From the NCBI GenBank assembly GCA_035389045.1, contig DAOORA010000020.1:1-64000 (forward strand): a DNA stretch of 64,000 bases. The letters run 5' to 3'. A program made the position numbers and the translations under genes. Within the stretch, counting starts at the first letter, position 1. Every line of letters starts with the position of its first letter. This stretch comes from Bacteroidales bacterium. GTDB taxonomy: Bacteria > Bacteroidota > Bacteroidia > Bacteroidales > CAIWKO01. The notes beneath the pieces were generated by a model. It did no database searches. It was not told where the DNA came from and saw only the letters and a list, made by a program, of their open reading frames with translations. Below, in pieces: positions 1-64,000 of the stretch.

Positions 1-133
1 AGCTCCTTTTGAGCAGTCGTACCAACACTTTCATCCAAATCGGCACTATTATAAATATATAATCCCGATTCAAAACAGTTTCTGTGTATTTTTGCATTCA
101 TAGAAACAAGTTTTACCCTCAAAATACTAAGCT

Positions 134-1054
134 ATGCCATTAAAGATATTAGGTTTTGAAAAAAAATTTACCCGCAAATGGTTTATCAATTATTTTTCGA
201 TCATACTGGGCGCCTTTATCATATCGGTGGGCTTCGTATATTTTATTACTCCGTATAAATTTGTGCCGGGCGGGGTTTACGGTATTGCCATCGTAGTGCA
301 CTGGGTTACCAAGGGGCTGTTTGCCATCGCCCCCGAAGGCATACCGGTCGGATTGATGGGGCTGGCGCTCGACATCCCGCTCACCATCATCGGCACCAGA
401 ATCTTAGGCCCAAAATTCGGGATCAAGACCGTCATCGGGTTTGTGGCTGTGTCACAATTTATTATGTTGCTGACGTATTTCCAGGGCGATAAGCCGCTGG
501 TCGAAGGCGACCCTTTGTTATCTGCATTGTTTGGCGCTGTCCTGGTAGGCCTTGGGATAGGTATTATGTTCCGCTCCAAAGCTACTTCCGGCGGTTCAGA
601 TATCATCGCCATGATCATAGCCAAATATACCCATCTGCCGGTAGGCCAACTGTTGATCTATGTCGACTCCGTGATCGTGCTGCTGGGCCTTGTGGTTTTT
701 CAGGACTGGAAGATACCCCTGTACTCCTGGCTGATCATATTTATCACAGGAAAAGTAATAGATACGGTGATCCAGGGACTCAGCTACGAAAAAACGCTTT
801 TTATCATTTCCGAAAAACACGAAGAAATACGAAACGTAATTATTCATGAACTCGACCGCGGAGGAACTTTTATCATGGGAAAAGGCATGTTCAACGGCGC
901 CGAAAAGAAGATCATCTTCACCGTCGTCAGTCGTAAGGAACTGGCCTTGCTGAAGGATTATGTGCACCGCGTCGATCCCTACGCCTTCATGACCGTTCTT
1001 AATGCCAGCGAAATACTTGGCGAAGGATTTAAGCCCCTGAAACAGGAAGAATAA
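134..1054 (+). CDS. YitT family membrane protein (DUF2179 C-terminus)
   Basis: Multi-TM protein with PGGVYGIA and ATSGGSDIIA motifs and a C-terminal 'LDRGGT...VDPYAF...GEGF' domain. Confidence 0.9.
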   Translation: MPLKILGFEKKFTRKWFINYFSIILGAFIISVGFVYFITPYKFVPGGVYGIAIVVHWVTKGLFAIAPEGIPVGLMGLALDIPLTIIGTRILGPKFGIKTVIGFVAVSQFIMLLTYFQGDKPLVEGDPLLSALFGAVLVGLGIGIMFRSKATSGGSDIIAMIIAKYTHLPVGQLLIYVDSVIVLLGLVVFQDWKIPLYSWLIIFITGKVIDTVIQGLSYEKTLFIISEKHEEIRNVIIHELDRGGTFIMGKGMFNGAEKKIIFTVVSRKELALLKDYVHRVDPYAFMTVLNASEILGEGFKPLKQEE

Positions 1055-1155
1055 AAAGGTTTTATGTAATAATCAGACAATTACCTTTTAGGCCCGGTCT
1101 GATTTTAATAATATAAAAAAATGAAATATCAAATAAATAACAACAACTTAAATGC

Positions 1156-2646
1156 ATGAACTCAAACAGTAAATACATCTTATCTTTAGACCAGGGAACA
1201 ACAAGCTCCAGGGCTGTATTATTTAACGAAAATGCCTGCGTCTGCGGCATTGAACAAAAGGAAACAGGGCAGATTTACCCCGCACCCGGCTGGGTGGAAC
1301 AAGATGCTGAAGAAATATGGAACAATCAGCTCGCAGTAGCGCGGGAATTGATTAAGAAACAAAAAATTTCCGCCGGTCAGATAGCGGCCATTGGAATAAC
1401 CAACCAGCGGGAAACCACGGTGGTATGGGATAAACATACAGGCAGGCCGGTGTATAATGCCATCATCTGGCAGGATAAACGTACGGCAGATTTCTGTAAA
1501 AAACTCCGCGACCAAAACTGGGCGGATTATATACAGGAGAACACCGGGTTAATCATTGATTCGTACTTTTCAGCAAGCAAGCTGAACTGGATACTCAATC
1601 AATCCGAAGATATAAAATCCAGGGCGCAAAACGGCCAATTGCTTTTCGGCACCATAGATACCTACCTGATATGGAAATTAACAGGCGGAAAACTGCATAT
1701 CACGGACTTCTCGAATGCCTCACGTACCATGTTATTCAATATCAGGCAACTCTGCTGGGATAAAAAACTTCTTGATCTGATGGAGATACCGGCTTGTATG
1801 CTTCCCGAAGTTGTTGATTCTTCGGGTATTTACGGATATACAGATGTTACTGTTTTTGATGGAGTCGAAATCCCTGTTGCCGGTATTGCCGGCGACCAGC
1901 AGGCCGCCTTGTTCGGGCAGGCCTGTTTTGAAGAGGGTATGGTGAAAAACACTTATGGCACCGGATGTTTCCTGCTGATGAATACCGGCACACAACCTGT
2001 AACATCTGAAAACGGCCTGTTAACCACCATCGCCTGGGGCCTCGGTAATAAAGTGGAATATGCGCTCGAAGGCAGTGTTTTCATTGCAGGGGCAGTGATC
2101 AAATGGCTGCGCGACAACCTGAAAATGATCCGTACGGCAACTGAGTCAGAAAATTACGCCCTGGAGGCAACCGACAACGCCGGGGTATATTTTGTCCCCG
2201 CTTTTGCCGGCCTTGGCGCTCCCTACTGGGATATGGATGCCAGGGGCCTCATCACCGGGCTTACGCTGGCCACAGATAAAAAACATGTTGTCCGTGCAGC
2301 CCTCGAGGCAATGGCATTTCAGACAAGGGATGTAGTCAACGCCATGCAGCTCGATTCAGGTATCAGCCTGAAAATCATGAATGTAGACGGCGGCGCCTCC
2401 TCCAATGATTTCCTGATGCAATTTCAGGCAGATGTGCTCGGTGTGCCGGTCGTACGCCCGTCGAACATCGAATCTACAGCGCTGGGCGCTGCCTTCCTGG
2501 CAGGACTGGCTGTGAAACTCTGGACCAAAGAACAGCTGACACAACTCCGCAGACCCGACAAAATCTTTAAACCCTGCATGAACACCAACCAAAGAAATGA
2601 GTTGTATAAAGCATGGCAACATGCGGTGCAACAGGCAAGACAATGA
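1156..2646 (+). CDS. glpK: Glycerol kinase
   Basis: [38 protein letters not shown] and GLGAPYWD motifs. Confidence 0.96.
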
Positions 2647-2776
2647 ATCCGGAATAGAAGTTATCACAGTTTGTTCTCAAATACAGCACTATACGACGAT
2701 AATCTAAAATTTGTATTAATCTTTTAAAAACAACAAAAAATTTGTATTTTTGTTTATAAATTTAAAACCAGTATTT

Positions 2777-3370
2777 ATGAAAAGGATTTTCATTTTAGCC
2801 GTTGCAATACTTTTAGCAGGTAGTTTGAACCCTACTTTTGCACAACAGAGCAGTGGCCCCGGAGCATGGTTCAGGACGGGGTCCGTAATCTCCTATCATG
2901 TGATGAACGGAGCCAAAGAATATGACTATGTGGTCAGCGACCTGGTGATAGATAACCATATCACTTTTAACTGGAAAATGACTGACCCGGTCAATTATTC
3001 GGGCAAAGTGAAAATATTCAATTATGCCATAGACACGGCTTCAATCATGGTAAATTATTTTGAGAATGGTTCTTCTCAGAACATGGTGAACAAAACCACT
3101 GCTATGCTCAGCCGCAAAATATACAAACGCCTCTTATCGCAAACAACTGTTAATGTGACGATAGATAAAAATGATGAAACCCTGAAATTTATGCGAAACG
3201 AAAAATATCCTGTCGTTATTGATGGTGTTTCCCGGGAAATTGATGTTATGATGGTCGAATCAGAAACGGGGCATAAATTCTGGATACTCAACTATCCCCA
3301 GTTCCCTCTGATCATAAAAATGGAACTGGATTTTACGATCAGCCTGAAAACGGTGGAAACCACGAAATAG
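2777..3370 (+). CDS. Hypothetical exported protein
   Basis: ATG at 2777 gives signal peptide MKRIFILAVAILLAG...FAQ; TAnnTTTG box at 2745-2752. Confidence 0.7.
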   Translation: MKRIFILAVAILLAGSLNPTFAQQSSGPGAWFRTGSVISYHVMNGAKEYDYVVSDLVIDNHITFNWKMTDPVNYSGKVKIFNYAIDTASIMVNYFENGSSQNMVNKTTAMLSRKIYKRLLSQTTVNVTIDKNDETLKFMRNEKYPVVIDGVSREIDVMMVESETGHKFWILNYPQFPLIIKMELDFTISLKTVETTK

Positions 3371-3402
3371 TGTTTATTCCATAACTCCATTCTCTTCCCC
3401 GC

Positions 3403-3472
3403 GAGGCTGTCTCAAAAGTCAAAATTCTTTTGTATTTAGAAAAGGCGCATAAAGGACTTTTGATACAGTCCC
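3403..3472. mobile_element. Small MITE-like element with 18-bp imperfect terminal inverted repeats
   Basis: GAGGCTGTCTCAAAAGTC (3403-3420) versus GACTTTTGATACAGTCCC (3455-3472), 15/18 complementary; no ORF inside. Confidence 0.5.
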
Positions 3473-3665
3473 CAAGCTTCGCAAATGAACTTTCGGTTCA
3501 AACACTGGGGTTCAGTTCAGACACTATTTATCAGCCCTTTTAGGCTCTTCTGTATCTTTGAGCCTGGATTATTGATTTTATTTTACATTTTACTTGCTTT
3601 TTGGTAGTAATTGTTGTACCTTTGTTTTTAATTAGTCTAAATTAATATAACCTAAAAAAAACATT

Positions 3666-4394
3666 ATGAAACCGAGATTATTTTTATCATTGGTACTCAT
3701 GCTGACAGTTGTTGCTCTAAATGCACAGCCTGTCAATAAAAGTCAGATTTGCATTGGCATGAATGCACCCGAGTTTAAATCACTGTCAACTCAGGGGGAG
3801 ATCAATTTTCCAGCAGACTATTACAACAAGTGGAAGGTACTTTTCAGTCATCCTGCAGATTTTACACCGGTTTGTACTTCCGAGATCATTGCACTTGCCG
3901 ATAAACAGGAAGAGTTTAAATATCTCAATGCAGCTTTGATTGTTATATCAACCGATGGCTTGAACAGTCATATCGAATGGGTGAAGTCTATAGAGGGAAT
4001 AAGCCGTACAGGTAAATCTGCGATCAAGATCAATTTTCCATTGGTCTCTGATGTTGACATGACGGTGGTCAGGAAATATAACATGATGCATCAGGATACA
4101 AGCAACCGGGCAAGTGTACGCTCGGTAGTGATCATTGATCCTGATAACAAGGTAAGGACATTCTTTGTATATCCTGATAACATTGGCAGGAATATCGATG
4201 AAATATTACGTACCTTGAAGGCCTTGCAGATGGCCGACAAAGAAAATGTACTGACACCGGCAAACTGGCAAATTGGTAAAGATGTATTAATCCATGCACC
4301 TAAAACAATGAAAGAATCTGAAAAATTAAAGTTACAGAATAATCCTGATATGTACTCGCAAACCTGGTATATGTGGTATAAGAAAAGTCAATAG
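3666..4394 (+). CDS. Peroxiredoxin, Prx6/1-Cys-type, with N-terminal signal peptide
   Basis: FSHPADFTPVCTSE peroxidatic motif, GRNIDEILR, TPANW; hydrophobic leader ending LNA-Q. Confidence 0.88.
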   Translation: MKPRLFLSLVLMLTVVALNAQPVNKSQICIGMNAPEFKSLSTQGEINFPADYYNKWKVLFSHPADFTPVCTSEIIALADKQEEFKYLNAALIVISTDGLNSHIEWVKSIEGISRTGKSAIKINFPLVSDVDMTVVRKYNMMHQDTSNRASVRSVVIIDPDNKVRTFFVYPDNIGRNIDEILRTLKALQMADKENVLTPANWQIGKDVLIHAPKTMKESEKLKLQNNPDMYSQTWYMWYKKSQ

Positions 4395-4400
4395 TGCGAA

Positions 4401-5354
4401 TTAACAGAGCAGGTCATTCAGATCCACATTTCCGCCAGAGACAATGATCCCGGTTCTTTTTCCTATAAAAAGACCGGGATTGTTTTTTATTACCGCCAAT
4501 GTTACCGCTGAAGAAGGTTCCACAATGATCTTCATCCGTTCCCAGATAAGCTTCATGGAGGCGATGATATCACTTTCAGATACCGTGAAAATATCATGGA
4601 GATGTTCCATAATAATCGGGAAGGTAAGTTCGCCGAGAGAGGTTCTTAGTCCGTCAGCTATTGTATCCGGATGTATTGAAGGAATAAATGTTTTGGATTT
4701 GAAAGACAAATACGCATCGTTGGCCTGTTCCGGTTCGGCTGCTATGACCTTGGTAAAAGGCGAAAAATATTTTGCTGCCAGTAAGGCGCCGCTAAGCAAT
4801 CCACCCCCTCCAACGGGACAGATGATATAATCAAGCCCGGGTATTTCCTGAATCAGCTCTTTTGCAGCAGTAGCCTGCCCTGCTATCACCTGATAATTGT
4901 CGTAGGGATGGATTTCCAATGCTCCTGTTCGGGAAATGACTTCTTTAAGGGTTGATTCCCGCGCTTCGAGTGTCGGCTTGCAGAACGTGATAAGGCCTCC
5001 ATAGGCTTTAACGGCCTCTATCTTAACTTTAGATGAATTTTCAGGCATGACGACATAAGCCCTTGCATTTCGCAATTTTGCTGCCCGTGCCAGAGCCTGG
5101 GCATGATTGCCGGAAGAATGAGTAGCCACACCCTTGTTCAATTGGTCCTGGTCCAATGAAAAAACAGCATTGCAAGCGCCGCGGGATTTAAAAACCCCTG
5201 CTTTCTGAAAATTCTCACATTTTAAATATAAATGAGTCTGATACATTTCATTCAGACTTTGTGAAGTCATCACAGGAGTATGGTTAACAGCCTGTTTTAT
5301 CCGCCATGCTGCTTCTTCAATGATCGTCTTATCAGGTATTTTCATAATTTCCAT
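4401..5354 (-). CDS. PLP-dependent serine/threonine dehydratase or serine racemase family
   Basis: LKCENFQKAGVFKSRGA (PLP lysine), SSGNHAQA, PVGGGGL, EPSSA, SGGNVD. Confidence 0.9.
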   Translation of the reverse strand: MEIMKIPDKTIIEEAAWRIKQAVNHTPVMTSQSLNEMYQTHLYLKCENFQKAGVFKSRGACNAVFSLDQDQLNKGVATHSSGNHAQALARAAKLRNARAYVVMPENSSKVKIEAVKAYGGLITFCKPTLEARESTLKEVISRTGALEIHPYDNYQVIAGQATAAKELIQEIPGLDYIICPVGGGGLLSGALLAAKYFSPFTKVIAAEPEQANDAYLSFKSKTFIPSIHPDTIADGLRTSLGELTFPIIMEHLHDIFTVSESDIIASMKLIWERMKIIVEPSSAVTLAVIKNNPGLFIGKRTGIIVSGGNVDLNDLLC

Positions 5355-5603
5355 TTTAACCCATATTAAGCATTAGGAGCTTGCGAGCTAATGCTTTAGT
5401 TGTCCGCCACCCGGCGGACGACTTTGTAAATGTTTACCGACTTTGGGGATTGAACAAAATATAATACAGAATTGCCGGGATTACATTTACTTTGTCGATT
5501 CCGCAGTAAAAATTTACTCAAGCTAATCCATCCCAAAGAATTTACCAAACTGTTTCTATTGCTATACATTATAGATTTTCTATTGCGGAATTTGGGTTTA
5601 ATT

Positions 5604-5639
5604 AAAAAAGGCTTGAAACAAAATGTGACAAGCCTTTTT
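5604..5639 (-). terminator. Intrinsic terminator after the oxidoreductase operon
   Basis: AAAAAAGGCTTG-N13-CAAGCCTTTTT stem with a U-tract on the minus strand, ~30 bp after the stop at 5672. Confidence 0.7.
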
Positions 5640-5671
5640 AAAAATAATTTTAAACCAGAAAATGGCAGGAA

Positions 5672-6223
5672 TTACACTTTATGTATTTCCTTAATAATTT
5701 GTTTACCAATCTCAACCGCTTTTTCATTATCGGGTATCATCCCGTGATGACGTTTGGGGAGTGATTTTTCGAGGCCTTTTCTGATGTATTCGGTACTTAC
5801 TATAGGTTTTATTTTCAGGTAGGCGCCCAGCACCATCATGTTAAACACCTTGTTCATACCCAGCTTGGTAGCTTCATCGGAAGCATCCACGCGGTAGATA
5901 CTGATGTCCTTACGTTCGGGATGGCGGGTAATGCCGTTGCCGTCGTATATCAGGGTTCCGCCCGGCTTCACCGATTTCTCAAATTTATCCATTGACTGCT
6001 GGTTCAGGATAATGGCTGTATCGTAAACGGTAAGAATCGGCGAACTGATACGTTCGTCGCTTACGATAACCGTAACGTTGGCTGTCCCCCCCCGCATTTC
6101 AGGACCGTAGGAAGGCATCCAGCTTACTTCTTTATTTTGCATGACACCGGAATAGGCAAGAATTTTACCCATAGACAAAACTCCCTGTCCTCCAAAACCG
6201 GCTATGATAATTTCTTCAGTCAT
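5672..6223 (-). CDS. 2-oxoacid:ferredoxin oxidoreductase gamma subunit
   Basis: AGFGGQGVL and PSYGPEMRGGTAN motifs; operon context. Confidence 0.93.
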   Translation of the reverse strand: MTEEIIIAGFGGQGVLSMGKILAYSGVMQNKEVSWMPSYGPEMRGGTANVTVIVSDERISSPILTVYDTAIILNQQSMDKFEKSVKPGGTLIYDGNGITRHPERKDISIYRVDASDEATKLGMNKVFNMMVLGAYLKIKPIVSTEYIRKGLEKSLPKRHHGMIPDNEKAVEIGKQIIKEIHKV

Positions 6224-6260
6224 ATTATTTGGTTTTTTTTTAAATTTATTATTTCTTCCT

Positions 6261-6302
6261 ATTTGTGATTTATGATTTATGACTTATGATTTATGATTTA
6301 TT
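6261..6302. repeat. Heptamer tandem array (ATTTATG, 6 imperfect units)
   Basis: atttgtg atttatg atttatg acttatg atttatg atttatt; overlaps the stop codon of the four-helix-bundle gene. Confidence 0.9.
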
Positions 6303-6662
6303 AAAACTGCCGTTAATCGTTTTTATTGATTTAGTAAAGATCGCAACAAATTCATCAGATTCCTTTATCAATAATTCTATATTTTTAACGAAATTGGACT
6401 CCATCAATTCTATATCAATTATAAAAGTCAGCCAAAAATTACTTTCGTCTGCTTCCTCTACAACAATTTTCAATTTATTAGTAAAATCAATTTTTGATTT
6501 AGCTCTTAAAACAGCCCGATAGTTTGCTGCAACAGATGAAGATGATTTTAACAATTGATACGCAACAACATCAGCTGCTTTCGACTTGGGAAATCCATCT
6601 ACAAGTTTAAAAACACTTATTGCAAATGAACGAGTTCGTTTTAGAAGTTCGTTTTTGTCCAT
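6291..6662 (-). CDS. Four helix bundle protein (23S rRNA IVP / bAvd-like family)
   Basis: 123 aa; RTRSFA...QLLKSSSSVAANYRA...RAKSKIDF..KL.IV.EEADES.FWL pattern; visibly more AT-rich than the flanking genes. Confidence 0.9.
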   Translation of the reverse strand: MDKNELLKRTRSFAISVFKLVDGFPKSKAADVVAYQLLKSSSSVAANYRAVLRAKSKIDFTNKLKIVVEEADESNFWLTFIIDIELMESNFVKNIELLIKESDEFVAIFTKSIKTINGSFNKS

Positions 6663-6681
6663 TTTAGCGTTAAATAATAAT

Positions 6682-6710
6682 TCTTAAATCTCAAATCTCA
6701 AATCTTAAAT
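6682..6710. repeat. Heptamer tandem array (TCTYAAA x4; ATTTRAG on the minus strand)
   Basis: tcttaaa tctcaaa tctcaaa tcttaaa, between the beta-subunit stop and the four-helix-bundle start. Confidence 0.9.
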
Positions 6711-6715
6711 TTAAT

Positions 6716-7492
6716 TTATTCAGTAGGGACTTTAATATCACCCAAAGGATAAAAGGGGAACATATTCTCTTCCATCCATTTGTTGGCCTGAACAGGCGTC
6801 ATTTTCCAGCCTGAATTGCAGTTGGAAACTACTTCGATGAAAGAAAGTCCTTTTTTGGCGTAAGAAAGTTCAAAAGCTTTCCGTATCGCTCTTTTCACTT
6901 TGCGGACATTAGCCGGGGTATGCACCGAATGTCTTGTAACAAAGCAGGTTCCCGGAAGTGTAGCCACGATCTCAGTGATCTTCAATGGATTTCCCATGAT
7001 TTGGGTATCGCGTCCGTAAGGGCATGTAGAAGCCTTCATATTGGGCAGCGTAGTAGGCGCCATCTGACCGCCTGTCATGCCATAGATACCGTTATTAATG
7101 AAAATGATCACAAAGTTTTCGCCACGGTTGCATGCATGGATGGTTTCGGCGGTGCCGATAGCGGCAAGGTCGCCATCGCCCTGGTAAGTAAACACATATT
7201 TTTCGGGCATCAGTCTTTTGATTGCTGTGGCCAGAGCGGGCGCCCGGCCGTGGGCAGCCTGTTGCATGTCTATATCCAGAAAATCGTAAGCCAGTACCGA
7301 ACATCCCACCGGAGCGATACCAATTGTTTCTGACTGTATACCCATTTCTTCGACAACTTCCATGAGCATGCGGTGGACAACGCCGTGACCGCAGCCCGGG
7401 CAATAACTCAATGCCGTGTCAACAAGGAGGTTAGTTCTTTTGTAAACCAGGTTTTCCGGTTTTATTATTTGTTCTTTTGATAATGTTTCCAT
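6716..7492 (-). CDS. 2-oxoacid:ferredoxin oxidoreductase beta (TPP-binding) subunit
   Basis: YCPGCGHG, GDGDLAAIG...NNGIYGMTGGQMAPTT. Confidence 0.93.
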   Translation of the reverse strand: METLSKEQIIKPENLVYKRTNLLVDTALSYCPGCGHGVVHRMLMEVVEEMGIQSETIGIAPVGCSVLAYDFLDIDMQQAAHGRAPALATAIKRLMPEKYVFTYQGDGDLAAIGTAETIHACNRGENFVIIFINNGIYGMTGGQMAPTTLPNMKASTCPYGRDTQIMGNPLKITEIVATLPGTCFVTRHSVHTPANVRKVKRAIRKAFELSYAKKGLSFIEVVSNCNSGWKMTPVQANKWMEENMFPFYPLGDIKVPTE

Positions 7493-7495
7493 TGC

Positions 7496-8578
7496 TTATC
7501 CTCCAATAAGTTTAGTTTCTAATACCTTGACTACTTCTTCGGGTGTTGGAATAATGCCGCCATGACGGCCATAATGTTCAACAGGGATTTTACATTCAAC
7601 GGCCAGACGCACATCTTCCACCATCTGTCCGAGATTCATTTCTACGGTCAGCATGCCTTTTACCTGTCCTCCCAGTTCCTTTAAAGGTTTTTTGGGGAAT
7701 GGGAATAACGTTATCGGCCTGAACAGACCGACTTTGATTCCCTTTTCACGGGCTATATCCATAGCTTTCTGACAAATACGTGAGCTGGACCCGAATGCCA
7801 CAAAAAGATATTCTGCATCGTCGCAGTTAATTTTTTCATAACGTACTTCGTTTTCTTCCATGGCTTTGTACTTGCGTTCGAGGCTCAACACATGCTTTTC
7901 CTGTTTTGAAGGATCGAGGTCGAGGGAAGTAATGATGTTGCGTTCTCTGTCGGGTGTTTTTCCTGTGGTAGCCCAGGGAGACATTTTCAGTATTTCTTCT
8001 TTTGTCCAACGGGGTTTTGTTTCCTGAAGCTCAACTTTTTCCATCATCTGTCCGATGACGCCGTCCGATAGAATCATCACAGGATTACGGTACTTGAAGG
8101 CAAGATCAAATCCCAGGGAAACGAAGTCCGACATTTCCTGTACAGAGGCCGGCGCCAGCACGAGCAGACGGTAGTCGCCGTGTCCGCCGCCTTTGGTGGC
8201 CTGGAAATAATCACCCTGTGAAGGTTGTATAGTCCCTAATCCGGGGCCTCCCCTAACCACGTTAACGATAAGACAAGGCAACTCAGCGCCTGCGATATAA
8301 GAGATGCCTTCCATTTTTAAGCTTATTCCGGGGCTTGAGGAAGTGGTCATACATTTTTTTCCGCAGGAAGCGCCTCCGTAAACCATGTTGATGGCAGCCA
8401 CTTCGCTTTCGGCCTGAAGAACAACCATTCCGGTGGTTTCGTATGGCTTCTGAGCCATGAGGTATTCCAGTATTTCTGACTGTGGTGTAATAGGATAACC
8501 GAAATAGCCGTCAGCTCCGGCACGTATGGCTGCCTCAGCTATTGCCTCATTACCCTTCATTAATCTTAATTCTTTCAT
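7496..8578 (-). CDS. vorB: 2-oxoacid:ferredoxin oxidoreductase alpha subunit (2-ketoisovalerate/VOR type)
   Basis: MKGNEAIAEAA, GYPITPQSE, QAESEVAAINM, TSSSPG, RGGPGLG, KGGGHGDY. Confidence 0.9.
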   Translation of the reverse strand: MKELRLMKGNEAIAEAAIRAGADGYFGYPITPQSEILEYLMAQKPYETTGMVVLQAESEVAAINMVYGGASCGKKCMTTSSSPGISLKMEGISYIAGAELPCLIVNVVRGGPGLGTIQPSQGDYFQATKGGGHGDYRLLVLAPASVQEMSDFVSLGFDLAFKYRNPVMILSDGVIGQMMEKVELQETKPRWTKEEILKMSPWATTGKTPDRERNIITSLDLDPSKQEKHVLSLERKYKAMEENEVRYEKINCDDAEYLFVAFGSSSRICQKAMDIAREKGIKVGLFRPITLFPFPKKPLKELGGQVKGMLTVEMNLGQMVEDVRLAVECKIPVEHYGRHGGIIPTPEEVVKVLETKLIGG

Positions 8579-8596
8579 TAGGTTATAAATTTAAAT

Positions 8597-8830
8597 TTAA
8601 ACTTCGGTGGTTATTTTAGTTCTGTATACAGTAATGACGCCATCGGGACATACCACAGCGCAGTTTGCGCAGCCTACGCAACGGTCGTTGACCATCATTG
8701 CATAATGGTATCCCTTGGAGTTGACGCCCGGATTCATTCCTATGACCTCTTCCGGACAAGCTGTGGTGCAAACTTCGCATCCTTTGCAGCGTTCGATATT
8801 GATTACTATTGCTCCTTTAAATTTTGCCAT
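8597..8830 (-). CDS. 2x[4Fe-4S] ferredoxin (delta subunit)
   Basis: CKGCEVCTTACP and CVGCANCAVVCP. Confidence 0.93.
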   Translation of the reverse strand: MAKFKGAIVINIERCKGCEVCTTACPEEVIGMNPGVNSKGYHYAMMVNDRCVGCANCAVVCPDGVITVYRTKITTEV

Positions 8831-8904
8831 GATTTGTTTTATAATTTATGATTTATGATTATAGTATTATGAGTCAGATATTATTTAGGCGAAAATAGTT
8901 AAAA

Positions 8905-10230
8905 TTAATCAGAATTCAGCGGATGATGTTCGTGAAATTTTTTCAGGCGGTATTCCAGATCGGGGAACTGATCGCGGTGAACCAGCGAAACACAGGCGCG
9001 CATGCCCTCGATACGGCTGCTGCCCGTTATGGCGAGCGAAATGGCGCTAATGCCATAATACATCAGCTCTTCAAGCAATTGCTCACCCGTAAATCCCGGA
9101 TAGGAAAAAGTAAAATAAAATCCGTCGGCCAACGGGTCATTTTCGTCTTTATCATAGACGATTTGAAAACCATTATCCGTAAACATTTTTTTCATGATCC
9201 TGGCTTTTTCGCCGTATTCCTTAACTTCATCAACAAAGTTAAATTTGCCTTCGTTGGCGGCTTTCAGCATGGCTGCCATGGCATATTGAGCGCTGTGCGC
9301 TGTTCCCGAACTCAGGGAATAAATCGATCCATAAACCATTGCCCTGCCAAACTGGTCGGAGGTATAGTAACGTTTCAGATCCGGAGCTTGTAAACCAAAC
9401 ACTTTAGGTGAAATAACCATGATTCCGATACGTTGACCAGCATAACTGAACACTTTTGACCCCGAAACAAAAAGAATATAATTGTCGGTATACTTTGCCA
9501 CGGTAGGCTGGAACGGAGCCACACCGGGTTTTGAATAATCCTTGCGGAAATCCATGCCAAAATAGGCCAGATCTTCCAGTACCAGAACATTATACTGGTT
9601 CGCAAGATCGCCGATGATTTTTAATTCCCTGTCCGTGAAACATATCCATGAAGGATTATTGGGGTTGGAATATAAAATACTGGCAATGTTACCTTTTCTC
9701 AGATAGGATTCGATTTTATCCTTCAGTTTTTCACCGCGATAATCATAAACATCAAAAGCCTCGAATTTGGTTCCTATAACTGCATGTTGCTGTTTATGAA
9801 CAGGAAAGCAAGGATCGAGCATCAGTGTAGTATCTTTTTCACGGTACATACGGTTCACGGTCATAAAAGCCGCATAACCTCCCTGCATGGAACCTACCGT
9901 AGGAATACAATTTTCAGGATTTACATCCGTATCCAAAAAAAGTTTCACAAAACGGGCCATTTCGTTTTTAAGCTCCGGCAATCCGTCAATCTCGGGATAA
10001 ATAGCCGCACAACCGCTTTGAAGTGCCTGAATTTCAGCTTCTACGCCAATTTTTGCTGCCGGCAACCCGGGAACGCCCATCTCCATGCGGATATACTTCT
10101 GCCCGGTTTCATTTTCAATTTCATTGATCAGTCTTTTGACTTCACGGATGGTGGCCCTGCCAACGTTGGGGATGTTGCTTGTCGCTATCCTCCGCTTTAC
10201 AACTTCGTAATCAATAGGTGTATCTTTCAT
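8905..10230 (-). CDS. PLP-dependent aminotransferase class I/II
   Basis: SNPNNPSW, EDLAY, SGSKVFSYAGQRIG. Confidence 0.9.
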   Translation of the reverse strand: MKDTPIDYEVVKRRIATSNIPNVGRATIREVKRLINEIENETGQKYIRMEMGVPGLPAAKIGVEAEIQALQSGCAAIYPEIDGLPELKNEMARFVKLFLDTDVNPENCIPTVGSMQGGYAAFMTVNRMYREKDTTLMLDPCFPVHKQQHAVIGTKFEAFDVYDYRGEKLKDKIESYLRKGNIASILYSNPNNPSWICFTDRELKIIGDLANQYNVLVLEDLAYFGMDFRKDYSKPGVAPFQPTVAKYTDNYILFVSGSKVFSYAGQRIGIMVISPKVFGLQAPDLKRYYTSDQFGRAMVYGSIYSLSSGTAHSAQYAMAAMLKAANEGKFNFVDEVKEYGEKARIMKKMFTDNGFQIVYDKDENDPLADGFYFTFSYPGFTGEQLLEELMYYGISAISLAITGSSRIEGMRACVSLVHRDQFPDLEYRLKKFHEHHPLNSD

Positions 10231-10658
10231 AAAGTTTATGTTAGGATTTTCTCATTTTATAATCTGCAAATAACCGATTTATTTTTATAAAAAACAAAAG
10301 TCACGGCAAATTTATTTGACACTCACTGTGGCAAACACTTCATGAAAATATAAAAAACTAATATTCAGTTGAATAATCAGAGAAATAAATCAGTTAAGCC
10401 GGCTCTAACGGTAAGAATTGTTTTTTATTTTGTCGAGAAAAAAAATTCTTTTATCGATATTTTTTTGAAATTTAATTTGTTTTTTTAAATTATTCCACCT
10501 ACATTTGTGGTGAAAAGTAATTAATAAATATGATTTAAGATTAAAATATTGATAAACAATTGATTATTAAAATTCAATTTTGTTCTATTTTGTTCTATAT
10601 GGTACGCGAAATAATTTTAACACTGATATTTACTAACTATAATTAAAATATTATCACT

Positions 10659-10961
10659 ATGGCACTTGACAAAGAATTTTTCGACAACCTGGAAAAACTG
10701 AGAAATTACAAAACCAAGCCGGTGATGACGGACTTTTTTGAAACCATCTACAGGCTTGAAAAAATAGGTGAGGAAATCCACGTCGGAGATAAAAAACAAA
10801 AAACAACCACCTCCAACCTTATAAAACAAGCACAGGACCTTACCAAAAAATTAGAGAACAGCAAGGATGAATTTGCTTTTCGCACCAAAACCCAAACGGA
10901 GTTTGATGCAGTGTATGAGTGTATCAGCTATTTAGGTGATCACTTTAATTCTTTGAATTAG
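10659..10961 (+). CDS. Hypothetical helical protein, 100 aa
   Basis: Clean ATG-started ORF with ordinary composition, divergent from the aminotransferase; no motif recognised. Confidence 0.6.
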   Translation: MALDKEFFDNLEKLRNYKTKPVMTDFFETIYRLEKIGEEIHVGDKKQKTTTSNLIKQAQDLTKKLENSKDEFAFRTKTQTEFDAVYECISYLGDHFNSLN

Positions 10962-11053
10962 TCCGTTCCGGTATCATTATATTTGCAGGCCGAACAGTCA
11001 GTCAATCTCTTACTGCATCAAATATTTATCAACAGTTTTGTCGGGGCAAGCTC

Positions 11054-11389
11054 CCGTTGTGCGAAGTTTGCAATCGCACCCAACATTCTCAATAATATAA
11101 TATTACGGGGCGCTGCACCTTACTATTATTGTGGGATAGTACTACTTTATAAATATTTCGGGGCGCTGCACCTTTGATCGTTTATCTCTATGGTCGTGTT
11201 TCCACGGTAATGCTATTTTTTCCGTTGTGCGAAGTTTGCAATCGCACCCAACATTCTGAATAATATTATATTACGTAGCGCTGTACCTTACTATTATTGT
11301 GGGATAGTACTACTTTACAAATATTTCGGGGCACTGCCCCTATGATCGTTTATCTCTATGGTCGTGTTTCCAGGGTAACGCCAATTTTT
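11054..11389. repeat. Tandem duplication of a 168-bp unit containing REP-like palindromes
   Basis: Both copies start CCGTTGTGCGAAGTTTGCAATCGCACCCAAC (11054 and 11222); each holds two GGGGCGCTGCACCT-like motifs; scattered substitutions. Confidence 0.9.
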
Positions 11390-11526
11390 CTTCACTCTCA
11401 GCAATCATTTTTTCTAACAGCACTTCAAAAAAGAAATTGCCAAAAATGTTAAAGCGCTCAATTTATTAAACTTTACTTTTATTTTTGCACACGATAATCA
11501 GGATTGTTTGAATATATACCCAAAAA

Positions 11527-13428
11527 ATGGATGCTAAAGAAAAAACAGGTAAACGCAAACAGAATACAAGCAAGGTAAAGACCATAAAATCCACATCAAA
11601 GAATAAAAAAAATAATAAATGGTATTGGCTGGCCTTATCGGTTATTTTGCTCGCTACCCTTATCATTTATTTTAAAGCCATAAAATTTGACCTACTTATC
11701 TGGGATGATAATCTGTATATCAATGAAAACAGCCATATTAAAGCGCTGAGATGGGAAAATATCAGGTTGTTCTTTACAAGTTTCTATGCCGGTAATTACC
11801 AGCCTCTTACCATTTTAATGTATGCCTTTGAATATCAGTTTGCGGGAGAATCGGGCTTTTTGTACCACCTGAACAACATTATCCTGCATATTTTCAATAC
11901 TTTTCTGGTATTTATCCTGATAAAAAAAATCGCTCCCAAAAACATACCGGTCGCACTGATCACGGCAGCATTTTTTGCGGTTCATCCCATGCATGTGGAA
12001 TCAGTGGCCTGGGTTGCCGAAAGAAAAGATGTATTGTACACGTTTTTCTTTTTACTCTCGCTAATCATGTATGCCGGTTATTTAAAAAGCAAAGCGTTGA
12101 AAGACATACTCCTCACAGGGCTGTTCTTTGTGCTTTCATGCCTCAGCAAGTCGGCGGCTGTAATTTTACCCCTGGTGATGCTTTTAATGGATTATAAATC
12201 AGACCGGAAATTCAGCTGGAAAACGATAGCTGAAAAGATACCTTTTTTTGCAATATCATTGATCTTCGGCCTCATAGCCATGCAATCGCAGAAAGAGGCC
12301 ATGCCTGATGAGCAGGGCATACCGTTCGTGACCCATTTTTTTGTTGTTTTTAATTCGCTGATTACCTATATCGTTAAGGCATTTGTTCCAATAAATCTGT
12401 CGGCCTTCTACCCCTATCCCAAAGCATTGAATGACGCCTTGCCTGTTATATATTACCTGTCCCTGGTGTTTACAGGATTATTGTTGTTTTTCGTATGGTA
12501 TTCACGGAAATGGGGAAAAGACGTCCTCTTTGGGTTTGGTTTCTTTTTAATTACCATCATACTGGTGCTTCAGATCATCACGGTGGGTAATGCAACCATG
12601 GCCGACCGGTATACGTATGTCCCATATATAGGCATATTTTATATAATTGGAAAGTTATACGAATATCTGGCAGGCAAAGGAAAAAACTATAAAAACATCA
12701 TCATAACAGCAGCAGTCCTGGTGTTTATAATTTTTTCATCCATCAGTTATGCCCGTGTAAAAAAATGGGAAAATGATGAAACGCTGTTTTCGGATGTGAT
12801 AAAAAAATATCCCGAAAATCCGCTGCCTTATAACAACCGTGGCTGTTATTACCTGAAAATTGCACAGAATGAACATGCCGAAAACCCTGAAAAACAGGCA
12901 GTATACTTCAGAAACGCCTATAAAGATTTTAACAGGATCACGGAACTGGATACCGGCTACTATCATATCTATTACAACAGGGGGCTGGCAAGTTTCTTTC
13001 TGAAGGATTATAATAATGCCATCAGGGACTTCGACCGGGAGATACGAAAAAATCCTGATGATGATGAAGCTATTTTCGACCGGGGCAACGCCAAACAGCA
13101 GCTCAAAGACTATGCCGGCGCCATAATAGATTTTGATAAAGCCATAGCTCTGAACCCGGATGCAGAAAGCATTTATTTTAACCGCGGCAACAGCAAAAAA
13201 GAACTTAATGATTATGAAGGCGCACTCCGGGATTATGACAAAGCCATTGCCTTAAATCCCAAACTGATCAAAGCATACAACAACAGGAGCCTGCTGAGAT
13301 GCCTGTTAAAAGATTATGAAGGCACCCTGGCCGATTACGACAAAATGATCGAGCTGGATCCCAACGATACCACGACCATAAAAAACAGGGAGGTCATCCG
13401 CGGGCTGCTGAACGAATCAAAAAAATAG
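11527..13428 (+). CDS. TMTC-like GT-C membrane glycosyltransferase with C-terminal TPRs
   Basis: WDD loop, YQPLT, FAVHPMHVESVAWVAERKD, MADRYTY; YFNRG-type TPR repeats. Confidence 0.85.
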   Translation: MDAKEKTGKRKQNTSKVKTIKSTSKNKKNNKWYWLALSVILLATLIIYFKAIKFDLLIWDDNLYINENSHIKALRWENIRLFFTSFYAGNYQPLTILMYAFEYQFAGESGFLYHLNNIILHIFNTFLVFILIKKIAPKNIPVALITAAFFAVHPMHVESVAWVAERKDVLYTFFFLLSLIMYAGYLKSKALKDILLTGLFFVLSCLSKSAAVILPLVMLLMDYKSDRKFSWKTIAEKIPFFAISLIFGLIAMQSQKEAMPDEQGIPFVTHFFVVFNSLITYIVKAFVPINLSAFYPYPKALNDALPVIYYLSLVFTGLLLFFVWYSRKWGKDVLFGFGFFLITIILVLQIITVGNATMADRYTYVPYIGIFYIIGKLYEYLAGKGKNYKNIIITAAVLVFIIFSSISYARVKKWENDETLFSDVIKKYPENPLPYNNRGCYYLKIAQNEHAENPEKQAVYFRNAYKDFNRITELDTGYYHIYYNRGLASFFLKDYNNAIRDFDREIRKNPDDDEAIFDRGNAKQQLKDYAGAIIDFDKAIALNPDAESIYFNRGNSKKELNDYEGALRDYDKAIALNPKLIKAYNNRSLLRCLLKDYEGTLADYDKMIELDPNDTTTIKNREVIRGLLNESKK

Positions 13429-13480
13429 CTGTAATACTGCACGATACAAACACAAAATAATGCAATAACACCAAGAGAAT

Positions 13481-14695
13481 ATGCATACTAAGACCATGCT
13501 GGAACAAGCAAAAGAGCATTTACATTTTTTATGTTCAGAAACCGGTGACCGCCGGGTAGGCGGCGAAGGAAACCGTCAGGCCACGGACTATGTAAAAAAA
13601 CTGTTACAAAAATCGGGATGGGAAACCCTGGAAACAAAGCTCCCTGTTATGGATTGGAAAACGGACGGTGCAGCATTGATCTGCGGACAGCAAAGATTTG
13701 AGGTATCTTCTTCTCCCTATTCATTGGGTTGTGATGTGGAGGGAGTTCTTATTCCTGCCGACAGCATCGAAAAACTTAAAAAGGCAGCAATAACAGGTAA
13801 AATTGTTTTGCTTTATGGAAAAATAGCTGCAGAACAGGTCATGCCAAAGAATTTCGTGTTTTACAACCCGGAAGAACATCAGGAGATCATTTCGGTACTG
13901 GAGCAGGGAAAACCTCTGGCGCTGGTATGCGCCACCGGGCGAAATGGCGCCTGCGCCGGTGGCGTTTACCCTTTTCCACTGTTTGAGGACGGTGACTTCG
14001 AGATTCCTTCGGTGTACATGAAAGACATTGAAGGTGAAAAACTGCTTGCCTGCTCCGGGAAAACAGTTCATCTGGAATCTAAAGCCATACGCATACCCGA
14101 ATTAGCATATAATATAGCAGCACAATATAATGCAGATAATAAAAAAAGAATAGTGATCACGGCACATATTGATGCCAAAATAGGATCTCCCGGCGCGATC
14201 GACAACGCCACGGGCGTCGCTGTCCTGATTCTGCTTGCCGGATTACTGGAAAATTACAAGGGAAAATATGGTATCGAAATAGTCGCCTTCAACGGTGAAG
14301 ACTATTATGCCGTTCCGGGACAGATGAAATATATTGAGCAAAACAATGATAATTTCGATAGCATCCTGCTGAATATCAATATCGACGGGGCAGGATATAA
14401 AGAAGGCCCCTCCTGCTTTTCTGCATTTTCGCTGCCGGCGTCTATTCAATCAAAATTTGACGAACTAATTCAAAACCGGCCGGATATCGTTAACGGGCTG
14501 CCCTGGGTTCAGGGCGACCACAGCATTTTTGTGCAATACAATTGCCCGGCTATTGCCGTAAGCTCAAATTGGTTTATTGAAAATATTGAAAATCAAGATA
14601 TTACACATACCCCTAAAGACAATCTGAATATAGTCAGCTATGAACGCGTAGTTGAATGTGCAACCGCTATCCATCAATTAATTAATAGTTTATAA
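13481..14695 (+). CDS. M28 family metallopeptidase with PA-like insert
   Basis: AHIDAK, GAIDNATG, FNGED, NIDG, GDHSIF, HTPKD. Confidence 0.85.
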   Translation: MHTKTMLEQAKEHLHFLCSETGDRRVGGEGNRQATDYVKKLLQKSGWETLETKLPVMDWKTDGAALICGQQRFEVSSSPYSLGCDVEGVLIPADSIEKLKKAAITGKIVLLYGKIAAEQVMPKNFVFYNPEEHQEIISVLEQGKPLALVCATGRNGACAGGVYPFPLFEDGDFEIPSVYMKDIEGEKLLACSGKTVHLESKAIRIPELAYNIAAQYNADNKKRIVITAHIDAKIGSPGAIDNATGVAVLILLAGLLENYKGKYGIEIVAFNGEDYYAVPGQMKYIEQNNDNFDSILLNINIDGAGYKEGPSCFSAFSLPASIQSKFDELIQNRPDIVNGLPWVQGDHSIFVQYNCPAIAVSSNWFIENIENQDITHTPKDNLNIVSYERVVECATAIHQLINSL

Positions 14696-14722
14696 TGCAG
14701 AAAAGCATTCGAAATTAATATT

Positions 14723-15697
14723 ATGGATTATTGGAGATCAGTATTGACATTTGACCCATTAAAAAAACTATTATCCTCCAACGATGAATTATTAACTGCA
14801 CGTGTTAAAAGAGATTTATCAGACGAAGAAATACCATATAGAACTGAAAATAAGGAAATCAGGCAAATTATAAAGAGGCAACAGCCGGATGGCTCATGGA
14901 TTTTCAGGAGTACAAGCAAGAAAAAATATCCCTCCATTAATCATGACCTGGTTGAAACTTTTAAATCATTACGAATACTAACCGGGAAATACGAATTAAA
15001 CCGGAACTGCGAAGCCATTACCAATTGTGCCGCATATATTTTCGGCTGTCAGACCGATGAAGGTGATATCAGGGGAATTTTAGGCAATCAATATATGCCC
15101 TATTATTGCGGGCTTCTTGTTGAATTGCTTATTCTTGCAGGCTACGGTAATGATGACCGGATTGATAAAGCTGTTCAATGGCTGATCAGCGTGAGGCAAA
15201 ACGATGGCGGATGGGTGGTTCCGTTACAAACCCTCAGGATCAATAAATTTGATGATTCGACCTATGCGGCGCCTGCAGTGTATGCCGATAAGACCTTACC
15301 ATTTTCTCACATGACAACCGGAATGGTTTTAAGAGCTTTTGCCGTACATCGGGTATACAAAAAATCAGAACCGGCAATAAAAGCAGGAGAATTGCTGAAA
15401 AGCAGATTTTTTAAACCGGACAAGTATTTTGCAAGAAAATCACCGGAATATTGGGTTAAGTTTCAGTTTCCTTATTGGTGGACAACCATCCTGTCGTCAC
15501 TCGACAGTCTTTATCATCTTGGATTTACAGTAAAGGACAAAGATGTGGAAAAAGGGATAGAATGGTTTTTAGCCAATCAGGATGAATCAGGGCTTTGGGC
15601 AATGCATTATGATAAGGGTGATAAAGATAAGATAGAATCAGCCAGGCTTTGGGTAAGTTACAATATATGCAGAATTTTAAAAATGTATTTAAATTAA
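14723..15697 (+). CDS. Prenyltransferase/squalene-cyclase-repeat (QW-motif) protein
   Basis: Repeated QQPDGSW, RQNDGGW and NQDESGLW motifs. Confidence 0.7.
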   Translation: MDYWRSVLTFDPLKKLLSSNDELLTARVKRDLSDEEIPYRTENKEIRQIIKRQQPDGSWIFRSTSKKKYPSINHDLVETFKSLRILTGKYELNRNCEAITNCAAYIFGCQTDEGDIRGILGNQYMPYYCGLLVELLILAGYGNDDRIDKAVQWLISVRQNDGGWVVPLQTLRINKFDDSTYAAPAVYADKTLPFSHMTTGMVLRAFAVHRVYKKSEPAIKAGELLKSRFFKPDKYFARKSPEYWVKFQFPYWWTTILSSLDSLYHLGFTVKDKDVEKGIEWFLANQDESGLWAMHYDKGDKDKIESARLWVSYNICRILKMYLN

Positions 15698-15714
15698 ATT
15701 TATTTTATCCCAAA

Positions 15715-15787
15715 AAACCCAACTAAAGCAATAGCTTATATGACCGTATGGACAAGCTCATACATTTCTATTGCTTAAATTGGGTTT
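15715..15787. terminator. Long hairpin between convergent genes (probable bidirectional terminator)
   Basis: AAACCCAACTAAAGCAATAG / CTATTGCTTAAATTGGGTTT, 20-bp stem with 2 mismatches, inner GTATG/CATAC stem. Confidence 0.5.
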
Positions 15788-15889
15788 ATACTATTGTAAA
15801 ACAGTAAAATACGATATTCCCATATGCTGTCACCCGGCAGAAAACGATAGTTACTAAAAAAATCACAGGTAATCCACTGCCAGCCCGGC

Positions 15890-17911
15890 CTATTTTTCTT
15901 TCAGCAGTTTTTCCAGTTCATACATCTCATCACGCAGGCGAGCAGCTTCCATAAAATCAAGCACTTTCACGGCTTTTTCCATATCGGACTTTACTTTGGA
16001 CAGCAGTTTCTGAATTTGCTCTTTTTTCATATATTGAACCACCGGGTCGGCGGCGATGTTCGTTTTATCTTTTTCGACATAGGCTTTGGCCTCTTTGTCT
16101 TTAGTATCGGCCATCCTGGTCTGGCCGAGGATGGATTCGGTGGTTTTGACTATTTGTGTGGGGGTAATATTGTGTTCGGCATTATATTTCAACTGTTTTT
16201 CGCGGCGGCGGTTGGTTTCTTCAATGGTGCGCCGCATGGAGTCCGTCATTTTGTCGGCATACATGATCACCCTGCTGTTGATATTCCGTGCTGCCCGTCC
16301 TGCCGTCTGTGTCAGCGAACGTTCCGACCGTAAAAAACCCTCCTTGTCGGCATCGAGTATGGCCACCAGAGAAACTTCAGGCAGATCCAGTCCTTCACGC
16401 AGCAGGTTCACTCCAACCAGCACATCAATCTCTCCGGTACGCAGTTCGCGCAAAATCCGGACGCGCTCCAGTGTATCCACTTCGGAATGAATATATTTGC
16501 ACCTGATATCGAGTTTCACCATATACTTGGTCAATTCTTCGGCCATTTTCTTTGTGAGCGTAGTAACCAGCACGCGTTCACTGATCTTTACCCTCAAATC
16601 AATTTCATGCAACAGGTCGTCAATCTGGTTCAGACTGGGCCTGACCTCTATCACAGGTTCAAGGAGTCCTGTAGGCCTGAGTACCTGCTCTACCACCACA
16701 CCGTCGCATTTCTGAAGTTCATAATCTGCAGGGGTGGCGCTGACAAAGATTATTTGGTTGACCATACCTTCAAACTCGTCGAATTTCAGGGGACGGTTGT
16801 CCATGGCCGAGGGCAGTCGGAAGCCATATTCAACAAGTGTTTGCTTGCGTGAACGGTCGCCGCCGTACATGGCACGGATCTGAGGTATCGTCACATGGCT
16901 CTCGTCAATCACCATAATGTAGTCATCCGGAAAACAATCCAGCAGGCAGAAAGGCCTTCCTCCGGGTTTGCGGCCGTCAAAATACCGTGAATAATTTTCA
17001 ATGCCTGAGCAATAGCCCAGTTCGCGCATCATCTCCATATCATACGACACCCGGTCTTCTATTCGTTTGGCTTCCATCATTTTACCCATATCCTTAAAAT
17101 AGGCAATATGTGCAATGAGGTCATGATGAATGTCCGCAATGGCTTTCTTCATCTTGTCCTGCGAGGTAATAAAAAGGTTGGCTGGATATATGGAAATGGA
17201 ATCATGTTTCTCGATGAAACGGCCGTTGACCGGCTCAAAGGTTTCAATACTTTCTACTTCATCGCCGAAAAAACACACCCTGATACAGAAGTCGGCATAA
17301 GCAGGTGAAATATCAATAGTGTCGCCGCGTACGCGAAAAGTACCACGTTCAATAGTTATGTCGTTGCGGGAATATAAAATATTGACCAGCGCCTGAAGAA
17401 ACTTTTTCACCGGAACGATATCAGCGGTCTTGATGCGCACGATGCTCTCCGCAAAATCGTCGGGATTGCCGATACCATAAATGCATGAAACAGAGGAAAC
17501 CACGATCACATCCCTCCTGCCCGAAAGAAGCGCTGAGGTGGCGCTCAACCTGAGTTTTTCAATTTCATCATTGATGGAAAGGTCTTTTTCGATATAGGTG
17601 TTAGTGACAGGCAGGTAGGCTTCCGGCTGGTAATAATCGTAATACGAGATAAAATACTCCACAGCATTCTTTGGAAAGAACTGCCTGAACTCACCGTAAA
17701 GCTGGGCTGCCAGGGTTTTATTGTGGCTCAGAACCAATGTGGGCCGCTGAACCTGCTGTATAAGGTTGGCAATAGTAAATGTTTTTCCTGATCCCGTGAC
17801 GCCGAGCAGTATCTGGGCATCATCGCCGCGTTCAATGCCCTCCCTGAGCTGAGTTATTGCCTCGGGCTGATCGCCGGTCGGCTTATATTCTGATGTCAGT
17901 TCAAATTTCAC
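15890..17911 (-). CDS. uvrB: Excinuclease ABC subunit B
   Basis: GTG start; GVTGSGKT, YYDYYQPEAY, DESH, GINLLREGLD-like motif, DADKEGFLRS, C-terminal UVR (FMEAARLRD). Confidence 0.98.
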   Translation of the reverse strand: MKFELTSEYKPTGDQPEAITQLREGIERGDDAQILLGVTGSGKTFTIANLIQQVQRPTLVLSHNKTLAAQLYGEFRQFFPKNAVEYFISYYDYYQPEAYLPVTNTYIEKDLSINDEIEKLRLSATSALLSGRRDVIVVSSVSCIYGIGNPDDFAESIVRIKTADIVPVKKFLQALVNILYSRNDITIERGTFRVRGDTIDISPAYADFCIRVCFFGDEVESIETFEPVNGRFIEKHDSISIYPANLFITSQDKMKKAIADIHHDLIAHIAYFKDMGKMMEAKRIEDRVSYDMEMMRELGYCSGIENYSRYFDGRKPGGRPFCLLDCFPDDYIMVIDESHVTIPQIRAMYGGDRSRKQTLVEYGFRLPSAMDNRPLKFDEFEGMVNQIIFVSATPADYELQKCDGVVVEQVLRPTGLLEPVIEVRPSLNQIDDLLHEIDLRVKISERVLVTTLTKKMAEELTKYMVKLDIRCKYIHSEVDTLERVRILRELRTGEIDVLVGVNLLREGLDLPEVSLVAILDADKEGFLRSERSLTQTAGRAARNINSRVIMYADKMTDSMRRTIEETNRRREKQLKYNAEHNITPTQIVKTTESILGQTRMADTKDKEAKAYVEKDKTNIAADPVVQYMKKEQIQKLLSKVKSDMEKAVKVLDFMEAARLRDEMYELEKLLKEK

Positions 17912-17916
17912 CGGAA

Positions 17917-19059
17917 TTATTTTTTCTTCTTTTCGATCAGACAGGTTACGGGATAATGATCGGAGTTATCCGTTTTTGCATTTTTAAAATTGAAAGCATG
18001 AAAATGATTCGATAAGAAGATATAATCGATACGGAATGACGGATAGATTTTGTAATACGTGGTACCCAGCCCGAAACCGGCTTCTTTGAACGCATCATTC
18101 AGCAAGGCTGAAACCTGATGGTAGGCATACGAAAAGGGTGTATCATTGAGGTCGGTGCAGAGAATTACCGGGTACGGACATTTCCCGATATGCTCAGCCA
18201 GCAGTTCGGCCTGCACGGATCGTTTGACATAAGCCCTCTTCAGATAACGAAGGATACGCAGTGATTTGTTTTTCATCTCTTTTTCACCGGCATTGGTATT
18301 TCCTGAAGCAAGATTATCGGCAAATTCAATATCACTGTTGCCAAGATGCAGCGACTGCAGATGAGCGTTGTAAATGCGCACGGTATCTTCATCAAACATC
18401 ACATCAGTATAGATACAGAAATTATTTCTGGAATTCGGGAATTTGATAATGCCTTTGTTCACAATAGGAAAAGATGAAAAGGTAGCAAGCCCGAACTGAT
18501 AAATATTACGTGAAACAACTGAATATTCAGCGTGAACATTTTTAGTTTTAAGAAATGTGACCAAAGTATCCAGTGTTTTGAATTCGCCGTTCAGATTATT
18601 GACAAACTCCTGAAAACAAATGATATCGCAAGATTCTTTCCTTAAAAAATCAAATATTTTATTGCGTTTTTCGAAATTTAACTCCCAATGTTTCTTATAG
18701 TTGTAAAGATCAAAATTATGGACATTATACGACATCACTTTTACGGGTTGCTCCATGCTGATGGTTTCTTTCGGCGTATTGAACTGTATAAAAGAAGTTA
18801 TATAGCTGTACCCGAGTATCACAGGCAGCAGCGAAACCAGTGTCAGTCTGATACGGATAAACAACCAGAAAACGATAAAAATGACATTGACAATCAGAAT
18901 GTAAGGGTATAACAATCCTGCAAATGCCGGCAGCCAGAATTTTTCCGGGTTGATAAACGACGCACTGAAAGAAACCAAAAGAGAAACAGCAAATATGATA
19001 TTGATCACGAAGAGAATCTTAAAAAAAATGTTCAGTTTCTTTTTGGACTTCTTAACCAT
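17917..19059 (-). CDS. Endonuclease/exonuclease/phosphatase family membrane protein
   Basis: N-terminal TMs; MSYNV, CFQE, NAHLQS, DLNDTP, RIDYIF, SDHYPV. Confidence 0.9.
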   Translation of the reverse strand: MVKKSKKKLNIFFKILFVINIIFAVSLLVSFSASFINPEKFWLPAFAGLLYPYILIVNVIFIVFWLFIRIRLTLVSLLPVILGYSYITSFIQFNTPKETISMEQPVKVMSYNVHNFDLYNYKKHWELNFEKRNKIFDFLRKESCDIICFQEFVNNLNGEFKTLDTLVTFLKTKNVHAEYSVVSRNIYQFGLATFSSFPIVNKGIIKFPNSRNNFCIYTDVMFDEDTVRIYNAHLQSLHLGNSDIEFADNLASGNTNAGEKEMKNKSLRILRYLKRAYVKRSVQAELLAEHIGKCPYPVILCTDLNDTPFSYAYHQVSALLNDAFKEAGFGLGTTYYKIYPSFRIDYIFLSNHFHAFNFKNAKTDNSDHYPVTCLIEKKKK

Positions 19060-19063
19060 GGTA

Positions 19064-20017
19064 TTATTTGTTTTTGCTTTCTTTGAACAAATATTCCTTA
19101 TCCTCCTTGCTCAGGCTCTCATAACCTGATTTTTTTATTTTATCCAGAATATCATCGATACGCTGCTGATGTTTCCTGCGTTCGAAGCGAAATTCATCGT
19201 CGGTCTGCGGTTTTCTCGAATAGGTGGTTTTTACTTTTGGCTTGCGTTTAAACAACTTTTTGAAAGGATTAGAAAGTTGTCTGAGAATAACGCCCTTCTT
19301 CAGCAGGAGAATATAAACGAAACCAAAACAGGCGCCGCCCAGATGTGCGATATGCCCTCCGGGATTGCTTTTTTCTATGGTCAACAGGTCATAGATCACA
19401 AAAAAAACTGCTATCCATTTGAATTTCACAGGACCCACCAGAAATAGCCGTATGGTATAATCGGGAATATATGCTGCAATGGAAACTATGATGGCCATCA
19501 CCGAGGCAGAGGCTCCCAAAGCCACCGACAAAGGGATATGTGGCCTGAAAGCCGGGAACATATTAAAAGATACTATATAAAATACGGCTCCCATGATTCC
19601 GCCCAATAAATAGACCAGTAACAGTTTTTTTTGTCCCAGATATTCTGTAAAGATCACTCCGCCAACATACAACATGATCATATTGGTGAAAATATGCCAC
19701 AGATTTTCATGAAGAAACATATATGTTATAAGGGTCCACGGTCTTTGCAACAGCATGTGTACATCCGCGGGAACCGCCAACCAGTATACCAGAACGGTGA
19801 GGCTTCCGGCATCCTCTTGATAGGGATTTACAAGATATAACTTTAATACAAGTCTAACCAGACCGACTATAATAAAAACAGCGATATTGATGATCACCAG
19901 CCTCGACAACATCGTCTTTCCGGTGAAAAACCGTTTAACCCCACCAAGCGGAGATGCCGGGCGCTGATTAAAGTTCTGTCCGAAATTATTATAGAAGTTG
20001 TTATTAAAATTGGTCAT
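19064..20017 (-). CDS. Rhomboid intramembrane serine protease with C-terminal soluble domain
   Basis: YMFLH..HIFTNM, GASAS, AHLGG; C-terminal IDDILDKIKKSGYESLS. Confidence 0.92.
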   Translation of the reverse strand: MTNFNNNFYNNFGQNFNQRPASPLGGVKRFFTGKTMLSRLVIINIAVFIIVGLVRLVLKLYLVNPYQEDAGSLTVLVYWLAVPADVHMLLQRPWTLITYMFLHENLWHIFTNMIMLYVGGVIFTEYLGQKKLLLVYLLGGIMGAVFYIVSFNMFPAFRPHIPLSVALGASASVMAIIVSIAAYIPDYTIRLFLVGPVKFKWIAVFFVIYDLLTIEKSNPGGHIAHLGGACFGFVYILLLKKGVILRQLSNPFKKLFKRKPKVKTTYSRKPQTDDEFRFERRKHQQRIDDILDKIKKSGYESLSKEDKEYLFKESKNK

Positions 20018-20771
20018 GAAATTGCTTCTTTTTATATTGCCGTTTCCAGATCAAAATCAGAATGATGCCAAACAGCATCCCGCCCAGATGTGCAAAATGT
20101 GCCACATTATCGCCCCTGGCATTATATATTCCTGATACCAGTTCGAGACCTCCGTATAAAATTACAAACCACTTGGCTTTGATAGGTATTGCAAAATATA
20201 CATATATCATCGTGTTGGGGAACATCATACCGAAAGCCAGTAATATCCCGAACACAGCTCCCGAAGCCCCAATGGTCGAAGTGTTGTATAGCGCATTCAG
20301 CTGACCCATCAAAGGATCTACAGCGTTTTTATTTTCAAGCAGGATTTTATATCCTTCATTTACCACCGTGCTAATTTGTTCCTGCGTCATCGAAGCTTCA
20401 AGATGAGAAATCTGAAAATATCCGATAGCCATCTGAACCAGAGCTGCGCCAATGCCAGTCACAAAATAATAAATAAGGAATTTTTTGGGTCCCCAGAAAT
20501 TCTCAAGCACATAGCCAAACATCCACAGTGCAAACATATTGAAGAATATATGGCCAAATCCCCCGTGCAGGAACATATAGGTAACTAACTGATAAGGCTT
20601 GAACAAATAACTTCCGAAATAATGAAGGCCCAGAATGTCGTTCAAATCAATATTGAATGCCTGGCCCAAACCCATGGTGGCTAAAAAGCATATACCATTG
20701 ATGATCAGCAGGTTTTTGACAACAAGGGGCAGCATCCGGAAACCGGTCGGACTATATTGATCCATACTCAT
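20004..20771 (-). CDS. Rhomboid intramembrane serine protease
   Basis: YMFLHGGFGHIFFNM, GASGA, AHFAHLGG. Confidence 0.93.
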   Translation of the reverse strand: MSMDQYSPTGFRMLPLVVKNLLIINGICFLATMGLGQAFNIDLNDILGLHYFGSYLFKPYQLVTYMFLHGGFGHIFFNMFALWMFGYVLENFWGPKKFLIYYFVTGIGAALVQMAIGYFQISHLEASMTQEQISTVVNEGYKILLENKNAVDPLMGQLNALYNTSTIGASGAVFGILLAFGMMFPNTMIYVYFAIPIKAKWFVILYGGLELVSGIYNARGDNVAHFAHLGGMLFGIILILIWKRQYKKKQFHDQF

Positions 20772-20901
20772 CGTATGTGTATTTTATTATTAAAAGTGCA
20801 AAGATACTCGTTTTTTCACCATAAATAAACAAGTGCAGGTGCTGTTTATTGTTTCTGCGGTAAAATAATATCTTAAGAAACGCCTAAAGTTTGGACCAAC
20901 C

Positions 20902-20929
20902 TTGTGCGAAGTTGCAAACTTCGCACAAC
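20902..20929. repeat. REP-like perfect hairpin
   Basis: TTGTGCGAAGTT-GCA-AACTTCGCACAA; the minus strand reads GTTGTGCGAAGTTTGCAA, identical to the 18-mers at 11056 and 11224. Confidence 0.75.
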
Positions 20930-20937
20930 ACTCGAAA

Positions 20938-22716
20938 TTAAAAACTATACAAATTGTCTTCGATCAGCTTTGCCGCGATGCGCCTGCGGGCGTTTTTGAT
21001 GTTTACAGGTTTGAGCATCGTCCAGCTTTCAACGGCATTTTTCAGCCGGGTATATTCCTCTCCTTCTGCAAAAGCGCTTACAGCATCCGTGGCAGACCTT
21101 CGGATAGAAGCTGCCGCTTCATAAACAAAAACATCGAGTATGTCTTTATAGATCTGCACGGCTTCCGCACCCTTCATCTGCTCCAGCTTTTTTACACGTA
21201 GCACTATGGATTCCGCTGCATAAACCTGGATCAGCATGTCGGAGATATTCATCTGTACCTCCTGCTCCATAGAATATTGCTTTCCCAGTGTTTCATATGC
21301 CCTGCCCATGATGAGCAATACGGTCTTTTTAAGATTTACGATAGTTTGAAGATAATAATCAAAATATGATCCTGCTGATAGTGCTTCATTAGCAACATTG
21401 TCCAAGCCGACATAAAGTTGCGCAGCATCGCTGAAAATGGAAGAATCGGCCTTTTTGGCTTGTTTCAGCATCATATCGGCACATACCATACGGTTGATCT
21501 CATTAGTGCCTTCAAAAATGCGATTTATCCTCGAATCACGGTAGCATCTGTCCACAGGCATCTCTGCCGAAAAGCCCATGCCTCCGTGTATCTGAACGGC
21601 TTCATCCACGATATAATCCTGTGATTCAGAGGCAAATACTTTCAGAATGGCCGCTTCCATGGCGTATTCACCAATAGCTTCGAGGTAAGCCTGCCCCTTT
21701 GATTTACCTTCCTGGATATTGATATCAATGGTATCGTCTATATATTTGCTTGTCCGGTATACCGCCGATTCCACGGCAAACAGTTTGATCACCTGTTCGG
21801 CAAGCTTATGCTGAATGGCGCCGAAAGCAGCGATTTTTGATCCGAACTGTTTTCTTTCGTTGGCATAAGCCACCGACTTGTTGATGGTATACCGGCAGGC
21901 TCCGAGCACATTAGCGCCCAGCTTGATGCGTCCGATATGGAGGATATTAAGCGCAATACGGAATCCTTCGCCTCTTTTACCGAGAAGATTGTCAACGGGT
22001 ACTTCACAGTCATTAAAGAATATCTGGACGGTTGATGAACCTTTGATGCCCATCTTATGTTCTTCAGCGCCGAAAGATATGCCCGGAAAGGTACGTTCCA
22101 CGATGAATGCACTTAAGATACGGTCGTCGTCGATCTTGGCAAAAACGGTAAACACATCGGCAAAACCTCCATTGGTGATCCACATCTTTTGTCCGTTCAA
22201 CTTATAATGAGTGCCATCAGCCGATAACACTGCGCGCGTCTTTCCCGAATTGGCATCGGAACCGGCATTGGGCTCCGTCAGGCAGTATGCCCCGGCAAAC
22301 TCGCCCGTCGCAAGTTTGGGCAGGTATTTTTGTTTTTGTTCTTCGTTACCGTAATATAAGATGGGGAGCGTACCAATGCCTGTATGCGCCGAGTAAGCTA
22401 CCGCATAGGAGAATCCTGCCCCCAGCCTGTCGCTGGTCAGCATCGAAGTAATAAAAGATTGTCCGAAGCCATTGTATTCTTCCGGAACCGAAATGCCCAG
22501 CAGTCCAAGTTCGCCTGTCTTTGTGATAAGCTCACGCATCAGCCCGGGTTTCTGGCTGTCAATCACATCAAGAATGGGCTGCACTTCTTTTTCAAGAAAA
22601 TCATCGCAGGTCCCGGCGATCATTTTTTGTTCTTCATCAAATTCCTCCGGAATAAAAATCCCGTCCGAAGATTTTGTAATAAAAGCCCCTCCTTTTAAAT
22701 AATTCTTGTCATCCAT
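20938..22716 (-). CDS. Acyl-CoA dehydrogenase (long FadE type)
   Basis: AYCLTEPNAGSDA, LNGQKMWITNGG, KMGIKGSST, RKQFG, QIHGGMG, RIFEGTNEINR. Confidence 0.95.
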   Translation of the reverse strand: MDDKNYLKGGAFITKSSDGIFIPEEFDEEQKMIAGTCDDFLEKEVQPILDVIDSQKPGLMRELITKTGELGLLGISVPEEYNGFGQSFITSMLTSDRLGAGFSYAVAYSAHTGIGTLPILYYGNEEQKQKYLPKLATGEFAGAYCLTEPNAGSDANSGKTRAVLSADGTHYKLNGQKMWITNGGFADVFTVFAKIDDDRILSAFIVERTFPGISFGAEEHKMGIKGSSTVQIFFNDCEVPVDNLLGKRGEGFRIALNILHIGRIKLGANVLGACRYTINKSVAYANERKQFGSKIAAFGAIQHKLAEQVIKLFAVESAVYRTSKYIDDTIDINIQEGKSKGQAYLEAIGEYAMEAAILKVFASESQDYIVDEAVQIHGGMGFSAEMPVDRCYRDSRINRIFEGTNEINRMVCADMMLKQAKKADSSIFSDAAQLYVGLDNVANEALSAGSYFDYYLQTIVNLKKTVLLIMGRAYETLGKQYSMEQEVQMNISDMLIQVYAAESIVLRVKKLEQMKGAEAVQIYKDILDVFVYEAAASIRRSATDAVSAFAEGEEYTRLKNAVESWTMLKPVNIKNARRRIAAKLIEDNLYSF

Positions 22717-22877
22717 GGTATTTAATCTGAGTTTGTACTTATTTTCAGGTGTGCAAAATTAGCACTTTTCGCTTTAGCATTTTCCGGCAGGAAGATGTTT
22801 AACAAGAATTAACAATTTTTAGCTGTTAGTATAAAATTTTACGTATTTTTGAAATCATTTTTCAATATAAAAAGATC

Positions 22878-23660
22878 ATGAAAAGACTTTTTACTTTAAC
22901 TTTTCTAATACTAATTTCGTGGAGCAGTTTTTCTCAAACTACGACCAACACCGACACAACCTACTGGGGTATAAGCCTTTATGGTTCTGCCGACTATAAC
23001 ATGCAACTGATAAAAGGAAGTACCACTGCCGGGCAGGATGGTGCATTCATGAACAATTTAAGCCTGCCCAGGATTGGTTATTTGTTGGGCTTTTCGATAA
23101 ACCGTCCGGTATCTAAACGATTATCTATGGAGTTTGGGGTATCGTTCCAAAGCCAGGGTTATCGCCTGGGTACCCTGTCGGATACACTATGGAATTACCG
23201 TGATTCAGCCATCGGATTCAACGATTACGAAAAAGCCTGCAGGTATTATTCCATCAACATACCTGTCTTATTGAAAATCACACTGTTCCATATCAAAAAA
23301 GTAAAATTTGACCTCGGCCTGGGGGTTGCACCGGTAATCTCCCTGGGAAAACAACAGGTATCTGTTTTTGATAATCATACCGAAAAGTTCCATGAAAAAT
23401 CAGGCAGAGATATTGATGTTCAAGCACTTGGTTGCCTGAGTGTGTATATTCCGCTAAGCAAAAACATCTCCCTTTCATTAGAGCCGACGTTCCGCTATAA
23501 TATTTTGCCGTACAAAGACAATTATTATGAAGGTGTATCCCGCAATATGATGTCGGCAGGACTGGGTATTTATCTGACCTACAAACTCACTGACGACGAG
23601 ATGTATGATTATTATTACAGACATATCTATCATAACAAAAATCTGCCTCCTGCTTTCTGA
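22878..23660 (+). CDS. Outer-membrane beta-barrel protein
   Basis: Signal peptide; alternating amphipathic beta strands (SINIPVLLK, LSLEPTFRY, SAGLGIYLTYKL). Confidence 0.65.
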   Translation: MKRLFTLTFLILISWSSFSQTTTNTDTTYWGISLYGSADYNMQLIKGSTTAGQDGAFMNNLSLPRIGYLLGFSINRPVSKRLSMEFGVSFQSQGYRLGTLSDTLWNYRDSAIGFNDYEKACRYYSINIPVLLKITLFHIKKVKFDLGLGVAPVISLGKQQVSVFDNHTEKFHEKSGRDIDVQALGCLSVYIPLSKNISLSLEPTFRYNILPYKDNYYEGVSRNMMSAGLGIYLTYKLTDDEMYDYYYRHIYHNKNLPPAF

Positions 23661-23684
23661 TGTATCCAATCTGCTACCGGCGAT

Positions 23685-24134
23685 ATGCTAAGTAAAATTC
23701 AAATAAAAAACCGCCGGGCTGTATTCGAGTATTTCCTGATAGAACAACTGACAGCCGGTATCGTTCTCACAGGGACAGAAATAAAGTCGCTGAGGGATGG
23801 GAAATCATCTATTAATGAGGCTTACTGTGTTTTCAAAAACAATGAGCTCTTTGTGATAAACATGCACATTGCCGAATATACCTATGGCACCTACCTGAAC
23901 CATGCCCCCAAACGCGACCGCAAACTACTGCTCAGCAAGCGGGAACTGAAAAAGTGGCAGGGCAAGGTAAAAGAAAAAGGATTTACCATTGTGCCCGTGA
24001 TGCTTCATATCAATGAAAAAGGGCTTGCCAAACTCGACATCGCCCTGGCAAAGGGCAAACACTCCTACGATAAGAGAGAATCGCTGAAAGAAAAAGACCT
24101 TAAACGGGAAATGAGCCGCAAAGAACGAGAATAA
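23685..24134 (+). CDS. smpB: SsrA-binding protein
   Basis: [37 protein letters not shown]. Confidence 0.97.
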
Positions 24135-24166
24135 TACGCCATAATAATAACTATCGTCTGCGAACC

Positions 24167-25981
24167 ATGAAAAAGGCGCCTGTTAAACAGCACAAAACCC
24201 CACCCCAACCTGGCCATGCCGCAGGTATTAAGTCACAAAACAGCAAAACGGACTTGTTGTTTATGCTAATCATTGCCTTACTGTGTACAGCGCTTTATTT
24301 TCCGGCACTTACCTTTTCTATTGACGTTTGGGATGATCCCTATTATGTCACTGAAAACCTGACTATCCGGTCCTTTTCGAATCTGGGTGAACTTTTCACC
24401 AACAGTTTTGTGGGCAACTATCAGCCGGTGACCATACTATCCTACATGATCGAATATGCCATCGTGAAGAACTCCCCTTTTCTTTACCATCTCGACAATA
24501 TGTTGTTACATATTATAAATGCTGTTCTCTGCTTTTTACTGATCACCAAACTGGCAAAAAACAGCCATACCGGCTTTGTGGCTGGCGTGCTGTTCGCTGT
24601 TCACCCGCTTCACATCGAATCTGTGGCATGGATCTCACAACGCAAAGACCTCCTGTACTGCCTGTTTTATTTTTTAAGTATTATTTTTTACCTCAGTTAT
24701 AAAGAAAAAAATGCCACAAAATATTTACTCATTTCCTTGGTAATGTTTGTGTTGTCGTGCCTGTCGAAAGGCATGGCGATCGTATTGCCGCTGACCCTGA
24801 TACTCATTGATTTTAGTTTCGGCAAAAAGTTCACCATCAGATCACAGGCCAATAAAATCCCTTTTATCCTGATCTCTATAATACTTGGGATTCTTGCCGT
24901 AGCGATACAGAAAGAAAGCGGGGCGGTAGGGTTTACCTCGAAAGACATTTTTTCTGCCGGCGAAAAGTTTTTCTTTGTGAATTACAGTCATTTCTTTTAT
25001 ATATGGAAAATGATACTGCCGTTTCATCTGTCGGGACTGTATCCCTATCCTATGCAGACAGGTTCGTTGCCCGTGATTTTTTATTTATCGGCTGCATTTA
25101 ACCTGCTGATCCTTGCAGGGGTGATATTTTCACTGAGGTACTCCAGAAAAATACTATTTGGTTATGGTTTTTATCTCATCAATGTCATAATGATCCTGCA
25201 AATATTATCGGTAGGTTCTGCCATAGCTGCCGACAGGTATTTCTATGTGGCTTCGGCAGGTTTGTTTTACCTGGCAGGTATTGGCATCAGCAAAATCAGC
25301 GAATTACAATTATTTAAAAAAATAAAATATTTTTCTTTCATAATACTTGCTTTTATCACAGTTTATTTTTCAGTGATATCTTTCACCCGGATGCCGGTAT
25401 GGAAAAATTCGGGAACATTCTGGACCGACGTAACCCAAAAACATCCTGAAATTGATGTGGCATGGTTCAATGCGGGCGCCTATTATTTTTCAAATAAACA
25501 ATATGATGAGTCCTTACGCTATTTTGACCGCGCTATAGCTATCAATCCGGAGAATTTACGTGCTCTGGAAGTCCGGAGTGCGATCCTGTCGGATAAAAAG
25601 AATTTTCAGGGCGCCTTGAATGACTATCTGAAGATCATTGAAATTGATTCCAATAAGGCGGATGCTTATTCAAAAGCCGGAGAAATTTATGGCAAATACC
25701 TTAATGATATTGAAAAAAGCATTTATTTCCTGACAAAAGCCGTAGCAAAGAATCCCCGCGACGAAAGGGCCTGCTGCAATCTTGGTGTAGCTTACTCCAT
25801 CAAAGCAGACCATGACCATGCCCTGAATTATTTCCTGATGGCGTATCACATTAACCCTGATGACCCGACTATCTGTTCCAATCTCTCCACTTTGTACCGG
25901 ATGAAGGGCAACCTGAAAAAATCCGATGAGTTTTTGAACAGGGCAAAGCAATTAGCATCGGGGCAACCAAAGCCACAATGA
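24167..25981 (+). CDS. TMTC-like GT-C membrane glycosyltransferase with TPRs (paralog of 11527..13428)
   Basis: WDDPYYV, GNYQPVT, FAVHPLHIESVAWISQRKD, AADRYFY, TPR tail. Confidence 0.85.
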   Translation: MKKAPVKQHKTPPQPGHAAGIKSQNSKTDLLFMLIIALLCTALYFPALTFSIDVWDDPYYVTENLTIRSFSNLGELFTNSFVGNYQPVTILSYMIEYAIVKNSPFLYHLDNMLLHIINAVLCFLLITKLAKNSHTGFVAGVLFAVHPLHIESVAWISQRKDLLYCLFYFLSIIFYLSYKEKNATKYLLISLVMFVLSCLSKGMAIVLPLTLILIDFSFGKKFTIRSQANKIPFILISIILGILAVAIQKESGAVGFTSKDIFSAGEKFFFVNYSHFFYIWKMILPFHLSGLYPYPMQTGSLPVIFYLSAAFNLLILAGVIFSLRYSRKILFGYGFYLINVIMILQILSVGSAIAADRYFYVASAGLFYLAGIGISKISELQLFKKIKYFSFIILAFITVYFSVISFTRMPVWKNSGTFWTDVTQKHPEIDVAWFNAGAYYFSNKQYDESLRYFDRAIAINPENLRALEVRSAILSDKKNFQGALNDYLKIIEIDSNKADAYSKAGEIYGKYLNDIEKSIYFLTKAVAKNPRDERACCNLGVAYSIKADHDHALNYFLMAYHINPDDPTICSNLSTLYRMKGNLKKSDEFLNRAKQLASGQPKPQ

Positions 25982-26059
25982 TAATGATGTCAAAGCAAAA
26001 GAAATACCGCCGGGAAATTATTATCTGTGCATACCCGCAACCCTGACAAAATAAAGTAT

Positions 26060-26725
26060 ATGCAATCGTTAATAATATGTATAATTTTTACATTTTTTTT
26101 AGTCAATACCCGTGGATATTCTCAAAATATCCTGGATTTTTTCCAGATGCTGCCCGATTCGTCTGTACTGGGATTAAGCAAAGAAGAACGAAAAAAGATC
26201 ACCGTGTTATCGAAAGATAATCAGACTTATGAAGATGCCCTGGAAGATATCAGCCAGGGAGGTATACTCTATTCCTTTGAGGTGGCCGATATAAAAAACG
26301 GTTTTCTTAAACTCGCCGGGGCCATGGAAGGCAGCCTGCAATTATGTTACTGGAAACTGGACAATGGCGACAAGATGATCGCCGTATACCAGGAGGGTTG
26401 CGGACCCGAATGTTATGTGGAACGTTTCGACTTCTATACCTATGACGGGAAAACATTTTCGATACTGCCCTATGAAAAGGTCATACCTGATATTTATCAT
26501 GATTTCTTTAAAAAAGATATTGCTGCGGCGCTGAGCGATATGGAAATGCTGGCTATCAGCGCAAGCCTGTTGTTTGAGCTGCCCCGTGAAGGAAAAAACA
26601 TACTTGCAAAATGGGGAAACAGCGAAGAAAAAGTGACCTATGAAGAATTTGCACGGGGCGACCGTATGGTACTGATCTGGAACAACGGCCGGTTTGAAAA
26701 AGGGAAACTGTACTGGAGCAGGTAG
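26060..26725 (+). CDS. Hypothetical exported protein
   Basis: ATG at 26060 gives a signal peptide; CGPEC motif; no confident family. Confidence 0.65.
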   Translation: MQSLIICIIFTFFLVNTRGYSQNILDFFQMLPDSSVLGLSKEERKKITVLSKDNQTYEDALEDISQGGILYSFEVADIKNGFLKLAGAMEGSLQLCYWKLDNGDKMIAVYQEGCGPECYVERFDFYTYDGKTFSILPYEKVIPDIYHDFFKKDIAAALSDMEMLAISASLLFELPREGKNILAKWGNSEEKVTYEEFARGDRMVLIWNNGRFEKGKLYWSR

Positions 26726-26741
26726 CGGCACCGTTCGTTGC

Positions 26742-27404
26742 TCAGGCCTTGCCCTGAAATTCATCATCGGGCATCATATAATCAATGTTGCCGTGGTCAT
26801 CCTCATCATCATCCCAATGATAAACTTCTTTCTGCAGGCCTTTTTTACGGTAAAACACCGCCAGCACAAAACCGGCTAAACCTCCCATCAGATGCGACTC
26901 CCAGGAGATGTTTCGTTTCGGAAAAAAGTCGGGAAATATCCCCCAGAATAAGCCGCCGTAAAGAAAAATGATCAGCAGCGAGATGGCCATCAGGCGGGCA
27001 TTACGCCGTATCATACCGCTGAAAAACAAAAAACTGATGTAGCCGTATACAATACCGCTGGCCCCGATGTGGAATGCATTGCCCCTGGCAAACGACCATA
27101 CCCATACACCAGTGAACAGCCATACAAGAAAAAAAACCTGAAAAGCAACCTCCCTGTAAAAATAAAAAATGATGCTCAGCGACACAAACAAAGGCACTGT
27201 ATTGGCAATCACATGTCCAAAGTCTGCATGTATGAACGGCGCCGTGATTACACCCAGCAAACCACGGGACGTCAATGGTAAAATGCCTAATTCACTGAAA
27301 TCAGACTGGGTATAATACTCAACGACTTTCACCACCCACATCACCAGAATGACTGCAAAAGGGAACATCATGCCCGACAACATACGAATGTATTCTTTGT
27401 TCAT
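26742..27404 (-). CDS. Rhomboid intramembrane serine protease
   Basis: APFIHADFGH..ANT, HIGASG, ISWESHLMG. Confidence 0.92.
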   Translation of the reverse strand: MNKEYIRMLSGMMFPFAVILVMWVVKVVEYYTQSDFSELGILPLTSRGLLGVITAPFIHADFGHVIANTVPLFVSLSIIFYFYREVAFQVFFLVWLFTGVWVWSFARGNAFHIGASGIVYGYISFLFFSGMIRRNARLMAISLLIIFLYGGLFWGIFPDFFPKRNISWESHLMGGLAGFVLAVFYRKKGLQKEVYHWDDDEDDHGNIDYMMPDDEFQGKA

Positions 27405-27544
27405 TCCATATTAGATTGTAAGGGTGGGTGCTGAATATCGTTTTAAAATAAATGACCAGATAAAGATACACAAAACTCAATAATATAACTTTATCAACGT
27501 TAAAATAAGAGTTCTTTTTTGTTTACTTTTGCACTTAAATTCAT

Positions 27545-29197
27545 ATGTTCACGAATAAAAAACAAGCCGTTACCATGAAGAAATTTGTTGATAACAAACT
27601 GATTATGAAAATATTGATTATCATTGCCGTATTCAATTTTTTCATACCCAATACTTTTGCACAGCAGCCGCACGATCCCAAAAAGACCGATCAGAAGTTT
27701 GCTGCTGCCCTTCAGGTCGTGAGATTACAATATGTAGACACGGTCAATGAGGGAAAACTGACCGAAGCGGCCATTTCGGCCATGCTCAAGGAACTGGATC
27801 CTCATTCGGTATACATGTCAAAAGAAGATATCGACAAAGCCAATGAGCCCCTGGTAGGAAATTTCGATGGAATAGGGGTTCAATTCAATATTATCAAGGA
27901 TACCATCATCGTGATCACACCCACTCCCAACGGGCCTTCCGAAAAATTAGGCATCATGTCGGGCGACAAAATTGTGAAGATTGACGGTGAAGATGCCGTC
28001 GGAAAAAAGGTAAACAGTGATTATGTGGTAAAAAAACTCCGCGGACCCAAAGGCAGCTCGGTGAAAGTAAGCATTTTCAGACGCGGAAAGAAAGAATTAC
28101 TCGAATATACCATCGTCAGGGACAAAATTCCAATCAACAGCATCGACGCCGCATACATGGCCACGGACGAGATAGGATATATCAAACTCAACAAGTTTGC
28201 ACAAAACACCATGGCAGAATTTTCAGAAGCCCTGCTTAAACTGAAAAAGAACGGGCTGAAAAGCCTGATCCTTGATCTGCGCGACAATTCGGGCGGCTAC
28301 CTCAACACCGCCATAGAACTTGCCGACGAGTTTCTGAAAAAAGACCAGATGATCGTTTATACCGAAGGCGTGAACTCACTGCGGCAGGTGAACAATGCCA
28401 CCACCAAAGGAGAATTTGAAAAAGGGAAACTGGTTATCCTCATCAACGAAGGTTCAGCCTCTGCCAGCGAGATCGTCACGGGGGCCGTGCAGGACTGGGA
28501 CAGAGGCCTCGTCATCGGACGCAGGTCATTTGGTAAAGGGCTGGTTCAGCGGCCGTTCTCCCTGCCCGACCAATCGGTCATCCGGCTGACAACGGCTCAT
28601 TATTACACACCTACAGGCCGCTGTGTGCAAAAACCTTATGACGAAGGCGTCGAAAAATATTATAAAGACCTCACCAACCGTTTCAAACATGGCGAACTTA
28701 TGAACCCCGACAGCATAAAATTCCCGGATTCGCTGAAGTATTATACCCCGAACAAACGTTTGGTATACGGTGGCGGAGGTATCATGCCCGATATCTTTAT
28801 TCCCCTCGACACGACAAGAATTTCCGATTATTACACCGACCTGATGCGAAAAAACATTATCAACCAGTTTATTCTGAAATATCTGGACGGGAACCGCGAC
28901 AAGCTGAAAGCTCAGTATTCCGGTGTGGAAGCTTTTCTCGACCAATATTTCCTCGATGAGCAGTTTATGGATGAATTCTTTAAATTTTCAGAGGCTGAAG
29001 GCGTTAAAAAAGATGAAGAAGGATTCAAGACCTCCGAAAAGTATATACGAAACTTCATCAAGGCCTGGGTAGCCCGAAACCTCTGGGATTACGAAGCCTA
29101 CTGGCGTATCAGCAACGAACAGGATGATGTTTTCATGGAAGCGGTAAAGGCCATCGAAAGCAAAGACATGTTCAGGAGCAACAAGATCATGTTCTAA
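27545..29197 (+). CDS. S41 family C-terminal processing protease (PDZ)
   Basis: LDPHS, DLRDNSGG, SASASEIV.GA.QD, SFGKGLVQ, YYTPTGR; true start may be 27575 or 27605. Confidence 0.93.
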   Translation: MFTNKKQAVTMKKFVDNKLIMKILIIIAVFNFFIPNTFAQQPHDPKKTDQKFAAALQVVRLQYVDTVNEGKLTEAAISAMLKELDPHSVYMSKEDIDKANEPLVGNFDGIGVQFNIIKDTIIVITPTPNGPSEKLGIMSGDKIVKIDGEDAVGKKVNSDYVVKKLRGPKGSSVKVSIFRRGKKELLEYTIVRDKIPINSIDAAYMATDEIGYIKLNKFAQNTMAEFSEALLKLKKNGLKSLILDLRDNSGGYLNTAIELADEFLKKDQMIVYTEGVNSLRQVNNATTKGEFEKGKLVILINEGSASASEIVTGAVQDWDRGLVIGRRSFGKGLVQRPFSLPDQSVIRLTTAHYYTPTGRCVQKPYDEGVEKYYKDLTNRFKHGELMNPDSIKFPDSLKYYTPNKRLVYGGGGIMPDIFIPLDTTRISDYYTDLMRKNIINQFILKYLDGNRDKLKAQYSGVEAFLDQYFLDEQFMDEFFKFSEAEGVKKDEEGFKTSEKYIRNFIKAWVARNLWDYEAYWRISNEQDDVFMEAVKAIESKDMFRSNKIMF

Positions 29198-29267
29198 GAC
29201 CGGGAAGTGGTTCTTATGCTATATCGGATAGCCTGATTCCTGGAAAGTCAGATTATTATTTTCCCTT

Positions 29268-29329
29268 ATCTGCGAAAATCAGCGTAATCTGCGGGAAATT
29301 TTTTCTCGCAAAGACGCGAAGGCGCAAAG
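29268..29329. repeat. 9-mer/8-mer repeat element containing 30-mer TCTGCGGGAAATTTTTTCTCGCAAAGACGC
   Basis: AATCTGCG-type 9-mers, then the 30-mer at 29288-29317, which is identical to 30979-31008 and 31109-31138. Confidence 0.85.
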
Positions 29330-29365
29330 TTATTTTTCATTTGTTATCCATAATTTTGTAATGGA

Positions 29366-30736
29366 TTATAAACCCGTTTCCTCTATAATCCGGGGCAGCT
29401 GGCTAATAAGGTACAGAGGTAGTGAGATCAAGGTAAAATTCAGTTCGCCGCTCTTGTTGCCGGCTCTTACTCTGGCATGAAAAGTTCCAATTGAAGGATA
29501 ATCCGTATTGAAGCGTATTCCTGTGGTTAATTTTTTTTCAAACAAATATACATGCATAGATTTCAAACTGCCGGTTTTCCCTGATTTAATTTCAATGGGG
29601 TAAATGGAATTATTATTTTGAAACAAAAAATCCACTTCGGCATCGGCATTTTTTTCTTCCCTGAGCCAATAAAAAAGTTCGGGCTCTGCATAAGCCGGAT
29701 GAAGATGCAGAAGTTCCTGGCCTGCAAATTGTTCTGCCATAATTCCTTCATGGATGTTCAATAATTTTAAGGGGTCAGTAAGCTGAATTCTGTTCATGCT
29801 GTTGGATAAGCCAATATCCAGAAACAAGGTTTTATATACTTCATCATTTCTATGCCTGCTAACCGGAATTTGCGAAGCATTGCTATGCCTGACCATGGTG
29901 ATTATCTTACTAAGCTCAAGCTTGCGAATTGCTTCTTTTAATACCGCAGAGCGGTTTTCCCTGTCAATGTTGACATATTTAATTTTCGCGCATGGATTCT
30001 GGCCTGTATATTTTAACACAGTATTCAAATGTTGTTGCTGACTGCGTGTTCCATATTTGGCAAAATCGTATTTGAATGAAGTGAGGATGTTGCTGTGTAA
30101 TTTTTCAATCTCAGTAAGTTTTTTTGTTTCAACGTATGTGTGAATGGCTTCGGGCATCCCTCCGATAAAGAAATAGTACCGTAACAAATCGAGCAATCTT
30201 TTATGTACCGCCTCGCTGATTTGCTTTTGCATGGAGAAGTTTTTAATATAATCAAGCATTTTCACTTCGCCAAGAGCTGTCAAAAACTCGGTGAAACTCA
30301 TGGGATACATGTGGCAAAATTCGACTCTGCCAACGGGCATGGGAAGTTTTAATTCATTTAACGTATGGTCAAGCAAGGAACCTGCAGCAATCAGATGAAG
30401 CTGCGGGAGCTTTTCATGGAAATATCTCAATTGTGTGATTGCTTCAGGGCAACTCTGTATCTCATCAATAAACAACAGGGTTTTTCCGGGTTCAATATCG
30501 GTATTATAAATTACAGAAAGTTCATCCAGTATTGCCCGGGGATCTCTGTTTTTGAAAAGTTCTTTCAGCTCGGGATTTTCTTCAAGGTTCAGCGTAATGT
30601 AATTGGCAAAATGATTTTTGGCAAACTGCTCCACGGCATACGTTTTACCAACCTGGCGTGCACCCCTTAACAACAAAGGTTTGTGATTCTTATTGTTTTT
30701 CCATTCAATTAATAGTTGTATAATATCTCTTTCCAT
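29366..30736 (-). CDS. AAA ATPase (AAA_14 + DUF4143) with C-terminal PD-(D/E)xK-like nuclease motif
   Basis: Walker A GARQVGKT, Walker B FIDEIQ, GGMPEA, EVDFL...PIEIKSG. Confidence 0.9.
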   Translation of the reverse strand: MERDIIQLLIEWKNNKNHKPLLLRGARQVGKTYAVEQFAKNHFANYITLNLEENPELKELFKNRDPRAILDELSVIYNTDIEPGKTLLFIDEIQSCPEAITQLRYFHEKLPQLHLIAAGSLLDHTLNELKLPMPVGRVEFCHMYPMSFTEFLTALGEVKMLDYIKNFSMQKQISEAVHKRLLDLLRYYFFIGGMPEAIHTYVETKKLTEIEKLHSNILTSFKYDFAKYGTRSQQQHLNTVLKYTGQNPCAKIKYVNIDRENRSAVLKEAIRKLELSKIITMVRHSNASQIPVSRHRNDEVYKTLFLDIGLSNSMNRIQLTDPLKLLNIHEGIMAEQFAGQELLHLHPAYAEPELFYWLREEKNADAEVDFLFQNNNSIYPIEIKSGKTGSLKSMHVYLFEKKLTTGIRFNTDYPSIGTFHARVRAGNKSGELNFTLISLPLYLISQLPRIIEETGL

Positions 30737-30893
30737 GCTAATTTATGGTTGTTTTTTATCATTATTAATGCAAAAATACAACTATTTATTTGAAAATACA
30801 AATTTTTTTTGCAGGTGCAGGGGTAACTTTGTAATAGCCATCAGCCTGAGGTAATAATCATGCTATTTTATGCTTTGTACAAGCTCTTTCAGG

Positions 30894-31149
30894 GCAAAGA
30901 CGCAAAGACGCTAAGTTTTTCTCTCGCAAAGACGCAAAGGTGCAAAGATTTTTTTCTATTTCTCTGCGACTCTGCGGCTCTGCGGGAAATTTTTTCTCGC
31001 AAAGACGCNNNNNNNNNNNNNNNNNNNNNNNNNNNNNNNNNNNNNNNNNNNNNNNNNNNNNNNNNNNNNNNNNNNNNNNNNNNNNNNNNNNNNNNNNNNN
31101 NNNNNNNNTCTGCGGGAAATTTTTTCTCGCAAAGACGCAAAGGCACAAG
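30894..31149. repeat. Octamer arrays (GCAAAGAC)n and (CTCTGCGR)n plus two copies of the 30-mer, interrupted by a gap
   Basis: Read directly; the arrays are inverted relative to each other. Confidence 0.85.
31009..31108. other. Assembly gap (100 N)
   Basis: Run of N with an identical 30-mer on each side. Confidence 0.99.
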
Positions 31150-31378
31150 GTCAGATTTTTAATTGCTCTTTATTTGCGGATATCTGCGTTCTACTGTGGC
31201 GGTCTCAGGGGGAAACTTTTATAGCATAGTTCACACTATGACATTTTATGTCCTATCTATATTTGAACTTCTATTCAGAACATACTATTCGCTATCAATC
31301 TCAATACCCTGTCCCGCTTACCTTATCCAGGGTTGAAAACATTAAGGATCTATGTGTCGTATTTAATATTAATATATG

Positions 31379-32887
31379 CTAATTAATGATGATAACCTTT
31401 TCAACATCTGTTGTTTTAGCCGTATTAACCTTAATCAAATACACTCCTTCTGGCAAGTCTGATATATCAATTATTGCCTTATTCCGATCCCCTGTTATTA
31501 TTTTCCTGACCTCAATTCCTTTTAAATTTACTAAAGAGATATGCTGAATGTTTTCTCCTTCAACTGTAAAGTTTTCAGAAGCCGGATTAGGATAACAGAT
31601 AATACCTTTTTTGATGTTTGTTTCATCTGTTGAATTGGTATTGGTATTTAAACAGACTAAATCCTCCTGAATAATTTTAGTATTGTAAACCAAATTAGCG
31701 GTTTCAACTGCAAAACCTGCATCTGTTGTGTAATTAGTTATAAAATAGGTGCCATATGATTCATTTCCAGTATTATATTGGATAGAGTCGTACTCACAAA
31801 ATCCATAACCATAAGAATCAAGTTTAGTAACTGAAAGGCCGGAATTACCGTCGGCAAAAATATAATTATCATTATTTGCCGGAATGATCTTAATCCCAAA
31901 CTGATCAACAAAAAACCTAGACCATTCAACATGATCTGAAGAATCAGTTTTGATATAAATTACGTGATTATCTGAACCATTATCCGGGAATGATAAAAGA
32001 CCGGTGTATAAATAACCTTTATCGTATGTTTTGACAAAGCTTTCCATACGGGTATAATTCACAGTGTCATTCGTATATATTCTTTTTGAAGATAAAATAT
32101 TACCTAAAGAATCAATATGAATTTTTACACTCTTCATATTTAAAACAGACGAATTATTATCGGTTAAATTAACCAGAATGGAATATTCATTATTTTTTTC
32201 TTTCATCACATCAACTAAATAATTAACCCGGCCATTTTCGTACTCTTTTTGCCATAAAAAATTTCCGTTTCCATCAACGAGATAAACAACTACTCTGAAC
32301 AGGTTATTACTTAAAGGGTTTTGTCCGAAGATAATTATTTTATCACGGGAATACCTCAGCAGCTTTCCGCACGGAGTGGATACGTTAAATTTCTTTTGCC
32401 AGATTATATCCCCTGTCCCGTTGCATTTTATTAAGGTCGTCAGGTCACAACCCTGTGTAAGTATAAAAAAACCATTATTATCTGTGCTGATGATATCTGT
32501 AAGCGAATTTACCGATGCGACGGGATGATAATACCTTTTTGACCATACCTGATTTCCGTTTTTATCAAATTTAGACAGATATCCTATGGTGCTATTAGGA
32601 AGTACATTTTTTAAAGTCCCGATGATATATCCCGAATCTGTTGTCTGAATTATTTTGTTAAAAATCCAGGTTGTGACAGGATCAATCTTCCTGCAAAATG
32701 TTGCGTGGGTGGTATTATCCAGTTTTAATATCTCACCATGCGATGTCAGACAAGCAAAGCCATTATCATATGTTTTTACAACATCTCTCAACAAAGCCGA
32801 GTTATAAGTTTTATAGAAATTAATCTGAGCGAAAGTCAGATTAATTGAGCAAAGAGTTAATACTAATGATAAAGTAAATTGCTTCAA
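31379..32887 (-). CDS. T9SS type A sorting domain protein with beta-propeller-like repeats
   Basis: TTG start, signal peptide, K.D.NG...W repeats, C-terminal YPNPA...ISDLPEGVYLIKV...KVII. Confidence 0.85.
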   Translation of the reverse strand: MKQFTLSLVLTLCSINLTFAQINFYKTYNSALLRDVVKTYDNGFACLTSHGEILKLDNTTHATFCRKIDPVTTWIFNKIIQTTDSGYIIGTLKNVLPNSTIGYLSKFDKNGNQVWSKRYYHPVASVNSLTDIISTDNNGFFILTQGCDLTTLIKCNGTGDIIWQKKFNVSTPCGKLLRYSRDKIIIFGQNPLSNNLFRVVVYLVDGNGNFLWQKEYENGRVNYLVDVMKEKNNEYSILVNLTDNNSSVLNMKSVKIHIDSLGNILSSKRIYTNDTVNYTRMESFVKTYDKGYLYTGLLSFPDNGSDNHVIYIKTDSSDHVEWSRFFVDQFGIKIIPANNDNYIFADGNSGLSVTKLDSYGYGFCEYDSIQYNTGNESYGTYFITNYTTDAGFAVETANLVYNTKIIQEDLVCLNTNTNSTDETNIKKGIICYPNPASENFTVEGENIQHISLVNLKGIEVRKIITGDRNKAIIDISDLPEGVYLIKVNTAKTTDVEKVIIIN

Positions 32888-32924
32888 TACTTTAATTCAA
32901 TATGTTTTCCAAAAATATACAAGA

Positions 32925-33380
32925 TCAGCGTTCTTTCTTGGTATTTTTCACATTCTTGACATTGGAAGGGCCTGCCTCCTGCCAGTTTTTCTTCGGCTGT
33001 ATGCCGGCATTTTTTGAACCTGCTATTGTTTTGGTGTTTTTCCAGTTTCCCCTGGATTTCACCGAAACATTTGAATAAGAGAATGTTCCTGCATTCTTTG
33101 CCGGGCCGGATTTTCTGTATGCGCCCCTCGATTTGGTGGATGCCTGCCTGGAACTCTTTTGCTTGCCATCCCAGCCCACTTTACGCCCGGGATTTTTTTT
33201 GGCCTGCGATTTTTTTGGTTTTCCGGTAGGCCATGTTGCCACCGATGCAGGTTGTACAAAGTTAATGAATTGCTGTACAGGCTTCTTTGCAGATTGGCCA
33301 CCAATGGAATAGGATTGCTCACCGCTTGCTGAAATCAAAACTGCTGCTAAAAAAAATATCAAAAACAATTGCCTTGTCAT
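32925..33380 (-). CDS. Hypothetical exported Lys-rich low-complexity protein
   Basis: Hydrophobic leader followed by a basic, probably disordered region. Confidence 0.5.
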   Translation of the reverse strand: MTRQLFLIFFLAAVLISASGEQSYSIGGQSAKKPVQQFINFVQPASVATWPTGKPKKSQAKKNPGRKVGWDGKQKSSRQASTKSRGAYRKSGPAKNAGTFSYSNVSVKSRGNWKNTKTIAGSKNAGIQPKKNWQEAGPSNVKNVKNTKKER

Positions 33381-33569
33381 CTGAAGTCTTTTTTAATTAT
33401 TACAAGTGTCAATTCTTTGTTTTATATATAATTATCTCCAATAAAATACTATCGCTTTAAATATATCTGTTATCCAAAACGTAAAAATACAAATAATAAT
33501 TGTAAAATCCAGAGTGTTTGATGAATATTTCTTGAGAAAGCTCATTAATATGCATCATCAGACCATTTA

Positions 33570-34616
33570 TTAATCTTCAGACTTTGTGATGACAGCCAGT
33601 TTATCCGGGCCAATATTTTCGATGCTTCTGACTTTTCCTTTGATCTCTGGCGCCCTGATGCCACTGAAGAAGAAATAATTACCCGTGAATACCCGTGCTT
33701 CATCCCAGCATCCGGCATCAATAAACGATTGCAGCGTTATCCTGCCACCTTCCACTATGAGTGATTGAATATTTCTTTTATATAAATATGTTAGCACCTG
33801 TTCTACAATTTGTTCGTTGAAATTCAGTTTCACCAATTCAACATTAGTGCCGGCTTCATTTTTAAGGGCGTTGAAGACCACCGTTGGTGCATTGGCGCTG
33901 AATATCTTAGCCGTTGAAGGAAGGACAAGTTTTTCATCAATCACCAGGCGCAAAGGATTATTTCCATGCCAGTCACGGACGGTAAGCTGCGGGTCATCGA
34001 GCAGGATGGTATTAGTGCCGGTCATAATGGACTGTTCCGTAGAACGCCAGCGGTGAACCAGCATACGTGTACTTTCGTCTGTAATCCAGTTAATATGAGG
34101 ATCCTTATCGTTTCTGTCCTTGTCAATATAGCCGTCTAAGGTCTGCGCCCATTTCAAAATCACATATGGGCGTTGTTTTATATGAATGGTAAAAAAGCGA
34201 TTATTCAGTTCTTTACACATATGTTCGCACATTCCCAGCAATACTTCCACCCCGGCCTGTTTCAGCCTGGCAATACCCCTGCCCTGCACCTCTGCAAAAG
34301 GGTCAGCGGCTCCAACAACTACACGCGGGATGCCTGATTCCATGATCAGATCAGTGCAGGGCGGTGTTTTACCTTGATGGCAACATGGTTCAAGGTTGAC
34401 ATATAAAGTACTGTTTTTCAACAAGTTTTTTTCTTGTACTGACCGTATGGCCACCACCTCGGCATGAGGCCCGCCAAAAACCGCATGATACCCTTCACCG
34501 ATGATAAAACCCTTATGAACGATCACACAGCCAACCAAAGGATTGGGCGCAACGTTCCCCATTCCGTTTTGGGCCAGCTGAATACAGCGCTGCATGTATT
34601 TTTCATCGGTATGCAT
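33570..34616 (-). CDS. ribD: Riboflavin biosynthesis deaminase/reductase
   Basis: PNPLVG, HAE, LEPCCHQGKTPPC, KWAQTLDG, DDPQLT, VEGG. Confidence 0.96.
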   Translation of the reverse strand: MHTDEKYMQRCIQLAQNGMGNVAPNPLVGCVIVHKGFIIGEGYHAVFGGPHAEVVAIRSVQEKNLLKNSTLYVNLEPCCHQGKTPPCTDLIMESGIPRVVVGAADPFAEVQGRGIARLKQAGVEVLLGMCEHMCKELNNRFFTIHIKQRPYVILKWAQTLDGYIDKDRNDKDPHINWITDESTRMLVHRWRSTEQSIMTGTNTILLDDPQLTVRDWHGNNPLRLVIDEKLVLPSTAKIFSANAPTVVFNALKNEAGTNVELVKLNFNEQIVEQVLTYLYKRNIQSLIVEGGRITLQSFIDAGCWDEARVFTGNYFFFSGIRAPEIKGKVRSIENIGPDKLAVITKSED

Positions 34617-34684
34617 GATGCCAAAGTTAATACAATAATTTTAATAAATTTACGTTTTGACAGCCAACAGGCATTAAAATATGC

Positions 34685-34692
34685 TACTTTTG
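34685..34692 (+). promoter_or_regulatory. Bacteroidota -7 promoter box (TAnnTTTG) for porQ
   Basis: TACTTTTG ~20 bp before the TTG start; equivalent boxes occur at 87-94, 2745-2752, 3617-3624 and 11480-11487. Confidence 0.55.
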
Positions 34693-34712
34693 CCACACTA
34701 ACCCGCAAACAT

Positions 34713-35765
34713 TTGAAAAGATTTTTTGCAGTACTTTTTTCAGTTTTTATTACTACCGGAGCCATAGGACAGACCGGAGGCAACAATACTTACGAATTTC
34801 TCAACCTGCCTGTTTCTGCGCGGGTGGCGGCCCTCGGGAGCAATTTTCTGGCCGCCGGCGATAACGACCTTTCCCTTGCCGTTGTAAATCCCTCGCTGAT
34901 AGGCGATAATCTGCACCACATGATCTCGCTGAGCTTTGCCGAATATATCAGCGATGTCAATTATGGAACGGTTGCCTATTCACATACCTTCAAAAAAGCC
35001 GGCAGCTTTGCCGCAGCCCTGCAATTTATTAACTATGGCCGGTTCCTCGAAGCCGATGAGGCAGGGATCACCTACGGCAACTTCAGTGGCGGGGAATATG
35101 CCCTGACGGCAGGATGGGGAAGAAAACTACACAAAAACTTTCTGCTGGGAGCCAACCTGAAACTTATCTATTCACAATTAGAAAAATACAATTCTTTCGG
35201 CATCGCAGTTGATGTTGCCGGCACTTATTATAATGAAAAGAACGGCTTTATGGCAAGCGCTTTATTTAAAAACATTGGCCGGCAGCTGGATGCTTACATC
35301 CCGGGAAACATAGAGCCCCTGCCGTTTGAAATTCAGCTCGGCATTTCGCAGAAATTCAACAAACTTCCCTTGCGTTATTCGATTGTCTATAACCACCTCG
35401 AAAAATGGGACCTGACCTATAGCGACCCCAGTGTTTCCAGCGTAGACCCTATAACGGGCGATACGATCTCAAAGGGCAAGGTGGAAGCATTTGCCGACAA
35501 ACTGATGCGGCATTTTGTACTGGGGGTGGAATTTTATATCGCAAAACGCTTTAATCTCAGTCTGGGTTATAACTATCAGCGAAGGCATGAACTGCGTACC
35601 GAGGTAAAAAAAGGCATAGTGGGTTTCTCATTCGGTTGTGGCATCAATGTTTACAGATTCCGTATCAACTATGCCTGGGCAAAGTACCACCTGAAAGGCT
35701 CGCCCAACACTATTACGATTGCAACCAATATCTCGGACTGGTTTTCCAAAAAAGAAAAGAAATAG
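34713..35765 (+). CDS. porQ: Type IX secretion system protein PorQ
   Basis: TTG start then signal peptide; GG..TYEFLNLPVSARVAALG, NPSLI, EPLPFEIQLG, GYNYQRRHEL. Confidence 0.85.
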   Translation: MKRFFAVLFSVFITTGAIGQTGGNNTYEFLNLPVSARVAALGSNFLAAGDNDLSLAVVNPSLIGDNLHHMISLSFAEYISDVNYGTVAYSHTFKKAGSFAAALQFINYGRFLEADEAGITYGNFSGGEYALTAGWGRKLHKNFLLGANLKLIYSQLEKYNSFGIAVDVAGTYYNEKNGFMASALFKNIGRQLDAYIPGNIEPLPFEIQLGISQKFNKLPLRYSIVYNHLEKWDLTYSDPSVSSVDPITGDTISKGKVEAFADKLMRHFVLGVEFYIAKRFNLSLGYNYQRRHELRTEVKKGIVGFSFGCGINVYRFRINYAWAKYHLKGSPNTITIATNISDWFSKKEKK

Positions 35766-35933
35766 TGTCTGAACGAAAACTCCATTTTCTTCCCCGCCTG
35801 CCCCAGTCAGCGATTTTATTGCAAAGGATCATCTTACAATTTCCCGTTCCTGATTAAAATATTTCTGTGGGATTATCTCCTATATAAAGCGCTGCCGCAG
35901 TCGGGCAGGGTTACGCTTGCTCCAAAAATGCTT

Positions 35934-36073
35934 GCTTCGATAAACTCAGCACGACGCATTTACCCCAGTAAACTCCGCTTTTTGTCGCTTCGCAAGCCTG
36001 CCTGGCTGGCCAGTCAGACAGGCCTCGAAACTGAACTTTTCGATTCAGACACTGGGTATAAGCTCAGACACTA
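35934..36073. repeat. Composite dispersed palindromic element
   Basis: GAACTTTTCGATTCAGACACTG (36033-36054) is identical to 46509-46530 and similar to 3487-3507; nested imperfect palindrome at 35996-36023. Confidence 0.65.
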
Positions 36074-36349
36074 AATAATTGTCCCCCCCCCTTTTTTAGC
36101 AAAGTTTACATCTTGGCCTGAGTGATTGTTTATCCGCTACTACCATCCTGACCTGGCGGTCCATAGATACCGGTAAAAACAGATTTTAATCAACCCTATG
36201 AGTAGGTGACAATTTTCCCATATTTTATTTACCAAAAACTGGATTTTTATAACATTTTTTATTATATTTGCATACAGGGTTTGATGAAAATTGCATCTAA
36301 ATAATTAAGTTTTTTTAAAATCTTTGTCAAACGATTTAATCCCACAATA

Positions 36350-36622
36350 ATGATGTCAATTTATGAACAAAACACAGGAACAGCCAATGGGTTCGCGGAT
36401 TATCATGCGATGATCTGTTCAGCCCTGGACCTCGAAAAAAATCAATTATGGGGATATGCCATTAAGATTTACAAAAAGATATTATCCTATAATCCAAATG
36501 ATCATTATGCTCTTTCACATCTAAAATATTGCAAAAGAATATATTATAAGCAGAAAAGCATTGTTTTTGCCGTGGCTGCCATAGTATTCTTCAGTGTGTG
36601 TGCCATTATTATTTTCATTTAA
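36350..36622 (+). CDS. Small protein with one TPR-like motif and a C-terminal membrane anchor
   Basis: AIKIYKKILSYNPNDHYA motif; terminal hydrophobic helix. Confidence 0.6.
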   Translation: MMSIYEQNTGTANGFADYHAMICSALDLEKNQLWGYAIKIYKKILSYNPNDHYALSHLKYCKRIYYKQKSIVFAVAAIVFFSVCAIIIFI

Positions 36623-36753
36623 TTTGTAACAAAATTTACAATAAGGCATCAATAGTATTGTTGTTTTGAAGGAATATAATGTACTTTTATCCTCTTTCAA
36701 CTGACAACGTTCAGCGCTCTTCAAAAAATAATATTAAATAAATTGCAATAAAT

Positions 36754-38004
36754 ATGAAAAACAAAATTAAATCCGGTCTGCTCATTGTGAGTATGATGTT
36801 GTGCAGCATGGCCAACGCACAGGTACCTCACAAAGACAAAGCTTTTTTTAAGGAATATCAGCCCGGGTATTATCAGAATTACATCCTGAAAGGCATAGAA
36901 GATTTTAATAAAAAAGATGAACCACCGAAAATTGAAACCCGTTTAAAAATGGATTTCAGCGGTATGAGTCTTCCCAACGACATCACTCTTTATAAGAAGC
37001 AATGGTACAATGACCCTGTTTCGCAGGGAAATACGGGTACGTGCTGGTGTTTTTCAACAACATCATATCTGGAATCAGAGATTTACAGGCTTAGCGGGCA
37101 ACAAGTAAAGCTTTCAGAAATGTACACGGTATACTGGGAGTATGTGGAAAAGGCAAAATATTTCATCAAAACCCGCGGGACATCTGCTTTTGCCGAAGGG
37201 TCCGAAGCCAACGCCGTTACCCGTATGTGGAAATTGTACGGTATAGTTCCGCTCGATGCATACAACGGAATGATGAAGGGACAATCCTACCATGATCACA
37301 GCAAGATGTTTGAAGAAATGAACAGCTACCTGCAGTCGCTGAAAAATTCGAATGCATGGAACGAAGAACTTACGATCAGTACCATTAAAAGCATCCTGAA
37401 TAATTATATGGGTGTTCCTCCGGCAAAAGTAAACGCAAACGGCAGGGAAATGACTCCGCAGGAATACCTGAAAGATGTTCTGAAGCTGAACCCTGACGAT
37501 TTTTGCGATGTGACCTCACTTTACGAAAAACCCTATTACACTAAGGTAGAATATAAGGTTCCCGACAACTGGTGGCACAGTGCCGATTATTATAACCTGC
37601 CACTGGATGATTATATGAAAGTCGTGAAAAATGCCATCCGCAAGGGTTATACCGTTGCCATCGGCGGTGATGTTTCGGAAGCCGGTTTCGAGGCAAACGC
37701 CCAGATAGCCATGATACCTACTTTCGATGTCCCTTCGGAATATATTGACGAATATTCACGGCAATTCCGTTTCAGTAACAAGACCACCACCGACGATCAT
37801 GGCTTGCATATCGTCGGCTATGTTGAAAAAGACGGTAAAGACTGGTACCTGGTGAAAGATTCAGGATCCGGGTCGCGCAATGTAGGCAAGCAAAGCAAGA
37901 GTTTCGGATTTTATTTCTTTCATGAAGATTATGTGAAACTCAAAATTATGGATTTCATGATCCATAAGGATATGATGAAGGATTATTTACCAAAATTCAA
38001 ATAG
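36754..38004 (+). CDS. C1 (papain/bleomycin hydrolase-like) cysteine aminopeptidase, exported
   Basis: QGNTGTCWCFS catalytic Cys, TDDHGLHIVG His, signal peptide. Confidence 0.9.
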   Translation: MKNKIKSGLLIVSMMLCSMANAQVPHKDKAFFKEYQPGYYQNYILKGIEDFNKKDEPPKIETRLKMDFSGMSLPNDITLYKKQWYNDPVSQGNTGTCWCFSTTSYLESEIYRLSGQQVKLSEMYTVYWEYVEKAKYFIKTRGTSAFAEGSEANAVTRMWKLYGIVPLDAYNGMMKGQSYHDHSKMFEEMNSYLQSLKNSNAWNEELTISTIKSILNNYMGVPPAKVNANGREMTPQEYLKDVLKLNPDDFCDVTSLYEKPYYTKVEYKVPDNWWHSADYYNLPLDDYMKVVKNAIRKGYTVAIGGDVSEAGFEANAQIAMIPTFDVPSEYIDEYSRQFRFSNKTTTDDHGLHIVGYVEKDGKDWYLVKDSGSGSRNVGKQSKSFGFYFFHEDYVKLKIMDFMIHKDMMKDYLPKFK

Positions 38005-38125
38005 TACCGGCACTCACTATTCAGAAAATTTCAGCATTGGCATTAGCAAATGGCCTTCAGGATATTCACAGTTTTTTTCATTATTTCGTATGAATTCTTG
38101 AGGCAACAATTTGTTATCTGACCGG

Positions 38126-41100
38126 TCAGTTTGCGGTATTGTTGATATAATGCCCGATCAGGACTGCATTGGCATACTGCAGCCATACGGTGCACCATCC
38201 CCCCTGCCCGTCGGCCTGGCCGAAATGTATTTCACAGCCATAATCATTGTTAGTCATACCGCTTATTATGGTTACGTTTGATGATCCTCCAGCAATTGCC
38301 AGTGAATTACAGGCCATTGTTGTTCCTTTTACTGTAATAAACCATACATCGCACCAGTCGCCGCCGGTATTGGTGATCTGTATATTACCCATCCCGTCCC
38401 AATATAAAACATTGGTTCCGTTACGTGTGGTGGCAATATTGCCGCTGTTAATCAGATATACCTTGCCATGGTGCACGCCATCAGCCATATCGGCATTCAG
38501 ATTGGCATTGACGGTTCCGTTTGAAACAGGAACATTTCCGCTGGCATTACCGGCCTGGTAACCATCATGCAGGTCGGCATTTAAGTTGTTATTGACGATT
38601 CCGTTAGAAACGGGGATATTACCGATAGCATTACCGGCATGATAACCATCAAGCAGGTCAGCGCTCAAACTGCCGTTGTGAACACCATCAACCATGTCAG
38701 CATTCAGGTTGAGATTGATGCTTCCGTTAGAAACGGGGATATACCCGTTTGCATTACCGGCATGGTACCCATCATGCAGGTCGGCGTTAAGATTTGAAAC
38801 CAATGTATTTGAACTGACAACCAGCGGGGGACCTCCCATCTGTGTAGAAATAAACTGTCCTGTAGCCCTTACAGACCCTCCCGAAACATCGAGTTTATAA
38901 GCAGGATTTATCGTTCCAATGCCCAAAAATCCACTGCCGGCATCAATGGTTATCCGTTCACCGAAACTTTCCTGATGTATGGAGAAATTCCCATTATTCG
39001 AGGCCTGCAGGTACCACTCTATATTGGCTGAACTATCTTTGATGCCAACATAAGTATTTCCAGAAGCTCCATAGTTGTCTCCTACAAAACGTGCAACGAC
39101 ACCATCACTTTTCCAAACATCAAGTTTTGTTACCGGGCTGATACGCCCAAGGCCCAGGTTCCCATTTGCAGATAATCTCATTTTTTCTGTATTGTTTGTT
39201 TTAAATACCAGATCAACACTATCCGTTGTACCGATAAAATTCGTACCGGCTGTTGTGCCAGAGTTTCCAGCGAGAGACCATGAAGATGAGGCAGGAAGCG
39301 TAACAAATCCGTCATCACTGAGATACAAGGTGTCGTGGCCTATGCTCAGCGACTGCAACTCGTTGGTCACCGACCCGTCCACTTCATATGTGAGGTAGCC
39401 GGCCGCTGCATGATTGCCCCAAGCAAAAGCCGTGTTCCAATTCATAATGTTTGTGTTTGTAATTCCGTTGGCAGGTGAGGAGCTGAAAAGCGGGTCAGTT
39501 TCGTTATAATGTGTCAGGTAGCCGGCTGCTGCATGGTCGCCCCAGCCAAAGGCAGTGTTCCAGTCACTGATGTTGGTAGTGGTAATACCGTTGGCAGGCG
39601 AGATACCAAAAACAGGATCTGTTTCATTTTGCCAACTCGCGAGGCCATTGGCGTCAGAAGTCAGCACTTTGTGTGCACCCTGTGTACCGTCAGTGATCTT
39701 TATCTGGCCTGTTACATCCAGTTTTGCTGCCGGGGTTGATGTACCTATTCCCACGTTGCCCTGGTATCCGTCACGGTCGCCGTCCACTCTCATATACTCC
39801 GTACCGTTGATAGCCATGATGACAGCGCCGTTATGTCCCGGGTCCCAGTAATTGCCGGGCGATTCCAGTCCGCTGCTCAGGATGAGATTACCGCCGGGGC
39901 CATAATTCGGCCCGCCGCCATTGACTGTAATAAATGCCCCTGTACCGCCGGACTGTCCCCCTGTGCCTCCGTTAAGCCTGACCGTCCCGCCTGTTCCGTT
40001 AAAGCCTCCCGGACCACCATTTAATGTTACATTGGCTCCTGCAATGTTAGTGCCACTGGTGCCAGCTGTCAGCGTTACAGCTCCTCCCATACCTGTGCCG
40101 CTGTTGCCCCCCTGCAAAGCGAGGGTGGCACCCGCCCCGGATGTATAGGTTGAAGCACCCGTAGCGCTGATATTTCCGATGTTGATCAGGTTTCCCAATC
40201 CATCCAGACGGGCAGTGCCACCTGTCATGATATTTCCTGAGGTATTGATGTTTCCGGTCTGGACATCAAGTTTCTGAGCAGGACTAGGCGTACCAATCCC
40301 GACATTGCCATTGTCAAAAACTGATGAGGATATCAGGGATAGTCCGTCCCATTTTGAAAGATAATTGACCAAATTTAAACCCACCTCTGGATCCGTTTCG
40401 GTGTATGAGGTCAGGTAGCCTGCATCGGCATGGTTGCCCCAGCCATAGGCAGTATTCCAGTTACTGATGTTGGTAGTGGTAATACCGTTGGCAGGCGAGA
40501 TACCAAAAACAGGATCTGTTTCAGTTTGCCAGCTTGCGAGGCCATTGGCATCAGAGGCAAGCACTTTGTTTACACCTTGTGTTCCGTCTGTGATTTTCAG
40601 CTTGCCTATTACATCCAGTTTGGCTGCAGGAGTTGATGTACCTATTCCAACGTAGCCCTGGTATCCGTCACGGTTGCCGTCAACCCTCATATACTCTATG
40701 CCGTTGATGGCCATGATGACAGCGCCGTTATGTCCCGGATCCCAGTAATTGCCAGGCGATTCAAGCCCGCTGCTCAGGATGAGGTTGCCTCCCGGGCCAT
40801 AATTCGGCCCGCCGCCGTTGACTGTAATAAATGCCCCCGTACCGCCGGACTGTCCCCCCGTGCCTCCGGTGAGCCTGACAGGCCCCCCTGTTCCGTTGTA
40901 ACCTCCCGGACCACCATACATTGAAACGCTGGCTCCTGCTATGTTAGTGCCACTGGTGCCGGCTGTCAGCGTTACTGCTCCGCCCATGGCTGTTCCGCTG
41001 TTGCCCCCCTGCAGGGCCAGAGCGGCGCCGGCTCCGGATGTATAAGTGGAAGCGCCCGTAGCGCTGATATTCCCGATGTTGATCAGGTTACCCAGACCAT

Positions 41101-41743
41101 CCATACGGGCAGTACCGCCTGTCATGATGTTACCAGAGGTATTGATATTTCCTGCCTGGACATCGAGTTTCTGAGCGGGACTTGACGTACCTATCCCCAC
41201 ATTACCATTGTCAAAAACCGATGAAGTAACCAATGACAGTCCGTCCCATTTTGAAAGATAATTAGTCAGGTTTAAACCGACTTGGGGGTCCGTTTCGGGC
41301 GGAAAGCCGGAAACGCTGTCTGCTGTTTTGGAATGTAAAGCATAGGGTACGCTGAGCAGTTGTGTGGTACCCATTACCACATAGGCGCTTCCACCGCTTA
41401 TATCCATTTCCACCTTTATAAAATATGGCCCGTCAGACCAGTCAACGGCTGCCATGGAGCCGGTCAACGGCGTACCGCCACCAATCTTCAGTACCGATAG
41501 TCCATAGACATTCGTGGTGTCGGAATGTGTTTCCACATATACAGCGGTACCCGTCAAGGAATCCTGTATTATGCTGACCCGGAATGAAACCGCATGATCT
41601 GAAATAATGTTTCCGGCATTATCCCTGACCACGGTCTGGTAATTAAACTTCTCTGGCGCCTGGGCAAAAGACGATGTGTTGATTAGCTGATTAGCCAATG
41701 CGACAATTAAAATTGCTACAAATTTTAGAATGTGTGTTTTCAT
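38126..41743 (-). CDS. Large secreted fibre/adhesin-like protein with tail-fibre-like repeats
   Basis: Signal peptide; N-terminal QAPEKFNYQTVVRD...QLLSVPYALHS module; GNVGIGT..P..KLDV repeats, Gly-rich segments and LNADLxDG repeats. Confidence 0.8.
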   Translation of the reverse strand: MKTHILKFVAILIVALANQLINTSSFAQAPEKFNYQTVVRDNAGNIISDHAVSFRVSIIQDSLTGTAVYVETHSDTTNVYGLSVLKIGGGTPLTGSMAAVDWSDGPYFIKVEMDISGGSAYVVMGTTQLLSVPYALHSKTADSVSGFPPETDPQVGLNLTNYLSKWDGLSLVTSSVFDNGNVGIGTSSPAQKLDVQAGNINTSGNIMTGGTARMDGLGNLINIGNISATGASTYTSGAGAALALQGGNSGTAMGGAVTLTAGTSGTNIAGASVSMYGGPGGYNGTGGPVRLTGGTGGQSGGTGAFITVNGGGPNYGPGGNLILSSGLESPGNYWDPGHNGAVIMAINGIEYMRVDGNRDGYQGYVGIGTSTPAAKLDVIGKLKITDGTQGVNKVLASDANGLASWQTETDPVFGISPANGITTTNISNWNTAYGWGNHADAGYLTSYTETDPEVGLNLVNYLSKWDGLSLISSSVFDNGNVGIGTPSPAQKLDVQTGNINTSGNIMTGGTARLDGLGNLINIGNISATGASTYTSGAGATLALQGGNSGTGMGGAVTLTAGTSGTNIAGANVTLNGGPGGFNGTGGTVRLNGGTGGQSGGTGAFITVNGGGPNYGPGGNLILSSGLESPGNYWDPGHNGAVIMAINGTEYMRVDGDRDGYQGNVGIGTSTPAAKLDVTGQIKITDGTQGAHKVLTSDANGLASWQNETDPVFGISPANGITTTNISDWNTAFGWGDHAAAGYLTHYNETDPLFSSSPANGITNTNIMNWNTAFAWGNHAAAGYLTYEVDGSVTNELQSLSIGHDTLYLSDDGFVTLPASSSWSLAGNSGTTAGTNFIGTTDSVDLVFKTNNTEKMRLSANGNLGLGRISPVTKLDVWKSDGVVARFVGDNYGASGNTYVGIKDSSANIEWYLQASNNGNFSIHQESFGERITIDAGSGFLGIGTINPAYKLDVSGGSVRATGQFISTQMGGPPLVVSSNTLVSNLNADLHDGYHAGNANGYIPVSNGSINLNLNADMVDGVHNGSLSADLLDGYHAGNAIGNIPVSNGIVNNNLNADLHDGYQAGNASGNVPVSNGTVNANLNADMADGVHHGKVYLINSGNIATTRNGTNVLYWDGMGNIQITNTGGDWCDVWFITVKGTTMACNSLAIAGGSSNVTIISGMTNNDYGCEIHFGQADGQGGWCTVWLQYANAVLIGHYINNTAN
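39503..41296 (-). repeat. Intragenic tandem duplication, 897-bp (299-aa) period
   Basis: ETDP Glu codons begin at 41296, 40399 and 39502; the two protein copies are near-identical. Confidence 0.93.
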
Positions 41744-41784
41744 CTTTTACATATTTATATTTGTTGTTTTTACATATGGTTTTA

Positions 41785-43347
41785 TTATGGTTTGTTAATC
41801 ATTTTTAAAATAGCCTGTTCACTCTTTTGAGTTCCTGCAAATTCAAGTTTGAAAGTGTACATCCCCGCCGGAAGCGTTTTTGCTGAAAATAACAAAGTAT
41901 GTTTGCCTGCTGAGCGGGATTCATTCACCAAGCCGGACACCATCTCTCCGATAGCATTGTATGCATCGATCTTGACCATTCCATCTTCAGGAAGGGTATA
42001 CACTAAGGCAACCTCGCCGTCAAACGGGTTGGGATAACCCATAAACCCGAATCCTGTATCCGCATGATTACCCTGCACAAAAACCCTGGGCATCAGCAAA
42101 TAGGCATCCTCATCTTCCTCCCCGTAACGGTTGCCGATCACACCCGTACCGGAAAGTTCAAAATCTAGGGCTCCCTTTCCCGGATCTCTCTTCGCACGGA
42201 AGCCCAGCCGGATTAGCTCTGCTCCCGTAGCTACATCATAATAACCGGTGGTGGCATACACCACTCTGATTACGCCGTCCTCGTCGATAACCAGCAGATC
42301 ATCATCCGATGCTATGATCTCTTCCAGCGTCGGATTGATGGTCACGGCGCTGCTTTTATCGCCGGCCCCCGGCATCGAAACACGCACCAGTTCATAATCG
42401 TTATGAGGATAACTCAGTTCAAGCCCCAGCGCAGAAAATTCATTCATGCGGGTACTGATACGCAGAGGCAGTTCAAAATACAAGGGGTCTGTTGTCATCA
42501 GGTATTCGTCAGTAATACTTATGATGTTTTGGTCTACCGACTTGGCCTGGCTCCAGTTGACCGTCGAGTCGCGGTATTTAGTGCTCGATGCATTATAATC
42601 CCCGTAGCAGATCGTCTTCAGCGTCACGTTCAGGTCGCTGCCACCCACGCTGACCACCGTATCAAGGGCAACCCAGTTGCCTTTGGGGAAATTTTTGGAT
42701 GGCGTATAGGGAGACCCGATCTTGGCCTTGATCCGTGAAATATCTATCGCATTGATCGCCGCATTATTATCTACATTGGCGGCCTTTTTATACCGGATCG
42801 TGAAGTTACGGGATGGGTCTACCGTAGTGTCGATGCCTATGTAATATTTCAATATGGTCACATCTATTGCATCGACTCCATTGCCCCACTGCATGGTGTC
42901 TTCCGTGTATTTGTCATAACACAAAAGGTAATTTCCGGGAGAAACATTGCTTAGCTGGTAATTTCCTGCCATGTCGCTGGTATCACGGGTTATCTCCTCT
43001 CCGTTGGACTGCAGTTTCAAAATCACGATCACATTGTCGATGTTGAATATCGCCTGATTGTACGAGGGTGGGTTAGGCGCCGGGCTTCCCGGAATGGCTT
43101 TGCCGGCATATTTTACTTTACCGTAGATTAGAAACTTTGTAACATCGTATTGCTGAAAGCCCTGTGTAAGGTCGATTTTGGTGGTTTCGAATGTTTCGAC
43201 CACCGTTTCACCAATGGTAAAACTCAATAACCCCGAGCTGTTTTGCTGAAAATCCCCGCCGGTGGATATCACTTCGCGTGTGAGTGTCTGGGAATAACAG
43301 ATGTAAACTGCAAAAAATATCAGGAAAAAAAGTAATAATTTTTTCAT
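41785..43347 (-). CDS. T9SS type A cargo protein with dockerin-like and cohesin-like regions
   Basis: Start MKKLLLFF at 43347; EVISTGG...SFTIGE...LTQGFQQ N-module; AANVDNNAAINAIDIS dockerin-like loop; YPNPF...LPAGMY CTD. Confidence 0.8.
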   Translation of the reverse strand: MKKLLLFFLIFFAVYICYSQTLTREVISTGGDFQQNSSGLLSFTIGETVVETFETTKIDLTQGFQQYDVTKFLIYGKVKYAGKAIPGSPAPNPPSYNQAIFNIDNVIVILKLQSNGEEITRDTSDMAGNYQLSNVSPGNYLLCYDKYTEDTMQWGNGVDAIDVTILKYYIGIDTTVDPSRNFTIRYKKAANVDNNAAINAIDISRIKAKIGSPYTPSKNFPKGNWVALDTVVSVGGSDLNVTLKTICYGDYNASSTKYRDSTVNWSQAKSVDQNIISITDEYLMTTDPLYFELPLRISTRMNEFSALGLELSYPHNDYELVRVSMPGAGDKSSAVTINPTLEEIIASDDDLLVIDEDGVIRVVYATTGYYDVATGAELIRLGFRAKRDPGKGALDFELSGTGVIGNRYGEEDEDAYLLMPRVFVQGNHADTGFGFMGYPNPFDGEVALVYTLPEDGMVKIDAYNAIGEMVSGLVNESRSAGKHTLLFSAKTLPAGMYTFKLEFAGTQKSEQAILKMINKP

Positions 43348-43814
43348 GTTATATGTTTTTTGAAATTTCACATAAACCGCTGATTTATAGCAACCATACA
43401 TTATAACAAATTTACAAAATAAAAGTTAATAATACAAGTCTTTTAAGAAATAAATAATAAAATGTTTACAATTAAAAATGATTTTAAAATCGTATCACTA
43501 TATACGGTAAAAACCCAGATTCTATTTCAAAGGAAAATCAATTTGTTTGCCCTTAATTCCATAGGGCAAATTGATTTTCAAAACCTGCCTGAATCACTTC
43601 ATCGGGCAGGCACCCTTCCGAGACAGAATAGATATTGAAAATCAACACATTAATAAAAATGGAATTTATACAGTTTCTTATTGTGTACCTATCGGCACAC
43701 CGATACTCTGGTATGTTTTTTTACCGATATTATGTGCCTACGGCACAAGGCCTGAATAACTATCCTGCATAAATCGAGTATCGGTGGGGTTGTTATACCG
43801 GTCAAGGGTTACCA

Positions 43815-44008
43815 CAGTTCGGCGAAGGTTCTACCTTCGTCGAAACTATACTAACAGGCTCTGTCTGTAACAAAGCAATAATTTTTTACTAAAAACTAAA
43901 AAAGAGAAGGCCAACAGCATAGCATTTTTATGAAAAACGATTACATATTGCAGGCTGGAGCCCGTGATAATTTAGTACGACTTAGGCTGGAGCCTAAGTC
44001 GTACAAGG
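43815..44008. repeat. 194-bp direct repeat, copy 1 (REP-like hairpins at both ends)
   Basis: Near-identical to 46316-46509; hairpins TTCGGCGAAGGT-TCT-ACCTTCGTCGAA and GTACGACTTAGGCT-GG-AGCCTAAGTCGTAC. Confidence 0.92.
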
Positions 44009-44097
44009 TTTCTCTTATTGTATACCTGGCGTCACACCCATTTTTAAGTTCACTATCAAATTTTACCCGGAAAATGTTAAATTGTTGAATTGCTAAA

Positions 44098-46125
44098 TTA
44101 AAAAGCCCGAACAGCACGAACGTAGTAGAGCAGGTTCTTGTAATTATTGTATTGTCCTCCATGACTAAAACTCTGTGGCCAGGCCTGGTTCGCCTCCTGG
44201 GATCCTGTGATCTCGCTCGAACTCCAATAATAAGAATTGGCAAACCCACCCAATCCCAGTACTTTCAAATTTAAATACATCTGGTTCAGTTCATCTTTGC
44301 TGGGTAAAAACCAATCATCGAAACCTCCTGACACTAAATCAAAACATAGTTTTGCTGCTATGCCCGCAGTTGTACAACCGGTTATAATATCTATCGTGTT
44401 TTGATTGCCTGTTCCTATTGCTGTAGCATTTGCACCAGATATTATTGTTCCATAACAACCCCATGGCGAAGAAGTGCCCTGGTCGGTATTTGCACAAACC
44501 AAACCATGCTCTGCCCCATCGTTGTAAAAGACCAGGCCGCCGGCATAATCTTCACCAAATACATAACCGGAGTTAAAACTTATTTCGTTGCCGTAGTTTG
44601 TCCCAACAAGGTTGGTAGCATAGGCACGAACATAATATACTGTATGGGGAGTAAGTCCGGTAAGTGTGCTTGTATAGGAACCGGTGCCCGTTCCGTCAGA
44701 AGTAATACTATCGGCAATAGTCGGATTGGGATTTGTGCTCCAGCAAACGCCACGTGCCGGAGAGCAATTACCACTTGACGAAATATTACCTCCGCATTTT
44801 GCACTTATCCCACCAATTGCCGACATACTTATGGTGGTAAGGGTGGGAAGAATACAAACCAGGGTTGTAAAAATCACTTCGTTCCCATAAGCTGTACCCA
44901 CACTGTTTGTTGCATAAGCCCGTAAATAGTATAAAGTATTGGGAATAAGTCCGGTAATAGTGCTTGTAAATGTTCCCGTTCCCGAGCCGTTTGATGTGAT
45001 ATTATCGGCAATAGTCGGATTGGGATTTGTACTCCAGCAAACACCACGAGCCGTCACCGGATAACCGCCACTTGAAGAAATATCGCCACCGGATATTGCA
45101 CTTGATCCATCAACAGAAGTCATATTGGCCGTGGAAAGTGCCGGAACAACAGCAGGTATTGTGGTAAAATTCACTTCATTCCCATAGGCTGTACCTACTG
45201 CATTGGTAGCATAAGCCCGTACATAATAGGTTGTATTTGGTACAAGTCCGGTCATGTTGGCAGTAAACGTTCCGGTACCACTGCCACTGGCTATTATGCT
45301 ATTTGCAATAGTGGGATTTGGTGCCGTGTGATAACAGATACCCCTTGCTGTTACTGTTGATCCGCCGCTGCTGGTTATATTACCACCCGAAGTAGCCGTA
45401 TTATATTGAACAGACGATGCGGCTGTTGTTATCAGAGAAGCAAAAAGAGTACCTGCCCATGTTGGGGTGTATGATTGGGATACCTGTAAATACTGCCCGG
45501 GTAAACCTATAGGTACCGCGACCCAGGATGTACCATTAAAATACGCTATATCCCCCGACACCACATTTTTTGGCATTTCTAAATCACTGCTGTCTAATTT
45601 ATTATTCCAGCATGCAGTATCGGTATTTGTTATACTCCTGGCTACAGATGCATCAAAGACCGGATCAGCTTCATGAAGCGTACCGGTAATGCTGTCTGCT
45701 GTTTTAGAATGAAATGCATAAGGAACACTTATCAATTGTGTTATCCCCATCAACACAAAGGAACTTCCGCCACTTTGATCAAGTTCAACTTTAATAAAAT
45801 ACGTATTGTTTGCCCAACTAATGGCAGCCATAGTGCCGGCTAAAGGTGTACCATCTCCGATTTTCAGTACCGACAAGCCAAAGGTATTTGTGGTATCTTT
45901 TTGTGTTTCCACATATACGGCATCGCCCGATACAGAGCCCTGTAATATACTGATACGGAATGAAACCGGCTGGTTTGCAACTATATTCCCTGAATTATCC
46001 CTGACTACGGTCTGATAGTTAAACTTTTCAGGTGTCTGTGCATTTATTTTTATCGCACTTATTACAAAGAATACCAACAATAAGTAACATTTAATTTTTT
46101 TAATTATAAAAACTTTCATTGTCAT
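44098..46125 (-). CDS. Secreted protein with shared N-module, 3 FN3-like repeats and DUF1566/Lcl C-type-lectin C-terminus
   Basis: QTPEKFNYQTVVRD...QLISVPYAFHS; three TYYVRAYATN.VGT.YGNE repeats; DWFLPSKDEL...YYWSSSE...AW...VRAVRAF. Confidence 0.88.
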   Translation of the reverse strand: MTMKVFIIKKIKCYLLLVFFVISAIKINAQTPEKFNYQTVVRDNSGNIVANQPVSFRISILQGSVSGDAVYVETQKDTTNTFGLSVLKIGDGTPLAGTMAAISWANNTYFIKVELDQSGGSSFVLMGITQLISVPYAFHSKTADSITGTLHEADPVFDASVARSITNTDTACWNNKLDSSDLEMPKNVVSGDIAYFNGTSWVAVPIGLPGQYLQVSQSYTPTWAGTLFASLITTAASSVQYNTATSGGNITSSGGSTVTARGICYHTAPNPTIANSIIASGSGTGTFTANMTGLVPNTTYYVRAYATNAVGTAYGNEVNFTTIPAVVPALSTANMTSVDGSSAISGGDISSSGGYPVTARGVCWSTNPNPTIADNITSNGSGTGTFTSTITGLIPNTLYYLRAYATNSVGTAYGNEVIFTTLVCILPTLTTISMSAIGGISAKCGGNISSSGNCSPARGVCWSTNPNPTIADSITSDGTGTGSYTSTLTGLTPHTVYYVRAYATNLVGTNYGNEISFNSGYVFGEDYAGGLVFYNDGAEHGLVCANTDQGTSSPWGCYGTIISGANATAIGTGNQNTIDIITGCTTAGIAAKLCFDLVSGGFDDWFLPSKDELNQMYLNLKVLGLGGFANSYYWSSSEITGSQEANQAWPQSFSHGGQYNNYKNLLYYVRAVRAF

Positions 46126-46140
46126 TTATTTTATAAACCC

Positions 46141-46303
46141 TTAGAAACTGTTTTGATTTCATGTTACATGAGATTTATGATGGATTTTTTAGCGAAACGA
46201 GGCAGATTTTGCAGACATAGATAATCCTATGTCGAAAAATCTAACAAAGTTGCAGCAAAAAAACGCATAAAGATATAAAAAGAAAAAATCAAAACAATTT
46301 TTT
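46141..46303. mobile_element. MITE-like element (~163 bp)
   Basis: Terminal IRs TTAGAAACTGTTTTGATTT / AAATCAAAACAATTTTTTA (16/19); internal hairpin AGATTTTGCAGACATAG...CTATGTCGAAAAATCT. Confidence 0.55.
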
Positions 46304-46315
46304 AGATGATTATCC

Positions 46316-46509
46316 CAGTTAGGCGAAGGTTCTACCTTCGTCGAAACTATACTAACAGGCTCTGTCTGTAACAAAGCAATAATTTTTTTACTAAAAACTA
46401 AAAAAGAGAAGGCCAACAGTATAGCATTTTTATGAAAAACGATTAAATATTGCAGGCTGGAGCCTGTGATAATTAGTACGACTTAGGCTGGAGCCTAAGT
46501 CGAACAAGG
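46316..46509. repeat. 194-bp direct repeat, copy 2
   Basis: About 7 differences from 43815-44008 by manual comparison. Confidence 0.92.
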
Positions 46510-46602
46510 AACTTTTCGATTCAGACACTGAGGAAATGCGTAAAAGCATTGATAAATAACCATTGAATGAAGTGTCATTTTATCCAGGTTTACTTTATCT
46601 CA

Positions 46603-46694
46603 GCCACATAGGCACCAAGGCACAAAGATTCCACAATTTTTATGTTTTTGATATAGTGTAGCTTAGTGTCTTAGTGTCTTAGTGTCTTAGTGGC
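46603..46694. repeat. Inverted octamer arrays (GCACMAAG)n ... (CTTAGTGT)n
   Basis: gccacatag gcaccaag gcacaaag (46603-46627) and cttagtgt x3 + cttagtggc (46662-46694). Confidence 0.8.
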
Positions 46695-46781
46695 ATTGTT
46701 ATAGAATATCATTTGTCGGACAATAGTGAAAAAGAATATTTCTTACCGAAATAACTTTGAAGGCAACCTCATTTACCTTTA

Positions 46782-48356
46782 TCAATAACTTGAAGCATTT
46801 GAAGCCGCATATACTTCATATTCATAAGTTATGGTTTTCTTTTCTTTTCCTTTAAAAGGAATCTCCCAGTCTATAGTGATATAGGGATTCAGCCCGGCGT
46901 AACGGCCGCTTTTTTGTATTTTCCCATCATGACTGGCATTGAGTGCATTGGCAGTCAGGCTTTTGGTCACTGTTAGCAAAATATCCTTATCCTGAAGGTT
47001 CTCAACATATATTGTTCCTTTAATAGTGACTTTGTTGTAATAGGTTTTACCTATCTTTCTGACGTTCTCTTCTTTTTTTACTTCATCTTCCTTGTTTTTC
47101 ACAACTATATCTCCGGCTTTGGCGAGCTGTACCGCTGCGTTGGCGCCTTTAGGGGTATATTTGATACGGTCCTGGGCCAGCGGCTGGAAGTTATCATCCT
47201 GAACAAATACAGGCGCTGTGGTAAACGGGTGCGCGGTATTATTGGTAATAAGAAGGGAATGATACACATCAAATCTTTTTTCCGGATCATTGCTGATGTA
47301 ATTGTACTGTGAATATGCGGCGACGTCGCCGATGGAAACCTCATAAACATCTTTGTAAGGAACTTTCGATGAAAAGATCTGGAAACTGGTTTTGCTTTGT
47401 GCAGGAAGGCTTACTTTGCCAAGCTTGTACATATAAAGATCACTCGATTTTTCACCTTCGGCAGAATAATCATAATACTGCGGGATATCATTTCCATCAA
47501 GTGACCTTTCTTCGGCCATATAAACATTGCTTGTATAATAGGTCTGTGTCTGCATATAAGGTACTGCGGCGGGTTTAATATCATAAAGTGCCGTCAGGCA
47601 ATTATTGAACACCGGGTCGCACTGAAAACCATAATAAAACTGAGGATTCCCGACGGTCAGTGTAAGTTCGGCATCATCAATATCCTCCGCATAGTTTTCG
47701 ACAAGAGCTTTCATCTCCAGCTGAAGTTCGTTTTCACTGATCAATTTTATGTTGTAGGAAGGTATCCATTGTATTCCGCTTTGCATATAAACAACCCGCA
47801 AATCCGTGCTTGCCATATTTTTATCAAAATAAATCCTCGCCACACGCACTAGAGAATCTACCGATAGTTCGCCGACATTGGCATCATCAATAGTAAACTC
47901 CACCACCGAAGCAACCGGGTAAAAAGTTGTTTTATTGTCGGCAAGTTTTATTTTTGCGATACCCGACCCTTCATAATATTCCGACAGTGTTCCGCTGATC
48001 TCGCGCAGGTTTTTTTCGCTCCCCACAGCGTAAGTAAAACGAACCTTTTTTCTAACAGAGCCTTTGAATATATCATTGAAATTCTGAGGTTTCTTGGTTT
48101 TCTTTATGGTATCGGTCAGAAAACAAACTTTTGTTATTTTATTCTCTTTTGCAGGGTTCAGCCAGTATGTTCCCATCAAAGGCTGTTTCGGAAGCTCAAG
48201 TATGGTACAGCCTTTATCAACCCTTACACTGCCTTCTTTGGCAATAAAATAGGTGCCATTTTTAAACACATTGATCTGCATCGGCTTCAGACTGCTCTGT
48301 GCGAACAGGAACACCGATATCGAAATTAAACATAAAGAGGCAATGATTTTTTTCAT
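46782..48356 (-). CDS. DUF4139-like exported protein
   Basis: Signal peptide; INVFKNG, YMQSGIQWIPSY, LYMYKL..VSL and YTPKG pattern. Confidence 0.65.
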   Translation of the reverse strand: MKKIIASLCLISISVFLFAQSSLKPMQINVFKNGTYFIAKEGSVRVDKGCTILELPKQPLMGTYWLNPAKENKITKVCFLTDTIKKTKKPQNFNDIFKGSVRKKVRFTYAVGSEKNLREISGTLSEYYEGSGIAKIKLADNKTTFYPVASVVEFTIDDANVGELSVDSLVRVARIYFDKNMASTDLRVVYMQSGIQWIPSYNIKLISENELQLEMKALVENYAEDIDDAELTLTVGNPQFYYGFQCDPVFNNCLTALYDIKPAAVPYMQTQTYYTSNVYMAEERSLDGNDIPQYYDYSAEGEKSSDLYMYKLGKVSLPAQSKTSFQIFSSKVPYKDVYEVSIGDVAAYSQYNYISNDPEKRFDVYHSLLITNNTAHPFTTAPVFVQDDNFQPLAQDRIKYTPKGANAAVQLAKAGDIVVKNKEDEVKKEENVRKIGKTYYNKVTIKGTIYVENLQDKDILLTVTKSLTANALNASHDGKIQKSGRYAGLNPYITIDWEIPFKGKEKKTITYEYEVYAASNASSY

Positions 48357-48415
48357 AGTTCATGGATTTTTATTATATATTTGCTTTCAGGGAAAAATTT
48401 ATAGCACCAAATCTT

Positions 48416-49162
48416 ATGCCAAAAACCAATAATTCAGGCAGTTCCGTAAATAATAAAGGAAAGCTTTACCTGCTTCCTGCCACCCTGGGTGATGATTCGG
48501 ATCCTGCTGAAGTATTACCACTTCATACGCTGAATATTATAAAAAAATTAGAAGTCTTTATCGTCGAAGAGCTGAAAACAGCCCGACGTTTTCTCAAACA
48601 GGTTGACAAAAATATCATCATTGATACATTGCAAATTCTGATTTACAACGAACACAGCATAAAAGAGAACACCGCAAGTTATATAGAGCCTATGCTTGAA
48701 GGTAAAGATACAGGTTTGCTTTCCGAAGCAGGAATGCCTTGTATAGCTGATCCCGGAGCAGACATTGTTGCTGCAGCGCACCGGCAGTGCATCGAAGTTG
48801 TCCCGCTTTCCGGTCCGTCGTCACTTTTATTGGCATTAATTGCTTCGGGTTTTAGCGGACAGAATTTTACATTCCATGGTTATCTTCCCATAGAAAAAGA
48901 TAGAAGGGCTAAGAAAATCAGGCAGTTAGAAATACTGTCGCAGCAATACAAACAAACACAAATCTTCATCGAAACCCCTTACCGCAACCATCAGATGATA
49001 CAATCCATCATTGAAAACTGCCGTGAAGAGACTATGCTGTGCGTTGCCTCCGACCTCACCCTGCCGTCACAAAAAATCATCTCGCAATCCGTAAAATCGT
49101 GGAAAAAAATGACCCCGGACCTTCATAAGCGTCCGGCAGTTTTTCTACTTTTTACTCCCTGA
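48416..49162 (+). CDS. SAM-dependent methyltransferase (RsmI-like, tetrapyrrole methylase fold)
   Basis: LYLLPATLG, LLSEAGMPCIADPG, GPSS, FHGYLP, FIETPYRN; ATG at 48416 is the probable start. Confidence 0.9.
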   Translation: MPKTNNSGSSVNNKGKLYLLPATLGDDSDPAEVLPLHTLNIIKKLEVFIVEELKTARRFLKQVDKNIIIDTLQILIYNEHSIKENTASYIEPMLEGKDTGLLSEAGMPCIADPGADIVAAAHRQCIEVVPLSGPSSLLLALIASGFSGQNFTFHGYLPIEKDRRAKKIRQLEILSQQYKQTQIFIETPYRNHQMIQSIIENCREETMLCVASDLTLPSQKIISQSVKSWKKMTPDLHKRPAVFLLFTP

Positions 49163-49274
49163 TCTGACGGACCTTATCCCACAAGGGTAAATTTCATTGG
49201 ATGTAAAAAGTATCCTGTCAAAAAAAATTCCGAACTTTGAGCCGAAACATGCTTTTTTACATAGAAATACAGCA

Positions 49275-52200
49275 ATGAAGAACACATCACCGCCCAATAC
49301 TTCCGACGCATTAAAAGCCAATCTCACCGTGACCAGGCCCAAAAAAATTGTGCTGACCGATGAACACAAATGGTTATTGGGGCTTTCAGCCAATTACTAT
49401 GGAATTCAGGAACGTACAACGAACTTTTTCAACGAATATCATCATCCTTTTCCCGACCAGAAACTGATCAGCGATGAACTCCGGCGCCTGGCACTGGGCG
49501 ATTTCTGGTTTTATGCTCAGTGCCGTGATAAAGAAAAGGCGCTCAGGATCATATTGGGAATATTTGAAGAAACTCTCGAAAAAACAAAGGATCAGGTTGT
49601 TTTTGAAAGCGTATTTCCGGCATTTGTTGAATACTTAGCCATGATTGCCCGCCATGAAATCCCTGATATCGAATTGCTTAAAGCCGGGCTGGGTATAATG
49701 AAAAAATGGATCGCCATAAATCATTTGGTGGTACTCAGAAATTCAACATATTTAAAAAATCAGCTCGGACTGCTTCATCATAATGAATTGCTTAAAAATG
49801 AGTTTTTTCAGCTACTGTATGAACTTGCAGGTAGAGTATTACATTTCTGGGCAGACACTTCGGACGTGGAAATATGGTACAAAAAGAACAGGGAATATTT
49901 AAGCAAAGGTTTTGCCCATGAACTGAGAAATATAGGTAAACCCTATTTTAATAAACTGATTAAGAAGTGGGAAAGCGTGCGGAATTTTGATGAGCTCGAC
50001 AAAAACATCCCTCTTTATCAAGAATTTACAGATTATTTTACAAAACATACCGATACTTTTCATGTTATAAACGACCGTTTTTATTTTATTGTCTACCTGA
50101 TGCATATCCCGGGTATGGTTCATATCAAAAACACCCTTCTTGCTGATCTGAACAGGCTGATAAAAAAGATGTTTCTGGAGATCAAACCCGAACAGGCCGA
50201 CCCTTTCCTGGATAATATTTTTTCACTTTTTCATGAATTACACAAAGAACATAGCTCCACGGTATTGGATTGTGTTTTAACTTTAGGAAAAGAAATTATC
50301 CACACTGACCATGAAGAAAATATTCAGAAATTTGTTCAAAAGCTCATTGGGCTTCCGTTCGTAGTACCCGGTAAGCTGAGACTCAGCAACGAATGGAGAA
50401 CGATGGTTGATCCCGGTCATATAAAAAACATCCGTGTATGGCTGGAATTATTCGAAACGGCTCCTGACCAATATTCGAAACTCATCGCTGCACTCACCGT
50501 GAACCTCAAACTGAACGGTATTTTTATTTTCGACACCGACCTGTTCCAGAAAGATGTAACTGCACTGCTGAATTCAGATATCCAAAAATATTTCAGGCTT
50601 GTCAAACAGCTTTGCCGGATATTTCCGGTATATTTCAATGAGATAGGCGCTGAAGGAGAGTTACGGGACATCACAACAGCCATTGATGAACTTACGAGCC
50701 GTCAGGACAAACTCATCCACTTTCTGCGAAAACAGGTGCATATTGAAAGCAACAACACCCATATCGAACTAACCCGAAAGATCTATAATTTTTGGATAGA
50801 CGGACAAATCGACAATCTGAAACCCTTATTACCTGAAGATGTACTGGCAAACATCAGCCCAAACGGGAAATGGGTAGCACCCATGCATAAACTCATTATG
50901 AAGGTGGCTGAAAAAGCCCACATAAAACAGGCCACCGAACTATTAGAAGAGCATCCTGACAAAATAGACAAACTGGTAAACACCATTACCGGCGAACTAC
51001 CGGCAAACAAAATAAGACTCATGATGTTATGCCGGCTGTATTATTTGCTTATTGAAAAATACTCATTCAATACGGTCAACATCACAAAAAGCATCCTGAA
51101 ATATAATTTTATTCCACATTCGGAGGTCGAAGCACTGGAGGATGCTTTGTCGAAAAAGAACAGGGAAGCCGCTCTTACATATATTTTCAGCTTTATCAGC
51201 CTTCTCAATAAAGTTATACTGCAGGAAGAAAAAACTGAAGGATGGGAAAATATTTATCACAAGCGGCATGTTGCATTCGGAATCCCTTCCATGTATGGGG
51301 AGTACCATGAACGTCGTTTTGAAGCGCTGGGACTGATCTACAAATTGGAACAGGCTGCTTTGCTGATCATGGAAGAATGGGTGAAATCCATCAACCTGAA
51401 TTACATTACCGCCAAAACTCTCGAAAAAATTGCTTCCGTACTGCAACTATATAAAGAAGGTCTGTTGCTGGACGGTATTGAAAACAATGCGTTCAATTCA
51501 AACCTCAGCATGTTCGATTATAGTTTGAAATCGCAAAGTTTTTCGCTGGGTCAGTACACCAATATTTTCGGTTTCATGGGAGAAAATATCCGTGAGATCA
51601 TCAGTAAATATTTTTTCAGGCCTTATGAAGAAGTCCTGAAAATTGTGATCCCGCGGATGCCTGCCAGGCAACGCATTGATGGCCCCGATGTACAGAGTTT
51701 TCTGCATATGCAATCTGAGTCATTTTACCGGGATATGCTGTCCTCCTCGTTTTTATTGCAGAGCCTCGATAACTTTATCACTACCGTGCTGACCTCCCTG
51801 CGCAGTATGATGGACAATTACAGCATAGATAAGATCCGCGACATCATGTCGTACAACCCTGATATGGTGATCAGTACGCTGTATGACCAATCAAAAAATA
51901 TTGACAACCAGGTATATATCGGATCGAAAGCCTATTACCTCAAGAAGCTGTATTCATTAGGATACCCGGTACCGCCCGGATTTGTTATCACTACCGAGGT
52001 TTTCCGGCGTATTGACACGATACTCCAGAACAAAATGATGAGCCGGGAGATTGACAACATGATCATGGCCCAGATAAAAAAACTGGAAAAAATGACAGGC
52101 CAGGAATTTGGCAATCCCAGAAACCCGTTGATGCTTTCCGTACGTTCAGGCACAGCCGTATCGATGCCCGGCGCGATGAATACTTTTTTAAATGTGGGTA

Positions 52201-53372
52201 TCAATGAGAAAATCATTGAAGCGCTCAGCGTGCAACCCAATTATGGCTGGACTTCATGGGATTGCTATCGCAGGTTCCTGCAGAGTTGGGGTATGGCATC
52301 AGGACTGACGCGCGACACCTTTGACCAGATCATGATTGATTTCAAGAAGATGTATAATGTAAAACAAAAAGTACAGTTCACAAAAGAGCAAATGAGGGAG
52401 ATATCCTTTGGTTACCGTGAGGTTTTGCAGAAAAATAACATCCAGATCGAAGAAGAAGTATTTCCGCAGATCAGACAAGCCATTCTGAATGTTTTTGATT
52501 CATGGAATTCCGACCGTGCCATAGTGTACCGCAAGCATCTTCAGATTGCAGATGAATGGGGCACCGCCGTAGTTGTCCAAAAGATGGTGCTCGGAAACAT
52601 CAATTATACATCAGGAACCGGCGTAGTGTTCACTCATAATCCTCATATGAATAAGCCGGGTGTCCATTTATACGGTGATTATTCACTGGTCAGCCAGGGT
52701 GAAGACGTAGTTGGCGGGCTGGTTCATGTACTTCCTATTTCTCGAAATCAGACACACGGTCGCACCAAAGAAAGCTCTCTTGAAGAAAAATTTCCTGAAA
52801 CATACAGGCGGTTATACGAAATTGCATGTGAACTGACTGAAAAACATGGCTTCGGACACCAGGAAATTGAGTTCACCTTTGAAACTGAGCATAAGAAGGA
52901 TCTGTACATACTTCAAACCCGCGACCAGGACGTCCGTCCCAAGGACAAAACACACCAATTTGCCCTTACCGGCGTAAAAATGAAACTGCTTGGACAAGGC
53001 ATAGGAATTGGCGGAGGATCATTGAACGGTGTACTGATCTTTGATACCGAAGATATGGAACTGATGAGAAACAAATACCCGGATAAAAAACTCATATTGG
53101 TCAGGCCGGACACTGTACCTGACGACATTGGCATTATATTCGGATGCGACGGACTGCTTACCGCACGCGGCGGAGCGACCTCACACGCTGCAGTCACGGC
53201 TGCACGATTAGGAAAAATATGTATTGTCAACTGTACCGACCTGACGGTTTACGAACGGGAGAAAAAATGCGTAATCAAAAAACAAGTATTAAATGTTGGC
53301 GATGAAATTGCTATGGATGGCACATTCGGAAATATTTACAAGGGCAAATACCCTTTGATGCAACCCGAATAA
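49275..53372 (+). CDS. PPDK-family dikinase with long uncharacterised N-terminus and no C-terminal pyruvate-binding barrel
   Basis: IGSKA..PVPPGF, SVRSG..SMPGAM, SGTGVVFT, QGEDVVGG, LQTR; GGATSHAAV phospho-His at 53184-53186; the ORF ends right after the swivel domain. Confidence 0.88.
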   Translation: MKNTSPPNTSDALKANLTVTRPKKIVLTDEHKWLLGLSANYYGIQERTTNFFNEYHHPFPDQKLISDELRRLALGDFWFYAQCRDKEKALRIILGIFEETLEKTKDQVVFESVFPAFVEYLAMIARHEIPDIELLKAGLGIMKKWIAINHLVVLRNSTYLKNQLGLLHHNELLKNEFFQLLYELAGRVLHFWADTSDVEIWYKKNREYLSKGFAHELRNIGKPYFNKLIKKWESVRNFDELDKNIPLYQEFTDYFTKHTDTFHVINDRFYFIVYLMHIPGMVHIKNTLLADLNRLIKKMFLEIKPEQADPFLDNIFSLFHELHKEHSSTVLDCVLTLGKEIIHTDHEENIQKFVQKLIGLPFVVPGKLRLSNEWRTMVDPGHIKNIRVWLELFETAPDQYSKLIAALTVNLKLNGIFIFDTDLFQKDVTALLNSDIQKYFRLVKQLCRIFPVYFNEIGAEGELRDITTAIDELTSRQDKLIHFLRKQVHIESNNTHIELTRKIYNFWIDGQIDNLKPLLPEDVLANISPNGKWVAPMHKLIMKVAEKAHIKQATELLEEHPDKIDKLVNTITGELPANKIRLMMLCRLYYLLIEKYSFNTVNITKSILKYNFIPHSEVEALEDALSKKNREAALTYIFSFISLLNKVILQEEKTEGWENIYHKRHVAFGIPSMYGEYHERRFEALGLIYKLEQAALLIMEEWVKSINLNYITAKTLEKIASVLQLYKEGLLLDGIENNAFNSNLSMFDYSLKSQSFSLGQYTNIFGFMGENIREIISKYFFRPYEEVLKIVIPRMPARQRIDGPDVQSFLHMQSESFYRDMLSSSFLLQSLDNFITTVLTSLRSMMDNYSIDKIRDIMSYNPDMVISTLYDQSKNIDNQVYIGSKAYYLKKLYSLGYPVPPGFVITTEVFRRIDTILQNKMMSREIDNMIMAQIKKLEKMTGQEFGNPRNPLMLSVRSGTAVSMPGAMNTFLNVGINEKIIEALSVQPNYGWTSWDCYRRFLQSWGMASGLTRDTFDQIMIDFKKMYNVKQKVQFTKEQMREISFGYREVLQKNNIQIEEEVFPQIRQAILNVFDSWNSDRAIVYRKHLQIADEWGTAVVVQKMVLGNINYTSGTGVVFTHNPHMNKPGVHLYGDYSLVSQGEDVVGGLVHVLPISRNQTHGRTKESSLEEKFPETYRRLYEIACELTEKHGFGHQEIEFTFETEHKKDLYILQTRDQDVRPKDKTHQFALTGVKMKLLGQGIGIGGGSLNGVLIFDTEDMELMRNKYPDKKLILVRPDTVPDDIGIIFGCDGLLTARGGATSHAAVTAARLGKICIVNCTDLTVYEREKKCVIKKQVLNVGDEIAMDGTFGNIYKGKYPLMQPE

Positions 53373-53393
53373 CAGGGATTATACACCCTGTTA
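53370..53393 (+). terminator. Short hairpin at the dikinase stop codon (weak terminator or mRNA-stabilising stem)
   Basis: TAACAGGG-ATTATACA-CCCTGTTA followed by CTTT. Confidence 0.4.
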
Positions 53394-53499
53394 CTTTATG
53401 CAAGAACGGTCATCATTGATAATAAAATACAATTAGTGAAATAACCATAAACATAAAACATATTAAATAATATATTAATTAATTAAATTATTGTGAAAC

Positions 53500-54753
53500 A
53501 TGAAAGCGGAGATAAAAAACAAGAATTATTTAGGCATTAACAGTCTTGGCAGAATTGGCAAATTAACGCTTTGGAACCAACTCGTCACGCGTCATTTCGA
53601 TGGAATAGTCATTAATCTTGGCCGTAAAACGGGAAAAAAAATTGAAGATCTTGTACAGGCACTTGGAACCGACTCAACCTACGGCGACCTGGGAAATTTT
53701 CTTTACGGACAAAAATCAAGGCGTGATTTGATAAATATAGTGGATTCCGAACAGTATCTGTTTGACATTGACGGTATGCCGGTGAAAGTCCTTACGGAAG
53801 AGCGAAATCCGGCTGCTGTACCATGGAAAAAGGAACAGGTTCAGATTGTAGTAGATTGTACGGGGCAATTTACGGATCCCACCCTTGCTCCTGACAGCCC
53901 GAAAGGAAGCCTGCGCGGACACCTGGAAGGCGGTGCGCGTAAAGTGATTGTGAGCGCTCCCTTCAAAATAAAGGAAGCAGGGAAGAAAATGCCCGACGAC
54001 AGTATTATGATGGTTTTTGGCATCAATCACCTCGAATATGACCCGCTCAGACACCACGTAATTTCTGCGGCCAGTTGCACCACCACAGGCTTATCGCATA
54101 TGATCAAACCGCTGATGGAGGACCGTTTCACTTCAAAAATTCTCACGGCTTCCATGTCGACCGTACATGCAGCCACCAACACGCAAAGTGTCCTCGACGC
54201 CTTACCCAAATCCGGCGCCAGCGATCTCCGTAAGACCCGTTCTGTTTTTAATAATATCATTCTATCCACCACAGGGGCAGCAAAAGCGCTGGAATCCATC
54301 ATTCCGCAGATACAGGAAATTGGTTTTATGGCCGATTCGGTACGCATTCCCACCTCCACAGTGTCTATGATAACACTGAATATTACCTTTAATTCAGGTC
54401 TTGATGAAAAAGGAAATCCCATTATCAACCATAAGCATATCAATAATATCTATAAAAGCGCCGCCGAAGGGCCTCAAAAAGGGCTGCTGGTATTTTCAGA
54501 AAAACAGAATGTGTCAACCGACCTCCTGGGTTTCAGGGCAGCTATTGTCATTGAAGGCCACGAAAGCCACACCCGTACAGGCTTCATCAAACTGCCGGCA
54601 GAAACGGTAAAGGCGCTGGGCGTCAAAAGTCCGGTTGATATCAATATACCAGTGACACATGCCAAAATATTCGGCTGGTACGACAATGAATTCGGGAGCT
54701 ATGTCAACCTGCTCGATAAGCTGACATGTTACATCGATCAGCATATCCGTTAA
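53500..54753 (+). CDS. Divergent glyceraldehyde-3-phosphate dehydrogenase-family enzyme
   Basis: GINSLGRIGK, VDCTG, VIVSAP, SAASCTTTGL (catalytic Cys), TVHA, STTGAAKAL, RIPT, WYDNEFG; 417 aa with insertions. Confidence 0.88.
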   Translation: MKAEIKNKNYLGINSLGRIGKLTLWNQLVTRHFDGIVINLGRKTGKKIEDLVQALGTDSTYGDLGNFLYGQKSRRDLINIVDSEQYLFDIDGMPVKVLTEERNPAAVPWKKEQVQIVVDCTGQFTDPTLAPDSPKGSLRGHLEGGARKVIVSAPFKIKEAGKKMPDDSIMMVFGINHLEYDPLRHHVISAASCTTTGLSHMIKPLMEDRFTSKILTASMSTVHAATNTQSVLDALPKSGASDLRKTRSVFNNIILSTTGAAKALESIIPQIQEIGFMADSVRIPTSTVSMITLNITFNSGLDEKGNPIINHKHINNIYKSAAEGPQKGLLVFSEKQNVSTDLLGFRAAIVIEGHESHTRTGFIKLPAETVKALGVKSPVDINIPVTHAKIFGWYDNEFGSYVNLLDKLTCYIDQHIR

Positions 54754-54792
54754 TAATTAACATATTTAATTAACTTTTTTAACCAACAACTC

Positions 54793-56061
54793 ATGTCAAT
54801 ATTACTCAGCAACGCCACTTACATAGACTACCAGACACTGGAATTTATACCATGTAACATCATTATTGAAAGCTATCCCTATTCCACTATTGTTTTTACT
54901 GAAAAACAGGACAACGGCGCCGATACTAAGGTTGATTGTTCAGGGAAATATGTCACACGGGCATTTGGCTGCGGACATCATCATGTATATTCGGCGCTTG
55001 CAACAGGAATGCCCGCTCCCAAAAAAATCCCGTCGAATTTTTTAGAGATACTGCAATACGTATGGTGGACACTGGATAAGTGTCTGGATAAAGAAATGAT
55101 TGAGATCAGCGCCCTGGTCACCGCCATCGAATGTGCCAGAAATGGGGTAACCTGTGTGGTGGACCATCACTCCTCTCCTTTCGCCATTGAAGGTTCACTC
55201 GAAATAATAGCCAAAGCCTTTGATCAGGTAGGCATATCACATCTTTTGTGTTATGAAATTTCCGACCGCGACGGAGAACAAGCAGTGAAACAGTCACTTG
55301 ACGAAACAGCGGATTTTCTTTCACACAGGCAGGGACTAGTAGGTCTTCATGCCTCATTTACCGTATCTGACCAAACACTCAGGCAGGCAAAGGAGCTTAC
55401 CGAAAAATTTGACACGGGTATTCATATCCATGTTGCTGAGGATGAGTTAGACGAACGATTATGTGTTGAACATCAAGGCAAACGGGTTGTTGAACGTTTG
55501 AACGACCACGGACTGCTGAAGAATAACAAAACGATACTGAGCCATTGCTTATACATCAACCATAAAGAAAGAGAGATAATAGGCAAATCGGGAGCCTGGA
55601 TTGCACAGAATACCGAAAGCAACATGAATAACAAGGTTGGATTTTTCAATTCGGAAGGAATAAAAAAGAATATTATGCTTGGCACCGACGGCATGCACAG
55701 CGACATGCTGAAAAGTGCAAAAACAACTTTTTTTGCAGGTCAGAATTTTGATAAAATTGATTATGCCGAAACCTACCGCCGTCTCAGAAATGTTAATTTC
55801 TATTTTAATGAAAACGGTTTTTCCGGTGATGCCGATAACAACCTGGTAGTGCTTGACTATAACCCATATACAGAGTTCAATTCAGGGAATTTTTTAGGTC
55901 ATTTTATTTTCAGCATCGAATCAAAACATGTTCAGCATGTGATATCTGATGGCAGACTCATCGTCAAAGACCGCAAGGTTATTACAGTGGATGAAGATGA
56001 GATACACAAAGCCAGCAGGGAATTAAGCAAAAAACTCTGGAACAAAATGAAAGAACTTTAG
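54793..56061 (+). CDS. ssnA: SsnA-like metal-dependent amidohydrolase
   Basis: GHHHVYSALA.GM, FLEIL..VWW.LD, DHHSS, GLHASFT, HIHVAE, ESNMNN.VG, GTDG. Confidence 0.75.
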   Translation: MSILLSNATYIDYQTLEFIPCNIIIESYPYSTIVFTEKQDNGADTKVDCSGKYVTRAFGCGHHHVYSALATGMPAPKKIPSNFLEILQYVWWTLDKCLDKEMIEISALVTAIECARNGVTCVVDHHSSPFAIEGSLEIIAKAFDQVGISHLLCYEISDRDGEQAVKQSLDETADFLSHRQGLVGLHASFTVSDQTLRQAKELTEKFDTGIHIHVAEDELDERLCVEHQGKRVVERLNDHGLLKNNKTILSHCLYINHKEREIIGKSGAWIAQNTESNMNNKVGFFNSEGIKKNIMLGTDGMHSDMLKSAKTTFFAGQNFDKIDYAETYRRLRNVNFYFNENGFSGDADNNLVVLDYNPYTEFNSGNFLGHFIFSIESKHVQHVISDGRLIVKDRKVITVDEDEIHKASRELSKKLWNKMKEL

Positions 56062-56148
56062 TATTTAACCATAGCAAATATATTTTTTCTCAGAGGATCA
56101 TCCCTAAGCATAACAATTTTACAACCATAAGACTACAAACAACTGCTC

Positions 56149-57528
56149 ATGCCTCTCCTGATAAAAAACCCGCTGATTGTCAATGCCGGTGAAAGTAACG
56201 TAGCCGATATCCTTATAGATAAGGGTATTATCGTTGAGATTTCCGGAAATATTGATGCCGGGAACCATCAAATTATAGATGCAGGAGGTCTGTATGCCTT
56301 TCCCGGCGGCATCGATCCTCACGTACACCTGCAACTGCCAACACCGGCCGGAAATTCAAGTGATGATTTCAGAAGTGGTACCATTGCGGCTTTAGCGGGA
56401 GGAACTACAACCATCATTGATTTTGTGACCCCCAGGCGCGGGCAGTCGCATACCGAAGCCCTACGGTTGCGAAAATCAGAAGCGACGGCATCCCTGACCG
56501 ATTACAGCCTGCATGGCAGCATCGTTTCGCTGAATGAAAATACAGAGGATGAAGTACGTATCTGCATAGAAGAAGAAGGAATTACTTCTTTTAAAACGTA
56601 CCTGGCATACCGTAACACGGTTGGTATCAATTATGAAATGTTGCGCCAGGTAATGCAAATAGTTAAAAAACATAACGGACTGGTCACCATTCACTGCGAG
56701 GATGGCGATGAGATCAGCCGTCTGCAGCAGGATTTCGTTTCAAAAGGACTAACATCCCCGCTATACCATGCGTTATCGCGCCCCGAATACACCGAATATG
56801 AAGCGGTGGCCGAAGTCCTGAAACTTTCTCAGGAAACCGGATGTAATGTTTATATTGTCCATGTTTCAGCAAAAAGAAGCATGGAACTTATTGCGCCCTG
56901 CAGATCTTCGGGAAAGGTATTTGCCGAAACCTGCCCGCACTATTTGCTTTTAGACGACAGCAATTATCAAAAGCCCCTCCCCGGCTCACTAAAATATGTG
57001 ATAAGCCCGCCAAATCGAAATAAGGAAAGTATAGAAGCCCTGTGGCAACATATCACAGATGGAACCATTGACGTACTTTCGACCGACCATTGCCCGTTCC
57101 ACACCTTTGGTCAAAAAGATACCGGCGCTGATAATTTCACCCTGATACCCAATGGCGCAGGGGGTATTGAATACCGCCTTGCCCTTTTGTATACTTACGG
57201 AGTGCTTGAAAAAAGAATTTCTCTTAACCGTTTTACAGAACTTACTTCAACCAATGCTGCGAAAATTTTCGGGTTGTATCCTCAAAAAGGTATCATCGCC
57301 GTAGGTTCCGATGCAGATATGGTGTTATGGAATCCTGGTGCGGAAGGGATCATCTCCCGCAAGACACAATTTCAAAACTGTGATTCAAATATCTATGACG
57401 GGATTCCTGTTAAAGGGTCACCGGAGTATGTCATCTGTGGCGGAAAAATAGCCTTCGCACATGGAAAAGCAGTTACAGAAGGGTTACATGGGAGATTTCT
57501 TAAAAGGCTACTGCGCCGGATGATTTGA
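56149..57528 (+). CDS. hydA: Dihydropyrimidinase / D-hydantoinase
   Basis: PGGIDPHVH, GGTTTIIDF, TSFKTYLAY, IHCED, VHVS, ETCPHYL, STDHCPF, IPNG. Confidence 0.9.
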   Translation: MPLLIKNPLIVNAGESNVADILIDKGIIVEISGNIDAGNHQIIDAGGLYAFPGGIDPHVHLQLPTPAGNSSDDFRSGTIAALAGGTTTIIDFVTPRRGQSHTEALRLRKSEATASLTDYSLHGSIVSLNENTEDEVRICIEEEGITSFKTYLAYRNTVGINYEMLRQVMQIVKKHNGLVTIHCEDGDEISRLQQDFVSKGLTSPLYHALSRPEYTEYEAVAEVLKLSQETGCNVYIVHVSAKRSMELIAPCRSSGKVFAETCPHYLLLDDSNYQKPLPGSLKYVISPPNRNKESIEALWQHITDGTIDVLSTDHCPFHTFGQKDTGADNFTLIPNGAGGIEYRLALLYTYGVLEKRISLNRFTELTSTNAAKIFGLYPQKGIIAVGSDADMVLWNPGAEGIISRKTQFQNCDSNIYDGIPVKGSPEYVICGGKIAFAHGKAVTEGLHGRFLKRLLRRMI

Positions 57529-57563
57529 TCTCCTCAACTTGTTTTATCGCCTTGAATTATTTC

Positions 57564-57613
57564 TTATAAATCGCCAAAACTGATATTTTTTGTGTACATT
57601 TGGCGATTTATAA
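57564..57613. repeat. Palindromic site upstream of ATPase gene (15-bp arms, 20-nt spacer)
   Basis: TTATAAATCGCCAAA-actgatattttttgtgtaca-TTTGGCGATTTATAA; contains TACATTTG. Confidence 0.85.
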
Positions 57614-57629
57614 CCAATATAATAATAAG

Positions 57630-59042
57630 ATGAAACTTATTGGCAGAGAACCTGAAAAATCAATACTTGAGCAAGCATTAAGAAGCAGGCATGCCGAGCT
57701 CATTGCAGTATTTGGAAGAAGGAGGGTCGGGAAAACATACCTGGTTCAACACGTTTACAAAAACGATTTCATTTTTGAGTTTTCAGGAATTTTGCACGGC
57801 ACCCTGAAGCAGCAACTCGACAATTTTCATCTTACCTTAACCCGAAAAAAAAGAAAAATAAAAAAACCGGCTAACTGGCTTGAAGCATTCAGCCAACTTA
57901 TTGAAATCATTGAATCATTATCCCTTAAAAAAAAGAAGGTGATTTTCATGGATGAATTTCCCTGGCTCGACACCCGGAAATCAGGATTTCTGGCTGCCTT
58001 TGATAACTTCTGGAACAGTTACGCAGTGAAAAACAAAAACCTGGTGGTGGTTATTTGCGGATCAGCAGCATCATACATGATCCAGAAGATTATTAACAAT
58101 AAAGGCGGCTTGCACAACCGCATCACGCAGAAGATACGCCTGCTTCCTTTTACACTGAAAGAATCGGAGCAATTTTTAAACTATAATAATGTAAAATTTA
58201 CCCGCTACGATATTTTGCAGCTATATATGGCCATGGGCGGAATTCCTTATTATCTCGGTAAAGTGTCACCCGGTGAAAGCGTACCGCAGAATATTGACCG
58301 CTTATGTTTCACAAAAGACGGCGCACTGAGAACAGAATTCAATACTGTTTTTACATCCTTGTTTGAAGTGCCCCACAATCATGAGCTCATTATCCGGATT
58401 CTTGCATCAGTACGCAAGGGATTGACAAGAAATGAAATGCTGAAAAAAATGAAAACACAAACCGGCGGCGGTATCACAAAAACGCTCATGGAACTTGAAG
58501 AATCCGGATTTATAGAAAAATACCTGCCTTACCTGGGTACTAAAGATTCTTTATACCGCCTGACCGACGAATATTCGTTGTTCTATTTAAAATTTATTGA
58601 ACACTCGAAACCATCCAGACACGGCGTCTGGCAGAGTATGTTCAACAATGCATCATACAGGTCATGGGCCGGTTTTTGTTTTGAATCGGTTTGTATCAAA
58701 CACATTGAGCAGATCAAAGAAGGCTTGAAAATTGCCGGAATAAAATCCGAGCAGGGAAGCTGGCTGGACAAAAAGCAGGAAAACGGGGCACAGATAGACC
58801 TGTTGATCGACCGCGCAGATAATGTAATCAATATATGCGAAATTAAATTTTATAATTCCGCCTTCACTATCGATAAAAAATATGCCGGCGAACTGGCAAA
58901 AAAGACAGCTGCTTTTTCGAAAAGCACCCAATCAAAAAAAAATATCCGGATAACACTGATAAGCACGTATGGCTTGATACCAAACAAATACAGCAGGCAA
59001 TACGTCCAGAATGAACTAACAATGGATGATTTGTTTGTATAG
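57630..59042 (+). CDS. Archaeal-ATPase-type (ATPase_2) P-loop ATPase with wHTH-like region and C-terminal PD-(D/E)xK-like nuclease motif
   Basis: LIGRE.E, GRRRVGKT, FMDEFPW, CGS, GGIPYYL, QIDLL...ICEIKF; ATG at 57630. Confidence 0.9.
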   Translation: MKLIGREPEKSILEQALRSRHAELIAVFGRRRVGKTYLVQHVYKNDFIFEFSGILHGTLKQQLDNFHLTLTRKKRKIKKPANWLEAFSQLIEIIESLSLKKKKVIFMDEFPWLDTRKSGFLAAFDNFWNSYAVKNKNLVVVICGSAASYMIQKIINNKGGLHNRITQKIRLLPFTLKESEQFLNYNNVKFTRYDILQLYMAMGGIPYYLGKVSPGESVPQNIDRLCFTKDGALRTEFNTVFTSLFEVPHNHELIIRILASVRKGLTRNEMLKKMKTQTGGGITKTLMELEESGFIEKYLPYLGTKDSLYRLTDEYSLFYLKFIEHSKPSRHGVWQSMFNNASYRSWAGFCFESVCIKHIEQIKEGLKIAGIKSEQGSWLDKKQENGAQIDLLIDRADNVINICEIKFYNSAFTIDKKYAGELAKKTAAFSKSTQSKKNIRITLISTYGLIPNKYSRQYVQNELTMDDLFV

Positions 59043-59044
59043 CT

Positions 59045-59090
59045 ATATCTCGCCAAAACTATACATTTTATGCTACATTTGGCGAGATAT
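59045..59090. repeat. Palindromic site downstream of ATPase gene (13-bp arms, 20-nt spacer)
   Basis: ATATCTCGCCAAA-actatacattttatgctaca-TTTGGCGAGATAT. Confidence 0.85.
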
Positions 59091-59393
59091 GCAACTGATC
59101 AATAAATAAAAAACCGCTAATCTTGATTAGATAATTGTTTGTTTTGAAATTAGTTTTCGGGGTATTTGGTTTAAATACTTTATGAGTAAGTAATTCTAAA
59201 ATCACAGAAAATGTAAAAGCCTCATTTTAAATTTGACGGGTTATTGATGATTTACTTAAATGCCGTCAGCTATATTTTTAATTCAGTCCGTACTTTAGCA
59301 AGGAGATGAAAAGATTGAATTAAAAAAACTTTCCTGTCTTTATGGAATTTTTCCGATATTGCATCTATAAAAGCAAATTAAAAAAATTTTCCC

Positions 59394-62300
59394 ATGAAAA
59401 CAATTAAAATCATTGCTCTTATTCTTCTGGTGTCGGTGACTGCCATTGCAGTAAAATCAGTCATTCCGGCTTTTTTTTCTGAGCGGTCGGCCGGCGTAAT
59501 GATCTCTCCAAACGACGACTATAATAAACTCTGGGCAAAAGCCGATTCGCTGCTTAACAAAGGCCTTACACGCTCGGCTATAGAAGTGGTTCAGGTGATT
59601 TACGAAAAAGCCAAACTGGAAAATAATACCGGAAATTTCGTTAAAGCCGTCACCTATAAACTCCGGCTCGAATCTTATATCAGCGAGGATGATTATGTTA
59701 AGGAAATCAATGATCTTAACAAAGAAGCCGCTGAAGCACGCTTTCCCATCAAGCCGGTAATACATTCGATGATCGCCGAAGTATACTGGAAATATTACCA
59801 GAACAACCGGTACAAGTTTCTGAACCGTACCGAAACAGTGGATTTTGTTCCTGAAGATATCAGGACATGGGATCTGAGAAAGATCGTGGAACAATCGATC
59901 AAATATTATCAGTTGTCACTCGAAAATGTCGATAGTCTAAAAAATACATCCATAAATGTGTATGATGAAATAATTGTGAAACAAGGCGGCGATTCAAAAA
60001 ATTTCAGGCCAACACTTTATGACTTCCTTATACACCGTGCCATAGATTTTTTTGCAAACGAAGAGCCGGGACTGGTAAGCCCTGTCAACCGTTTTGAGAT
60101 TGACAAAGCTGAATTTTTTGCCCCCTATGATTCATATATCATTTTCCAGATAAAAACGAATGACAAGTATTCATTGAATTATTATGCAGCCAGGTTGTTT
60201 CAGGATCTGCTTGACTTCCATAAGAACGATGCCGACCCGCGATCACTTATTGATAACGATTTGAAGCGCCTGAAATTTATGAAGCAAAAATCTATAAACC
60301 CTGATAAGGATACCTTATTCATGCAGGCACTTGAAACGCTCAATAAAAAATTTGAATCTTTTCCGGCATCTTCTGAAGTGATTTATGAAATTGCCAATTA
60401 TTATTACCAACAGGGCGCTACCTATGCATCAACCAACGACGAGTCAGATCGCTGGAAACTTAAAAAAGCTTATGAAATCTGCGACATAGCTATTAAAAAA
60501 TTCCCGGATGCTTTCGGATCAAACAACTGCAAATACCTGCAGTCAAAGATCAGGGAGAAATCGCTGACTTTTACCAGCGAAGAAGTAAATGTCCCCGGAA
60601 AGCCTTTCAGGGGTCTTCTTTCCTACCACAACCTGAACAAGGTGTATATCAGGATTTGCAAGGCAGATTACAAATGGTATGATAAACTGATCAGTCAGTA
60701 TTATTACGATGACAAACTTATCCAGCCTCTACTTAAACTTACTCCGCAAAAAACATTCAGTGTGGATATTACAACCCCCGGGGATTATCAAAGCCATTCG
60801 GCAGAAATCAAAATTCCCGAACTGGAAGCCGGTTTTTACGTGATACTTATCGGAACCGATGCCGGTTTCACATATAACACTGAAGCCATAGCCTATTCCA
60901 GTTTCTGGATGTCAAACCTGTCTTACCTGAAGCGCACAACAGAGAGCGGAAAGACTCAGTTCGTCGTGATGAACCGCGAAAACGGGCAAGCAGTCAAAGG
61001 GGTTTCGGCACAGGTTTACAACGAAATATACAACTATGCGTCACGCCGGTATGAATACCACAGCGGTCCGGTCTATTTAACCGATGAGAACGGTATGTTT
61101 GAGGTTGTTTCTACGTCTAACAACTACAATAATTCATATATTGAATTCAATTATTCAAATGATAAGCTGAAATCAACCGTTTTTTACCAGTATAAATCGT
61201 ATAAAAATGAAAAAAAGAAATACAACAGGACTATATTCTTTACGGACAGGATGATATACCGCCCCGGGCAGACAATTTATTTTAAAGGAATATTGCTCGA
61301 AACCGACGGTGAAAATTCAGTAATAAAGCCGGGCATAGAAAGCAATGTTGTTTTTTATGATGTCAACTATCAGAAAGTTTCGGAAATAAAACTCACCAGC
61401 AATGAATACGGTACATTTAGTGGTTCTTTCACCATACCCACCGGCTTGCTCAACGGTCAGATGCACATTGCAGATAACTGGGGCAGCATATATTTCTCTG
61501 TAGAAGAATATAAACGCCCGAAATTTGAAGTGAAATTTGAACCTGTGAAAGGATCGTACAAACTGGGTGAGAAAGTAACCGTTAAGGGTACGGCCGTTGC
61601 CTATGCGGGCTCCAATATCGATAATGCACAGGTAAAATACCGTGTGGTGCGTACGGCACGTTTCCCGTATTGGTGGTACTACTGGTACGGATATTACCCG
61701 AATTCGCCACAGATGGAAATAACTAACGGAAACACCACTACTGATGATAAGGGCGAATACACCATAGAATTTACCGCCATACCGGATTACAAGGTCAGCC
61801 GAAAATCCGACCCTGTATTCTCTTATGTGATCTATGCTGACGTTACTGATATCAATGGAGAAACACGCTCCTCGCAGACCACGGTGAACGCCGGTTACAA
61901 AGCGCTGATGGTGGCCGTTGGATTACCCGGCGAAATAGAAAAAAGCAGCAAAGACCCCTTTGTCATTTCTACAACCAACCTGAGCGGCACGTACGAATAT
62001 GCCACAGGCAGCATCATCATCCACAAGCTGAAACAACCGGAGAAACTATTCCGCAGCAGGTTATGGAAAGAACCCGATATAAAACTTATTTCGAAAAATG
62101 ATTATTATCAATGGTTTCCATATGACCTTTACGAAGATGAAAATAACACCTCCAGGTGGGCCAAAGAAAGCAAAGTAATGGAATACGACTTCGATACAGA
62201 GAAAGATTCGCTGATGCATATTCCGAACCTTTCCACATGGCAATCAGGGCAATATGTTCTTGAGATCACTTCGGTTGACAAATTCGGTGAAAAAGTTCAG

Positions 62301-64000
62301 GCCTTCATCTATTTTACAGTATATTCAAAAAACGATAAAACCATACCTGTAAACGATTTTGCATGGTTTGCAACCATCAAAGCCAAAGGTGAACCAGGCG
62401 AAGAAGCAACTTTTCTTGTAGGTACAAAAGAGCTGAATGTACACGTACTTATGGAAGTGGAAGTAAGGAATACCATCGTGCAGAAACAATGGCTCAAATT
62501 AAACAATGAATTAAAAAATATCAATATACCTATAAAAGAAGAATACCGCGGCAACTTTGCAGTGCACTTCACTTTTATCCGCCAGGGCAGAGTGTACCGG
62601 TATGATGTTAACGTAGAAGTCCCTTATACAAACAAAGAGCTGGATATTAACTTTGAGACGTTCCGCAACAAACTGGAACCTGGCCAGAAAGAAGAATGGA
62701 AAATCAGGATAAAAAGTAAAAACGGAGAAAAAGCTGCTGCAGAGATGCTTGCGGGTATGTATGATGCCTCACTGGACGCCTACCGGTCAAATTCCTGGTA
62801 TCTGGCACTCTTCAGCAATTTCTACATGAGACAGCAGTGGGAAACATCCAATGGATTTTCCACAGAAGTATCAAACATCTACACCGTGAACTGGAACCCA
62901 TACGTATATTTTCACTACCGTTATTATGATTACCTTAACTGGTTTGGCTATGACAGTTATTATTACCGCTATGCTAACAGAGGAGATTATGAATATGATT
63001 ATTTTGAAGCCAATCAACCGGTATCTATGGATGAAGTGGTTACTGCCGCTGAATCAACCGGAGGAAAAAGAGTTGCAAAAACTGTTTTGGCACAAGGCCA
63101 GGCTGGCGGAATGACAGAAGCTGCAGACAACATCGATAGCAGAGAAAAAAAAGACGATTCTTACAAAACGGCAAACACAGGATTGTTGGATGGAACTGTA
63201 GCAGGCGAAATTGCAAAAGACAAAGATCTGAATTTCAGCGATATAAAAACACGTACCAATTTTAACGAAACCGCATTTTTCTATCCTCACCTGCTCACCA
63301 ACGAAAACGGAGAAATTATAATTTCTTTCACCGTGCCCGAAGCGCTTACAAAATGGAAATTCATGGGACTTGCCCATACCAAAGATCTTAAAATTGGCAC
63401 TATACAAAAGGAGGTGCTTACACAAAAAGACCTGATGGTTGTTCCTAACCCTCCCCGCTTCTTCCGCGAAAACGACCGTATCGTTTTTTCCTCTAAAATA
63501 ACCAATCTCTCAGCAGACTCAATAAACGCCTATGCCACCTTAATGCTTTTCAATGCGGAAACCCAGCAGCCTATTGATGTATTGACAGGCAATACCGATC
63601 AGGTGAAATGTGTTGGCATACCCAAAGGACAGAGCAAGGCGGTAGAGTGGTCAATATCCATACCCGAGAACATTCCGGCCATCACTTACAAAGTTGTGGC
63701 CAAAGCCGGAAACTTCACCGATGGCGAGGAAATGATCATTCCTGTTTTAACAAACCGTATGCTGGTCACCGAAACCATGCCGCTACCCATACGCGGAAAC
63801 CAGGTTAAGAATTTCAATTTCGAAAAACTCATCAACGCATACAAATCCAACACACTGAAAAACTATAAACTTACTCTCGAATTCACATCCAACCCATCGT
63901 GGTATGCGGTTCAGGCGCTCCCATACATGATCGAATATCCCTACGAATGTACCGAGCAGATATTCAGCCGTTTTTATGCCAACAGCATTGCTACTTACAT
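59394..64000 (+). CDS. Bacterial alpha-2-macroglobulin (3' end lies beyond the window)
   Basis: Absent from the ORF track, which lists only stop-terminated ORFs. ATG at 59394, leader MKTIKIIALILLVSV; FTDRMIYRPGQ, VEEYKRPKFEV, RTNFNETAFFYP; in-frame thioester motif YPYECTEQ (Cys at 63948). Confidence 0.93.
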   Translation, partial: MKTIKIIALILLVSVTAIAVKSVIPAFFSERSAGVMISPNDDYNKLWAKADSLLNKGLTRSAIEVVQVIYEKAKLENNTGNFVKAVTYKLRLESYISEDDYVKEINDLNKEAAEARFPIKPVIHSMIAEVYWKYYQNNRYKFLNRTETVDFVPEDIRTWDLRKIVEQSIKYYQLSLENVDSLKNTSINVYDEIIVKQGGDSKNFRPTLYDFLIHRAIDFFANEEPGLVSPVNRFEIDKAEFFAPYDSYIIFQIKTNDKYSLNYYAARLFQDLLDFHKNDADPRSLIDNDLKRLKFMKQKSINPDKDTLFMQALETLNKKFESFPASSEVIYEIANYYYQQGATYASTNDESDRWKLKKAYEICDIAIKKFPDAFGSNNCKYLQSKIREKSLTFTSEEVNVPGKPFRGLLSYHNLNKVYIRICKADYKWYDKLISQYYYDDKLIQPLLKLTPQKTFSVDITTPGDYQSHSAEIKIPELEAGFYVILIGTDAGFTYNTEAIAYSSFWMSNLSYLKRTTESGKTQFVVMNRENGQAVKGVSAQVYNEIYNYASRRYEYHSGPVYLTDENGMFEVVSTSNNYNNSYIEFNYSNDKLKSTVFYQYKSYKNEKKKYNRTIFFTDRMIYRPGQTIYFKGILLETDGENSVIKPGIESNVVFYDVNYQKVSEIKLTSNEYGTFSGSFTIPTGLLNGQMHIADNWGSIYFSVEEYKRPKFEVKFEPVKGSYKLGEKVTVKGTAVAYAGSNIDNAQVKYRVVRTARFPYWWYYWYGYYPNSPQMEITNGNTTTDDKGEYTIEFTAIPDYKVSRKSDPVFSYVIYADVTDINGETRSSQTTVNAGYKALMVAVGLPGEIEKSSKDPFVISTTNLSGTYEYATGSIIIHKLKQPEKLFRSRLWKEPDIKLISKNDYYQWFPYDLYEDENNTSRWAKESKVMEYDFDTEKDSLMHIPNLSTWQSGQYVLEITSVDKFGEKVQAFIYFTVYSKNDKTIPVNDFAWFATIKAKGEPGEEATFLVGTKELNVHVLMEVEVRNTIVQKQWLKLNNELKNINIPIKEEYRGNFAVHFTFIRQGRVYRYDVNVEVPYTNKELDINFETFRNKLEPGQKEEWKIRIKSKNGEKAAAEMLAGMYDASLDAYRSNSWYLALFSNFYMRQQWETSNGFSTEVSNIYTVNWNPYVYFHYRYYDYLNWFGYDSYYYRYANRGDYEYDYFEANQPVSMDEVVTAAESTGGKRVAKTVLAQGQAGGMTEAADNIDSREKKDDSYKTANTGLLDGTVAGEIAKDKDLNFSDIKTRTNFNETAFFYPHLLTNENGEIIISFTVPEALTKWKFMGLAHTKDLKIGTIQKEVLTQKDLMVVPNPPRFFRENDRIVFSSKITNLSADSINAYATLMLFNAETQQPIDVLTGNTDQVKCVGIPKGQSKAVEWSISIPENIPAITYKVVAKAGNFTDGEEMIIPVLTNRMLVTETMPLPIRGNQVKNFNFEKLINAYKSNTLKNYKLTLEFTSNPSWYAVQALPYMIEYPYECTEQIFSRFYANSIATY

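What the first reader, a model, noticed from the sequence alone, without database searches (positions are those of the whole stretch)
49275..57528. Barrel-less giant dikinase + divergent GAPDH + SsnA/HydA: candidate uncharacterised metabolic module
Seen: four co-oriented genes separated by 127, 39 and 87 bp. Established: SsnA and HyuA/HydA-type amidohydrolases act in anaerobic purine/pyrimidine ring opening, and GAPDH-fold enzymes (GAPDH, Asd, ArgC) interconvert acyl-phosphates and aldehydes. Inference: the atypical dikinase and atypical GAPDH form a dedicated kinase/acyl-phosphate oxidoreductase pair, by analogy with aspartokinase/Asd or ArgB/ArgC. They would act on a non-glycolytic substrate, perhaps a nucleobase-catabolism product, or form an AMP/PPi-linked alternative to the PGK step. 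I do not know a characterised pathway with this architecture.
Basis: partly seen in the sequence, partly recalled or inferred. Interest (0 to 1): 0.82.

Follow-up and report, generated by a model that had tools for sequence, protein, structure and literature searches.

The report
Barrel-less dikinase paired with GAPDH
A very large, uncharacterised relative of pyruvate phosphate dikinase is almost always encoded next to a glyceraldehyde-3-phosphate dehydrogenase gene in hundreds of anaerobic bacteria. The pair may be an unrecognised step of central carbon metabolism, whereas the two neighbouring nucleobase-type hydrolase genes are unrelated to it.

Summary
Gene 1 (49275-53372, 1365 aa) has an 880-aa all-helical N-terminal domain with no Pfam, PDB-sequence or fold match. 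This is followed by a PPDK-type ATP-grasp and phosphohistidine swivel domain, and the protein ends where PPDK's TIM barrel would begin. Gene 2 (417 aa) is a divergent GAPDH with eight insertions; its catalytic Cys and His and both phosphate sites are invariant.

The dikinase/GAPDH pairing is real and strong. A GAP3 ortholog lies directly downstream in 57 of 65 informative loci from many phyla, and 7 of the other 8 carry a different GAPDH gene next to the dikinase. GAP3 occurs only in dikinase-positive genomes (9 of 9, against 0 of 182). In some genomes the partner is a canonical GAPDH, which points to 1,3-bisphosphoglycerate/3-phosphoglycerate as the shared metabolite.

SsnA and the hydantoinase are not part of the module. 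SsnA was found in 0 of 80 loci and a HydA-like gene in 1 of 80. In 8 of 8 other genomes that hold both, SsnA lies on a different contig from the dikinase.

My best guess is a PPi/AMP-linked 3-phosphoglycerate dikinase working with a dedicated GAPDH, in parallel with PGK. The biochemistry is inferred, not shown, and four literature searches found no description of the pair.

The parts
49275..53372 (+). DIK: a 1365-aa barrel-less PPDK-like dikinase. The ATG at 49275 is taken as the start; an upstream in-frame TTG at 49197 is probably not used.
   Evidence: ORF. A 100% identical 1365-aa database protein and about 1360-aa homologs start at the ATG. Domains.
49275..51914 (+). N-terminal domain of about 880 aa. 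It is almost entirely helical apart from one beta hairpin, has no known family or fold, and is the presumed third (substrate) site. The invariant motifs F-D-T-D-L-F-Q-x-D (residues 419-427), E-I-G-A-E-G (456-461) and K-R-H-x-A-x-G-I-P-S-M-Y-G (663-675) lie in the core, residues 396-712.
   Evidence: No Pfam or NCBIfam hit. Invariant columns from alignments A1 and A2. AF2 model: pLDDT 85.5, pTM 0.78. Foldseek finds only solenoids at TM 0.1-0.2. VIA best Z is 11 on generic helical repeats. The core folded alone has pLDDT 87.9 and best Z 6.2. The PDB profile search has best E 0.029.
51900..52925 (+). PPDK-type ATP-grasp (nucleotide-binding) domain.
   Evidence: PF01326 at 4.1e-35. TIGR01828 profile positions 12-335. 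34% identity to the genome's own PPDK.
53085..53324 (+). Phosphohistidine swivel domain (PEP-utilizers). The invariant G-G-x-T-S-H-A-A-V motif places the catalytic His at residue 1304 (bases 53184-53186).
   Evidence: PF00391 at 1.5e-15. T1302, S1303 and H1304 are invariant in 21 sequences. The segment aligns with the TSH of the genome's own PPDK.
53500..54753 (+). GAP3: a 417-aa GAPDH-family dehydrogenase, a clade found only with DIK. Catalytic Cys193 and His223 and both phosphate sites are kept. The Asp that specifies NAD is replaced by an invariant N-x-G-R motif.
   Evidence: Family scores. Alignment to canonical GAPDHs. Invariant columns in 56 orthologs. Synteny.
54793..56061 (+). SsnA-like amidohydrolase. 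It is a neighbour only in this genome and not part of the conserved module.
   Evidence: Family scores. Synteny.
56149..57528 (+). D-hydantoinase/dihydropyrimidinase (HyuA/HydA type). It recurs next to SsnA in other genomes and is not part of the DIK module.
   Evidence: TIGR02033 scores 497 bits against a cut-off of 393. It is adjacent to SsnA in 8 of 29 SsnA loci.

Best explanation
DIK and the GAPDH gene beside it form a two-gene metabolic unit that is carried by many anaerobic bacteria in addition to PGK, GAPDH and PPDK.

DIK keeps the first two stations of pyruvate phosphate dikinase: an ATP-grasp domain that takes ATP plus Pi to AMP plus PPi, and a swivelling histidine that carries the beta-phosphate. 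The pyruvate/PEP barrel has been replaced by a new 880-aa helical domain.

I propose that this third site binds 3-phosphoglycerate, giving the reaction 3-PG + ATP + Pi <-> 1,3-bisphosphoglycerate + AMP + PPi. The adjacent GAPDH would then interconvert 1,3-BPG and glyceraldehyde-3-phosphate. The unit would be a PPi/AMP-linked bypass of phosphoglycerate kinase. It could push gluconeogenesis at low energy charge; the GAP3 cofactor pocket resembles those of NADP-accepting gluconeogenic GAPDHs. Run in the other direction, it could recover ATP from AMP and PPi.

Shown here: the domain architecture, the conserved catalytic residues, the pairing and the distribution. Inferred: the substrate, the use of Pi/PPi, the direction and the cofactor.
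For: Architecture: PPDK_N plus PEP-utilizers with no barrel. The C-terminal 485 aa align with the genome's own PPDK residues 27-541 at 34% identity. The match to PPDK (TIGR01828, 367 bits) is far better than the match to PEP synthase (94 bits). The TSH histidine is invariant. The N-domain carries about 70 invariant, mostly charged or polar residues across phyla, as expected of a catalytic site.

Pairing in the 80 fetched loci: GAP3 lies directly downstream on the same strand in 57 of 65 loci with at least 1300 nt downstream. Seven of the other 8 have a different GAPDH-family gene adjacent. No other neighbour family occurs in more than 9 of 80 loci.

Pairing in the sample of 201 genomes of the order: DIK is in 19. 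GAP3 is in 9, all of them DIK-positive, and in none of the 182 DIK-negative genomes. Of 9 further DIK loci fetched, 5 have a canonical type I GAPDH divergently upstream (TIGR01534 428-437 bits, above the cut-off) and 1 has a second GAPDH type co-directionally upstream.

The partner can therefore be an ordinary GAPDH, which points to G3P/1,3-BPG chemistry. The GAP3 equivalents of Cys149, His176, Thr179, Arg195, Thr208-Gly209 and Arg231 are invariant in 56 orthologs.

The DIK N-domain and GAP3 pairwise distances co-vary (Mantel r 0.82; 0 of 2000 permutations reach it; 39 loci).

The few informative neighbours touch the 3-PG node: SerA in L037 and L059, PGDH-like genes in L019 and L022, and a glycerate kinase directly upstream in L022.

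Thermodynamics, from textbook hydrolysis energies I recall: about -4 kJ/mol for 1,3-BPG + AMP + PPi -> 3-PG + ATP + Pi, so the reaction would be reversible.

The genome's own H+-PPase and PPDK show that the organism handles PPi.
Against: No biochemical datum exists, and the substrate is inferred only from the partner gene.

PGK is present in 37 of 40 and in 4 of 5 DIK-positive genomes tested, so no genome demonstrably depends on the bypass. No PGK, and no other gene that I recognised as glycolytic, lies in any of the 80 loci.

An 880-aa domain is far larger than a 3-PG site needs. Some distant family members carry an N-terminal hemerythrin domain (2 of 12 scanned), and signalling genes are frequent neighbours. 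Both observations would also fit a regulatory role.

Three of 9 extra DIK loci, and 1 of 65 in the first set, show no adjacent GAPDH in the stretch examined.

Selenium-metabolism genes flank the pair in three unrelated lineages, which this model does not explain.

The N-domain fold has no known relative, so the structure gives no support for any particular substrate.
Confidence: 0.4

Rival explanations
1. It keeps the kinase-plus-acyl-phosphate-reductase logic but with a different, non-glycolytic carboxylate, for example 4-phosphoerythronate, phosphoglycolate, glycerate or a catabolic intermediate. DIK would make the acyl phosphate and GAP3 would reduce it to the aldehyde.
For: GAP3 is a distinct clade with eight conserved insertions and scores below the GAPDH cut-off. 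The genome already has two canonical GAPDHs and two PGKs, so redundancy might argue for a new substrate. The N-domain is new.
Against: In 5 of 9 GAP3-less DIK loci the adjacent partner is a canonical type I GAPDH, the best-scoring one in its genome. All residues of both GAPDH phosphate sites are invariant in GAP3. Links to nucleobase genes are absent.
Confidence: 0.15
2. DIK is a regulatory or sensory phosphotransferase rather than a flux-carrying enzyme. Its phosphohistidine would modify GAPDH or another protein, or would sense energy charge or redox state, and so control the partner dehydrogenase.
For: A large helical-repeat-like N-domain is typical of scaffolds. Hemerythrin, an O2/redox sensor domain, is fused to 2 of 12 distant members. 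GGDEF and PAS-histidine-kinase genes are the next most frequent neighbours, in 9 and 8 of 80 loci. PGK is retained.
Against: Conservation is very high, at 40-48% identity over 1360 aa across phyla, with dense invariant polar clusters in the N-domain core. That pattern is more typical of an enzyme active site. The signalling families involved are very abundant and cluster on generic domains. No precedent for a PPDK-type protein kinase was retrieved in my searches.
Confidence: 0.15
3. The pair acts in selenium (or sulfur) activation or delivery. The GAPDH reactive cysteine would carry a perselenide and DIK would act as a dikinase on it, as an adjunct or alternative to selenophosphate synthetase SelD.
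For: L023 has selA-DIK-GAP3-selB tightly packed with YedF alongside. L074 has selB-selA convergent on the pair. L013 has a YedE selenium transporter and a cysteine desulfurase/SclA-like gene directly upstream of GAPDH-DIK. L019 has a GrdB-type selenoprotein gene. SelD is somewhat enriched, in 12 of 19 DIK-positive against 72 of 182 DIK-negative genomes. I recall, but did not retrieve, reports that E. coli GAPDH binds selenium and can donate it to SelD.
Against: Seven of 19 DIK-positive genomes of the order lack SelD at 82-100% completeness. Five of these also lack SelA. A complete chromosome with DIK has no SelD. Selenium genes flank only 3-4 of 80 loci; my rough estimate of the chance expectation is about 0.75 loci.
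Confidence: 0.07
4. DIK, GAP3, SsnA and HydA would be one module acting on a nucleobase-catabolism product.
For: The four genes are co-oriented with short spacers. One RNA-library contig bridges the GAP3-SsnA spacer, 54562-54868. Purine-type genes occur downstream in a few Bacteroidota loci: a HydA-like gene in L031, XdhC/Xdh in L036 and an Amidohydro_3 gene in L030. SsnA is somewhat enriched in DIK-positive genomes, 9 of 19 against 43 of 182.
Against: SsnA was found in 0 of 80 DIK loci and a HydA-like gene in 1 of 80. No DIK or GAP3 lies beside SsnA in 29 loci. The two are on different contigs in 8 of 8 other genomes that hold both. The closest DIK relatives, L009 and L010, have unrelated downstream genes. 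The genome's YgeW and Xdh genes lie on other contigs.
Confidence: 0.03

Closest known systems
Pyruvate, phosphate dikinase (PPDK, EC 2.7.9.1; TIGR01828)
   Same: The ATP-grasp nucleotide-binding domain and the phosphohistidine swivel domain, with the G-G-x-T-S-H motif, are the same. Identity to the genome's own PPDK over these two domains is 34%. By inference DIK has the same ATP + Pi -> AMP + PPi + His-P half-reaction.
   Different: DIK has no C-terminal PEP/pyruvate TIM barrel. It has instead an 880-aa helical N-terminal domain of unknown fold, placed before rather than after the two shared domains. It scores 367 bits against a cut-off of 843. It is always paired with a GAPDH gene.
Other barrel-less members of the PEP-utilizing superfamily: rifampin phosphotransferase (NF041857) and the prodiginine ligases PigC/RedH (NF052631/NF052632). 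Their mechanisms are recalled, not checked here.
   Same: They share the ATP-grasp plus swivel-His chassis, combined with a family-specific substrate domain in place of the barrel. NCBIfam gives weak matches restricted to the shared domains.
   Different: The scores are tiny (25-37 bits against cut-offs of 999-1350). The domain order, the substrate domain and the genomic context all differ.
Phosphoglycerate kinase / GAPDH, and the kinase/acyl-phosphate reductase pairs (aspartokinase/Asd, ArgB/ArgC, ProB/ProA)
   Same: The proposed logic is the same: a carboxylate is activated to an acyl phosphate and a Cys-dependent dehydrogenase interconverts it with the aldehyde. GAP3 keeps the GAPDH catalytic apparatus.
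   Different: The activating enzyme would be a dikinase (ATP -> AMP, with Pi -> PPi), not a simple kinase. No homology to PGK or to the amino-acid kinases was seen. PGK coexists in the same genomes.
Type I GAPDH (TIGR01534), including gluconeogenic NADP-accepting GapB (recalled)
   Same: The fold is the same. So are the catalytic Cys/His, the Ps and Pi phosphate sites, and the W-Y-D-N-E motif.
   Different: GAP3 has eight clade-specific insertions totalling about 80 extra residues. The NAD-specifying Asp is replaced by an invariant N-x-G-R followed by a basic insert. GAP3 scores below the cut-off. It is found only in DIK-positive genomes.

Membership tests
Pyruvate, phosphate dikinase (TIGR01828 / EC 2.7.9.1) | N-terminal ATP-grasp nucleotide-binding domain (PF01326) | tested here: met
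   PF01326 at 4.1e-35. The domain aligns with the genome's own PPDK.
Pyruvate, phosphate dikinase (TIGR01828 / EC 2.7.9.1) | Phosphohistidine swivel domain with the catalytic T-S-H | tested here: met
   PF00391 at 1.5e-15. T1302, S1303 and H1304 are invariant.
Pyruvate, phosphate dikinase (TIGR01828 / EC 2.7.9.1) | C-terminal PEP/pyruvate-binding TIM barrel (PF02896) | tested here: not met
   There is no PF02896 hit. The protein ends at the equivalent of PPDK residue 541 of 919. The N-domain is helical, not a barrel.
Pyruvate, phosphate dikinase (TIGR01828 / EC 2.7.9.1) | Score above the curated equivalog cut-off | tested here: not met
   367.3 bits against a cut-off of 843.45.
Type I GAPDH (TIGR01534) | Gp_dh_N and Gp_dh_C domains with the catalytic Cys and His | tested here: met
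   PF00044 and PF02800. C193 and H223 are invariant in 56 orthologs.
Type I GAPDH (TIGR01534) | Substrate-phosphate (Ps) and inorganic-phosphate (Pi) site residues. The residue roles are recalled from GAPDH structures. | tested here: met
   S192, T194, T226, R244, T258-G259 and R282 are invariant.
Type I GAPDH (TIGR01534) | Score above the curated equivalog cut-off | tested here: not met
   295.7 bits against a cut-off of 367.2. The genome's other two copies score 444 and 373 bits.
Type I GAPDH (TIGR01534) | G3P + NAD(P)+ + Pi -> 1,3-BPG activity | not testable with these tools
   This needs an enzyme assay.
Anaerobic purine/urate gene cluster (ssnA, hyuA, ygeW, ygeY, xdh) | Conserved co-location of DIK/GAP3 with these genes | tested here: not met
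   SsnA in 0 of 80 loci and HydA-like in 1 of 80. No DIK or GAP3 beside SsnA in 29 loci. SsnA and DIK lie on different contigs in 8 of 8 other genomes that hold both.
D-hydantoinase/dihydropyrimidinase (TIGR02033), gene 56149-57528 | Score above the curated cut-off over the full length | tested here: met
   497.3 bits against a cut-off of 393.25, covering residues 3-453.
SsnA (NF005540 / TIGR03314), gene 54793-56061 | Score above the curated cut-off | tested here: not met
   379 bits against 444, and 330.5 against 455.5. SsnA is the best-matching family, but the gene scores below both cut-offs.

The most novel reading that the evidence does not exclude
Hundreds of anaerobic bacterial species carry a previously unrecognised central-metabolic reaction. 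It would be a 3-phosphoglycerate, phosphate dikinase (3-PG + ATP + Pi <-> 1,3-BPG + AMP + PPi) built from the PPDK chassis plus a new 880-aa catalytic domain of novel fold. It would work with a dedicated, probably NADP-accepting GAPDH as a PPi-linked bypass of phosphoglycerate kinase. That would change the ATP/PPi bookkeeping of glycolysis and gluconeogenesis in energy-limited anaerobes.
Probability: 0.35. Interest if true: 0.9.

Novelty: new variant of a known kind. Interest (0 to 1): 0.74.

Why it matters
The lower part of glycolysis/gluconeogenesis is regarded as fully known in bacteria. The described variations bypass 1,3-BPG altogether (GAPN, GAPOR) or use PPi at the PFK and PPDK steps.

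This family is about 1360 aa long and 40-48% identical across phyla. It is present in at least 586 species-level genomes and in more than 1600 protein clusters. It is derived from PPDK, is fused to a domain with no known fold, and sits beside GAPDH genes. All this suggests an additional PPi/AMP-linked step at the 3-PG/1,3-BPG node.

If that is confirmed, metabolic models and energy budgets of syntrophs, Cloacimonadota, Lentimicrobium, Geobacter relatives, Desulfobacteraceae and many digester and sediment Bacteroidales would need revision. If the substrate turns out to be something else, this is still a large, conserved, widespread enzyme family whose function is open. It has a cultured carrier, Fusibacter paucivorans DSM 12116 (locus L087), in which to test it.

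Tried and rejected
Binding prediction. Complex prediction with DIK residues 360-880 plus GAP3, both supplied as alignments, gave no verdict (score 0.00 against a mark of 0.32). It says nothing either way about binding.

Fold searches.
- Foldseek of the 880-aa model against the PDB returned only alpha-solenoids at TM 0.1-0.2.
- VIA wide search gave a best Z of 11 on generic helical repeats.
- The core, residues 396-712, folded alone gave a best Z of 6.2.
- The PDB sequence profile search gave a best E of 0.029, against a designed protein.
- The ESM Atlas returned only the protein's own kind of cluster, at scores below 0.9.

Literature. Four searches found no paper describing the pair. The Geobacter metallireducens genome paper (PMC2700814; I read only the passages found by term search) mentions only ordinary PPDK and two GAPDH isoenzymes. 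Subscription journals are not covered by the library.

PGK replacement idea. PGK is present in 37 of 40 and in 4 of 5 DIK-positive genomes. The absences are all in MAGs of unknown completeness, so replacement is not supported.

Divergent second PGK of this genome (C17) as a third partner. It occurs in 32 of 201 genomes of the order but in only 5 of 19 DIK-positive ones, so it is not linked.

Selenium idea. I followed it up and demoted it; see the rival explanations.

Promoter and terminator scan. The counts are at shuffle level, 30 against 27.6 and 10 against 10.6, and no terminator-like site lies in the three spacers. The sigma-70 consensus may not apply to this phylum.

RNA libraries. Coverage is by short contigs only. 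Parts of the stretch without cover are not evidence of silence.

Full report
OBSERVATION

The window holds four co-oriented + strand ORFs.
- 49275-53372: 1365 aa from the ATG. An upstream in-frame TTG at 49197 would give 1391 aa.
- 53500-54753: 417 aa.
- 54793-56061: 422 aa.
- 56149-57528: 459 aa.

Gene 1 carries only two Pfam families, both at the C-terminal end: PPDK_N (4.1e-35) and PEP-utilizers (1.5e-15). Nothing matches its first roughly 880 residues, and there is no PEP-utilizers_C barrel. NCBIfam's PPDK model matches only profile positions 12-335 and 383-523 of 865, at 367 bits against a cut-off of 843. BLASTP against the genome's own PPDK (919 aa, contig C31) aligns the last 485 residues with PPDK residues 27-541 at 34% identity, and the protein then stops. 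'Barrel-less giant dikinase' is therefore accurate.

Gene 2 is a GAPDH-family protein that scores below the type I cut-off (295.7 against 367.2 bits). Gene 3 is SsnA-like, with its best family below the cut-off. Gene 4 is a D-hydantoinase/dihydropyrimidinase above the cut-off.

The genome is 96% complete in 135 contigs. Elsewhere it holds two further GAPDH genes that score above the type I cut-off (444 and 373 bits; the second is the ~334-aa type described below), a canonical PPDK and two PGKs. The pair is therefore an extra set.

THE DIKINASE FAMILY

Searching with the N-terminal 880 residues finds 1621 proteins at E <= 0.001 among 7997 scored candidates. The full-length listed proteins are about 1360 aa long, and a few shorter ones are marked partial by their sources. 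They carry the same two Pfam domains and are 40-48% identical over the N-domain. Their sources are Bacteroidales, Clostridia, Chloroflexota, Delongbacteria, Geobacteraceae and others. The only names given are 'PEP/pyruvate-binding domain-containing protein', 'pyruvate, orthophosphate dikinase' and 'ppdk2'.

In a library of 50%-identity representatives, the N-domain profile finds 718 proteins (266 at 1e-30 or better). The long ones are all 1335-1540 aa. Eleven of 12 distant members scanned (1335-1540 aa) keep PPDK_N, and 10 of these also keep PEP-utilizers. The twelfth, of 1140 aa, ends within PPDK_N. Two carry an extra N-terminal hemerythrin domain.

The 80 loci fetched come from the following groups:
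- Bacteroidales and Lentimicrobium
- Cloacimonadota
- Syntrophomonadaceae
- Geobacter relatives
- Desulfobacteraceae, including strain NaphS2
- Dehalococcoidia
- Calditrichales and Ignavibacteria
- CSSED10-310
- Fusibacter paucivorans DSM 12116

Alignments show the G-G-x-T-S-H phosphohistidine motif to be invariant. They also show about 70 invariant N-domain positions, concentrated in residues 415-500 (F-D-T-D-L-F-Q-x-D, E-I-G-A-E-G, R-K-Q-x-H-x-E-x-N) and 655-692 (K-R-H-x-A-x-G-I-P-S-M-Y-G).

AlphaFold2 with 44 sequences gives a confident model (pLDDT 85.5, pTM 0.78). It is almost entirely helical apart from one beta hairpin, whose invariant loop is the only low-confidence internal segment.

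No search gave a meaningful structural relative.
- Foldseek: solenoids at TM 0.1-0.2.
- VIA-align against 48,161 representatives: best Z 11, on generic repeats.
- The conserved core folded alone (pLDDT 87.9): best Z 6.2.
- PDB sequence profile search: nothing significant.

THE PAIRING

GAP3 orthologs, 59-82% identical, lie directly downstream on the same strand in 57 of the 65 loci that have at least 1300 nt after the dikinase. My ORF picker scored 54. Three more (L009, L036 and L084) have the gene by tblastn, with a short or antisense ORF picked in between. Of the other 8, seven have a different, shorter GAPDH-family gene next to the dikinase, and one (L031) has none. Fourteen of the 70 loci with enough upstream sequence have a GAPDH-family gene as the upstream neighbour: 11 are ~334-aa genes directly upstream on the same strand, and 3 (269-346 aa) lie on the opposite strand. 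The window genome's copy of that ~334-aa type is on contig C2. No other gene cluster occurs in more than 9 of 80 loci. Pfam scans of 199 flanking proteins show heterogeneous neighbours.

I also examined a sample chosen without regard to the gene: 201 genomes of the window's order.
- The dikinase is in 19. It is absent from the same-genus and same-family genomes, so its distribution is patchy.
- GAP3 is in 9, all dikinase-positive, and in none of the 182 others. It is adjacent in 8 of the 9; the ninth lies on another contig of a fragmented assembly.
- Of the other ten dikinase-positive genomes, nine were fetched. Five have a GAPDH divergently upstream that is 57-61% identical to this genome's housekeeping copy. 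In the four of those five genomes that I scanned, it is the best-scoring type I GAPDH of its genome (428-437 bits). One has the ~334-aa type co-directionally upstream. Three show none in the stretch fetched.

With about three GAPDH genes among a few thousand genes, chance adjacency would be well under 1% per locus; this is my own rough estimate. N-domain and GAP3 pairwise distances co-vary (Mantel r 0.82; 0 of 2000 permutations reach it; 39 loci). Shared species phylogeny would contribute to that correlation as well.

GAP3 ITSELF

Against canonical GAPDHs, GAP3 has eight clade-specific insertions, including a 13-aa one and a 24-aa one. The following are invariant in 56 orthologs:
- the catalytic Cys193 and His223;
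- the equivalents of Thr179, Arg195, Thr208-Gly209 and Arg231 (the two phosphate sites; the residue roles are recalled);
- the W-Y-D-N-E motif.

The Asp that binds the adenosine ribose in NAD-specific GAPDHs is replaced by an invariant N-x-G-R followed by a basic insert. This resembles the loss of that Asp in gluconeogenic, NADP-accepting GapB (recalled) and suggests that GAP3 uses NADP(H). This is inference only.

WHAT IS NOT PART OF IT

SsnA was found in 0 of the 80 dikinase loci and a HydA-like gene in 1, L031. SsnA is in 52 of 201 genomes of the order. Across 29 SsnA loci, HydA is adjacent in 8 and the dikinase or GAP3 in none. Nine of the 19 dikinase-positive genomes have SsnA, but in all 8 besides this one it lies on a different contig. 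The closest dikinase relatives (L009 and L010, 66% identity over the N-domain) have unrelated downstream genes. The genome's YgeW and two Xdh-type genes lie on other contigs. SsnA-HydA is thus a separate, recurrent pair that happens to lie next to the module in this genome.

Short contigs from two activated-sludge metatranscriptome libraries match parts of all four genes at 99% or better, and one contig bridges the GAP3-SsnA spacer. These are contigs from RNA libraries. They do not prove transcription and do not show a single transcript.

MECHANISM

Shown here: a PPDK-type ATP-grasp domain and an intact swivel histidine; loss of the pyruvate barrel; gain of a conserved new domain; and near-obligate pairing with a GAPDH that is either specialised or ordinary.

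Inferred: DIK performs the PPDK first half-reaction, ATP + Pi + His -> AMP + PPi + His-P. Its shared domains are far closer to PPDK than to PEP synthase (367 against 94 bits). It then transfers the phosphate at the new domain.

The only constant partner makes or consumes 1,3-bisphosphoglycerate, and that partner can be a canonical GAPDH. The simplest acceptor is therefore 3-phosphoglycerate: 3-PG + ATP + Pi <-> 1,3-BPG + AMP + PPi. From textbook hydrolysis energies (recalled), the reaction is close to equilibrium, about 4 kJ/mol. It could drive the uphill PGK step of gluconeogenesis when PPi is removed, or yield ATP from AMP and PPi in the glycolytic direction.

Several points are consistent with a gluconeogenic role but do not prove it.
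- GAP3 has an NADP-like cofactor pocket.
- Many carriers are, by my recollection of their physiology, non-saccharolytic anaerobes: Geobacter relatives, Syntrophomonadaceae, Desulfobacteraceae and Cloacimonadota.
- Neighbours occasionally belong to the 3-PG node: SerA in L037 and L059, PGDH-like genes in L019 and L022, and a glycerate kinase in L022.

Evidence against. PGK is retained in 37 of 40 and in 4 of 5 carriers tested. No PGK, and no other gene that I recognised as glycolytic, lies in the 80 loci. The new domain is much larger than a 3-PG site needs. The hemerythrin fusions hint at regulation.

RIVALS

(i) Another carboxylate/aldehyde pair. The canonical-GAPDH partners and the invariant phosphate sites argue against it.

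(ii) A regulatory or sensory phosphotransferase. The hemerythrin fusions, the scaffold-like fold and the signalling neighbours are in its favour. The enzyme-like pattern of conservation argues against it.

(iii) Selenium activation or delivery. In favour: selA-DIK-GAP3-selB with YedF in L023; selB-selA beside the pair in L074; YedE and an SclA-like desulfurase upstream in L013; and a GrdB-type gene in L019. Against: 7 of 19 carriers in the order lack SelD, five of those also lack SelA, and a complete carrier chromosome has no SelD.

COMPARISON AND NOVELTY

DIK works like a PPDK in two of its three stations. It fails PPDK membership on the barrel and on the curated score. Like rifampin phosphotransferase and PigC/RedH (recalled), it belongs to the barrel-less branch of the PEP-utilizing superfamily, but it shares with them only the common domains. 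GAP3 is a GAPDH-family member that falls outside the curated type I model.

Four full-text searches found no description of the pair or of a phosphoglycerate dikinase. The library omits most subscription journals, so prior work cannot be excluded.

I rate this a new variant of a known kind. It is a new, widespread dikinase family with a new third domain and a fixed GAPDH partner, and its reaction remains to be measured.

VERDICT

- The dikinase/GAPDH module is strongly supported.
- The nucleobase link is rejected.
- The PPi-linked PGK-bypass mechanism is the best current hypothesis, at about 0.4.
- Interest is 0.74.

Noticed in passing
L023:6596-15928; L074:8001-17125; L013:4153-10871: Selenium-machinery genes flank the dikinase/GAPDH pair in three unrelated lineages. 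A Cloacimonadota MAG has selA-DIK-GAP3-selB tightly packed, with YedF alongside. An Eubacteriaceae MAG has selB-selA convergent on the pair. A Delongbacteria MAG has a YedE transporter and a cysteine desulfurase/SclA-like gene directly upstream.
   Followed up: partly
Proteins P0174 and P0168: Distant members of the dikinase family, 1455-1540 aa long, carry an extra N-terminal hemerythrin (HHE cation-binding) domain. This hints at O2, redox or iron sensing.
   Followed up: no
G000:C2:70889-71893 (L089:8890-9894), and upstream of DIK in 11 of 70 loci: There is a second divergent GAPDH type of about 334 aa, with T-T-T-S-A-I where canonical enzymes have S-T-G-A-A-K-A. It often sits directly upstream of the dikinase. 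In the window's genome it lies on another contig, next to an AMP-binding (acyl-CoA-synthetase-like) gene and near a nucleoside symporter and an H+-pyrophosphatase.
   Followed up: partly
G000:C17:58741-59952 (L008:1501-2712): The genome has a second, divergent PGK (276 bits against 509 for the canonical copy). Orthologs are in 32 of 201 genomes of the order. The same low-scoring type is the only PGK found in several Cloacimonadota and Desulfobacteraceae carriers. It is not correlated with the dikinase, being in 5 of 19 dikinase-positive genomes.
   Followed up: partly
window 54793-57528 and 29 SsnA loci L091-L119: SsnA and a D-hydantoinase form their own recurrent pair, adjacent in 8 of 29 loci despite flanks of only 1.5 kb. 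The genome also has YgeW (contig C5) and two xanthine-dehydrogenase-type Mo subunits (contigs C72 and C1) scattered elsewhere. This suggests a dispersed anaerobic purine-degradation gene set.
   Followed up: partly
window 57600-59042: A 480-aa ATPase_2/AAA plus DUF234 protein (the 'archaeal ATPase' type) lies directly after the hydantoinase on the same strand. It has no NCBIfam match.
   Followed up: no
window 59394-63998 (runs off the end), 44098-46125 and 46782-48356: Large secreted or surface-type ORFs surround the region. One is a frame of more than 1535 aa that is still open at the window's end. One is a 675-aa repeat protein on the minus strand. One is a 524-aa DUF4139 protein. None was analysed further.
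   Followed up: no
window 54562-54868: A 307-nt contig from an activated-sludge metatranscriptome library, at 99% or better, spans the 39-bp GAP3-SsnA spacer. This is compatible with read-through but is not proof of a transcript.
   Followed up: partly
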